Shown here piece by piece: positions 1 through 64,000 of a stretch of 64,000 nt of DNA (position 1 is the stretch's first letter; each line of letters starts with the position of its first letter). The DNA comes from Heptranchias perlo. Its lineage: Eukaryota. The notes beneath the pieces are model-generated. The model was not told the DNA's origin, searched no databases, and was given only the letters and a program-made list of their open reading frames with translations. The position numbers and the translations under genes were made by a program. The DNA is taken from contig NC_090370.1 of NCBI RefSeq assembly GCF_035084215.1, positions 7,440,001-7,504,000 of the forward strand. Direction: 5' to 3'.

Positions 1-195
1 CTTGGGCACAGTGCCTGTGTTCTGATGATTGGTCTGCAGTGCCCCCCGAATACTTCAGAGGCTGACGGACCTGCTGTGTATTTCCAGCACTTTCTGTTCT
101 CATTTTAATAATTCATAATTGTTATCAATGTCGCTGTGTTTAATGATGAGATTAACAGCTTTTTAATGTCAGGGCAAGAAGCAATTACTTCTAAT

Positions 196-1085
196 AAAAC
201 TGAACTTCCCTTCCTGGCCCCCATGCTAGCTGATATTATTAATGGTTCCCTCTCCTCTGGTACTGTCCCCCTCCATTTCATATCAGCTATCATCACCCTC
301 CTCCTCAAAAAACCCACCCTTGACCCTCTGTCCTTGCAAACTACCGCCCCATCTCCAACCTCCCTTTCCTCACCAAAGTCCTTGAACGTGCTGTCGCCTG
401 CAAAATCTGTGCCCATCTTTCCCGCAACTCCATGTTTGGACCTCTTCCATCAGATTTCTGCCCCTGCCACAGTACTGAAACGGCCCTAATCAAAGTCACA
501 AATGACATCCTACGTGATTTATCATGGTAAATTCCTCCTCCTTCTTGACCTGTCTTCAGCCTTTGACACAGTTGACCACACCATCCTCCTCCAACACCTC
601 TTCTCCTTTGGTTAGCTGAATGGGACTGCCCTCTCCTGGTTCCATTCCTATCCGTCCAGTCATGGCCAGAGAATTTCCTGCACCATTAGCTCTGGAGTCT
701 CCCAAGGATCTATCCTTGGACCCCTCCTATTTCTATCTACCTGCTGCTCCTCAGCGACATCATCCGAAAACGCAACGTCAGATTCCACATGTACACTGAT
801 GACACCCTCCTCCACCTCATGCCTTTTTTATCTCTAGACTCCACTATTCCAATGCTCTCTTGGCCGGCCTCCCGCCTTCCACCCTCAATAAACTTCAGCT
901 CATCCAATACTCTGCTGCACATATCCTAACTCGCATCAAGTCACGTTCACCCATCACCCCTGTGCTCGATAACTTACGTTGACTCCTGGTTTGGCAACAA
1001 CTCGAATATAAATTTATCATCCTTGTGTTCAAATCAATCAATGGCATCGCCCTCCCTATCTCTGTAACCTCCTGCAGCATTACAA
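196..1085 (+). mobile_element. L2-clade LINE fragment (decayed RT), 5' part, in keratin intron 8
   Basis: [20 protein letters not shown]...[27 protein letters not shown] and [13 protein letters not shown] remnants with frameshifts. The element resumes at ~3338 after a nested insertion. Confidence 0.8.
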
Positions 1086-3336
1086 TTTTTAAAAATTCAT
1101 TCATGGGATGTGGGCGTCGCTGGCAAGGCCAGCATTTATTGCCCATCCCTAATTGCCCTTGAGAAGGTGGTGGTGAGCCGCCTTCTTGAACTGCTGCAGT
1201 CATAGAGTCATTGAGTTATACAGCACGGATAGATGCCCTTCGGCCCATCGTGTCCGCGCCGGCCATCAAGCCCTGTCTTCTCTCATCCCATATTCCAGCA
1301 TTTGGTCCGTAGCCTTGTATGCTATGGCATTTCAAGTGCTCATCCAAATGCTTCTTGAATGTTGTGAGGGTTCCTGCCTCCACAACCCTTTCAGGCAGTG
1401 AGTTCCAGACTCCAACCACCCTCTGGGTGAAAATGTTCTTTCTCAAATCCCCTCTAAACCTCTCGCCTTTTACCTTGAATCTATGTCCCCTTGTTATAGA
1501 ACCCTCAACGAAGGGAAAAAGCTCCTTAGTATCCATCCTATCTGTGCCCCTCATAATTTTGTACACCTCAATCATGTCCCCCCTCAGCCTCCTCTGCTCC
1601 AAGGAAAACAAACCCAATCTTCCCAGTCTCTCTTCATAGCTGAAGCGCTCCAGCCCTGGTAACATCCTGGTGAATCTCCTCTGCACCCTCTCCAAAGCGA
1701 TCACATCCTTCCTGTAGTGTGGCGACCAGAACTGCACACAGTACTCCAGCTGTGGCCTAACCAGTGTTTTATACAGCTCCATCATAACCTCCTTGCTCTT
1801 ATATTCTATGCCTCGGCTAATAAAGGCAAGTATCCCATATGCCTTCTTTACCACCTTATTCCGCCGCCTTCAGGGATCTGTGAACTTGCACACCAAGATC
1901 CCTCTGACCCTCTGTCTTGCCTAGGGTCCTCCCATTCATTGTGTATTCCCTTGCCTTGTTAGTCCCTCCAAAGTGTATCACCTCGCACTTTTCCGGGTTA
2001 AATTCCATTTGCCACTGTTCCGCCCATCTGACCAACCCATCTATATCGTCCTGCAGACTGAGGCTATCCTCCTCGCTATTTACCACCCTACCAATTTTTG
2101 TATCATCAGCGAACTTACTGATCATACCTTTTACATTCATATCCAAGTCATTAATGTAGACCACAAACAGCAAGGGACCCAGCACCGATCCCTGTGGTAC
2201 CCCACTGGCCACAGGCTTCCAGTCACAAAAACAACCTTCGACCATCACCCTCTGCCTTCTGCCACTAAGCCAGTTTTGTATCCAAAGTGCCAAGGAACCC
2301 TGGATTCCACGGGCTCGTACCTTCTTGACCAGTCTCCTGTGGGGGACTTCATCGAAGGCCTTACTGAAATCCATGTATACCACATCCACTGCGTTACCTT
2401 CATCCACACGCCTAGTCACCCCCTCAAAAAATTCAATCAAATTAGTCAGACATGATCTCCCCTTGACAAAGCCATGTTGACTATCCCTGATTAATCCTTG
2501 CTTCTCCAAGTGGAGACTAATTTTGTCCTTCAGAATTTTTTCAAATAATTTTCCTACCACTGATGTTAGGCTCACTGGCCTGTAGTTCCCCGGTTTTTCC
2601 CTACTCCCCTTCTTGAATAATGGTACTACATCAGCGGTTCTCCAGTCCTCTGGCACATCCCCTGTGGCCAGAGAGGTTCTGAATATATGTGTTAGAGCCC
2701 CCGCAATCTCCTCCATGTGGTGAAGGTACTCCAACAGTGCTGTGAGGGAGAGAGTTCCAGGATTTTGACCCAGCGACGGTGAAGGAACAGTGATATATTT
2801 CCAAGTCAGGATGGTGTGTGACTTGGAGGGGAACATGCAGGTGGTGTTGTTCCCATGCGCCTGCTGCCCTTGTCCTTCTAGATGATAGAGGTAGCGGGTT
2901 TGGGAGGTACTGTTGAAGAAGCCTTGGCAAGCTGCTGCAGTGCATCCTGTGGATGGTACACACTGCAGCAATGTGGCGCCGGTGGTGAAGGGAGTGAATG
3001 TTTAGGGTGGTGGATGGGGTGCCAATCAAGTGAGCTGCTTTGTCCTGGATGGCGTCGAGCTTCTTGAGTGTTGTTGGAGCTGCACTCATCCAGGCAAGTG
3101 GAGAGTATTCCATCACACTCCTGACTTGTGCCTTGTAAATGGGGGAAAGGCTTTGGGGAGTCAGGAGCTGAGTCACTTGCCACAGAATAACCAGCCTCTG
3201 ACCTGCTCTTGTAGCCACAGTATTTATGTGGCTGGTCCAGTTAAGTTTCTGGTCAATGGTGACCTCCAAGATGTTGATGGTAGGGGTTTCGGCGATGGTA
3301 ATGCCATTGAATGTAAAGGGGGCATTTGAATGTCAA
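1086..3336 (-). mobile_element. CR1/L2-group LINE 3' fragment ('family B', (TGAA)n tail), nested in the L2 and itself interrupted by a CR1
   Basis: Minus-strand peptide [24 protein letters not shown]...[16 protein letters not shown]...HHHLLKGN and 3' end cacatcccatgaatgaat. Uninterrupted in units 2-4. Confidence 0.8.
1202..2711 (-). mobile_element. Young 5'-truncated CR1 LINE (~1.5 kb, RT domain), present only in unit 1
   Basis: NYRPVSLTSVVGK, SQHGFVKGRSCLTNL, DVVYMDFSKAFD, GVPQGSVLGPLLF, KFADDTKIG, LEYCVQFWSP. One frameshifting deletion at ~1855. The 3' tail ACTCAATGACTCTATG is a CR1-type octamer. Empty site ctgcagtccgtgtggtg in the other units. Confidence 0.92.
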
Positions 3337-3337
3337 A

Positions 3338-3631
3338 GCTCTGAGATCGCTGCACTCCTCCAATTCTGGCCTCTTACGCATCCCCGATTTCCATCGCCAG
3401 TGGCGGCCGCGGTCAGCTGCCTAGGCCCTAAGTTCTGGAATTCCCTCCCTAAACCTATCCGCCTCTCCACCTCCTTTAAGACGCTCCTTAAAACCTACCT
3501 TTTTGAGCAAACTTTGGGTGTCCTGTCCTAATTTCTCCTTATGCGGCTCGGTGTCAAATTTTGTTTGATGATCACTCCTTGCCTTGGGCTGTTTTACTAC
3601 ATTAAAGGCGCTATATAATTGCAAGTTGTTG
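3338..3631 (+). mobile_element. L2-clade LINE 3' end (continuation of 196-1085)
   Basis: [16 protein letters not shown] peptide and terminal ggcgctatataattgcaagttgttg tail. Confidence 0.75.
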
Positions 3632-3678
3632 TACTTGTACTTTTAATTGATTTTAAGGGTGTTTTTCCCCCTTTACAG

Positions 3679-3866
3679 GTAATTTTCAGGATTTTAGTTC
3701 AATGAGTGGTGGAATAACTGGATATGTCCAAAGCAGCGGGCATGGCATGGAAACCTCTAATGTTTCAGGAGGCAAATCTGGTTTCAGTAGTGGCGGAGGT
3801 GTCAGCAAAACCTTGATTGTGAAATCAGTGGAGCATACCAGTGGTGGATATACAAGTACATCTTGA
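3679..3866 (+). CDS. Type II keratin copy 0, terminal exon 9 (tail A); exons 1-8 lie upstream of the window
   Basis: Acceptor tttttccccctttacag|GT. The phase-1 frame reads (G)[61 protein letters not shown], identical to exon 9 of copies 1-3. Followed by AATAAA at 4275-4280. Confidence 0.85.
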
Positions 3867-4274
3867 ATCAATGAGGGATAAACTCGTGCCAGCAATGTCT
3901 CTTACTGGCCCACATTTTCAGAGGCTGTATTTCCTCTACCTGCTGATTTTAATGCAGTGGTTAACAGGTTTGGATTAACTTCATGTCTGCTATTTGGAAC
4001 ACCATCATTAACCTGTTCATTTTAAATAGTTAAACGACATGAAATTAACATCAATAGCTTAACCAGTGCACTAAAAACATCGCACAGAGAAAATTAAACC
4101 TAGTAAAGGCCTATAGTTTGGGTTTGTGGGAAAACCGGTCAAGAAACTCACACTTTATTTGTTGGCCCCTTTAAAATGGGAAATAAACCAAAGTTTTCGG
4201 TGCTGATGTCTGTTTCATGATTCTCTATCATTTTGTACTGGGGATTTATCTTTTATGACACTCCTGTTATACTG

Positions 4275-4280
4275 AATAAA
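4275..4280 (+). promoter_or_regulatory. Putative polyadenylation signal of tail-A keratins (also 18344, 32754, 47160)
   Basis: ctgAATAAAc ~410 nt after the stop codon, at the end of a 3'UTR block conserved with tail B. A second AATAAA lies ~95 nt upstream. Confidence 0.6.
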
Positions 4281-4662
4281 CTTCTAATCTACAAACCTGG
4301 ACTGCTTTTTGCTTAAGCACAATATTAAGTTAGTGAAAAGAACAAGTTTCATACAGAGTGAATTTAAGAATTTTTAAATATTTAGCATTAAGGTTGATGC
4401 AATGTTATGAAATGTAGAAAGATTACTTTGTGTATTCCATATAAAAAACACACCAGACCATTACTGCAATCAATCAGAGCATGGATCGAGATACAGTAAA
4501 GTCTAATAGCAATCTGAGCTCCACCTTCTCCTCCACCAATGATGTTACTTTTTCCATCATCTGAGAATACCAACACTGGACATGAGATTTTTTTGAATTT
4601 CCAGAACATTCTCCTTTCCCAATGGTCACAATCCAGCTTGTGTATCAAATAAGCAGCCCACC

Positions 4663-5040
4663 TCATAGAATCAGAGAATGATACGGCACAGAAGGAGGCC
4701 ATTCAGCCCATTGTGCCTGTGCCGGCTCTTTAAAGAGCTATCCAATTAGTCCCACTTCTCTGCTCTTTCTCCGCAGCCCTGTAATTTTTTCCCCTTCAAG
4801 TATTTATCCAAGTCCCTTTTGAAAGTTATTATTGAATCTGCTTCCACCACCCTTTCAGGCAGTGCATTCCAGATCATAACAACTCGCGGTGTAAAAAAAC
4901 ATGTCCTCATGTCGCCTCTGCTTCTTTTGCCAGTCACCTTAAATCTGTGTCCTCTGGTTACCAACCCTTCTGCCACTGGAAACAGTTTCTCCTTATTTGC
5001 TCTATCAAAACCATTCATGATTTTGAACACCTCTATCAAA
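4663..5040 (-). mobile_element. CR1 LINE 3' fragment
   Basis: LIEVFKIMNGFDRANKEKLFP...TRGHRFKV...FFTPRVVMIWNALPERVVEA with an attctctgattctatg tail. A shorter related fragment lies at ~5230-5372. Confidence 0.8.
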
Positions 5041-5639
5041 TATCTATGGGCTAGTGTAAGATGCATTAGGTTAGAACACTGGCCCTGGGGCCTGTCTTCA
5101 AATCCAGTCCAGACTGATCGAGGAAACTATCCTTTATCTACTAGCTGTAAGTGTCCTACATAAAATGGGTTTGTGCCGTCTCTACCCTGTTCCAAATAAG
5201 TATAGGCCGACAGTACAAAACGGTCCCTAATCATAGAATGGTTACAGCACAGAAGGAGGCCATTCGGCCCATCGAGCCCGTGGCAGTTCTTTGTAAGAAC
5301 AATCCAGTTAGTCCCCTTCTCTTACCCCATAGTCCTGTAAACTTTTTCCCTTCAAGTATTTATCCAATTCCTTTGCAGCAATAAACACTAAGTAAGCAGC
5401 CTCACTCAGTGAGGCCACAGGATAGCTTGTGTGAAATATCATACCGATGCAGTAATGCCATAGGGACTGAGGCACATTCTTGGGGCAGAGAAAAGGAGCT
5501 CTACTCTGTATCAAGCCATGCTTCCAAAACTGACCTGGGCATGTTTGATATCGACTGGGTAACCAAAATGGAAAGTGTTACATTCCCCAGCACTAACATT
5601 TGTTTAGATTAACTTACAGTATAACTCAGGGAATCCATA

Positions 5640-6620
5640 AGGAATGGGCCACACAATGGCAAATGGCATTTAACTTAGATAAATGTCATGTCATGCATGT
5701 TGGTATGACCAACACAGAATACATTTATCATTTACAGGGAACAACACTGAAAGAGATAAAATGATCGAGGTGTTATTGTGCACAGATCACTGAAGGTTCA
5801 TGACCAATGTAGAGAAGTTGTAGCTAAAGTTAACAGGGTGTTGGGGTTTTATTAATAGAACCATTCAGTATAAATCAAAGGACACCATTCTGTCATTATA
5901 CAGGTCACTTGTACTGTGCCCAGTTTTGGTTCCCCCACATGGTGGGTGATGAATGGTCTTGGAAAAGGTTCAGAGGAGAGCTACAAGAATGGTTCCTATC
6001 TTCAACAATCATAGTCACTCATTGGGGTTAAAGAGCTGGGTCAATTTATGTGAAAAGAGCGTAGGCTTAAAGGTGACCTGATAGAGGTCTATAAAATAAT
6101 TAAAGGCTGGATAGCGTCCCTATCAATAGATTATTCCAATTAAACAGATTGGGGAGGACCAGGGGACAGGAATTTAAACTATATAAGAGTGGGAATAGAC
6201 TGATAGATTGGATGTTAGGCGGTTCTTCTTTTCCCAGAGAGTAGTGAGTCTCTGGAACACATTGCTGGCTCTCTGCTTTCAATGGGAAGCTGGACAGGTT
6301 CTTGACTGGGGCAGAGGTCGAATCGTATGGAAGGTAAATGGCTTGATAGATAACACTTGGTCCATGTAATTTCCTGGTTTGGTTTAGATTGCCTGAGGGG
6401 GTCAGAGAAGAATTTTGCAGAGCAGTTTTTCCCTTATTAGCCCTGGGTTTTCACCTCTCCCAGAAGATTACATGCCTGCAGAGGGGGTGGGAAGTTGTGG
6501 GCTTGGGGGGGTTGGTGTGGGGAGGGTTTTTAGGAAGTGTCTGGTCATGATGCTCCAGCCGTCATGAGTGTGGGACAGGCTTGATGGACCAGCTGGTCAT
6601 TTCCAGCCTGTTATTTTCAT
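5640..6620 (+). mobile_element. Old decayed CR1 LINE 3' fragment
   Basis: Remnants of WQMAFNLDKCHVMH, YCAQFWFP, LEKVQRRATRM and LKGDLIEVYKIIKG with many indels. Ends in a ttcatatgtttgtatg-type tail that was hit by the Penelope insert. Confidence 0.7.
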
Positions 6621-6834
6621 ATGTAAGGAATCTTACAACACCAGGTTATAGTCCAACTGTTTTATTTGAAAATCACAAGCTTTCGGAGGCTTTCTCCTTC
6701 GTCAGGTGAGTGTGGGATTGCATGGAAGCCTCCGAAAGCTTGTGATTTTCAAATAAAACAGTTGGACTATAACCTGGTGTTGTAAGATTCCTTACATTTG
6801 TCAACCCCAGTCCATCACCGGCATCTCCACATCA
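6621..6834. mobile_element. Penelope-like element remnant (inverted pLTR fragments, palindromic), unit 1
   Basis: Perfect 72-bp inverted arms at 6621-6692 and 6726-6797 with a 33-nt spacer. The + arm continues to ...ccagtccatcaccggcatctccacatca. A 16-bp direct repeat TGTTATTTTCATATGT lies at 6609-6624 and 6835-6850. Confidence 0.8.
6673..6709 (-). ncRNA. Minimal type I hammerhead ribozyme motif (Penelope-associated), unit 1
   Basis: Minus strand UCAC-CUGACGA-A-GGAG(AAAGC)CUCC-GAAA-GC-UU-GUGA: core CUGANGA and GAAA, stem II GGAG/CUCC, stem I UCAC/GUGA, palindromic AGCU stem III. Confidence 0.7.
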
Positions 6835-7049
6835 TGTTATTTTCATATGTTTGTATGCAGGGTAAGACGTCATAATCTCTGATGTTGGAATCACACAAAG
6901 AGTAATCAATAACTGGAATGGTCTTTTTGGTTCGGAAATGGAATCAAAAACTTTGTCCTTGTTCAAGAGGCAATTGTATGGTCTGGAGGGTCATAAACTT
7001 CTATGGAAGGTAGATTTAGATGGGCTCAATGGCCCCCCTGCAATGTTCC

Positions 7050-7775
7050 AGAACTAGCTGTGCCTCTAGCCAAACTGTTCCAGTACAGCTACAACACTGG
7101 CATCTACCCGACAATGCGGAAAATTGCCCAGGTATGTCCTATCCACAAAAAGCAGGACAATTCCAATCCGGCCAATTACCGCCCCATCCGTCCACTCTCA
7201 ATCATCAGCAAAGTGATGGAAGGTGTCGACAACAGTGCTATCAAGCGGCACTTATTCACCAATAACCTGCTCACTGATATTCAGTTTGGGTTCCACCTGG
7301 ACCACTCAGCTCCAGACCTCATTACAGCCTTGGTCCAAACATGGACAAAAGATCTGAATTACAGAGGTGAGCTGAGAGTGACTGCCCTTGACATCAAGGC
7401 AGCATTTGACTGAGTGTGGCACCAAGGAGCCCGAGTAAAATTGAAGTAAAAGGGAATCAGGGGGAAAACTCTCCAGTGGCTGGAGTCATACCGAGCACAA
7501 AGGAAGATATTAGTGGTTGTTGGAGGCCAATCATCTCAGCCTCAGGACATTGCTGCAGGAGTTCCTCAGGGCAGTGACCTAGGCCCAACCATCTTCAGTT
7601 GCTTCATCAATTACCTTCCCTCCATCATTAGGTCAGAAATGGGGATGCAGCAAGACCTGGACAACATCCAGGCTTGGGCCGATAAGTGGCAAGTAACATT
7701 TGGGCCAGACAAGCGGCAGGGATGGGCAACAAATGCTGGCCTTGCCAGCGACACCCACATCCCATGAACGAGAAA
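7050..7775 (+). mobile_element. Family-B LINE fragment with internal deletions (RT remnants)
   Basis: NYRPIRPLSIISKVMEG, QFGF, ALDIKAAFD, GVPQGSDLGP, then a jump to the 3' end cacatcccatgaacg. Confidence 0.78.
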
Positions 7776-8379
7776 AACAAACCTACATTTGTGATTTTAG
7801 TGATACCAGTTTTTCAGGGACTATTTTCACCCTTTGTGAGATGCACTATGTGATCCCAGATCAGTCTGGGCATTTCAAATTTCCTGTAAGAATAAACTAA
7901 GAAAACCACTGAGAGTGAAATAGGAAAAATCAACATGAAAATACCCGTTAAAAATCCACTAACACAACAAATTGGTCCACAAGCTGCATTTGATTCCATC
8001 GGCCCAAATACCCAAGATCACAAACAACCAGATTGCATGGAATAGGAATATTCCTCCTCGGAATTGGCCACGTATATATGGATTCTCTTTTCCCTTTAAA
8101 TCATTCTTATTTAAACTATCTGTTCCCCACACTTCAGCAATCTTAAAGTTACCACTGGGTGAACAGGACGCACCAGGGATCCTGGTGTGCTTCCACACTA
8201 TACCAGCTGGTGGAGCTCTTGGGACATAGCAGACTGGGCATTTTATTGCTCTGGTGTTCGGCCAAGCGGTCGATTCGTTCAATCTGCTGTCACACTCTGC
8301 TGCTATCTATTCTGTGAACCTGAAAGAGCAAAAGCGAGTTTAATCCTCAGCTGATTGTGGCGAGGGAACTCTGCTACAA

Positions 8380-9045
8380 ACGACAACTTGCAGTTATATT
8401 GCGCTTTTAACGTGGTAAAACATCCCAAGGCGCTTCACAGGAGGGCAGTCAGATAAAAATTGACACCGAGCCACAGAAGGAGACATTAGGACAGGTGAAG
8501 AGGTAGGTTTTAAGGAGGGTTTTAAAATAGGAGAGAGAGGTAGAGAGGTTTAGGGTGGGAATTCCAGAGCTTAGGGCCTAGGCAGCTGAAGATATCACTG
8601 CCAATGATGGGGCGAAGGAAGTGGGGAGATGTACAAGAGGCCAGAATTGGAGGAGCGCAGAGATCTCGAAGGGTTGTAGGGCTGGAGGAGTTTACAGTGA
8701 TAAGGAGGGGCGAGGCCATGGAGGGATTTGAATACGAGGATGAGAGCTTTAAAATCGAGGTGTTCAGGGACTGGGAGCCAATGTAGGTCAGCGGGTACAG
8801 GGGTGATGGGCGAACGGGGTTTGGTGCAAGTTATGATACGGGCAGCAGAGTTTTGGATGAGCTCAACTTTATGGAGAGTGGAAGATGTGAGGCCGGCCAG
8901 GAAAGCATTGGGTTTTAGCAGCAGATGAGGCAGGGGCGGAGACAGGTGATAGCACAGAGGTGCAAGTAGGTGCTCTTTGTGATGGAGAGGATACGGGGTC
9001 GGAAGCTCACCTCAGGACCAATTATGACGCCCGGGTTGTGAACAG
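8380..9045 (-). mobile_element. L2-clade LINE 3' fragment
   Basis: Minus-strand IQNSAARII...LHWLPV...FKALILVFKSLHGLAPPY...SCLGPKLWNS and an L2-type tail (acaacttgcagttatat on +). Confidence 0.78.
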
Positions 9046-9406
9046 AAACATCAACTCTCACACGAGACTGACCATTCAATTGTGACAGAGGAGTGAAATC
9101 CCACCAACAATGGAACCACGATTTCAATCACACCTGACGGTTCTCCTCTATTCCCCAGTGCTCAAGGAGTATTTTAACCCTTTCTTCCCAGATGAGTCAA
9201 TGCTTCCTGGCCTAATAAACATTTCTCCCACTTTGGACTGTTCTAAAATAAGCCCGTTGCAATATTCTTTCCTGATTGACCAGAGACTGTTTATGATTAA
9301 CTCTTACACTTGAATTTCCGACTGGTCTGGAAAAGCTTTCGAAGATTGTTTTGATCCCAGACTGGGAAGGTTTCTTGGTTTTGCCTCTTTTGACAGTAAA
9401 ATGGTA

Positions 9407-10603
9407 GGTACAGCAAAGGAGGAGGCCATTCAGCCCATCGTGCCTGTGCCGGCTGGTTGAAAGAGCTATCCAATTAGTCCCATTCCCCTGCTCTTTCTCC
9501 ATAGCCCTGTACATTTTTCCCTTCAAGTATTTATCCAATTCCCATTTGAAAGTTACAATTGAATCTGCTTCCACCACCCTTTCAGGGAGTGAATTCCAGA
9601 TCATTACAACTCCTGCATAAAACATTGTTTCCTCGTGTTGCCCTTGGCTCTTTTGCGGAACACATTAAAAATGTGTCCTCTGGTCACCGATCCCTCTGCC
9701 ACTGGAAATAGTTTCTCCTTATTTACAAAGGAAGATGGTAGTGGTTGTTGGAGGCCAATGATCTGAGCCCCAGGACATTGCTGCAGGAGTTCCTCAGGGT
9801 AGTGTCCTCGGCCCAACCATCTTCAGCTGCTTCATCAATGACCTTCCCTCCATCATAAGGTCAGAAATGGGGATGTTCGCTGATGATTGCACAGTGTTCA
9901 GTTCCGTTCGCAACCCCTCAGATAATGAAGCAGTCGGTGCCTGCATGCAGCATGACCTGGACAACATCCAGGCTTGGGCTCATAAGTGGCAAGTAACATT
10001 CGCACCAGACAAGTGGCAGGCAATGACCATCTCAAACAAGAGTCGAACCACCTCCCCTTGACATTCAACGGCATTACCATCGCCAAACCCCCCACCATCA
10101 ACATCCTGGGGGTCACCATTGACCAGAAACTTAACTGGACCAGTCACATAAATACTGTGGCTACAAGAGCAGGTCAGAGGCTGGGTATTCTGCAGCGAGT
10201 ATCTCACCTCCTGACTCCCCAAAGCCTTTCCACCATCTACATGGCACAAGTCAGGAGTGTGATGGAATACTCTCCACTTGTCTGGATGAGTGCAGCTCCA
10301 ACAACACTCAAGAAGCTTGACACCATCCAGGACAAAGCAGCCCGCTTGATTGGCAGCCTATCCACCACCCTAAACATTCACTCCCTCCACCATCGTCGCT
10401 GGGTCAAAATCCAGGAACTCCCTTCCCAACAGCACTGTGGGAGAACCTTCACCACATGGACTGCAGCGGTTCAAGAAGGCGGCTCACCACCACCTTCTCA
10501 AGGGCAATTGGGGATGGCCAATAAATGCTGGACTTGCCAGCGACGCCCACATCCCATGAATGAATAAAAAAACTCTATCAATCCGTTCATGATTTTGAAC
10601 ACC
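9407..10603. mobile_element. CR1 3' fragment (-) split by a family-B LINE (+, ~9726-10572)
   Basis: CR1 sequence ...tttctccttattta| resumes as |ctctatcaatccgttcatgattttgaacacc (contiguous in the related copy at 4985-5030). The insert carries GVPQGSVLGP, MFADDCTV and a (TGAA)n/A tail. Confidence 0.8.
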
Positions 10604-10934
10604 ATTATGTTGGAGGTGAAATGACTTTTCTTCTGTTGCGGGTCCGCCAGCTGTAACCCCGCCCAAGCAAACAGTCTCAGAAACAGCCGCAGGGTGTGAC
10701 CGAGATGGGAGCTCAGACAATCCCTACATCACGATTTAACCCTTTATGTGCCGCAACATGCAGCTACCAACAGGGAAAAAGTGACTTAAAGATCGACAAA
10801 TCCATAAACTAATTTCTTTACGCACAGAAAGCAAGCGAGCTATTCATACACCAATAAAAGATCACCACCCACACTTAAAGCCGCGGAATGTCCCTCACTA
10901 ATGGACTATCCGATCTACTATCTCCATTTATAAT

Positions 10935-11117
10935 GATGTGGAGATGCCGGTGATGGACTGGGGTTGACAATTGTAAACAATTTTACAACACCAAGTTATA
11001 GTCCAACGATTTTTATTTGAAATCTACAAGCTTTCGGAGGCTTCCTCCTTCAGGTAAATGTCTGAAGGCTTGTAGATTTCAAATAAAATCGTTGGACTAT
11101 AACTTGGTGTTGTAAAA
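10935..11117. mobile_element. Second Penelope-like palindromic remnant, ~390 nt upstream of the keratin ATG (also 25001-25183, 39418-39600, 53837-54019)
   Basis: Same family 3' end in reverse (tgatgtggagatgccggtgatggactggggttgacaa). ~51-bp inverted arms at 10980-11031 and 11068-11118. 12-bp direct repeat TCCATTTATAAT at 10923-10934 and 11118-11129. The hammerhead core lacks 3 nt. Confidence 0.78.
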
Positions 11118-11340
11118 TCCATTTATAATAATGATGTCCACCGGAATTGGTGGGCTATCAAACAGCTCCTTCACATGGTCACTTGGAGCCGACCAGCTCT
11201 ACACACAGCTGATGGTCTGAAGGCAGGAGTCTGCTTCCAAGATCCACACATTTTTGCTGACGCCAAGTTGGCCTGTGGCAGTGAAAGCAATAACCAGGTG
11301 TTGCTGCCCGGCAAAGGGACAGGTTGGAACCCATGGGAGA

Positions 11341-11475
11341 GGGGGGCGGGTGGCCCCTCCTCTATATCGGCTGCTCCATTCCCATCCCTGTTATCTGACA
11401 CCCTGACCAAGCCCAGATCCACACAGCCCATAAAAGCAGCAAAAACCGCCCTCACCTCCACCAGTCCATCAGTTT
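11341..11475 (+). promoter_or_regulatory. Putative keratin core promoter (GC box, TATA-like CATAAAAG, Inr-like motifs); repeated before each copy
   Basis: GGGGCGGG at ~11343-11350, CATAAAAG at 11429-11436, CCAGTCC and TCAGTTT at 11461-11475, ATG at 11507. Confidence 0.5.
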
Positions 11476-11506
11476 CCGACTCTCCGCTCACTCAAACAAC
11501 AGCATC

Positions 11507-14500
11507 ATGCTCAAAACCAAATCCTACACTTCCTCGTCCTTGAGCGGCAGCGGTAACTGGGGCGGCAGCGGGAGATCCTCCGTCTCCAGTATGAGGTCCT
11601 TCGGGTCGCGCACCAGCGGCACGAATGTGGTTATACCCCGCGCACTAAGTATGATCCAAAGTCGCAGTCGGACAAGCTCAGCCGGTAGCCGCATGGCTGG
11701 TTACGGTGGTTACGGTGGTGGTTACGGTGGTTACGGTGGTGGTTACGGTGGTGGTTACGGTGCCGGTGGCCGGTCCAGCAGCGCCGGTTTCAGTAGCGGT
11801 CTGTCCTCGGGGATGATCCAGGCATCCACTGCCCTTGACCTGAACACCCCTCTCCCCAAAAATGACACCAGCCTGCAGCAGATCCGGGCGGTTGAGAAGG
11901 GCCAGCTCGAGGGGCTCAACAACAGATTTGCCGATTTCATTGACAAGGTAATTTGAAGAGCTCTCTCCAGTCGGTCGTGTTTGTAACCGAGTGTTTTGTG
12001 TCTTTGCCCAATGACCTGGTGTGACTCTGGGAATGGCTCTTCTCACTTGCCTCCCAGTTCAGTTCAAAGCTAACTGTACATTCATTTTACACCGTCAGGT
12101 TCGTAGGCTGGAAGAGAGAAATAAGCAACTGGATGTCAATCTGAAGTTACTGAACGAACAGGGAACTTACAAATCCAACATCGACAAAATGTTCCAGGCT
12201 TACATTGAGAACCTCAAAAGGCAACTGGGAACTCTAGAGCAGGAGAAGCAAAAGTTCGAGTCTGACCTTCTGCAAATGCAAAGTCTAGTTGAGGACTTTA
12301 AGGGCAAGTAAGTGTGGTGCTGGTGATATTTTTATCCCATTTGTTCTGATCCTGTATCGTTTCTCACGCGAAACAAAGTCCCAGGTTCACACCTTGACAA
12401 GTTGAGCAGGACCGATCAAAATAATCCGCAGGATACTCAATTATAGTAAACTGAAGGAGTGAAAATAACTGTCTGTACTAGTTACAGTTACATTAGTCTG
12501 TGCTGAGTCTGCCAGTGTGACTGGAGGTCTGGGGAGTACACGATGGGGCAGGAAAGTACCTGAGTATGGTGCTCTGGGGAGTATACAATGGAGCAGACAA
12601 GTACCTGACTGTGCGATGGGGCGGAGAAGTACCTGAGTGTGGAGATCTGGGGAGTACACGATGGGGCAGGAAAGTACCTGAGTATGGTGCTCTGGGGAGT
12701 ATACAATGGAGCAGACAAGTACCTGACTGTGCGATGGGGCGGAGAAGTACCTGAGTGTGGAGATCTGGGGAGTACACGATGGGGCGGAGAAGTACCTGAG
12801 TGTGGTGATCTGGGGAGTACACCATGGGGCGGAGAAGTACCTGAGTGTGGTGATCTGGGGAGTACACGATGGGGCGGAGAAGTACCTGAGTGTGGAGGTC
12901 TCGGGTGTTGCCTGTTGACTGTGAGCTGTGGTAAGGGCGGAGTCTCCCAGAGCTTTGCTGAGGTCAGTGACATAGATGAGTTGATTTTGGTAACGGAGGG
13001 GTTGGTGGGTTTGGTAAACTGGGGGTCTGGTCTGAGCAATCCATTCCTTTTAAGCACCAGCAGGACTTCTGCTTCTAAGAGCAAAGGTTGAACATATTTG
13101 GGACGGTGTGTATTTTGTGGAGGGAAATGTATGAAGAATAGTGCATCCGTGGATGAATAGTTGATATTTCAGGAGTGAGGAAATCGTGGCTCGGTGACGG
13201 GGAGCATGGACAGTATTTACTCAGTGTAAGGGGTTCAGATCAACAACCCTGAATCGGTTTACCATGGAATCGGGGCAGAAAGATTTATCTCCATGGAATT
13301 ACCAGTAAAATAATCTGTTTGATTCCAGATACGAAGATGAAATTAACAAGCGCACAGAAATGGAAAATGAGTTTGTCCTGGTGAAGAAGGTGAGCATTAT
13401 TGTATATCTGTCTGCAGGGCCATTGCAAACGGATCCCTTGGCAGAGCTTTTCAAAGTACTGTGTCCCTCTCCTCTTTAGGATGTCGATGACTCCTACATG
13501 AACAAGGTAGAGCTGGAAGCTAAACTGGAAAGTCTCACCGATGAAATCGACTTCCTCAGAACAATCTTTGAAGAGGTAAAAATGTGTCACGATCCAAAAG
13601 TTGGCCTTTTGCTATTTAATCCAATCCAGACTGATCCAATCCAGCTCGAATGCTTCCAATCTCGTTTCAATCTTTCTTTCCCCACCGACCTTTAGGAAAT
13701 CCGTGAGCTGCAGGCACAGATTCAGAACACTGCTGTCAGCGTGGAAGTGGACACCAGCCGCAATCTGAATGTGGACGAGATCGTTTCTCAAGTCAAACTT
13801 CAGTACGAATCACTTGCAAGAAACAGCCGTGCAGAAGCTGACCAATGGAAAGCGACCAAGGTGAGCTGTTTCAAACCCCGATCCCCATGTAACACGTGTA
13901 TTGATAGGTCCGCACCCGGTGGTGAATTGAGAAACCTTTCACTGACCAGTTGCCAATGTTTCATTGCAGATGCAGGAACTGTCCTTGTCATCTGGACAAT
14001 GTAGTGATGACCTCCGCGGGCTGAAAGCACAGATTACTGAGCTGACCAACAAAATCCGTATTCTCAATGGTGATATCGAAAATCTTAAGCAGCAGGTAGG
14101 TAAAGAACTGAAAGCAAACAGGATATTGGTACCAATTGAATAACTGTTGTAAATCCCTCTCTCTCTCTGCGCCCCCCACACCCCCTCATCTCCACACACA
14201 CAAACACACACACAAATACATCACCCTCCCTCCCTCCCAAAATGGGCAAGAGACGGTTGAAATATCAGCTCAATCTGGTATATTTCTGTCACACTTGGTC
14301 TCTCAGTAATGATTACATTTGGACCTCTCGAAGGAAACATTGTGATGTGAATCCAATCCCAATCAGCATGCAATCCTCACCGCACGGCTGTCCCCATTTC
14401 ATTGACATGGGAGAGAAGCAGAGGGTTCGTCTGCTTTCTGGATGACTCGTTTTGAGCGCTGCTCTGATACTCGAAATGCCGATGAAACTGACCATTAATA

Positions 14501-17500
14501 TTTGTGCCACTCAGCGTATCAAACTGGAGGCTGCAATCGGAGAAGCTGAGGAGCGCGGTGAGATGTCTCTCAAAGACGCGAGGATTAGGATTGCTGATCT
14601 GGAAGCTGCCATCACCAAAGCAAAACAAGAGATGGTCAACCAAGTCCGCGAATACCAGGAGCTGATGAATGTCAAGCTGGCTCTGGATATTGAAATTACC
14701 ACCTACAGGAAACTACTGGAGGGAGAGGAGTCCAGGTAGGACATGGGGCAGTTACAAATTCCAGCCATCACACTGAGTACAGATCAGCGTTTCATATACT
14801 GACAGATTACAATCTGTACTTGCATTTTATTTGATCTCTATTAATGGGATGAAGGAATGGCAGGGTAGTCTACAATCACTAACTTTGGTTTAAAGGCTGG
14901 TTAGTATCTAACCAGACACTAACATCACAGTCATCCCAGAATGAACACCTGGACGGTGATTAGTTCTTCCTTTTTCGAGCTGGACCAGTAAAGCTCTCCT
15001 GATGGCTCAGTGGGTAAAGGCATTGTGGAACTGACCAGATGGTCCACCAGGGCAGCAGTTGGGGTGTACAGTTGTGCTCTGTGCCCCGAGCAAGGGAGGG
15101 TAAAAGCAGCCAAGAATCCTGTTCCTGATTGCTATGCAGTGAGTTCTGCGGGAAGGTATTTTTGTTCCTTCCCCATGGTCAAATAGTCTGCTGGCACTTG
15201 CTGAGTGTGCTGACACATGAGGAATGGACACTTTGGGTGAGGGGCTGGAGGGTGACTGTGCCCGGCAGAGGTCAATGTTGCTGGGAGGGGGAGAAGATTG
15301 GTAAACTGAAGGATAATATGTCTGTGAATATACTGCAAATACCTGTTGTAATGTGAATGTGTTTCCCTTATTAACAGGATAGATTCTGGGATACAAACCA
15401 TCAGCATCCAGCAAATACAAGGGCAGGGTAAGAGAACTAATAATTCAAAGTTGGGATAAATGGGGAAAACTGGAAATCTGAAACAAAAATGGAAAATTCT
15501 GGAAATACATAGTTAACCGCATGAAAAGTGAAAAGGCAGGTTCTCATTTCAAGTATAGAGCCTTGGGCAGGTGCCTGTGTTCTGATGATTGGTCTGCAGT
15601 GCCCCCCCGAACCTCAACCTCTCTTTGTTCTGTTTTCAGAGGCTGACGGACCTGCTGTGTATTTCCAGCACTTTCTGTTCTCATTTTAATAATTCATAAT
15701 TGTTATCAATGTCGCTGTGTTTAATGATGAGATTAACAGCTTTTTAATGTCAGGGCAAGAAGCAATTACTTCTAATAAAACTGAACTTCCCTTCCTGGCC
15801 CCCATGCTAGCTGATATTATTAATGGTTCCCTCTCCTCTGGTACTGTCCCCCTGCATTTCATATCAGCTATCATCACCCTCCTCCTCAAAAAACCCACCC
15901 TTGACCCTCTGTCCTTGCAAACTACCGCCCCATCTCCAACCTCCCTTTCCTCACCAAAGTCCTTGAACGTGCTGTCGCCTGCAAAATCTGTGCTCATCTT
16001 TCCCGCAACTCCATGTTTGGACCTCTTCCATCAGATTTCTGCCCCTGCCACAGTACTGAAACGGCCCTAATCAAAGTCACAAATGACATCCTACGTGATT
16101 TATCATGGTAAATTCCTCCTCCTTCTTGACCTGTCTTCAGCCTTTGACACAGTTGACCACACCATCCTCCTCCAACACCTCTTCTCCTTTGGTTAGCTGA
16201 ATGGGACTGCCTTCTCCTGGTTCCATTCCTATCCGTCCAGTCATGGCCAGAGAATTTCCTGCACCATTAGCTCTGGAGTCTCCCAAGGATCTATCCTTGG
16301 ACCACTCCTATTTCTATCTACCTGCTGCTCCTCAGCGACATCATCCGAAAACGCAACGTCAGATTCCACATGTACACTGATGACACCCTCCTCTACCTCA
16401 TGCCTTTTTTATCTCTAGACTCCACTATTCCAATGCTCTCTTGGCCGGCCTCCTGCCTTCCACCCTCAATAAACTTCAGCTCATCCAATACTCTGCTGCA
16501 CATATCCTAACTCGCATCAAGTCACGTTCACCCATCACCCCTGTGCTCGATAACTTACGTTGACTCCTGGTTTGGCAACAACTCGAATATAAATTTATCA
16601 TCCTTGTGTTCAAATCAATCAATGGCATCGCCCTCCCTATCTCTGTAACCTCCTGCAGCATTACAATTTTTAAAAATTCATTCATGGGATGTGGGCGTCG
16701 CTGGCAAGGCCAGCATTTATTGCCCATCCCTAATTGCCCTTGAGAAGGTGGTGGTGAGCCGCCTTCTTGAACCGCTGCAGTCCGTGTGGTGAAGGTTCTC
16801 CCACAGTGCTGTGAGGGAGAGAGTTCCAGGATTTTGACCCAGCGACGATGAAGGAACAGTGATATATTTCCAAGTCAGGATGGTGTGTGACTTGGAGGGG
16901 AACATGCAGGTGGTGTTGTTCCCATGCGCCTGCTGCCCTTGTCCTTCTCGATGATAGAGGTTGCGGGTTTGGGAGGTACTGTTGAAGAAGCCTTGGCAAG
17001 CTGCTGCAGTGCATCTTGTAGATGGTACACACTGCAGCCATGTTGCGCCGGTGGAGAAGGGAGTGAATGTTTAGGGTGGTGGATGGGGTGCCAATCAAGT
17101 GGGCTGCTTTGTCCTGGATGGCATCGAGCTTCTTGAGTGTTGTTGGAGCTGCACTCATCCAGGCAAGTGGAGAGTATTCCATCACACTCCTGACTTGTGC
17201 CTTGTAAATGGGGGAAAGGCTTTGGGGAATCAGGAGCTGAGTCACTTGCCACAGAATAACCAGCCTCTGACCTGCTCTTGTAGCCACAGTATTTATGTGG
17301 CTGGTCCAGTTAAGTTTCTGGTCAATGGTGACCTCCAAGATGTTGATGGTAGGGGTTTCGGCGATGGTATTGCCATTGAATGTAAAGGGGGCATTTGAAT
17401 GTCAAAGCTCTGAGATCGCTGCACTCCTCCAATTCTGGCCTCTTACGCATCCCCGATTTCCATCGCCAGTGGCGGCCGCGGTCAGCTGCCTAGGCCCTAA

Positions 17501-17935
17501 GTTCTGGAATTCCCTCCCTAAACCTATCCGCCTCTCCACCTCCTTTAAGACGCTCCTTAAAACCTACCTTTTTGAGCAAACTTTGGGTGTCCTGTCCTAA
17601 TTTCTCCTTATGCGGCTCGGTGTCAAATTTTGTTTGATGATCACTCCTTGCCTTGGGCTGTTTTACTACATTAAAGGCGCTATATAATTGCAAGTTGTTG
17701 TACTTGTACTTTTAATTGATTTTAAGGGTGTTTTTCCCCCTTTACAGGTAATTTTCAGGATTTTAGTTCAATGAGTGGTGGAATAACTGGATATGTCCAA
17801 AGCAGCGGGCATGGCATGGAAACCTCTAATGTTTCAGGAGGCAAATCTGGTTTCAGTAGTGGCGGAGGTGTCAGCAAAACCTTGATTGTGAAATCAGTGG
17901 AGCATACCAGTGGTGGATATACAAGTACATCTTGA
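11507..17935 (+). CDS. Type II cytoskeletal keratin (K8-like), copy 1, 518 aa, tail A
   Basis: join(11507..11947,12099..12307,13329..13389,13480..13575,13696..13860,13970..14095,14515..14735,15378..15427,17748..17935) = 1557 nt, open, all GT-AG. Internal exon sizes 209/61/96/165/126/221 match type II keratins. Motifs: [66 protein letters not shown]. Ser/Gly/GYGG-rich head. Confidence 0.93.
12522..12901. repeat. Intron-2 G-rich minisatellite (45-bp and 28-bp units), copy 1, 380 bp
   Basis: Unit GGGGAGTACACGATGGGGCGGAGAAGTACCTGAGTGTGGTGATCT plus short unit TGGAGCAGACAAGTACCTGACTGTGCGA; bounded by TGGAGGTCT at both ends. Confidence 0.95.
15000..15250 (+). mobile_element. Probable tRNA-derived SINE remnant in intron 7 (all copies)
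   Basis: A-box-like TGGCTCAGTGGG, then gggcagcagttggggtg...cctgttcctgattgctatgcagtga, which resembles from memory an old elasmobranch SINE body. Boundaries approximate. Confidence 0.4.
15777..17700. mobile_element. Intron-8 L2 (+) with nested family-B LINE (-), unit 2
   Basis: Duplicate of 196-3631 without the CR1 insertion. Confidence 0.8.
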
Positions 17936-18731
17936 ATCAATGAGGGATAAACTCGTGCCAGCAATGTCTCTTACTGGCCCACATTTTCAGAGGCTGTATT
18001 TCCTCTACCTGCTGATTTTAATGCAGTGGTTAACAGGTTTGGATTAACTTCATGTCTGCTATTTGGAACACCATCATTAACCTGTTCATTTTAAATAGTT
18101 AAACGACATGAAATTAACATCAATAGCTTAACCAGTGCACTAAAAACATCGCACAGAGAAAATTAAACCTAGTAAAGGCCTATAGTTTGGGTTTGTGGGA
18201 AAACCGGTCAAGAAACTCACACTTTATTTGTTGGCCCCTTTAAAATGGGAAATAAACCAAAGTTTTCGGTGCTGATGTCTGTTTCATGATTCTCTATCAT
18301 TTTGTACTGGGGATTTATCTTTTATGACACTCCTGTTATACTGAATAAACTTCTAATCTACAAACCTGGACTGCTTTTTGCTTAAGCACAATATTAAGTT
18401 AGTGAAAAGAACAAGTTTCATACAGAGTGAATTTAAGAATTTTTTAATATTTAGCATTAAGGTTGATGCAATGTTATGAAATGTAGAAAGATTATTTTGT
18501 GTATTCCATATAAAAAACACACCAGACCATTACTGCAATCAATCAGAGCATGGATCGAGATACAGTAAAGTCTAATAGCAATCTGAGCTCCACCTTCTCC
18601 TCCACCAATGATGTTACTTTTTCCATCATCTGAGAATACCAACACTGGACATGAGATTTTTTTGAATTTCCAGAACATTCTCCTTTCCCAATGGTCACAA
18701 TCCAGCTTGTGTATCAAATAAGCAGCCCACC

Positions 18732-21700
18732 TCATAGAATCAGAGAATGATACGGCACAGAAGGAGGCCATTCAGCCCATTGTGCCTGTGCCGGCTCTTT
18801 AAAGAGCTATCCAATTAGTCCCACTTCTCTGCTCTTTCTCCGCAGCCCTGTAATTTTTTCCCCTTCAAGTATTTATCCAAGTCCCTTTTGAAAGTTATTA
18901 TTGAATCTGCTTCCACCACCCTTTCAGGCAGTGCATTCCAGATCACAACAACTCGCGGTGTAAAAAAACATGTCCTCATGTCGCCTCTGCTTCTTTTGCC
19001 AGTCACCTTAAATCTGTGTCCTCTGGTTACCAACCCTTCTGCCACTGGAAACAGTTTCTCCTTATTTGCTCTATCAAAACCATTCATGATTTTGAACACC
19101 TCTATCAAATATCTATGGGCTAGTGTAAGATGCATTAGGTTAGAACACTGGCCCTGGGGCCTGTCTTCAAATCCAGTCCAGACTGATCGAGGAAACTATC
19201 CTTTATCTACTAGCTGTAAGTGTCCTACATAAAATGAGTTTGTGCCGTCTCTACCCTGTTCCAAATAAGTATAGGCCGACAGTACAAAACGGTCCCTAAT
19301 CATAGAATGGTTACAGCACAGAAGGAGGCCATTCGGCCCATCGAGCCCGTGCCAGTTCTTTGTAAGAACAATCCAGTTAGTCTCCTTCTCTTACCCCATA
19401 GCTCTGTAAACTTTTTCCCTTCAAGTATTTATCCAATTCCTTTGCAGCAATAAACACTAAGTAAGCAGCCTCACTCAGTGAGGCCACAGGATAGCTTGTG
19501 TGAAATATCATACCGATGCAGTAATGCCATAGGGACTGAGGCACATTCTTGGGGCAGAGAAAAGGAGCTCTACTCTGTATCAAGCCATGCTTCCAAAACT
19601 GACCTGGGCATGTTTGATATCGACTGGGTAACCAAAATGGAAAGTGTTACATTCCCCAGCACTAACATTTGTTTAGATTAACTTACAGTATAACTCAGGG
19701 AATCCATAAGGAATGGGCCACACAATGGCAAATGGCATTTAACTTAGATAAATGTCATGTCATGCATGTTGGTATGACCAACACAGAATACATTTATCAT
19801 TTACAGGGAACAACACTGAAAGAGATAAAATGATCGAGGTGTTATTGTGCACAGATCACTGAAGGTTCATGACCAATGTAGAGAAGTTGTAGCTAAAGTT
19901 AACAGGGTGTTGGGTTTTATTAATAGAACCATTCAGTATAAATCAAAGGACACCATTCTGTCATTATACAGGTCACTTGTACTGTGCCCAGTTTTGGTCC
20001 CCCCACATGGTGGGTGATGAATGGTCTTGGAAAAGGTTCAGAGGAGAGCTACAAGAATGGTTCCTATCTTCAACAATCATAGTCACTCATTGGGGTTAAA
20101 GAGCTGGGTCAATTTATGTGAAAAGAGCGTAGGCTTAAAGGTGACCTGATAGAGGTCTATAAAATAATTAAAGGCTGGATAGCGTCCCTATCAATAGATT
20201 ATTCCAATTAAACAGATTGGGGAGGACCAGGGGACAGGAATTTAAACTATATAAGAGTGGGAATAGACTGATAGATTGGATGTTAGGCGGTTCTTCTTTT
20301 CCCAGAGAGTAGTGAGTCTCTGGAACACATTGCTGGCTGGTGTGGTGTGTGCTGACTCTCTGCTTTCAATGGGAAGCTGGACAGGTTCTTGACTGGGGCA
20401 GAGGTCGAATCGTATGGAAGGTAAATGGCTTGATAGATAACACTTGGTCCATGTAATTTCCTGGTTTGGTTTAGATTGCCTGAGGGGGTCAGAGAAGAAT
20501 TTTGCAGAGCAGTTTTTCCCTTATTAGCCCTGGGTTTTCACCTCTCCCAGAGGATTACATGCCTGCAGAGGGGGTGGGAAGTTGTGGGCTTGGGGGGGTT
20601 GGTGTGGGGAGGGTTTTTAGGAAGTGTCTGGTCATGATGCTCCAGCCATCATGAGTGTGGGACAGGCTTGATGGACCAGCTGGTCATTTCCTGCCTGTTA
20701 TTTTCAAATGTAAGGAATCTTACAACACCAGGTTATAGTCCAACTGTTTTATTTGAAAATCACAAGCTTTCGGAGGCTTTCTCCTTCGTCAGGTGAGTGT
20801 GGGATTGCATGGAAGCCTCCGAAAGCTTGTGATTTTCAAATAAAACAGTTGGACTATAACCTGGTGTTGTAAGATTCCTTACATTTGTCAACCCCAGTCC
20901 ATCACCGGCATCTCCACATCATGTTATTTTCATATGTTTGTATGCAGGGTAAGACGTCTTAATCTCTGATGTTGGAATCACACAAAGAGTAATCAATAAC
21001 TGGAATGGTCTTTTTGGTTAGGAAATGGAATCAAAAACTTTGTCCTTGTTCAAGAGGCAATTGTATGGTCTGGAGGGTCATAAACTTCTACGGAAGGTAG
21101 ATTTAGATGGGCTCAATGGCCCCCCTGCAATGTTCCAGAACTAGCTGTGCCTCTAGCCAAACTCTTCCAGTACAGCTACAACACTGGCATCTACCCGACA
21201 ATGCGGAAAATTGCCCAGGTATGTCCTATCCACAAAAAGCAGGACAATTCCAATCCGGCCAATTACCGCCCCATCCGTCCACTCTCAATCATCAGCAAAG
21301 TGATGGAAGGTGTCGACAACAGTGCTATCAAGCGGCACTTATTCACCAATAACCTGCTCACTGATGTTCAGTTTGGGTTCCACCTGGACCACTCAGCTCC
21401 AGACCTCATTACAGCCTTGGTCCAAACATGGACAAAAGATCTGAATTACAGAGGTGAGCTGAGAGTGACTGCCCTTGACATCAAGGCAGCATTTGACTGA
21501 GTGTGGCACCAAGGAGCCCGAGTAAAATTGAAGTAAAAGGGAATCAGGGGGAAAACTCTCCAGTGGCTGGAGTCATACCGAGCACAAAGGAAGATATTAG
21601 TGGTTGTTGGAGGCCAATCATCTCAGCCTCAGGACATTGCTGCAGGAGTTCCTCAGGGCAGTGACCTAGGCCCAACCATCTTCAGTTGCTTCATCAATTA

Positions 21701-24670
21701 CCTTCCCTCCATCATTAGGTCAGAAATGGGGATGCAGCAAGACCTGGACAACATCCAGGCTTGGGCCGATAAGTGGCAAGTAACATTTGGGCCAGACAAG
21801 CGGCAGGGATGGGCAACAAATGCTGGCCTTGCCAGCGACACCCACATCCCATGAACGAGAAAAACAAACCTACATTTGTGATTTTAGTGATACCAGTTTT
21901 TCAGGGACTATTTTCACCCTTTGTGAGATGCACTATGTGATCCCAGATCAGTCTGGGCATTTCAAATTTCCTGTAAGAATAAACTAAGAAAACCACTGAG
22001 AGTGAAATGGGAAAAATCAACATGAAAATACCCGTTAAAAATCCACTAACACAACAAATTGGTCCACAAGCTGCATTTGATTCCATCGGCCCAAATACCC
22101 AAGATCACAAACAACCAGATTGCATGGAATAGGAATATTCCTCCTCGGAATTGGCCACGTATATATGGATCCTCTTTTCCCTTTAAATCATTCTTATTTG
22201 AACTATCTGTTCCCCACACTTCAGCAATCTTAAAGTTACCACTGGGTGAACAGGACGCACCAGGGATCCTGGTGTGCTTCCACACTATACCAGCTGGTGG
22301 AGCTCTTGGGACATAGCAGACTGGGCATTTTATTGCTCTGGTGTTCGGCCAAGCGGTCGATTCGTTCAATCTGCTGTCACACTCTGCTGCTATCAATTCT
22401 GTGAACCTGAAAGAGCAAAAGCGAGTTTAATCCTCAGCTGATTGTGGCGAGGGAACTCTGCTACAAACGACAACTTGCAGTTATATTGCGCTTTTAACGT
22501 GGTAAAACATCCCAAGGCGCTTCACAGGAGGGCAGTCAGATAAAAATTGACACCGAGCCACAGAAGGAGACATTAGGACAGGTGAAGAGGTAGGTTTTAA
22601 GGAGGGTTTTAAAATAGGAGAGAGAGGTAGAGAGGTTTAGGGTGGGAATTCCAGAGCTTAGGGCCTAGGCAGCTGAAGATATCACTGCCAATGATGGGGC
22701 GAAGGAAGTGGGGAGATGTACAAGAGGCCAGAATTGGAGGAGCGCAGAGATCTCGAAGGGTTGTAGGGCTGGAGGAGTTTACAGTGATAAGGAGGGGCGA
22801 GGCCATGGAGGGATTTGAATACGAGGATGAGAGCTTTAAAATCGAGGTGTTCAGGGACTGGGAGCCAATGTAGGTCAGCGGGTACAGGGGTGATGGGCGA
22901 ACGGGGTTTGGTGCAAGTTATGATACGGGCAGCAGAGTTTTGGATGAGCTCAACTTTATGGAGAGTGGAGGATGTGAGGCCGGCCAGGAAAGCATTGGGT
23001 TTTAGCAGCAGATGAGGCAGGGGCGGAGACAGGTGCAAGTAGGTGCTCTTTGTGATGGAGAGGATACGGGGTCGGAAGCTCACCTCAGGACCAATTATGA
23101 CGCCCGGGTTGTGAACAGAAACATCAACTCTCACACGAGACTGACCATTCAATTGTGACAGAGGAGTGAAATCCCACCAACAATGGAACCACGATTTCAA
23201 TCACACCTGACGGTTCTCCTCTATTCCTCAAGGAGTATTTTAACCCTTTCTTCCCAGATGAGTCAATGCTTCCTGGCCTAATAAACATTTCTCCCACTTT
23301 GGACTGTTCTAAAATAAGCCCGTTGCAATATTCTTTCCTGATTGACCAGAGACTGTTTATGATTAACTCTTACACTTGAATTTCCGACTGGTCTGGAAAA
23401 GCTTTCGAAGATTGTTTTGATCCCAGACTGGGAAGGTTTCTTGGTTTTGCCTCTTTTGACAGTAAAATGGTAGGTACAGCAAAGGAGGAGGCCATTCAGC
23501 CCATCGTGCCTGTGCCGGCTGGTTGAAAGAGCTATCCAATTAGTCCCATTCCCCTGCTCTTTCTCCATAGCCCTGTACATTTTTCCCTTCAAGTATTTAT
23601 CCAATTCCCATTTGAAAGTTACAATTGAATCTGCTTCCACCACCGTTTCAGGGAGTGAATTCCAGATCATTACAACTCCTGCATAAAACATTGTTTCCTC
23701 GTGTTGCCCTTGGCTCTTTTGCAGATCACATTAAAAATGTGTCCTCTGGTCACCGATCCCTCTGCCACTGGAAATAGTTTCTCCTTATTTACAAAGGAAG
23801 ATGGTAGTGGTTGTTGGAGGCCAATGATCTGAGCCCCAGGACGTTGCTGCAGGAGTTCCTCAGGGTAGTGTCCTCGGCCCAACCATCTTCAGCTGCTTCA
23901 TCAATGACCTTCCCTCCATCATAAGGTCAGAAATGGGGATGTTCGCTGATGATTGCACAGTGTTCAGTTCCGTTCGCAACCCCTCAGATAATGAAGCAGT
24001 CGGTGCCTGCATGCAGCATGACCTGGACAACATCCAGGCTTGGGCTCATAAGTGGCAAGTAACATTCGCACCAGACAAGTGGCAGGCAATGACCATCTCA
24101 AACAAGAGTCGAACCACCTCCCCTTGACATTCAACGGCATTACCATCGCCAAACCCCGCACCATCAACATCCTGGGGGTCACCATTGACCAGAAACTTAA
24201 CTGGACCAGTCACATAAATACTGTGGCTACAAGAGCAGGTCAGAGGCTGGGTATTCTGCAGCGAGTATCTCACCTCCTGACTCCCCAAAGCCTTTCCACC
24301 ATCTACATGGCACACGTCAGGAGTGTGATGGAATACTCTCCACTTGTCTGGATGAGTGCAGCTCCAACAACACTCAAGAAGCTTGACACCATCCAGGACA
24401 AAGCAGCCCGCTTGATTGGCAGCCTATCCACCACCCTAAACATTCACTCCCTCCACCATCGTCGCTGGGTCAAAATCCAGGAACTCCCTTCCCAACAGCA
24501 CTGTGGGAGAACCTTCACCACATGGACTGCAGCGGTTCAAGAAGGCGGCTCACCACCACCTTCTCAAGGGCAATTGGGGATGGCCAATAAATGCTGGACT
24601 TGCCAGCGACGCCCACATCCCATGAATGAATAAAAAAACTCTATCAATCCGTTCATGATTTTGAACACCA
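18732..24670. mobile_element. Intergenic stack of CR1, L2, family-B and Penelope fragments, unit 2
   Basis: Duplicate of 4663-10603; Penelope palindrome at 20708-20921. Confidence 0.75.
20760..20796 (-). ncRNA. Minimal hammerhead ribozyme motif, unit 2
   Basis: Identical to 6673-6709. Confidence 0.7.
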
Positions 24671-25572
24671 TTATGTTGGAGGTGAAATGACTTTTCTTCT
24701 GTTGCGGGTCCGCCAGCTGTAACCCCGCCCAAGCAAACAGTCTCAGAAACAGCCGCAGGGTGTGACCGAGATGGGAGCTCAGACAATCCCTACATCACGA
24801 TTTAACCCTTTATGTGCCGCAACATGCAGCTACCAACAGGGAAAAAGTGACTTAAAGATCGACAAATCCATAAACTAATTTCTTTACGCACAGAAAGCAA
24901 GCGAGCTATTCATACACCAATAAAAGATCACCACCCACACTTAAAGCCGCGGAATGTCCCTCACTAATGGACTATCCGATCTACTATCTCCATTTATAAT
25001 GATGTGGAGATGCCGGTGATGGACTGGGGTTGACAATTGTAAACAATTTTACAACACCAAGTTATAGTCCAACGATTTTTATTTGAAATCTACAAGCTTT
25101 CGGAGGCTTCCTCCTTCAGGTAAATGTCTGAAGGCTTGTAGATTTCAAATAAAATCGTTGGACTATAACTTGGTGTTGTAAAATCCATTTATAATGATGA
25201 TGTCCACCGGAATTGGTGGGCTATCAAACAGCTCCTTCACATGGTCACTTGGAGCCGACCAGCTCTACACACAGCTGATGGTCTGAAGGCAGGAGTCTGC
25301 TTCCAAGATCCACACATTTTTGCTGACGCCAAGTTGGCCTGTGGCAGTGAAAGCAATAACCAGGTGTTGCTGCCCGGCAAAGGGACAGGTTGGAACCCAT
25401 GGGAGAGGGGGGCGGGTGGCCCCTCCTCTATATCGGCTGCTCCATTCCCATCCCTGTTATCTGACACCCTGACCAAGCCCAGATCCACACAGCCCATAAA
25501 AGCAGCAAAAACCGCCCTCACCTCCACCAGTCCATCAGTTTCCGACTCTCCGCTCACTCAAACAACAGCATC

Positions 25573-28500
25573 ATGCTCAAAACCAAATCCTACACTTCCT
25601 CGTCCTTGAGCGGCAGCGGTAACTGGGGCGGCAGCGGGAGATCCTCCGTCTCCAGTATGAGGTCCTTCGGGTCGCGCACCAGCGGCACGAATGTGGTTAT
25701 ACCCCGCGCACTAAGTATGATCCAAAGTCGCAGTCGGACAAGCTCAGCCGGTAGCCGCATGGCTGGTTACGGTGGTTACGGTGGTGGTTACGGTGGTTAC
25801 GGTGGTGGTTACGGTGGTGGTTTCGGTGCCGGTGGCCGGTCCAGCAGCGCCGGTTTCAGTAGCGGTCTGTCCTCGGGGATGATCCAGGCATCCACTGCCC
25901 TTGACCTGAACACCCCTCTCCCCAAAAATGACACCAGCCTGCAGCAGATCCGGGCGGTTGAGAAGGGCCAGCTCGAGGGGCTCAACAACAGATTTGCCGA
26001 TTTCATTGACAAGGTAATTTGAAGAGCTCTCTCCAGTCGGTCGTGTTTGTAACCGAGTGTTTTGTGTCTTTGCCCAATGACCTGGTGTGACTCTGGGAAT
26101 GGCTCTTCTCACTTGCCTCCCAGTTCAGTTCAAAGCTAACTGTACATTCATTTTACACCGTCAGGTTCGTAGGCTGGAAGAGAGAAATAAGCAACTGGAT
26201 GTCAATCTGAAGTTACTGAACGAACAGGGAACTTACAAATCCAACATCGACAAAATGTTCCAGGATTACATTGAGAACCTCAAAAGGCAACTGGGAACTC
26301 TAGAGCAGGAGAAGCAAAAGTTCGAGTCTGACCTTCTGCAAATGCAAAGTCTAGTTGAGGACTTTAAGGGCAAGTAAGTGTGGTGCTGCTGATATTTTTA
26401 TCCCATTTGTTCTGATCCTGTATCGTTTCTCACGCGAAACAAAGTTCCAGGTTCACACCTTGACAAGTTGAGCAGGACCGATCAAAATAATCCGCAGGAT
26501 ACTCAATTATAGTAAACTGAAGGAGTGAAAATAACTGTCTGTACTAGTTACAGTTACATTAGTCTGTGCTGAGTCTGCCAGTGTTACTGGAGGTCTGGGG
26601 AGTACACGATGGGGCAGGAAAGTACCTGAGTATGGTGCTCTGGGGAGTATACAATGGAGCAGACAAGTACCTGACTGTGCGATGGGGCGGAGAAGTACCT
26701 GAGTGTGGAGATCTGGGGAGTACACGATGGGGCGGAGAAGTACCTGAGTGTGGTGATCTGGGGAGTATACAATGGAGCAGACAAGTACCTGACTGTGCGA
26801 TGGGGCGGAGAAGTACCTGAGTGTGGAGATCTGGGGAGTATACAATGGGGCAGGAAAGTACCTGAGTATGGTGCTCTGGGGAGTATACAATGGAGCAGAC
26901 AAGTACCTGACTGTGCGATGGGGCGGAGAAGTACCTGAGTGTGGAGATCTGGGGAGTACACGATGGGGCGGAGAAGTACCTGAGTGTGGTGATCTGGGGA
27001 GTACACGATGGGGCGGAGAAGTACCTGAGTGTGGTGATCTGGGGAGTACACGATGGGGCGGAGAAGTACCTGAGTGTGGTGATCTGGGGAGTACACGATG
27101 GGGCGGAGAAGTACCTGAGTGTGGTGATCTGGGGAGTACACGATGGGGCGGAGAAGTACCTGAGTGTGGTGATCTGGGGAGTACACGATGGGGCGGAGAA
27201 GTACCTGAGTGTGGTGATCTGGGGAGTACACGATGGGGCGGAGAAGTACCTGAGTGTGGTGATCTGGGGAGCACACGATGGGGCGGAGAAGTACCTGAGT
27301 GTGGAGGTCTCGGGTGTTGCCTGTTGACTGTGAGCTGTGGTAAGGGCGGAGTCTCCCAGAGCTTTGCTGAGGTCAGTGACATCGATGAGTTGATTTTGGT
27401 AACGGAGGGGTTGGTGGGTTTGGTAAACTGGGGGTCTGGTCTGAGCAATCCATTCCTTTTAAGCACCAGCAGGACTTCTGCTTCTAAGAGCAAAGGTTGA
27501 ACATATTTGGGACGGTGTGTATTTTGTGGAGGGAAATGTATGAAGAATAGTGCATCCGTGGATGAATAGTTGATATTTCAGGAGTGAGGAAATCGTGGCT
27601 CGGTGACGGGGAGCATGGACAGTATTTACTCAGTGTAAGGGGTTCAGATCAACAACCCTGAATCGGTTTACCATGGAATCGGGGCAGAAAGATTTATCTC
27701 CATGGAATTACCAGTAAAATAATCTGTTTGATTCCAGATACGAAGATGAAATTAACAAGCGCACAGAAATGGAAAATGAGTTTGTCCTGGTGAAGAAGGT
27801 GAGCATTATTGTATATCTGTCTGCAGGGCCATTGCAAACGGATCCCTTGGCAGAGCTTTTCAAAGTACTGTGTCCCTCTCCTCTTTAGGATGTCGATGAC
27901 TCCTACATGAACAAGGTAGAGCTGGAAGCTAAACTGGAAAGTCTCACCGATGAAATCGACTTCCTCAGAACAATCTTTGAAGAGGTAAAAATGTGTCACG
28001 ATCCAAAAGTTGGCCTTTTGCTATTTAATCCAATCCAGACTGATCCAATCCAGCTCGAATGCTTCCAATCTCGTTTCAATCTTTCTTTCCCCACCGACCT
28101 TTAGGAAATCCGTGAGCTGCAGGCACAGATTCAGAACACTGCTGTCAGCGTGGAAGTGGACACCAGCCGCAATCTGAATGTGGACGAGATCGTTTCTCAA
28201 GTCAAACTTCAGTACGAATCACTTGCAAGAAACAGCCGTGCAGAAGCTGACCAATGGAAAGCGACCAAGGTGAGCTGTTTCAAACCCCGATCCCCATGTA
28301 ACACGTGTATTGATAGGTCCGCACCCGGTGGTGAATTGAGAAACCTTTCACTGACCAGTTGCCAATGTTTCATTGCAGATGCAGGAACTGTCCTTGTCAT
28401 CTGGACAATGTAGTGATGACCTCCGCGGGCTGAAAGCACAGATTACTGAGCTGACCAACAAAATCCGTATTCTCAATGGTGATATCGACAATCTTAAGCA

Positions 28501-31500
28501 GCAGGTAGGTAAAGAACTGAAAGCAAACAGGATATTGGCACCAATTGAATAACTGTTGTAAATCCCTCTCTCTCTCTGCGCCCCCCACACCCCCTCATCT
28601 CCACACACACAAACACACACACAAATACATCACCCTCCCTCCCTCCCAAAATGGGCAAGAGACGGTTGAAATATCAGCTCAATCTGGTATATTTCTGTCA
28701 CACTTGGTCTCTCAGTAATGATTACATTTGGACCTCTCGAAGGAAACATTGTGATGTGAATCCAATCCCAATCAGCATGCAATCCTCACCGCACGGCTGT
28801 CCCCATTTCATTGACATGGGAGAGAAGCAGAGGGTTCGTCTGCTTTCTGGATGACTCGTTTTGAGCGCTGCTCTGATACTCGAAATGCCGATGAAACTGA
28901 CCATTAATATTTGTGCCACTCAGCGGATCAAACTGGAGGCTGCAATCGGAGAAGCTGAGGAGCGCGGTGAGATGTCTCTCAAAGACGCGAGGATTAGGAT
29001 TGCTGATCTGGAAGCTGCCATCACCAAAGCAAAACAAGAGATGGTCAACCAAGTCCGCGAATACCAGGAGCTGATGAATGTCAAGCTGGCTCTGGATATT
29101 GAAATTACCACCTACAGGAAACTACTGGAGGGAGAGGAGTCCAGGTAGGACATGGGGCAGTTACAAATTCCAGCCATCACACTGAGTACAGATCAGCGTT
29201 TCATATACTGACAGATTACAATCTGTACTTGCATTTTATTTGATCTCTATTAATGGGATGAAGGAATGGCAGGGTAGTCTACAATCACTAACTTTGGTTT
29301 AAAGGCTGGTTAGTATCTAACCAGACACTAACATCACAGTCATCCCAGAATGAACACCTGGACGGTGATTAGTTCTTCCTTTTATAGAGCTGGACCAGTA
29401 AAGCTCTCCTGATGGCTCAGTGGGTAAAGGCATTGTGGAACTGACCAGATGGTCCACCAGGGCAGCAGTTGGGGTGTACAGTTGTGCTCTGTGCCCCGAG
29501 CAAGGGAGGGTAAAAGCAGCCAAGAATCCTGTTCCTGATTGCTATGCAGTGAGTTCTGCGGGAAGGTATTTTTGTTCCTTCCCCATGGTCAAATAGTCTG
29601 CTGGCACTTGCTGAGTGTGCTGACACATGAGGAATGGACACTTTGGGTGAGGGGCTGGAGGGTGACTGTGCCCGGCAGAGGTCAATGTTGCTGGGAGGGG
29701 GAGAAGATTGGTAAACTAGAGGATAATATGTTTGTGAATATACTGCAAATACCTGTTGTAATGTGAATGTGTTTCCCTTATTAACAGGATAGATTCTGGG
29801 ATACAAACCATCAGCATCCAGCAAATACAAGGGCAGGGTAAGAGAACTAATAATTCATAGTTGGGATAAATGGGGAAAACTGGAAATCTGAAACAAAAAT
29901 GGAAAATTCTGGAAATACATAGTTAACCGCATGAAAAGTGAAAAGGCAGGTTCTCATTTCAAGTATAGAGCCTTGGGCACAGTGCCTGTGTTCTGATGAT
30001 TGGTCTGCAGTGCCCCCCGAACCTCAACCTCTCTTTGTTCTGTTTTCAGAGGCTGACGGACCTGCTGTGTATTTCCAGCACTTTCTGTTCTCATTTTAAT
30101 AATTCATAATTGTTATCAATGTCGCTGTGTTTAATGATGAGATTAACAGCTTTTTAATGTCAGGGCAAGAAGCAATTACTTCTAATAAAACTGAACTTCC
30201 CTTCCTGGCCCCCATGCTAGCTGATATTATTAATGGTTCCCTCTCCTCTGGTACTGTCCCCCTGCATTTCATATCAGCTATCATCACCCTCCTCCTCAAA
30301 AAACCCACCCTTGACCCTCTGTCCTTGCAAACTACCGCCCCATCTCCAACCTCCCTTTCCTCACCAAAGTCCTTGAACGTGCTGTCGCCTGCAAAATCTG
30401 TGCTCATCTTTCCCGCAACTCCATGTTTGGACCTCTTCCATCAGATTTCTGCCCCTGCCACAGTACTGAAACGGCCCTAATCAAAGTCACAAATGACATC
30501 CTACGTGATTTATCATGGTAAATTCCTCCTCCTTCTTGACCTGTCTTCAGCCTTTGACACAGTTGACCACACCATCCTCCTCCAACACCTCTTCTCCTTT
30601 GGTTAGCTGAATGGGACTGCCCTCTCCTGGTTCCATTCCTATCCGTCCAGTCATGGCCAGAGAATTTCCTGCACCATTAGCTCTGGAGTCTCCCAAGGAT
30701 CTATCCTTGGACCACTCCTATTTCTATCTACCTGCTGCTCCTCAGCGACATCATCCGAAAACGCAACGTCAGATTCCACATGTACACTGATGACACCCTC
30801 CTCTACCTCATGCCTTTTTTATCTCTAGACTCCACTATTCCAATGCTCTCTTGGCCGGCCTCCCGCCTTCCACCCTCAATAAACTTCAGCTCATCCAATA
30901 CTCTGCTGCACATATCCTAACTCGCATCAAGTCACGTTCACCCATCACCCCTGTGCTCGATAACTTACGTTGACTCCTGGTTTGGCAACAACTCGAATAT
31001 AAATTTATCATCCTTGTGTTCAAATCAATCAATGGCATCGCCCTCCCTATCTCTGTAACCTCCTGCAGCATTACAATTTTTAAAAATTCATTCATGGGAT
31101 GTGGGCGTCGCTGGCAAGGCCAGCATTTATTGCCCATCCCTAATTGCCCTTGAGAAGGTGGTGGTGAGCCGCCTTCTTGAACCGCTGCAGTCCGTGTGGT
31201 GAAGGTACTCCCACAGTGCTGTGAGGGAGAGAGTTCCAGGATTTTGACCCAGCGACGATGAAGGAACAGTGATATATTTCCAAGTCAGGATGGTGTGTGA
31301 CTTGGAGGGGAACATGCAGGTGGTGTTGTTCCCATGCGCCTGCTGCCCTTGTCCTTCTCGATGATAGAGGTTGCGGGTTTGGGAGGTACTGTTGAAGAAG
31401 CCTTGGCAAGCTGCTGCAGTGCATCTTGTAGATGGTACACACTGCAGCCATGTTGCGCCGGTGGAGAAGGGAGTGAATGTTTAGGGTGGTGGATGGGGTG

Positions 31501-32345
31501 CCAATCAAGTGGGCTGCTTTGTCCTGGATGGCATCGAGCTTCTTGAGTGTTGTTGGAGCTGCACTCATCCAGGCAAGTGGAGAGTATTCCATCACACTCC
31601 TGACTTGTGCCTTGTAAATGGGGGAAAGGCTTTGGGGAGTCAGGAGCTGAGTCACTTGCCACAGAATAACCAGCCTCTGACCTGCTCTTGTAGCCACAGT
31701 ATTTATGTGGCTGGTCCAGTTAAGTTTCTGGTCAATGGTGACCTCCAAGATGTTGATGGTAGGGGTTTCGGCGATGGTAATGCCATTGAATGTAAAGGGG
31801 GCATTTGAATGTCAAAGCTCTGAGATCGCTGCACTCCTCCAATTCTGGCCTCTTACGCATCCCCGATTTCCATCGCCAGTGGCGGCCGCGGTCAGCTGCC
31901 TAGGCCCTAAGTTCTGGAATTCCCTCCCTAAACCTATCCGCCTCTCCACCTCCTTTAAGACGCTCCTTAAAACCTACCCTTTTGAGCAAACTTTGGGTGT
32001 CCTGTCCTAATTTCTCCTTATGCGGCTCGGTGTCAAATTTTGTTTGATGATCACTCCTTGCCTTGGGCTGTTTTACTACATTAAAGGCGCTATATAATTG
32101 CAAGTTGTTGTACTTGTACTTTTAATTGATTTTAAGGGTGTTTTTCCCCCTTTACAGGTAATTTTCAGGATTTTAGTTCAATGAGTGGTGGAATAACTGG
32201 ATATGTCCAAAGCAGCGGGCATGGCATGGAAACCTCTAATGTTTCAGGAGGCAAATCTGGTTTCAGTAGTGGCGGAGGTGTCAGCAAAACCTTGATTGTG
32301 AAATCAGTGGAGCATACCAGTGGTGGATATACAAGTACATCTTGA
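25573..32345 (+). CDS. Type II cytoskeletal keratin (K8-like), copy 2, 518 aa, tail A
   Basis: join(25573..26013,26165..26373,27738..27798,27889..27984,28105..28269,28379..28504,28924..29144,29788..29837,32158..32345). Same exon sizes and splice sites as copy 1; no stop or frameshift seen. Confidence 0.93.
26588..27310. repeat. Intron-2 minisatellite, copy 2, 723 bp
   Basis: Same 45/28-bp units; +343 bp relative to copy 1 (7x45+28). Confidence 0.95.
30187..32110. mobile_element. Intron-8 L2 (+) with nested family-B LINE (-), unit 3
   Basis: Duplicate of 15777-17700. Confidence 0.8.
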
Positions 32346-33141
32346 ATCAATGAGGGATAAACTCGTGCCAGCAATGTCTCTTACTGGCCCACATTTTCAG
32401 AGGCTGTATTTCCTCTACCTGCTGATTTTAATGCAGTGGTTAACAGGTTTGGATTAACTTCATGTCTGCTATTTGGAACACCATCATTAACCTGTTCATT
32501 TTAAATAGTTAAACGACATGAAATTAACATCAATAGCTTAACCAGTGCACTAAAAACATCGCACAGAGAAAATTAAACCTAGTAAAGGCCTATAGTTTGG
32601 GTTTGTGGGAAAACCGGTCAAGAAACTCACACTTTATTTGTTGGCCCCTTTAAAATGGGAAATAAACCAAAGTTTTCGGTGCTGATGTCTGTTTCATGAT
32701 TCTCTATCATTTTGTACTGGGGATTTATCTTTTATGACACTCCTGTTATACTGAATAAACTTCTAATCTACAAACCTGGACTGCTTTTTGCTTAAGCACA
32801 ATATTAAGTTAGTGAAAAGAACAAGTTTCATACAGAGTGAATTTAAGAATTTTTAAATATTTAGCATTAAGGTTGATGCAATGTTATGAAATGTAGAAAG
32901 ATTATTTTGTGTATTCCATATAAAAAACACACCAGACCATTACTGCAATCAATCAGAGCATGGATCGAGATACAGTAAAGTCTAATAGCAATCTGAGCTC
33001 CACCTTCTCCTCCACCAATGATGTTACTTTTTCCATCATCTGAGAATACCAACACTGGACATGAGATTTTTTTGAATTTCCAGAACATTCTCCTTTCCCA
33101 ATGGTCACAATCCAGCTTGTGTATCAAATAAGCAGCCCACC

Positions 33142-36100
33142 TCATAGAATCAGAGAATGATACGGCACAGAAGGAGGCCATTCAGCCCATTGTGCCTGTG
33201 CCGGCTCTTTAAAGAGCTATCCAATTAGTCCCACTTCTCTGCTCTTTCTCCGCAGCCCTGTAATTTTTTCCCCTTCAAGTATTTATCCAAGTCCCTTTTG
33301 AAAGTTATTATTGAATCTGCTTCCACCACCCTTTCAGGCAGTGCATTCCAGATCACAACAACTCGCGGTGTAAAAAAACATGTCCTCATGTCGCCTCTGC
33401 TTCTTTTGCCAGTCACCTTAAATCTGTGTCCTCTGGTTACCAACCCTTCTGCCACTGGAAACAGTTTCTCCTTATTTGCTCTATCAAAACCATTCATGAT
33501 TTTGAACACCTCTATCAAATATCTATGGGCTAGTGTAAGATGCATTAGGTTAGAACACTGGCCCTGGGGCCTGTCTTCAAATCCAGTCCAGACTGATCGA
33601 GGAAACTATCCTTTATCTACTAGCTGTAAGTGTCCTACATAAAATGAGTTTGTGCCGTCTCTACCCTGTTCCAAATAAGTATAGGCCGACAGTACAAAAC
33701 GGTCCCTAATCATAGAATGGTTACAGCACAGAAGGAGGCCATTCGGCCCATCGAGCCCGTGCCAGTTCTTTGTAAGAACAATCCAGTTAGTCTCCTTCTC
33801 TTACCCCATAGCTCTGTAAACTTTTTCCCTTCAAGTATTTATCCAATTCCTTTGCAGCAATAAACACTAAGTAAGCAGCCTCACTCAGTGAGGCCACAGG
33901 ATAGCTTGTGTGAAATATCATACCGATGCAGTAATGCCATAGGGACTGAGGCACATTCTTGGGGCAGAGAAAAGGAGCTCTACTCTGTATCAAGCCATGC
34001 TTCCAAAACTGACCTGGGCATGTTTGATATCGACTGGGTAACCAAAATGGAAAGTGTTACATTCCCCAGCACTAACATTTGTTTAGATTAACTTACAGTA
34101 TAACTCAGGGAATCCATAAGGAATGGGCCACACAATGGCAAATGGCATTTAACTTAGATAAATGTCATGTCATGCATGTTGGTATGACCAACACAGAATA
34201 CATTTATCATTTACAGGGAACAACACTGAAAGAGATAAAATGATCGAGGTGTTATTGTGCACAGATCACTGAAGGTTCATGACCAATGTAGAGAAGTTGT
34301 AGCTAAAGTTAACAGGGTGTTGGGTTTTATTAATAGAACCATTCAGTATAAATCAAAGGACACCATTCTGTCATTATACAGGTCACTTGTACTGTGCCCA
34401 GTTTTGGTCCCCCCACATGGTGGGTGATGAATGGTCTTGGAAAAGGTTCAGAGGAGAGCTACAAGAATGGTTCCTATCTTCAACAATCATAGTCACTCAT
34501 TGGGGTTAAAGAGCTGGGTCAATTTATGTGAAAAGAGCGTAGGCTTAAAGGTGACCTGATAGAGGTCTATAAAATAATTAAAGGCTGGATAGCGTCCCTA
34601 TCAATAGATTATTCCAATTAAACAGATTGGGGAGGACCAGGGGACAGGAATTTAAACTATATAAGAGTGGGAATAGACTGATAGATTGGATGTTAGGCGG
34701 TTCTTCTTTTCCCAGAGAGTAGTGAGTCTCTGGAACACATTGCTGGCTGGTGTGGTGTGTGCTGACTCTCTGCTTTCAATGGGAAGCTGGACAGGTTCTT
34801 GACTGGGGCAGAGGTCGAATCGTATGGAAGGTAAATGGCTTGATAGATAACACTTGGTCCATGTAATTTCCTGGTTTGGTTTAGATTGCCTGAGGGGGTC
34901 AGAGAAGAATTTTGCAGAGCAGTTTTTCCCTTATTAGCCCTGGGTTTTCACCTCTCCCAGAGGATTACATGCCTGCAGAGGGGGTGGGAAGTTGTGGGCT
35001 TGGGGGGGTTGGTGTGGGGAGGGTTTTTAGGAAGTGTCTGGTCATGATGCTCCAGCCATCATGAGTGTGGGACAGGCTTGATGGACCAGCTGGTCATTTC
35101 CTGCCTGTTATTTTCAAATGTAAGGAATCTTACAACACCAGGTTATAGTCCAACTGTTTTATTTGAAAATCACAAGCTTTCGGAGGCTTTCTCCTTCGTC
35201 AGGTGAGTGTGGGATTGCATGGAAGCCTCCGAAAGCTTGTGATTTTCAAATAAAACAGTTGGACTATAACCTGGTGTTGTAAGATTCCTTACATTTGTCA
35301 ACCCCAGTCCATCACCGGCATCTCCACATCATGTTATTTTCATATGTTTGTATGCAGGGTAAGACGTCTTAATCTCTGATGTTGGAATCACACAAAGAGT
35401 AATCAATAACTGGAATGGTCTTTTTGGTTAGGAAATGGAATCAAAAACTTTGTCCTTGTTCAAGAGGCAATTGTATGGTCTGGAGGGTCATAAACTTCTA
35501 CGGAAGGTAGATTTAGATGGGCTCAATGGCCCCCCTGCAATGTTCCAGAACTAGCTGTGCCTCTAGCCAAACTCTTCCAGTACAGCTACAACACTGGCAT
35601 CTACCCGACAATGCGGAAAATTGCCCAGGTATGTCCTATCCACAAAAAGCAGGACAATTCCAATCCGGCCAATTACCGCCCCATCCGTCCACTCTCAATC
35701 ATCAGCAAAGTGATGGAAGGTGTCGACAACAGTGCTATCAAGCGGCACTTATTCACCAATAACCTGCTCACTGATGTTCAGTTTGGGTTCCACCTGGACC
35801 ACTCAGCTCCAGACCTCATTACAGCCTTGGTCCAAACATGGACAAAAGATCTGAATTACAGAGGTGAGCTGAGAGTGACTGCCCTTGACATCAAGGCAGC
35901 ATTTGACTGAGTGTGGCACCAAGGAGCCCGAGTAAAATTGAAGTAAAAGGGAATCAGGGGGAAAACTCTCCAGTGGCTGGAGTCATACCGAGCACAAAGG
36001 AAGATATTAGTGGTTGTTGGAGGCCAATCATCTCAGCCTCAGGACATTGCTGCAGGAGTTCCTCAGGGCAGTGACCTAGGCCCAACCATCTTCAGTTGCT

Positions 36101-39087
36101 TCATCAATTACCTTCCCTCCATCATTAGGTCAGAAATGGGGATGCAGCAAGACCTGGACAACATCCAGGCTTGGGCCGATAAGTGGCAAGTAACATTTGG
36201 GCCAGACAAGCGGCAGGGATGGGCAACAAATGCTGGCCTTGCCAGCGACACCCACATCCCATGAACGAGAAAAACAAACCTACATTTGTGATTTTAGTGA
36301 TACCAGTTTTTCAGGGACTATTTTCACCCTTTGTGAGATGCACTATGTGATCCCAGATCAGTCTGGGCATTTCAAATTTCCTGTAAGAATAAACTAAGAA
36401 AACCACTGAGAGTGAAATGGGAAAAATCAACATGAAAATACCCGTTAAAAATCCACTAACACAACAAATTGGTCCACAAGCTGCATTTGATTCCATCGGC
36501 CCAAATACCCAAGATCACAAACAACCAGATTGCATGGAATAGGAATATTCCTCCTCGGAATTGGCCACGTATATATGGATCCTCTTTTCCCTTTAAATCA
36601 TTCTTATTTGAACTATCTGTTCCCCACACTTCAGCAATCTTAAAGTTACCACTGGGTGAACAGGACGCACCAGGGATCCTGGTGTGCTTCCACACTATAC
36701 CAGCTGGTGGAGCTCTTGGGACATAGCAGACTGGGCATTTTATTGCTCTGGTGTTCGGCCAAGCGGTCGATTCGTTCAATCTGCTGTCACACTCTGCTGC
36801 TATCAATTCTGTGAACCTGAAAGAGCAAAAGCGAGTTTAATCCTCAGCTGATTGTGGCGAGGGAACTCTGCTACAAACGACAACTTGCAGTTATATTGCG
36901 CTTTTAACGTGGTAAAACATCCCAAGGCGCTTCACAGGAGGGCAGTCAGATAAAAATTGACACCGAGCCACAGAAGGAGACATTAGGACAGGTGAAGAGG
37001 TAGGTTTTAAGGAGGGTTTTAAAATAGGAGAGAGAGGTAGAGAGGTTTAGGGTGGGAATTCCAGAGCTTAGGGCCTAGGCAGCTGAAGATATCACTGCCA
37101 ATGATGGGGCGAAGGAAGTGGGGAGATGTACAAGAGGCCAGAATTGGAGGAGCGCAGAGATCTCGAAGGGTTGTAGGGCTGGAGGAGTTTACAGTGATAA
37201 GGAGGGGCGAGGCCATGGAGGGATTTGAATACGAGGATGAGAGCTTTAAAATCGAGGTGTTCAGGGACTGGGAGCCAATGTAGGTCAGCGGGTACAGGGG
37301 TGATGGGCGAACGGGGTTTGGTGCAAGTTATGATACGGGCAGCAGAGTTTTGGATGAGCTCAACTTTATGGAGAGTGGAGGATGTGAGGCCGGCCAGGAA
37401 AGCATTGGGTTTTAGCAGCAGATGAGGCAGGGGCGGAGACAGGTGCAAGTAGGTGCTCTTTGTGATGGAGAGGATACGGGGTCGGAAGCTCACCTCAGGA
37501 CCAATTATGACGCCCGGGTTGTGAACAGAAACATCAACTCTCACACGAGACTGACCATTCAATTGTGACAGAGGAGTGAAATCCCACCAACAATGGAACC
37601 ACGATTTCAATCACACCTGACGGTTCTCCTCTATTCCCCAGTGCTCAAGGAGTATTTTAACCCTTTCTTCCCAGATGAGTCAATGCTTCCTGGCCTAATA
37701 AACATTTCTCCCACTTTGGACTGTTCTAAAATAAGCCCGTTGCAATATTCTTTCCTGATTGACCAGAGACTGTTTATGATTAACTCTTACACTTGAATTT
37801 CCGACTGGTCTGGAAAAGCTTTCGAAGATTGTTTTGATCCCAGACTGGGAAGGTTTCTTGGTTTTGCCTCTTTTGACAGTAAAATGGTAGGTACAGCAAA
37901 GGAGGAGGCCATTCAGCCCATCGTGCCTGTGCCGGCTGGTTGAAAGAGCTATCCAATTAGTCCCATTCCCCTGCTCTTTCTCCATAGCCCTGTACATTTT
38001 TCCCTTCAAGTATTTATCCAATTCCCATTTGAAAGTTACAATTGAATCTGCTTCCACCACCGTTTCAGGGAGTGAATTCCAGATCATTACAACTCCTGCA
38101 TAAAACATTGTTTCCTCGTGTCGCCCTTGGCTCTTTTGCGGATCACATTAAAAATGTGTCCTCTGGTCACCGATCCCTCTGCCACTGGAAATAGTTTCTC
38201 CTTATTTACAAAGGAAGATGGTAGTGGTTGTTGGAGGCCAATGATCTGAGCCCCAGGACGTTGCTGCAGGAGTTCCTCAGGGTAGTGTCCTCGGCCCAAC
38301 CATCTTCAGCTGCTTCATCAATGACCTTCCCTCCATCATAAGGTCAGAAATGGGGATGTTCGCTGATGATTGCACAGTGTTCAGTTCCGTTCGCAACCCC
38401 TCAGATAATGAAGCAGTCGGTGCCTGCATGCAGCATGACCTGGACAACATCCAGGCTTGGGCTCATAAGTGGCAAGTAACATTCGCACCAGACAAGTGGC
38501 AGGCAATGACCATCTCAAACAAGAGTCGAACCACCTCCCCTTGACATTCAACGGCATTACCATCGCCAAACCCCGCACCATCAACATCCTGGGGGTCACC
38601 ATTGACCAGAAACTTAACTGGACCAGTCACATAAATACTGTGGCTACAAGAGCAGGTCAGAGGCTGGGTATTCTGCAGCGAGTATCTCACCTCCTGACTC
38701 CCCAAAGCCTTTCCACCATCTACATGGCACAAGTCAGGAGTGTGATGGAATACTCTCCACTTGTCTGGATGAGTGCAGCTCCAACAACACTCAAGAAGCT
38801 TGACACCATCCAGGACAAAGCAGCCCGCTTGATTGGCAGCCTATCCACCACCCTAAACATTCACTCCCTCCACCATCGTCGCTGGGTCAAAATCCAGGAA
38901 CTCCCTTCCCAACAGCACTGTGGGAGAACCTTCACCACATGGACTGCAGCGGTTCAAGAAGGCGGCTCACCACCACCTTCTCAAGGGCAATTGGGGATGG
39001 CCAATAAATGCTGGACTTGCCAGCGACGCCCACATCCCATGAATGAATAAAAAAACTCTATCAATCCGTTCATGATTTTGAACACCA
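33142..39087. mobile_element. Intergenic stack of CR1, L2, family-B and Penelope fragments, unit 3
   Basis: Duplicate of 4663-10603; Penelope palindrome at 35118-35331. Confidence 0.75.
35170..35206 (-). ncRNA. Minimal hammerhead ribozyme motif, unit 3
   Basis: Identical to 6673-6709. Confidence 0.7.
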
Positions 39088-39988
39088 TTATGTTGGAGGT
39101 GAAATGACTTTTCTGCTGTTGCGGGTCCGCCAGCTGTAACCCCGCCCAAGCAAACAGTCTCAGAAACAGCCGCAGGGTGTGACCGAGATGGGAGCTCAGA
39201 CAATCCCTACATCACGATTTAACCCTTTATGTGCCGCAACATGCAGCTACCAACAGGGAAAAAGTGACTTAAAGATCGACAAATCCATAAACTAATTTCT
39301 TTACGCACAGAAAGCAAGCGAGCTATTCATACACCAATAAAAGATCACCACCCACACTTAAAGCCGCGGAATGTCCCTCACTAATGGACTATCCGATCTA
39401 CTATCTCCATTTATAATGATGTGGAGATGCCGGTGATGGACTGGGGTTGACAATTGTAAACAATTTTACAACACCAAGTTATAGTCCAACGATTTTTATT
39501 TGAAATCTACAAGCTTTCGGAGGCTTCCTCCTTCAGGTAAATGTCTGAAGGCTTGTAGATTTCAAATAAAATCGTTGGACTATAACTTGGTGTTGTAAAA
39601 TCCATTTATAATAATGATGTCCACCGGAATTGATGGGCTATCAAACAGCTCCTTCACATGGTCACTTGGAGCCGACCAGCTCTACACACAGCTGATGGTC
39701 TGAAGGCAGGAGTCTGCTTCCAAGATCCACACATTTTTGCTGACGCCAAGTTGGCCTGTGGCAGTGAAAGCAATAACCAGGTGTTGCTGCCCGGCAAAGG
39801 GACAGGTTGGAACCCATGGGAGAGGGGGCGGGTGGCCCCTCCTCTATATCGGCTGCTCCATTCCCATCCCTGTTATCTGACACCCTGACCAAGCCCAGAT
39901 CCACACAGCCCATAAAAGCAGCAAAAACCGCCCTCACCTCCACCAGTCCATCAGTTTCCGACTCTCCGCTCACTCAAACAACAGCATC

Positions 39989-42900
39989 ATGCTCAAAACC
40001 AAATCCTACACTTCCTCGTCCTTGAGCGGCAGCGGTAACTGGGGCGGCAGCGGGAGATCCTCCGTCTCCAGTATGAGGTCCTTCGGGTCGCGCACCAGCG
40101 GCACGAATGTGGTTATACCCCGCGCACTAAGTATGATCCAAAGTCGCAGTCGGACAAGCTCAGCCGGTAGCCGCATGGCTGGTTACGGTGGTTACGGTGG
40201 TGGTTACGGTGGTTACGGTGGTGGTTACGGTGGTGGTTTCGGTGCCGGTGGCCGGTCCAGCAGCGCCGGTTTCAGTAGCGGTCTGTCCTCGGGGATGATC
40301 CAGGCATCCACTGCCCTTGACCTGAACACCCCTCTCCCCAAAAATGACACCAGCCTGCAGCAGATCCGGGCGGTTGAGAAGGGCCAGCTCGAGGGGCTCA
40401 ACAACAGATTTGCCGATTTCATTGACAAGGTAATTTGAAGAGCTCTCTCCAGTCGGTCGTGTTTGTAACCGAGTGTTTTGTGTCTTTGCCCAATGACCTG
40501 GTGTGACTCTGGGAATGGCTCTTCTCACTTGCCTCCCAGTTCAGTTCAAAGCTAACTGTACATTCATTTTACACCGTCAGGTTCGTAGGCTGGAAGAGAG
40601 AAATAAGCAACTGGATGTCAATCTGAAGTTACTGAACGAACAGGGAACTTACAAATCCAACATCGACAAAATGTTCCAGGCTTACATTGAGAACCTCAAA
40701 AGGCAACTGGGAACTCTAGAGCAGGAGAAGCAAAAGTTCGAGTCTGACCTTCTGCAAATGCAAAGTCTAGTTGAGGACTTTAAGGGCAAGTAAGTGTGGT
40801 GCTGGTGATATTTTTATCCCATTTGTTCTGATCCTGTATCGTTTCTCACGCTAAACAAAGTCCCAGGTTCACACCTTGACAAGTTGAGCAGGACCGATCA
40901 AAATAATCCGCAGGATACTCAATTATAGTAAACTGAAGGAGTGAAAATAACTGTCTGTACTAGTTACAGTTACATTAGTCTGTGCTGAGTCTGCCAGTGT
41001 TACTGGAGGTCTGGGGAGTACACGATGGGGCAGGAAAGTACCTGAGTGTGGTGCTCTGGGGAGTATACAATGGGGCAGACAAGTACCTGACTGTGCGATG
41101 GGGCGGAGAAGTACCTGAGTGTGGAGATCTGGGGAGTACACGATGGGGCAGGAAAGTACCTGAGTGTGGTGCTCTGGGGAGTATACAATGGGGCAGACAA
41201 GTACCTGAGTGTGGTGATCTGGGGAGTATACAATGGAGCAGGAAAGTACCTGACTGTGCGATGGGGCGGAGAAGTACCTGAGTGTGGAGATCTGGGGAGT
41301 ACACGATGGGGCAGGAAAGTACCTGAGTGTGGTGCTCTGGGGAGTATACAATGGAGCAGACAAGTACCTGACTGTGCGATGGGGCGGAGAAGTACCTGAG
41401 TGTGGAGATCTGGGGAGTACACGATGGGGCAGGAAAGTACCTGAGTGTGGTGCTCTGGGGAGTATACAATGGGGCAGGAAAGTGCCTGAGTGTGCGATGG
41501 GGCGGAGAAGTACCTGAGTGTGGAGATCTGGGGAGTACACGATGGGGCAGGAAAGTGCCTGAGTGTGCGATGGGGCGGAGAAGTACCTGAGTGTGGAGAT
41601 CTGGGGAGTACACGATGGGGCGGAGAAGTACCTGAGTGTGGTGATCTGGGGAGTACACGATGGGGCGGAGAAGTACCTGAGTGTGGAGATCTGGGGAGTA
41701 CACGATGGGGCGGAGAAGTACCTGAGTGTGGAGGTCTCGGGTGTTGCCTGTTGACTGTGAGCTGTGGTAAGGGCGGAGTCTCCCAGAGCTTTGCTGAGGT
41801 CAGTGACATAGATGAGTTGATTTTGGTAACGGAGGGGTTGGTGGGTTTGGTAAACTGGGGGTCTAGTCTGAGCAATCCATTCCTTTTAAGCACCAGCAGG
41901 ACTTCTGCTTCTAAGAGCAAAGGTTGAACATATTTGGGACGGTGTGTATTTTGTGGAGGGAAATGTATGAAGAATAGTGCATCCGTGGATGAATAGTTGA
42001 TATTTCAGGAGTGAGGAAATCGTGGCTCGGTGACGGGGAGCATGGACAGTATTTACTCAGTGTAAGGGGTTCAGATCAACAACCCTGAATCGGTTTACCA
42101 TGGAATCGGGGCAGAAAGATTTATCTCCATGGAATTACCAGTAAAATAATCTGTTTGATTCCAGATACGAAGATGAAATTAACAAGCGCACAGAAATGGA
42201 AAATGAGTTTGTCCTGGTGAAGAAGGTGAGCATTATTGTATATCTGTCTGCAGGGCCATTGCAAACGGATCCCTTGGCAGAGCTTTTCAAAGTACTGTGT
42301 CCCTCTCCTCTTTAGGATGTCGATGACTCCTACATGAACAAGGTAGAGCTGGAAGCTAAACTGGAAAGTCTCACCGATGAAATCGACTTCCTCAGAACAA
42401 TCTTTGAAGAGGTAAAAATGTGTCACGATCCAAAAGTTGGCCTTTTGCTATTTAATCCAATCCAGACTGATCCAATCCAGCTCGAATGCTTCCAATCTCG
42501 TTTCAATCTTTCTTTCCCCACCGACCTTTAGGAAATCCGTGAGCTGCAGGCACAGATTCAGAACACTGCTGTCAGCGTGGAAGTGGACACCAGCCGCAAT
42601 CTGAATGTGGACGAGATCGTTTCTCAAGTCAAACTTCAGTACGAATCACTTGCAAGAAACAGCCGTGCAGAAGCTGACCAATGGAAAGCGACCAAGGTGA
42701 GCTGTTTCAAACCCCGATCCCCATGTAACACGTGTATTGATAGGTCCGCACCCGGTGGTGAATTGAGAAACCTTTCACTGACCAGTTGCCAATGTTTCAT
42801 TGCAGATGCAGGAACTGTCCTTGTCATCTGGACAATGTAGTGATGACCTCCGCGGGCTGAAAGCACAGATTACTGAGCTGACCAACAAAATCCGTATTCT

Positions 42901-45900
42901 CAATGGTGATATCGACAATCTTAAGCAGCAGGTAGGTAAAGAACTGAAAGCAAACAGGATATTGGTACCAATTGAATAACTGTTGTAAATCCCTCTCTCT
43001 CTCTGCGCCCCCCACACCCCTCATCTCCACACACACAAACACACACACAAATACATCACCCTCCCTCCCTCCCAAAATGGGCAAGAGACGGTTGAAATAT
43101 CAGCTCAATCTGGTATATTTCTGTCACACTTGGTCTCTCAGTAATGATTACATTTGGACCTCTCGAAGGAAACATTGTGATGTGAATCCAATCCCAATCA
43201 GCATGCAATCCTCACCGCACGGCTGTCCCCATTTCATTGACATGGGAGAGAAGCAGAGGGTTCGTCTGCTTTCTGGATGACTCGTTTTGAGCGCTGCTCT
43301 GATACTCGAAATGCCGATGAAACTGACCATTAATATTTGTGCCACTCAGCGGATCAAACTGGAGGCTGCAATCGGAGAAGCTGAGGAGCGCGGTGAGATG
43401 TCTCTCAAAGACGCGAGGATTAGGATTGCTGATCTGGAAGCTGCCATCACCAAAGCAAAACAAGAGATGGTCAACCAAGTCCGCGAATACCAGGAGCTGA
43501 TGAATGTCAAGCTGGCTCTGGATATTGAAATTACCACCTACAGGAAACTACTGGAGGGAGAGGAGTCCAGGTAGGACATGGGGCAGTTACAAATTCCAGC
43601 CATCACACTGAGTACAGATCAGCGTTTCATATACTGACAGATTACAATCTGTACTTGCATTTTATTTGATCTCTATTAATGGGATGAAGGAATGGCAGGG
43701 TAGTCTACAATCACTAACTTTGGTTTAAAGGCTGGTTAGTATCTAACCAGACACTAACATCACAGTCATCCCAGAATGAACACCTGGACGGTGATTAGTT
43801 CTTCCTTTTATAGAGCTGGACCAGTAAAGCTCTCCTGATGGCTCAGTGGGTAAAGGCATTGTGGAACTGACCAGATGGTCCACCAGGGCAGCAGTTGGGG
43901 TGTACAGTTGTGCTCTGTGCCCCGAGCAAGGGAGAGTAAAAGCAGCCAAGAATCCTGTTCCTGATTGCTATGCAGTGAGTTCTGCGGGAAGGTATTTTTG
44001 TTCCTTCCCCATGGTCAAATAGTCTGCTGGCACTTGCTGAGTGTGCTGACACATGAGGAATGGACACTTTGGGTGAGGGGCTGGAGGGTGACTGTGCCCG
44101 GCAGAGGTCAATGTTGCTGGGAGGGGGAGAAGATTGGTAAACTGAAGGATAATATGTTTGTGAATATACTGCAAATACCTGTTGTAATGTGAATGTGTTT
44201 CCCTTATTAACAGGATAGATTCTGGGATACAAACCATCAGCATCCACCAAATACAAGGGCAGGGTAAGAGAACTAATAATTCATAGTTGGGATAAATGGG
44301 GAAAACTGGAAATCTGAAACAAAAATGGAAAATTCTGGAAATACATAGTTAACCGCATGAAAAGTGAAAAGGCAGGTTCTCATTTCAAGTATAGAGCCTT
44401 GGGCACAGTGCCTGTGTTCTGATGATTGGTCTGCAGTGCCCCCCGAATACTTCAGAGGCTGACGGACCTGCTGTGTATTTCCAGCACTTTCTGTTCTCAT
44501 TTTAATAATTCATAATTGTTATCAATGTCGCTGTGTTTAATGATGAGATTAACAGCTTTTTAATGTCAGGGCAAGAAGCAATTACTTCTAATAAAACTGA
44601 ACTTCCCTTCCTGGCCCCCATGCTAGCTGATATTATTAATGGTTCCCTCTCCTCTGGTACTGTCCCCCTCCATTTCATATCAGCTATCATCACCCTCCTC
44701 CTCAAAAAACCCACCCTTGACCCTCTGTCCTTGCAAACTACCGCCCCATCTCTAACCTCCCTTTCCTCACCAAAGTCCTTGAACGTGCTGTCGCCTGCAA
44801 AATCTGTGCCCATCTTTCCCGCAACTCCATGTTTGGACCTCTTCCATCAGATTTCTGCCCCTGCCACAGTACTGAAACGGCCCTAATCAAAGTCACAAAT
44901 GACATCCTACGTGATTTATCATGGTAAATTCCTCCTCCTTCTTGACCTGTCTTCAGCCTTTGACACAGTTGACCACACCATCCTCCTCCAACACCTCTTC
45001 TCCTTTGGTTAGCTGAATGGGACTGCCCTCTCCTGGTTCCATTCCTATCCGTCCAGTCATGGCCAGAGAATTTCCTGCACCATTAGCTCTGGAGTCTCCC
45101 AAGGATCTATCCTTGGACCCCTCCTATTTCTATCTACCTGCTGCTCCTCAGCGACATCATCCGAAAACGCAACGTCAGATTCCACATGTACACTGATGAC
45201 ACCCTCCTCCACCTCATGCCTTTTTTATCTCTAGACTCCACTATTCCAATGCTCTCTTGGCCGGCCTCCCGCCTTCCACCCTCAATAAACTTCAGCTCAT
45301 CCAATACTCTGCTGCACATATCCTAACTCGCATCAAGTCACGTTCACCCATCACCCCTGTGCTCGATAACTTACGTTGACTCCTGGTTTGGCAACAACTC
45401 GAATATAAATTTATCATCCTTGTGTTCAAATCAATCAATGGCATCGCCCTCCCTATCTCTGTAACCTCCTGCAGCATTACAATTTTTAAAAATTCATTCA
45501 TGGGATGTGGGCGTCGCTGGCAAGGCCAGCATTTATTGCCCATCCCTAATTGCCCTTGAGAAGGTGGTGGTGAGCCGCCTTCTTGAACCGCTGCAGTCCG
45601 TGTGGTGAAGGTACTCCCACAGTGCTGTGAGGGAGAGAGTTCCAGGATTTTGACCCAGCGACGATGAAGGAACAGTGATATATTTCCAAGTCAGGATGGT
45701 GTGTGACTTGGAGGGGAACATGCAGGTGGTGTTGTTCCCATGCGCCTGCTGCCCTTGTCCTTCTCGATGATAGAGGTTGCGGGTTTGGGAGGTACTGTTG
45801 AAGAAGCCTTGGCAAGCTGCTGCAGTGCATCTTGTAGATGGTACACACTGCAGCCGTGTTGCGCCGGTGGTGAAGGGAGTGAATGTTTAGGGTGGTGGAT

Positions 45901-46751
45901 GGGGTGCCAATCAAGTGGGCTGCTTTGTCCTGGATGGCGTCGAGCTTCTTGAGTGTTGTTGGAGCTGCACTCATCCAGGCAAGTGGAGAGTATTCCATCA
46001 CACTCCTGACTTGTGCCTTGTAAATGGGGGAAAGGCTTTGGGGAGTCAGGAGCTGAGTCACTTGCCACAGAATAACCAGCCTCTGACCTGCTCTTGTAGC
46101 CACAGTATTTATGTGGCTGGTCCAGTTAAGTTTCTGGTCAATGGTGACCTCCAAGATGTTGATGGTAGGGGTTTCGGCGATGGTAATGCCATTGAATGTA
46201 AAGGGGGCATTTGAATGTCAAAGCTCTGAGATCGCTGCACTCCTCCAATTCTGGCCTCTTACGCATCCCCGATTTCCATCGCCAGTGGCGGCCGCGGTCA
46301 GCTGCCTAGGCCCTAAGTTCTGGAATTCCCTCCCTAAACCTATCCGCCTCTCCACCTCCTTTAAGACGCTCCTTAAAACCTACCTTTTTGAGCAAACTTT
46401 GGGTGTCCTGTCCTAATTTCTCCTTATGCGGCTCGGTGTCAAATTTTGTTTGATGATCACTCCTTGCCTTGGGCTGTTTTACTACATTAAAGGCGCTATA
46501 TAATTGCAAGTTGTTGTACTTGTACTTTTAATTGATTTTAAGGGTGTTTTTCCCCCTTTACAGGTAATTTTCAGGATTTTAGTTCAATGAGTGGTGGAAT
46601 AACTGGATATGTCCAAAGCAGCGGGCATGGCATGGAAACCTCTAATGTTTCAGGAGGCAAATCTGGTTTCAGTAGTGGCGGAGGTGTCAGCAAAACCTTG
46701 ATTGTGAAATCAGTGGAGCATACCAGTGGTGGATATACAAGTACATCTTGA
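39989..46751 (+). CDS. Type II cytoskeletal keratin (K8-like), copy 3, 518 aa, tail A
   Basis: join(39989..40429,40581..40789,42165..42225,42316..42411,42532..42696,42806..42931,43350..43570,44214..44263,46564..46751). Intact; exon 8 has Q->H (CAG->CAC at 44247). Confidence 0.93.
41004..41737. repeat. Intron-2 minisatellite, copy 3, 734 bp
   Basis: Same units; +354 bp relative to copy 1 (6x45+3x28, numerically 3x118). Confidence 0.95.
44593..46516. mobile_element. Intron-8 L2 (+) with nested family-B LINE (-), unit 4
   Basis: Duplicate of 15777-17700. Confidence 0.8.
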
Positions 46752-47547
46752 ATCAATGAGGGATAAACTCGTGCCAGCAATGTCTCTTACTGGCCCACAT
46801 TTTCAGAGGCTGTATTTCCTCTACCTGCTGATTTTAATGCAGTGGTTAACAGGTTTGGATTAACTTCATGTCTGCTATTTGGAACACCATCATTAACCTG
46901 TTCATTTTAAATAGTTAAACGACATGAAATTAACATCAATAGCTTAACCAGTGCACTAAAAACATCGCACAGAGAAAATTAAACCTAGTAAAGGCCTATA
47001 GTTTGGGTTTGTGGGAAAACCGGTCAAGAAACTCACACTTTATTTGTTGGCCCCTTTAAAATGGGAAATAAACCAAAGTTTTCGGTGCTGATGTCTGTTT
47101 CATGATTCTCTATCATTTTGTACTGGGGATTTATCTTTTATGACACTCCTGTTATACTGAATAAACTTCTAATCTACAAACCTGGACTGCTTTTTGCTTA
47201 AGCACAATATTAAGTTAGTGAAAAGAACAAGTTTCATACAGAGTGAATTTAAGAATTTTTTAATATTTAGCATTAAGGTTGATGCAATGTTATGAAATGT
47301 AGAAAGATTATTTTGTGTATTCCATATAAAAAACACACCAGACCATTACTGCAATCAATCAGAGCATGGATCGAGATACAGTAAAGTCTAATAGCAATCT
47401 GAGCTCCACCTTCTCCTCCACCAATGATGCTACTTTTTCCATCATCTGAGAATACCAACACTGGACATGAGATTTTTTTGAATTTCCAGAACATTCTCCT
47501 TTCCCAATGGTCACAATCCAGCTTGTGTATCAAATAAGCAGCCCACC

Positions 47548-50500
47548 TCATAGAATCAGAGAATGATACGGCACAGAAGGAGGCCATTCAGCCCATTGTG
47601 CCTGTGCCGGCTCTTTAAAGAGCTATCCAATTAGTCCCACTTCTCTGCTCTTTCTCCGCAGCCCTGTAATTTTTTCCCCTTCAAGTATTTATCCAAGTCC
47701 CTTTTGAAAGTTATTATTGAATCTGCTTCCACCACCCTTTCAGGCAGTGCATTCCAGATCATAACAACTCGCGGTGTAAAAAAACATGTCCTCATGTCGC
47801 CTCTGCTTCTTTTGCCAGTCACCTTAAATCTGTGTCCTCTGGTTACCAACCCTTCTGCCACTGGAAACAGTTTCTCCTTATTTGCTCTATCAAAACCATT
47901 CATGATTTTGAACACCTCTATCAAATATCTATGGGCTAGTGTAAGATGCATTAGGTTAGAACACTGGCCCTGGGGCCTGTCTTCAAATCCAGTCCAGACT
48001 GATCGAGGAAACTATCCTTTATCTACTAGCTGTAAGTGTCCTACATAAAATGAGTTTGTGCCGTCTCTACCCTGTTCCAAATAAGTATAGGCCGACAGTA
48101 CAAAACGGTCCCTAATCATAGAATGGTTACAGCACAGAAGGAGGCCATTCGGCCCATCGAGCCCGTGCCAGTTCTTTGTAAGAACAATCCAGTTAGTCCC
48201 CTTCTCTTACCCCATAGCCCTGTAAACTTTTTCCCTTCAAGTATTTATCCAATTCCTTTGCAGCAATAAACACTAAGTAAGCAGCCTCACTCAGTGAGGC
48301 CACAGGATAGCTTGTGTGAAATATCATACCGATGCAGTAATGCCATAGGGACTGAGGCACATTCTTGGGGCAGAGAAAAGGAGCTCTACTCTGTATCAAG
48401 CCATGCTTCCAAAACTGACCTGGGCATGTTTGATATCGACTGGGTAACCAAAATGGAAAGTGTTACATTCCCCAGCACTAACATTTGTTTAGATTAACTT
48501 ACAGTATAACTCAGGGAATCCATAAGGAATGGGCCACACAATGGCAAATGGCATTTAACTTAGATAAATGTCATGTCATGCATGTTGGTATGACCAACAC
48601 AGAATACATTTATCATTTACAGGGAACAATACTCAAAGAGATAAAATGATCGAGGTGTTATTGTGCACAGATCACTGAAGGTTCATGACCAATGTAGAGA
48701 AGTTGTAGCTAAAGTTAACAGGGTGTTGGGTTTTATTAATAGAACCATTCAGTATAAATCAAAGGACACCATTCTGTCATTATACAGGTCACTTGTACTG
48801 TGCCCAGTTTTGGTCCCCCCACATGGTGGGTGATGAATGGTCTTGGAAAAGGTTCAGAGGAGAGCTACAAGAATGGTTCCTATCTTCAACAATCATAGTC
48901 ACTCATTGGGGTTAAAGAGCTGGGTCAATTTATGTGAAAAGAGCGTAGGCTTAAAGGTGACCTGATAGAGGTCTATAAAATAATTAAAGGCTGGATAGCG
49001 TCCCTATCAATAGATTATTCCAATTAAACAGATTGGGGAGGACCAGGGGACAGGAATTTAAACTATATAAAAGTGGGAATAGACTGATAGATTGGATGTT
49101 AGGCGGTTCTTCTTTTCCCAGAGAGTAGTGAGTCTCTGGAACACATTGCTGGCTGGTGTGGTGTGTGCTGACTCTCTGCTTTCAATGGGAAGCTGGACAG
49201 GTTCTTGACTGGGGCAGAGGTCGAATCGTATGGAAGGTAAATGGCTTGATAGATAACACTTGGTCCATGTAATTTCCTGGTTTGGTTTAGATTGCCTGAG
49301 GGGGTCAGAGAAGAATTTTGCAGAGCAGTTTTTCCCTTATTAGCCCTGGGTTTTCACCTCTCCCAGAGGATTACATGCCTGCAGAGGGGGTGGGAAGTTG
49401 TGGGCTTGGGGGGGTTGGTGTGGGGAGGGTTTTTAGGAAGTGTCTGGTCATGATGCTCCAGCCATTATGAGTGTGGGACAGGCTTGATGGACCAGCTGGT
49501 CATTTCCAGCCTGTTATTTTCATATGTAAGGAATCTTACAACACCAGGTTATAGTCCAACTGTTTTATTTGAAAATCACAAGCTTTCGGAGGCTTTCTCC
49601 TTCGTCAGGTGAGTGTGGGATTGCATGGAAGCCTCCGAAAACTTGTGATTTTCAAATAAAACAGTTGGACTATAACCTGGTGTTGTAAGATTCCTTACAT
49701 TTGTCAACCCCAGTCCATCACCGGATCTCCACATCATGTTATTTTCATATGTTTGTATGCAGGGTAAGACGTCATAATCTCTGATGTTGGAATCACACAA
49801 AGAGTAATCAATAACTGGAATGGTCTGTTTGGTTAGGAAATGGAATCAAAAACTTTGTCCTTGTTCAAGAGGCAATTGTATGGTCTGGAGGGTCATAAAC
49901 TTCTACGGAAGGTAGATTTAGATGGGCTCAATGGCCCCCCTGCAATGTTCCAGAACTAGCTGTGCCTCTAGCCAAACTCTTCCAGTACAGCTACAACACT
50001 GGCATCTACCCGACAATGCGGAAAATTGCCCAGGTATGTCCTATCCACAAAAAGCAGGACAATTCCAATCCGGGCAATTACCGCCCCATCCGTCCACTCT
50101 CAATCATCAGCAAAGTGATGGAAGGTGTCGACAACAGTGCTATCAAGCGGCACTTATTCACCAATAACCTGCTCACTGATATTCAGTTTGGGTTCCACCT
50201 GGACCACTCAGCTCCAGACCTCATTACAGCCTTGGTCCAAACATGGACAAAAGATCTGAATTACAGAGGTGAGCTGAGAGTGACTGCCCTTGACATCAAG
50301 GCAGCATTTGACTGAGTGTGGCACCAAGGAGCCCGAGTAAAATTGAAGTAAAAGGGAATCAGGGGGAAAACTCTCCAGTGGCTGGAGTCATACCGAGCAC
50401 AAAGGAAGATTTTCGTGGTTGTTGGAGGCCAATCATCTCAGCCTCAGGACATTGCTGCAGGAGTTCCTCAGGGCAGTGACCAAGGCCCAACCATCTTCAG

Positions 50501-53500
50501 TTGCTTCATCAATGACCTTCCCTCCATCATTAGGTCAGAAATGGGGATGCAGCAAGACCTGGACAACATCCAGGCTTGGGCCGATAAGTGGCAAGTAACA
50601 TTTGGGCCAGACAAGCGGCAGGGATGGGCAACAAATGCTGGCCTTGCCAGCGACACCCACATCCCATGAACGAGAAAAACAAACCTACATTTGTGATTTT
50701 AGTGATACCAGTTTTTCAGGGACTATTTTCACCCTTTGTGAGATGCACTATGTGATCCCAGATCAGTCTGGGCATTTCAAATTTCCTGTAAGAATAAACT
50801 AAGAAAACCACTGAGAGTGAAATAGGAAAAATCAACATGAAAATACCCGTTAAAAATCCACTAACACAACAAATTGGTCCACAAGCTGCATTTGATTCCA
50901 TCGGCCCAAATACCCAAGATCACAAACAACCAGATTGCATGGAATAGGAATATTCCTCCTCGGAATTGGCCACGTATATATGGATCCTCTTTTCCCTTTA
51001 AATCATTCTTATTTGAACTATCTGTTCCCCACACTTAAGCAATCTTAAAGTTACCACTGGGTGAACAGGACGCACCAGGGATCCTGGTGTGCTTCCACAC
51101 TATACCAGCTGGTGGAGCTCTTGGGACATAGCAGACTGGGCATTTTATTGCTCTGGTGTTCGGCCAAGCGGTCGATTCGTTCAATCTGCTGTCACACTCT
51201 GCTGCTATCTATTCTGTGAACCTGAAAGAGCAAAAGCGAGTTTAATCCTCAGCTGATTGTGGCGAGGGAACTCTGCTACAAACGACAACTTGCAGTTATA
51301 TTGCGCTTTTAACGTGGTAAAACATCCCAAGGCGCTTCACAGGAGGGCAGTCAGATAAAAATTGACACCGAGCCACAGAAGGAGACATTAGGACAGGTGA
51401 AGAGGTAGGTTTTAAGGAGGGTTTTAAAAGAGGAGAGAGAAGTAGAGAGGTTTAGGGTGGGAATTCCAGAGCTTAGGGCCTAGGCAGCTGAAGATATCAC
51501 CGCCAATGATGGGGCGAAGGAAGTGGGGAGATGTACAAGAGGCCAGAATTGGAGGAGCGCAGAGATCTCAAAGGGTTGTAGGGCTGGAGGAGTTTACAGT
51601 GATAAGGAGGGGCGAGGCCATGGAGGGATTTGAATACGAGGATGAGAGCTTTAAAATCGAGGTGTTCAGGGACTGGGAGCCAATGTCGGTCAGCGGGTAC
51701 AGGGGTGATGGGCGAACGGGGTTTGGTACAAGTTATGATACGGGCAGCAGAGTTTTGGATGAGCTCAACTTTATGGAGAGTGGAAGATGTGAGGCCGGCC
51801 AGGAAAGCATTGGGTTTTAGCAGCAGATGAGGCAGGGGCGGAGACAGGTGATAGCACAGAGGTGCAAGTAGGTGCTCTTTGTGATGGAGAGGATACGGGG
51901 TCGGAAGCTCACCTCAGGACCAATTATGACGCCCGGGTTGTGAACAGAAACATCAACTCTCACACGAGACTGACCATTCAATTGTGACAGAGGAGTGAAA
52001 TCCCACCAACAATGGAACCACGATTTCAATCACACCTGACGGTTCTCCTCTATTCCCCAGTGCTCAAGGAGTATTTTAACCCTTTCTTCCCAGATGAGTC
52101 AATGCTTCCTGGCCTAATAAACATTTCTCCCACTTTGGACTGTTCTAAAATAAGCCCGTTGCAATATTCTTTCCTGATTGACCAGAGACTGTTTATGATT
52201 AACTCTTACACTTGAATTTCCGACTGGTCTGGAAAAGCTTTCGAAGATTGTTTTGATCCCAGACTGGGAAGGTTTCTTGGTTTTGCCTCTTTTGACAGTA
52301 AAATGGTAGGTACAGCAAAGGAGGAGGCCATTCAGCCCATCGTGCCTGTGCCGGCTGGTTGAAAGAGCTATCCAATTAGTCCCATTCCCCTGCTCTTTCT
52401 CCATAGCCCTGTACATTTTTCCCTTCAAGTATTTATCCAATTCCCATTTGAAAGTTACAATTGAATCTGCTTCCACCACCGTTTCAGGGAGTGAATTCCA
52501 GATCATTACAACTCCTGCATAAAACATTGTTTCCTCGTGTCGCCCTTGGCTCTTTTGCGGATCACATTAAAAATGTGTCCTCTGGTCACCGATCCCTCTG
52601 CCACTGGAAATAGTTTCTCCTTATTTACAAAGGAAGATGGTAGTGGTTGTTGGAGGCCAATGATCTGAGCCCCAGGACGTTGCTGCAGGAGTTCCTCAGG
52701 GTAGTGTCCTCGGCCCAACCATCTTCAGCTGCTTCATCAATGACCTTCCCTCCATCATAAGGTCAGAAATGGGGATGTTCGCTGATGATTGCACAGTGTT
52801 CAGTTCCGTTCGCAACCCCTCAGATAATGAAGCAGTCGGTGCCTGCATGCAGCATGACCTGGACAACATCCAGGCTTGGGCTCATAAGTGGCAAGTAACA
52901 TTCGCACCAGACAAGTGGCAGGCAATGACCATCTCAAACAAGAGTCGAACCACCTCCCCTTGACATTCAACGGCATTACCATCGCCAAACCCCCCACCAT
53001 CAACACCCTGGGGGTCACCATTGACCAGAAACTTAACTGGACCAGCCACATAAATACTGTGGCTACAAGAGCAGGTCAGAGGCTGGGTATTCTGCAGTGA
53101 GTATCTCACCTCCTGACTCCCCAAAGCCTTTCCACCATCTACATGGCACAAGTCAGGAGTGTGATGGAATACTCTCCACTTGTCTGGATGAGTGCAGCTC
53201 CAACAACACTCAAGAAGCTTGACACCATCCAGGACAAAGCAGCCCGCTTGATTGGCAGCCTATCCACCACCCTAAACATTCACTCCCTCCACCATCGTCG
53301 CTGGGTCAAAATCCAGGAACTCCCTTCCCAACAGCACTGTGGGAGAACCTTCACCACATGGACTGCAGCGGTTCAAGAAGGCGGCTCACCACCACCTTCT
53401 CAAGGGCAATTGGGGATGGCCAATAAATGCTGGACTTGCCAGCGACGCCCACATCCCATGAATGAATAAAAAAACTCTATCAATCCGTTCATGATTTTGA

Positions 53501-53506
53501 ACACCA
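47548..53506. mobile_element. Intergenic stack of CR1, L2, family-B and Penelope fragments, unit 4
   Basis: Duplicate of 4663-10603; Penelope palindrome at 49524-49736. Confidence 0.75.
49576..49612 (-). ncRNA. Minimal hammerhead ribozyme motif, unit 4
   Basis: Identical to 6673-6709 on the minus strand; the opposite arm has one G->A change. Confidence 0.7.
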
Positions 53507-54408
53507 TTATGTTGGAGGTGAAATGACTTTTCTTCTGCAGCGGGTCCGCCAGCTGTAACCCCGCCCAAGCAAACAGTCTCAGAAACAGCCGCAGGGTGTG
53601 ACCGAGATGGGAGCTCAGACAATCCCTACATCACGATTTAACCCTTTATGTGCCGCAACATGCAGCTACCAACAGGGAAAAAGTGACTTAAAGATCGACA
53701 AATCCATAAACTAATTTCTTTACGCACAGAAAGCAAGCGAGCTATTCATACACCAATAAAAGATCACCACCCACACTTAAAGCCGCGGAATGTCCCTCAC
53801 TAATGGACTATCCGATCTACTATCTCCATTTATAATGATGTGGAGATGCCGGTGATGGACTGGGGTTGACAATTGTAAACAATTTTACAACACCAAGTTA
53901 TAGTCCAACGATTTTTATTTGAAATCTACAAGCTTTCGGAGGCTTCCTCCTTCAGGTAAATGTCTGAAGGCTTGTAGATTTCAAATAAAATCGTTGGACT
54001 ATAACTTGGTGTTGTAAAATCCATTTATAATAATGATGTCCACCGGAATTGGTGGGCAATCAAACAGTTCCTTCACATGGTCACTTGGAGCCGACCAGCT
54101 CTACACACAGCTGATGGTCTGAAGGCAGGAGTCTGCTTCCAAGATCCACACATTTGTGCTGACGCCAAGTTGGCCTGTGGCAGTGAAAGCAATAACCAGG
54201 TGTTGCTGCCCGGCAAAGGGACAGGTTGGAACCCATGGGAGAGGGGGGCGGGTGGCCCCTCCTCTATATCGGCTGCTCCATTCCCATCCCTGTTATCTGA
54301 CACCCTGACCAAGCCCAGATCCACACAGCCCATAAAAGCAGCAAAAACCGCCCTCACCTCCACCAGTCCATCAATTTCCGACTCTCCGCTCACTCAAACA
54401 ACAGCATC

Positions 54409-57400
54409 ATGCTCAAAACCAAATCCTACACTTCCTCGTCCTTGAGCGGCAGCGGTAACTGGGGCGGCAGCGGGAGATCCTCCGTCTCCAGTATGAGGTC
54501 CTTCGGGTCGCGCACCAGCGGCACGAATGTGGTTATACCCCGCGCACTAAGTATGATCCAAAGTCGCAGTCGGACAAGCTCAGCCGGTAGCCGCATGGCT
54601 GGTTACGGTGGTTACGGTGGTGGTTACGGTGGTTACGGTGGTGGTTACGGTGGTGGTTTCGGTGCCGGTGGCCGGTCCAGCAGCGCCGGTTTCAGTAGCG
54701 GTCTGTCCTCGGGGATGATCCAGGCATCCACTGCCCTTGACCTGAACACCCCTCTCCCCAAAAATGACACCAGCCTGCAGCAGATCCGGGCGGTTGAGAA
54801 GGGCCAGCTCGAGGGGCTCAACAACAGATTTGCCGATTTCATTGACAAGGTAATTTGAAGAGCTCTCTCCAGTCGGTCGTGTTTGTAACCGAGTGTTTTG
54901 TGTCTTTGCCCAATGACCTGGTGTGACTCTGGGAATGGCTCTTCTCACTTGCCTCCCAGTTCAGTTCAAAGCTAACTGTACATTCATTTTACACCGTCAG
55001 GTTCGTAGGCTGGAAGAGAGAAATAAGCAACTGGATGTCAATCTGAAGTTACTGAACGAACAGGGAACTTACAAATCCAACATCGACAAAATGTTCCAGG
55101 ATTACATTGAGAACCTCAAAAGGCAACTGGGAACTCTAGAGCAGGAGAAGCAAAAGTTCGAGTCTGACCTTCTGCAAATGCAAAGTCTAGTTGAGGACTT
55201 TAAGGGCAAGTAAGTGTGGTGCTGCTGATATTTTTATCCCATTTGTTCTGATCCTGTATCGTTTCTCAGGCGAAACAAAGTCCCAGGTTATCACCTTGAC
55301 AAGTTGAGCAGGACCGATCAAAATAATCCGCAGGATACTCAATTATAGTAAACTGAAGGAGTGAAAATAACTGTCTGTACTAGTTACAGTTACATTAGTC
55401 TGTGCTGAGTCTGCCAGTGTTACTGGAGGTCTGGGGAGTACACGATGGGGCAGGAAAGTACCTGAGTATGGTGCTCTGGGGAGTATACAATGGAGCAGAC
55501 AAGTACCTGACTGTGCGATGGGGCAGGAAAGTACCTGAGTATGGTGCTCTGGGGAGCATACAATGGGGCAGGAAAGTACCTGACTGTGCCATGGGGCGGA
55601 GAAGTACCTGAGTGTGGAGATCTGGGGAGTATACAATGGGGCAGGAAAGTACCTGAGTGTGGTGCTCTGGGGAGCACACGATGGAGCAGACAAGTACCTG
55701 AGTGTGCAATGGGGCGGAGAAGTACCTGAGTGTGGTCTTCCAGGGAGTACACGATGGGGCAGGAAAGTGCCTGAGTGTGGAGATCTGGGGAGTACACGAT
55801 GGGGCGGAGAAGTACCTGAGTGTGGAGATCTGGGGAGCACACGATGGGGCGGAGAAGTACCTGAGTGTGGTGATCTGGGGAGCACACGATGGGGCGGAGA
55901 AGTACCTGAGTGTGGTGATCTGGGGAGCACACCATGGGGCGGAGAAGTACCTGAGTGTGGTGATCTGGGGAGCACACCATGGGGCGGAGAAGTACCTGAG
56001 TGTGGTGATCTGGGGAGTACACCATGGGGCAGAGAAGTACCTGAGTGTGGAGATCTGGGGAGTACACGATGGGGCGGAGAAGTACCTGAGTGTGGTGATC
56101 TGGGGAGTACACGATGGGGCGGAGAAGTACCTGAGTGTGGTGATCTGGGGAGTACACCATGGGGCGGAGAAGTACCTGAGTGTGGTGATCTGAGGAGTAC
56201 ACGATGGGGCGGAGAAGTACCTGAGTGTGGTGATCTGGGGAGTACACCATGGGGCGGAGAAGTACCTGAGTGTGGAGATCTGGGGAGTACACGATGGGGC
56301 GGAGAAGTACCTGAGTGTGGTGATCTGGGGAGTACACGATGGGGCGGAGAAGTACCTGAGTGTGGAGGTCTCGGGTGTTGCCTGTTGACTGTGAGCTGTG
56401 GTGAGGGCGGAGTCTCCCAGAGCTTTGCTGAGGTCAGTGACATAGATGAGTTGATTTTGGTAACGGAGGGGTTGGTGGGTTTGGTAAACTGGGGGTCTGG
56501 TCTGAGCAATCCATTCCTTTTAAGCACCAGCAGGACTTCTGCTTCTAAGAGCAAAGGTTGAACATATTTGGGACGGTGTGTATTTTGTGGAGGGAAATGT
56601 ATGAAGAATAGTGCATCCGTGGATGAATAGTTGATATTTCAGGAGTGAGGAAATCGTGGCTCGGTGACGGGGAGCATGGACAGTATTTACTCAGTGTAAG
56701 GGGTTCAGATCAACAACCCTGAATCGGTTTACCATGGAATCGGGGCAGAAAGATTTATCTCCATGGAATTACCAGTAAAATAATCTGTTTGATTCCAGAT
56801 ACGAAGATGAAATTAACAAGCGCACAGAAATGGAAAATGAGTTTGTCCTGGTGAAGAAGGTGAGCATTATTGTATATCTGTCTGCAGGGCCATTGCAAAC
56901 GGATCCCTTGGCAGAGCTTTTCAAAGTACTGTGTCCCTCTCCTCTTTAGGATGTCGATGACTCCTACATGAACAAGGTAGAGCTGGAAGCTAAACTGGAA
57001 AGTCTCACCGATGAAATCGACTTCCTCAGAACAATCTTTGAAGAGGTAAAAATGTGTCACGATCCAAAAGTTGGCCTTTTGCTATTTAATCCAATCCAGA
57101 CTGATCCAATCCAGCTCGAATGCTTCCAATCTCGTTTCAATCTTTCTTTCCCCACCGACCTTTAGGAAATCCGTGAGCTGCAGGCACAGATTCAGAACAC
57201 TGCTGTCAGCGTGGAAGTGGACACCAGCCGCAATCTGAATGTGGACGAGATCGTTTCTCAAGTCAAACTTCAGTACGAATCACTTGCAAGAAACAGCCGT
57301 GCAGAAGCTGACCAATGGAAAGCGACCAAGGTGAGCTGTTTCAAACCCCGATCCCCATGTAACACGTGTATTGATAGGTCCGCACCCGGTGGTGAATTGA

Positions 57401-59566
57401 GAAACCTTTCACTGACCAGTTGCCAATGTTTCATTGCAGATGCAGGAACTGTCCTTGTCATCTGGACAATGTAGTGATGACCTCCGCGGGCTGAAAGCAC
57501 AGATTACTGAGCTGACCAACAAAATCCGTATTCTCAATGGTGATATCGACAATCTTAAGCAGCAGGTAGGTAAAGAACTGAAAGCAAACAGGATATTGGT
57601 ACCAATTGAATAACTGTTGTAAATCCCTCTCTCTCTCTGCGCCCCCCACACCCCCTCATCTCCACACACACAAACACACACACAAATACATCACCCTCCC
57701 TCCCTCCCAAAATGGGCAAGAGACGGTTGAAATATCAGCTCAATCTGGTATATTTCTGTCACACTTGGTCTCTCAGTAATGATTACATTTGGACCTCTCG
57801 AAGGAAACATTGTGATGTGAATCCAATCCCAATCAGCATGCAATCCTCACCGCACGGCTGTCCCCATTTCATTGACATGGGAGAGAAGCAGAGGGTTCGT
57901 CTGCTTTCTGGATGACTCGTTTTGAGCGCTGCTCTGATACTCGAAATGCCGATGAAACTGACCATTAATATTTGTGCCACTCAGCGTATCAAACTGGAGG
58001 CTGCAATCGGAGAAGCTGAGGAGCGCGGTGAGATGTCTCTCAAAGACGCGAGGATTAGGATTGCTGATCTGGAAGCTGCCATCACCAAAGCAAAACAAGA
58101 GATGGTCAACCAAGTCCGCGAATACCAGGAGCTGATGAATGTCAAGCTGGCTCTGGATATTGAAATTACCACCTACAGGAAACTACTGGAGGGAGAGGAG
58201 TCCAGGTAGGACATGGGGCAGTTACAAATTCCAGCCATCACACTGAGTACAGATCAGCGTTTCATATACTGACAGATTACAATCTGTACTTGCATTTTAT
58301 TTGATCTCTATTAATGGGATGAAGGAATGGCAGGGTAGTCTACAATCACTAACTTTGGTTTAAAGGCTGGTTAGTATCTAACCAGACACTAACATCACAG
58401 TCATCCCAGAATGAACACCTGGACGGTGATTAGTTCTTCCTTTTATAGAGCTGGACCAGTAAAGCTCTCCTGATGGCTCAGTGGGTAAAGGCATTGTGGA
58501 ACTGACCAGATGGTCCACCAGGGCAGCAGTTGGGGTGTACAGTTGTGCTCTGTGCCCCGAGCAAGGGAGGGTAAAAGCAGCCAAGAATCCTGTTCCTGAT
58601 TGCTATGCAGTGAGTTCTGCGGGAAGGTATTTTTGTTCCTTCCCCATGGTCAAATAGTCTGCTGGCACTTGCTGAGTGTGCTGACACATGAGGAATGGAC
58701 AATTTGGGTGAGGGGCTGGAGGGTGACTGTGCCCGGCAGAGGTCAATGTTGCTGGGAGGGGGAGAAGATTGGTAAACTGGAGGATAATATGTTTGTGAAT
58801 ATACTGCAAATACCTGTTGTAATGTGAATGTGTTTCCCTTATTAACAGGATAGATTCTGGGATACAAACCATCAGCATCCAGCAAATACAAGGGCAGGGT
58901 AAGAGAACTAATAATTCATAGTTGGGATAAATGGGGAAAACTGGAAATCTGAAACAAAAATGGAAAATTCTGGAAATACATAGTTAACCGCATGAAAAGT
59001 GAAAAGGCAGGTTCTCATTTCAAGTATAGAGCCTTGGGCACAGTGCCTGTGTTCTGATGATTGGTCTGCAGTGCCCCCCGAACCTCAACCTCTCTTTGTT
59101 CTGTTTTCAGAGGCTGACGGACCTGCTGTGTATTTCCAGCACTTTCTGTTCTCATTTTAATAATTCATAATTGTTATCAATGTCGCTGTGTTTAATGATG
59201 AGATTAACAGCTTTTTAATGTCAGGGCAAGAAGCAATTACTTCTAATGCCTGTCCTTTTGATAAGCACTGTGTCGATTGAGTAAGATTTTCATTAGCACT
59301 GTATGAAGAGAATTATTTTTCGTAAAAGAATTGTAGAACCCAGATTTGAAGAAGATTTTTTTTCCTTTACAGGTAATTTGCATCAGTTTGGTTTCAGTGA
59401 TGGATCGTCTGGATATAGTGGTGTGGTTAATCATGGTTTGGAAACTTCTTTGATCAATCGAGGAAGCGTTTCATCCACCTCCAAAACCACTCGAAATGTA
59501 ATTGTGCAGGAAACTGAGCTGGTGAATGGAGTTCCAGTGCTTACAACAAGAAGAACTTTGAACTAA
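54409..59566 (+). CDS. Type II cytoskeletal keratin (K8-like), copy 4, 520 aa, with a different terminal exon (tail B)
   Basis: join(54409..54849,55001..55209,56799..56859,56950..57045,57166..57330,57440..57565,57985..58205,58849..58898,59373..59566). Exon 9 follows ttttttttcctttacag| and reads (G)[69 protein letters not shown] at 60156-60161. Confidence 0.9.
55424..56371. repeat. Intron-2 minisatellite, copy 4, 948 bp
   Basis: Same units; +568 bp relative to copy 1 (12x45+28). Confidence 0.95.
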
Positions 59567-60155
59567 TGTGAACAGAGTCCTATCAATTATTTGTCTCATG
59601 CCTCTATTGCCTTTTTAGGAGTGTTCATCTGCCATCTTAGTCTCGGAGTTCCATTCTGATATTTCTGGCTTTGCATATTTGGGGTAACTTCTTAAAATAC
59701 TGACACTGGTGAATCATCTATTCACTGTCCTTTAAGTCTTGAGGGCTTTGTTGGAGAAGGACTTTTGCCAATCTATTGATATTCATAAAAGTTACTGATC
59801 AGTCTGCCTGACATATACTGCACATCAATTAAATCTACTTGTAACTGTGCCATGTGACACCAGTGGCATTGCATCAGATTAATCGTTGGTTAACAGACAC
59901 GTTTTGGATTAACTTGTGTGAATGACTCAGTAACTCCTTGACCTTCTGTGAGGTTGGTCTGAAAAAGTGGACATCTGCCACTTGAAAGGCCTACATTTTG
60001 AGGTTTGTGGGGAAAGCTGCTTAAGAAACTCACGCTTTATTTGTTGGTTCCTTTAAAATAAGAAATACACCAAAGTTTTCTGCACGGAACTGTTTCATGA
60101 TTCTGTATTTCCTTGTACCAAAGATTGTACTTTCATTATATTCTATGAAAGACTG

Positions 60156-60161
60156 AATAAA
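60156..60161 (+). promoter_or_regulatory. Putative polyadenylation signal of the tail-B keratin
   Basis: actgAATAAAc at the position homologous to the tail-A signal, followed by U/GU-rich downstream sequence. Confidence 0.65.
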
Positions 60162-61567
60162 CATCTTTTCTGCAATTCCAAATTGATGTTTTTTTTGTTC
60201 TGCAAACCTTTCTCTCTGTCTTGTTGCTTCTCCTCCAGCTTCATTTTTCCTCATTATGCTTTGGGTGTCGCACTTTTGTACTTAGTAATTGCTGTGTCAC
60301 ATTTGCACCCGATTGTCCCAAATTTCATATTCATAGAAGAGCACAGCTGAACAGGCAGGGAATATCCCAAGTAAAAACTTGTATAAGATGATGTACAAAA
60401 TCAACGAGGAATCGGTATACCACACTCAATATAAAAACATTTTTGCATGATTTTTGGCTGCCATTTTAGGTTGGCACTTAGTGAGTACCTAAAAAGATAA
60501 GATTTCAAGTCTACATACTTTTTTTTGTTCCAATGTTTTCATGAATGTTGTTCAGAGGCTCGTCTCTCTGTTAGAAACCTGACAGTAAAGGTTTTATCAC
60601 TGCCAGATTACAACTCCTAGAAAAACTACCTATCTGTCTCTTCTTCAGACAAGACAAGGGGGGCAGGGTTCAAACAGGAAGTCATGGCTTGCCCTGATCG
60701 ACTATTCTTGGTATCAATCATATTTTTTAAATTCTGGGGCTTCATTGTCTTTAAAGAAATCCCAGCCAGGACATTTCTAGCTATCTATTAAAGGTTTTAC
60801 ACATTTCCTGTTTTATAATATTTAGTTTTGTACCATCACAATTTGTTGATTAGCAAAACAGCAGCAAATCAGAACTGAGAAGGTACAAAACACAGAAATC
60901 AAAAGTAAGCAAAAAGACTCCAAAATTACTACAAGAAGCGAATAAACTGGAGGTTGAATTCTCAAACAAGGCACGTTGCACACTTAAGATATTATGAGCT
61001 GCTCAATTGTTACAGCACAATTAGATAACAGCAATGATTAGCAGTACTAGTGGTTTGTTTTTTTGAAATGTTCACAAAATGTTTCTTTTGTTAACATTTC
61101 AAAAAAACAAATTGAAGATTCTTTGTGGCTTTCTTTTTCTCAGTGGAAAAATTCAAGAGGTTTCAGTTTGTTTTTCCAAATGATTTAAACCTGGCTGGAA
61201 GATTTAATTTGGGTTATTGGGTTCCTCCCGATTGGTTGCTACCTATGTCAAATCACAATCACTGTCACACTTGCCTCCAGCCACATACAACTGCAGCTAT
61301 CCTGCCATCCACAAACCAGGGCAGCAGCAGAGACTATAATTGACTGCAGTGTCCCTGAAATATGAAAGGGGTATGAAACAGTTGGTGCGCGTGTGCAGCT
61401 GTCACCCCCCTCTCCCTCGCATCAAATAGCCCACTGACACTCATTGCCTAGACTGAAGTGTGCAAAGATTCTGGAGAAAACAAAACCCAAAATAATGACT
61501 ATCTTCAAGAGAGAGAATTGCAATGTAAAACAATACTCGCATACTCGAGTATAAATGATCAATTGAA

Positions 61568-61990
61568 AGAAAGAACTTGCATTTGTACAGCACCTGTCAC
61601 ATCAGCAGGACGTCCCAAAGTGCTTTACAGCAATTAAGTACTTTTGACGTGTAGTCACTGTTATAATGTAGGGAAACATGGCAGCCAATTTGCACACAGC
61701 AAGGCCCCACACACAGCATTGAGATAAATAACCAGATAATCTATTTTAGTGGTATTGGTTGAGCAATAAATGTCGGCCAGGACACCAGAACATCCCTGCT
61801 CTTCTGCAAATAGTCACATAGGGTTAGGGATCTTATACACCCACCTGAGAGGGTTGATAGGTCCTTGATTTAATGTCTCACCCGAAAGACGGCACCTTTG
61901 ACAGTGCAGTACTCCCTCAGTTTATGTGCTTAAGTCGCTGAACCCACCACCTTCTGACTCAGAGGCGAGAGTGAATCCACTGAGGCAAGA
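61568..61990 (-). mobile_element. Deu-domain SINE (SacSINE1/AmnSINE-type)
   Basis: Minus strand has a tRNA-like head, then ctgagggagtactgcactgtcaaaggtgccgtctttcgggtgagacattaaa, gtgtcctggcc, tgctgtgtgcaaattggctgcc and acagtgactacac, and an L2-type tail aaatgcaagttctttc. Family recognised from memory of the Deu core. Confidence 0.7.
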
Positions 61991-62478
61991 CTGACACCCA
62001 GTATCCCTAGAATAGGCTCTGCTATTTGTAACTCTGTAATTAAGTCTGAATATGGCACCGACTCATGAATCAGAACCTGAAAGCTTCTTGTGGTGTTGAA
62101 CCTCATTCCGCATTATTTAAATATTTGCACAAGCACAAAGACAGTTGGTAAACTCAGGTCACTTTGTAATTCGGTGAGTTCCACAAATCTTTCAGTAATT
62201 ATTTGCTTGACAATAAAGAAGACGGAAATAAATATATTCACTCTGAAATCCTGGAAGAACCAGTTAATTCATGAAAGCAGTCACATGAGACCTATCAAGT
62301 TTAATTTATTTCCAGAGACAGTCACTGTTTTTTTAACTAAAGTAACCTGTGTGTCTAATTGCAAAGACAAATAACTCAAGCTCCGGTCACCAGATTGTAA
62401 GATAAATATCTATCGATCCATCCAGAAATAACTATTGTTCCCCTCCATTACAGCATTTAACTGTGTCTTTATTTATTC

Positions 62479-62570
62479 ATTGTAAACAATTTTACAACAC
62501 CAAGTTATAGTCCAGCAATTTTATTTTAAATTCACAAGCTTTCGGAGGCTTCCTCCTTCCTCAGGTAAAT
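62479..62570 (-). mobile_element. Single-arm Penelope-like fragment
   Basis: ttgtaaacaattttacaacaccaagttatagtcca...cacaagctttcggaggcttcctccttcctcaggtaaat, the same subfamily as 10935-11117. Confidence 0.72.
62531..62569 (-). ncRNA. Minimal hammerhead ribozyme motif, independent insertion
   Basis: UUUAC-CUGAGGA-A-GGAG(GAAGC)CUCC-GAAA-GC-UU-GUGAA; stem I UUUAC/GUGAA includes one G-U pair. Confidence 0.65.
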
Positions 62571-62639
62571 GATGCTGTAATGGGGAGAGGGTGATTGTAG
62601 GTTTTTTTTCTGGAGGAATGAGCTATTACATAAACATAA

Positions 62640-63040
62640 AAAAGTAAAAGGATAGTGAGTCAACAAAGGGGTAGGACCACTTAGAATTGAACAGGACCAT
62701 CTTGTAATAGAGAGTGAAGGAATGGCATAGAAGCTTAATAAGTATTTTGCCTCCGTTTTTAACAAGGGGAGGTGAAAGTGGGAGGATAGGAGTATTGGGG
62801 AAGACGTGGAAGACCACTACAGGAGTTAAATCTTAAAAGGAAAGATTTTAAAAAGTTAATGGGGCTGAAAGGAGAAAAGTCACTCGGCCCAGATTATTGA
62901 AGGAGGTTGGGAAGAGATAACAAAGGCACCAACCATAATTTTCCAAATATCTTTGGAACCAGGAATGGAAGGACTGGAGGGCAGTAGATATTAAACTACT
63001 GTTTAAAGAAAGGAAATGGGATAAACCAGGAAATTATAAT
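62640..63040 (+). mobile_element. Decayed CR1 ORF2 fragment
   Basis: Remnants LNKYFASVF, IIFQISLEPG, EDWR and DKPGNY. Confidence 0.55.
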
Positions 63041-63054
63041 ATCAACATTAACAA

Positions 63055-64000
63055 CTTGGTCAAAGAGGTGGGTTTTCAGGAGAGTCTTAAAGGACAAGAG
63101 GGAGTTGGAGAGGCATAGGGGTTTAGGGAGGAAATCTCAGAGCGTGATGCCTAGACAGCTGAAGGAACAGCGGCCAATGGTGGGGCGAAGAGAGGGGGGG
63201 AATGCACAAGAGATCAGAGGAACAGAGAGTCTCGGGGGTGGGGGGGTGGATATTGTAGGGCTGGAAGAGTTTATCGAGCTAGAGAGAGGTGAAATCATGA
63301 AAGGATTTAAACATGAGAATGAAAATTTTAAATTTGAGATGTTAGAGGACAAGAAATCGATGTAAGTCAACAAGGACAGGAGAGATGGGTGAGCGCAACT
63401 TGGTGCGGGACAGGATACGGGCAGCAGAGTTTTGGATGAGCTGAAGTTTATGGAGGGTGGAAGATGGGAGGTTGGCCAGGAGAGCATTGGAATATCGCGT
63501 TTGGAAGTGACAAGGGCATGGATAAGGGTTTCAGCGGCAGATAGGCTGAGGTAGGGGCAGAGTCGGGTGATGTTACGGAGATGGAAGCAGGAGGTCTTTG
63601 TGATGGAAAGGATCTGGAGTTGGAAGCTCAACTCAGGGTCGAATAGGACACCGAGATTGCGAAGATTCTGGGTCAAAAGACAGTAGCTGGGAAGGGGGAT
63701 GGAATTGGAGGTAAGGGTACAGAATTTATGGCACGGATGGATTTGTTCTTTCAAACATTTAGCTGAAGGAAACTGCGACTCATCCAAGACTAGATATTAT
63801 ACTGGCATTCTGACAGCACAGAGGCAGTGGAGAGGTCAAGAGAGATGGCGTAAAGGTAGAGCTGGGTGTCATCAGCGTGCATGTGGAATCTGACCCCATG
63901 TCTGCAGATAATGTCGCCAAGGGCTGCATGTAGATGAGGAAGAGGATGGGGTCAAGAATAGATCCTTGGGGAGCTCCAGTGGTAACAGTGTGGGCGCAGG
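63055..64000 (-). mobile_element. L2-clade LINE fragment running off the window end
   Basis: Minus-strand HMHADDTQLY, RNLGVLFDPELSFQLQILSITKTSCFHLRNITRLCPYLSLSAAETLIHALVTS and RPTIGRCSFSCLG. Confidence 0.8.

Follow-up and report, generated by a model that had tools for sequence, protein, structure and literature searches.

One rod, two tails: probable mosaic concerted evolution in an elasmobranch type II keratin array

The homogenisation of one part of a set of duplicated genes, while another part goes its own way, is a known mechanism, and several described systems resemble the keratin array that is the subject of this report. In the mammalian gene pairs BMP8A/B, DDX19A/B and TUBG1/2, as the available text of PMC2720389 describes them, one segment of the gene has long been more similar inside a species than from species to species, the boundaries of this segment are conserved, and the rest diverges, just as in the array. 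Each of these pairs has two copies and is more than 100 My old, and the converted parts do not match protein domains (same portion of PMC2720389). The keratin array, in contrast, has one to six proteins of one kind (A) for every one of another (B), would be at least ~270 My old, and has its boundary in the intron that precedes the tail exon, so that it does match a protein domain. The primate red and green opsins are likewise tandem paralogs homogenised by conversion in which one exon is held apart; they were duplicated 30–40 My ago, and their divergent exon is internal and has a known function (PMC3924837, in the part available). In the keratin array, the divergent part is instead the last exon together with the UTR. 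An opsin array is made up of one red gene and several green genes. Shark globins and the Lefty pairs also resemble the keratins, in that paralogs group by lineage and conversion is one of the causes offered; turnover can hardly be told apart from conversion there (PMC13023373 and PMC12344233, accessible portions), whereas in the keratins the tail exon, being unconverted, retains the old orthology and separates them.

Type II keratin cluster 2 of chondrichthyans, as set out in the accessible part of bioRxiv 10.1101/2020.05.06.063123, is like the array in that several type II genes lie beside a head-to-head type I/type II pair. The elephant shark is the sole chondrichthyan in that survey of keratin clusters of ancient fish, and neither ‘conversion’ nor ‘concerted’ occurs in the available portion of its text; ‘shark’, ‘conversion’ and ‘concerted’ are likewise absent from the corresponding portion of an update on the keratin family (PMC8733776). 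No prior description of a keratin system with one rod and two tails was found in the literature searched (subscription journals, including the Schaffeld papers on shark keratins, and supplements lay outside its scope). The mechanism is already known. Concerted evolution over hundreds of My has been called very rare (PMC6053082, available part). The keratin case would cover 14 lineages and at least ~270 My, with a boundary set by one exon and a testable n:1 rule for the number of copies.

The DNA in which the array was found is a window of 64,000 nucleotides from Heptranchias perlo (contig NC_090370.1, positions 7,440,001 to 7,504,000), and 200 kb were fetched on either side of it. Self-BLAST of the window reveals a tandem repeat with a period of ~14.4 kb. 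Gene models give five intact genes, referred to here as copies 0 to 4, each with nine exons, GT–AG introns and an open frame of 515–520 aa; copies 0–3 end with one tail exon (‘tail A’), and copy 4 ends with another (‘tail B’). Read from the 5' side, the array comprises a unique flank, a shared block, four successive units of tail A, spacer and shared block, and finally tail B, and its sequence is free of N. The shared block extends from ~0.7–0.9 kb 5' of the ATG through the first part of intron 8. The original prediction, made from the letters of the window, had described the duplicated unit as tail A, spacer and exons 1–8, and the layout of the array bears this out. It had also put the ratio of the two tails at 4:1 or more; in the assembly the ratio is exactly 4:1, because genome searches return four tail A UTRs and one tail B UTR, together with five copies of exon 2, all of them inside the array.

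Positions are given below in the numbering of the window, and features are on the + strand unless noted otherwise. Exons 1–8 of copy 0 lie 5' of the window (contig 7435982–7439866) in a shared block that begins at 7435288; the 3' end of this block, in intron 8, occupies 1..195, and tail A exon 9 is at 3679..3866, with AATAAA at 4182 and 4275. The shared block of copy 1 (10618..15776) contains ~0.9 kb of upstream DNA, exons 1–8 and the start of intron 8; its CDS runs from 11507 to 17935 and its tail A exon 9 is at 17748..17935. For copy 2, the shared block is 24684..30186, the CDS 25573–32345 and tail A exon 9 32158..32345, and the protein is XP_067832766.1 (P0122). For copy 3, they are 39101..44592, 39989–46751 and 46564..46751, and the protein is XP_067832768.1 (P0001). 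In the fourth unit, UTR A and a spacer rich in repeats (46752..53519, no strand assigned) then lead to the shared block of copy 4 (53520..59247). Copy 4, or gene B (54409..59566), encodes XP_067832767.1 (P0121), a protein of 520 aa, in exons at 54409–54849, 55001–55209, 56799–56859, 56950–57045, 57166–57330, 57440–57565, 57985–58205, 58849–58898 and 59373–59566. The B-specific end of intron 8 occupies 59248..59372, tail B exon 9, which is single copy, 59373..59566, and the 3' UTR 59567..60161, with AATAAA at 60156.

The proteins are named by NCBI as Heptranchias perlo type II keratins, P0001 being ‘keratin type II cytoskeletal 8-like’. A rod domain is present (Pfam Filament matches residues 130–440 of the copy 4 protein with E 3e-97, at 326 bits versus a cut-off of 40), the best matches are named type II keratins, and the genes have nine exons, with inner exon lengths of 209/61/96/165/126/221 nt. 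A nine-exon layout is typical of type II keratin genes. Some 36 kb 5' of the start of copy 0 lies a different type II gene, K8-like and with a K8-type tail end, which is arranged head-to-head with a type-I-like gene; downstream of the array is an inverted type II keratin gene. We considered whether the array might be keratin 8 proper, and rejected this: it is the other, upstream gene that faces the type-I-like gene, and the array forms an elasmobranch clade of its own (96/99). The array's only tie to the epidermal (E) keratins is the name of a catshark relative, S. stellaris CAA76715.1 (‘epidermal keratin type II’), which has the same type of exon 8 and a B-like start to its tail.

Copy 4 had been said to match copies 1–3 through exons 1–8 and ~350 nt of intron 8, and it does so: the self-BLAST alignments of copies 1–3 with copy 4 all end at 59247, and since exon 8 of this last copy terminates at 58898, the copies have 349 nt of intron 8 in common. 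The final 141 nt 5' of the junction contain no mismatch in any of the four comparisons with copy 4, and only 19 positions match in the first 100 nt 3' of it. Among sequencing runs searched with 58700–60200, no RNA run was listed, which says nothing about expression; the four DNA runs that contain 0.96–0.99 of the words stem from a single sample, perhaps the source itself, and are not independent. The claim that the tails beyond this point are old paralogs also holds. The tail A and tail B exons have identical acceptor context and phase, the distal part of the 3' UTR of gene B is 76% identical to UTR A over 193 nt, and local alignment of the two tail regions scores 425, where the best of 30 shuffles reached 304. 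Of the last 31 nt of the B-specific intron 8, 22 match the acceptor region of A. Across the four A copies, no difference at all is found in the tail exon and UTR (46564–47180 in copy 3).

The original prediction had built on these features a history of recent, lineage-specific exon shuffling, in which a duplication would have placed exons 1–8 of gene B before the tail exon of another gene, A, located upstream, such that the internal copies would be new keratins with a B rod and an A tail, and copy 4 the parental gene. The makeup of the repeat unit and its sharp junction agree with such a history, as do the flanks of the internal copies, which combine copy-4-type upstream DNA with an A-type tail; to that extent these copies are chimeric, but in the rod they are not. 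Extension to the 5' side was expected to reach a gene with diverged exons 1–8 joined to tail A, and no such gene is present at the 5' end of the array in the 200 kb flank. Copy 0, which starts 4,018 nt 5' of the window, carries the same exons 1–8 as copies 1–4 instead, and a gene of this kind in this place is what the prediction had itself named as evidence against it. Copy 0 has a flank of its own only 5' of the shared block, and beyond dispersed repeats nothing in this flank is homologous to the spacer (score 493, against as much as 511 in shuffles). Further upstream, the nearest keratin is the distant K8-like gene, which possesses its own tail. Shuffling that makes a new protein implies a combination of rod and tail that is absent from parents and outgroups; here the combination is present already in copy 0, and 13 other elasmobranchs pair one rod with both tails. 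We consider exon shuffling scarcely credible. The evidence supports, rather, the alternative that had been mentioned beside it, namely an old A/B pair whose exons 1–8 have been homogenised by conversion.

Comparison of the five copies points the same way. When the minisatellite is excluded, the five shared blocks differ at 14–28 of 4,539 columns, or 0.3–0.6% block-wide with introns included, and the four spacers differ by 0.11–0.59% over 8,887 columns. There are 13 informative sites in the block, and 35 of the 78 pairs of these sites cannot be fitted to one tree for all five blocks. Copy 4 takes part in the incompatible patterns, having minor alleles in common with each of copies 1 and 2, and ~160 nt 5' of the junction it has the same state of a 20-nt indel as copies 1 and 2. 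Private variants are also most numerous in copy 4 (9 of 21 singletons), and near 53838 its block contains a repeat insertion of 195 nt that is missing from copy 0. A 45-nt minisatellite in intron 2 (55424..56378, no strand assigned) accompanies intron lengths of 993, 1021, 1364, 1375 and 1589 nt in copies 0–4, respectively. In Heptranchias perlo, then, introns are homogenised and the copies have recombined with one another. No clear GC signature of conversion was found in the block relative to neighbouring keratins: rod GC3 is 56.9% versus 57.6% and 50.3% in the neighbours, and the non-coding GC of the block is 46.1% versus 40.0–44.5%. GC-biased conversion had been considered on account of an apparent contrast in GC3 between rod and tail (59% versus 32%); this contrast vanished in the comparison with the neighbouring keratins.

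Both edges of the block adjoin transposon insertions in Heptranchias perlo. A broken, 5'-truncated LINE with nested repeats (44593..46517) begins at the A-side 3' edge, and the same element is present in copies 0–3. Dispersed copies of this LINE align from 44600, within 7 nt of the edge, and three stop-free pieces match Pfam RVT_1 weakly (E 0.0006–0.09, under the curated cut-off). Intron 8 of copy 0 contains a LINE remnant and nested repeats (196..3632), with a 1,512-nt insertion unique to this copy. At the 5' edge, a pile of repeats (~52300–53500) stops just short of the block. Transposon insertions have been named as barriers to conversion (PMC3924837, available portion), and in Heptranchias perlo they may set where exchange stops. 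A target-site-like 10-mer around the LINE matches at 9 of 10 positions, which was equalled in 116 of 20,000 shuffles; this hints that the end of the block could originally have been native to gene A.

Relatives of the array proteins were collected by search with P0001 and by cluster look-ups, which yielded predicted proteins only, from 17 named elasmobranchs including Heptranchias; retrieval through clusters of 90% identity favours B proteins with an A-like rod. Search with the tail A exon matched only P0001, the cluster of which includes the B form P0121. With the tail B exon as the sole query, none of 55 candidate proteins reached E 0.01, even though P0121 is in the collection, and tail-only searches are therefore insensitive. 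Among these predicted proteins, both classes of tail occur on a near-identical rod in 14 of the 17 elasmobranchs: Heptranchias, Pristiophorus, Heterodontus, two Mobula, Stegostoma, Cetorhinus, Carcharodon, Chiloscyllium, Hemiscyllium, Rhinoraja, Pristis, Hemitrygon and Scyliorhinus torazame. Only A forms were retrieved from Mustelus and Rhincodon, and one B-like record from S. stellaris. Each of the 14 species has exactly one B protein; A proteins number from one to six, and there is more than one in 11 of the 14. No species without A was found among those with genome-based models, and this absence suggests that selection may be at work.

Identity is distributed along these proteins in a consistent way. 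In all 14 species, the A and B rods are 98.5–100% identical within the species (last 330 aa of exons 1–8), and between species the rods average 66%. Heads behave like rods, with 89.8–100% identity within species and a mean of 43% between. The A and B tails of one species are 22–41% identical, and between species the mean values are 35% for A with A, 41% for B with B and 26% for A with B; in 313 of 364 comparisons, the higher score of a tail is with tails of the same class. In three pairs of close species, the sites in the rod that group by species number 3, 5 and 31, while no site groups by class, and so homogenisation is later than even these splits. It might be objected that, outside Heptranchias, B-tail proteins stem from joins made in annotation or from an alternative last exon, and that the copy numbers reflect assembly errors, for the other species are known from predicted proteins only and the A forms of Cetorhinus lie on two contigs. 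In Heptranchias perlo, however, B is a complete and separate gene, and the copies are distinguished by substitutions, indels and minisatellite length; the names of the NCBI records carry no isoform label, and alternative exons would still imply two old tails on one rod. We regard such an artefact as very unlikely.

The classes A and B were labelled by eye, partly from a motif near the C-terminus, E-x-x-[DN]-G, and the occurrence of this motif in tail B of 14 of 15 species and tail A of 0 of 15 is accordingly in part circular. When B is defined by singleton status alone, the motif is found in 10 of 11, and it is present in 61 of 100 stored non-chondrichthyan proteins. For a related motif, the RDG turn of vimentin, folding back onto the rod has been suggested (PMC9235546, portion available). 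The B motif may be homologous to this turn, and may act alike.

Trees were made with one A and one B protein per species, 30 of the 68 kept proteins. Mustelus, Rhincodon and S. stellaris were left out for want of a pair, as were two further proteins, and truncated or frameshifted Callorhinchus models (P0138, P0141, P0142, P0144 and P0145) had been dropped ahead of the counts. In these trees, rods group by species and tails by class. The rod tree needs 14 changes between A and B and the tail tree 2, where shuffled labels need ~10 on average; none of 500 label shuffles was as low as 2 on the tail tree. In AU tests, a clade of B rods is rejected (p 0.003, for the 10 species in which the two rods are not identical), and for tails the pairing by species is rejected in all five species tested (p 0.022 to 2e-15). 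The tail tree is a weak one of 58 columns: B forms one clade in 12% of bootstrap trees, although such a clade is not rejected (AU 0.39), class A takes 3 changes, and the A tails of carpet sharks are very divergent.

We conclude that the array probably descends from a tandem A-then-B pair that predates the split between sharks and rays, and that gene conversion, together with unequal crossing-over, has probably maintained the likeness of its blocks within every lineage. This split is put at ~270 My, and that of the chimaeras at ~415 My (PMC13023373, accessible part). To judge from the sequences, the array would be a case of mosaic concerted evolution, one segment being alike within species and another keeping its old orthology. 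The ancestral pair would have possessed an exchangeable block, and conversion would maintain the likeness of the blocks thereafter. Crossover between misaligned blocks would add or remove a unit of tail A, spacer and block, such that the number of A genes would vary and the last tail, B, would remain single. Neither the first flank nor the last tail can be multiplied by crossover in the block; a composition of n A to 1 B is therefore predicted, and is seen in 14 of 14 species. The reciprocal product of the crossover would lack all A tails, and selection would retain both tails, B with a K8-like C-terminal motif and A without. One could suppose instead that there is no lasting exchange, and that A and B rods diverge for long periods until rare one-way overwriting, or gene birth and death, replaces one of them. 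The possible target-site duplication around the LINE would fit this, as it would make the end of the block A-derived, and so would the richness of copy 4 in private variants. Yet a recent overwrite would be required in every one of the 14 lineages, including both members of the three close species pairs, and copy 4 itself falls within the incompatible site patterns; we find episodic replacement improbable.

Descent from an exchanging A/B pair may reach back further than the sharks and rays. The chimaera Callorhinchus (elephant shark) has two tails on a rod that is 98.2–100% identical, of which one scores nearer to A (13 of 14 comparisons) and one nearer to B (12 of 14). In the tree, the Callorhinchus rods fall with the array clade (82/93), and grouping with the upstream K8-like gene is rejected (p 0.027). 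These comparisons suggest that the two-tail pair of Callorhinchus may be orthologous to the A/B pair of elasmobranchs. Since the elephant shark has two tails on a rod this nearly identical, the two-tail system might have originated ~415 My ago. A broader proposal, which we offer tentatively and think on balance doubtful, is that one rod with two tails was inherited from the last common ancestor of all cartilaginous fishes at that date, that selection has kept the rods identical and the tails distinct, that unequal crossing-over has tuned the dose of A to B, and that homogenisation of the rod has inflated the apparent number of independent origins of epidermal keratins in fish when trees are built on the rod.

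Cells with such an array would make one rod with two tails, and the system is a natural test of what keratin tails do when the rod is identical. It also bears on how keratin histories are read. Rod-based trees underlie the view that keratins originated independently in fish (PMC1896152, part available), and trees of this kind can conceal an old orthology that is kept by the tail exon alone.

The spacers of units 0–3, the repeats of the array that carry tail A (the exon 9 of copies 0–3), lie between positions 196 and 53519 of the window. Seventeen of their 19 informative sites unite units 1 and 2, the spacers of which are only 0.11% apart, against units 0 and 3; the alleles of the outer units are thus held in common across the inner pair. 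A 45-nt minisatellite in intron 2, at 55424–56378 in copy 4 and at equivalent positions in the other copies, could promote misalignment. Intron 2 itself lengthens across the array, from 993 nt in copy 0 to 1,589 nt in copy 4.

Copy 0 has several peculiarities. Its intron 8 contains a private insertion of 1,512 nt (1202–2713), found in no other copy; it lacks a 195-nt repeat present in copies 1–4 (at ∼53838 in copy 4); and its exon 1 has a 9-nt deletion within the GGY repeat. Although the reading frames of copies 0 and 1 are both open, none of the three RefSeq proteins in the 90%-identity cluster corresponds to the protein predicted for either copy.

Keratin genes also flank the array. Between 20 and 44 kb upstream of the window (∼7396400–7419400 of NC_090370.1; loci L021–L023), a type-I-like keratin gene on the minus strand stands head-to-head with a plus-strand type II gene whose tail end is of the K8 type, an arrangement that fits the conserved krt18/krt8 pair of chondrichthyan type II keratin cluster 2. 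On the other side, 21 kb downstream of gene B (copy 4 of the array), the minus strand carries another type II keratin gene (∼7521100–7529500; L027–L028), which is diverged and has a long branch in the tree.

The A tail of carpet sharks (P0133–P0137, P0019, P0021 and P0017) is strongly altered (branch 1.12), and has lost the usual end motif. Two sorts of ray-finned fish keratin (P0029, P0092, P0032, P0030 and P0076) cluster together in the rod tree: those that have a K8-type tail and those in which the tail ends with an RY-like motif. Their rods are 84–89% identical, and 96% in one such pair, which exceeds the identity between sturgeon and primate K8 (77%). These similarities offer a lead toward a possible older homogenisation of rods in ray-finned fishes.
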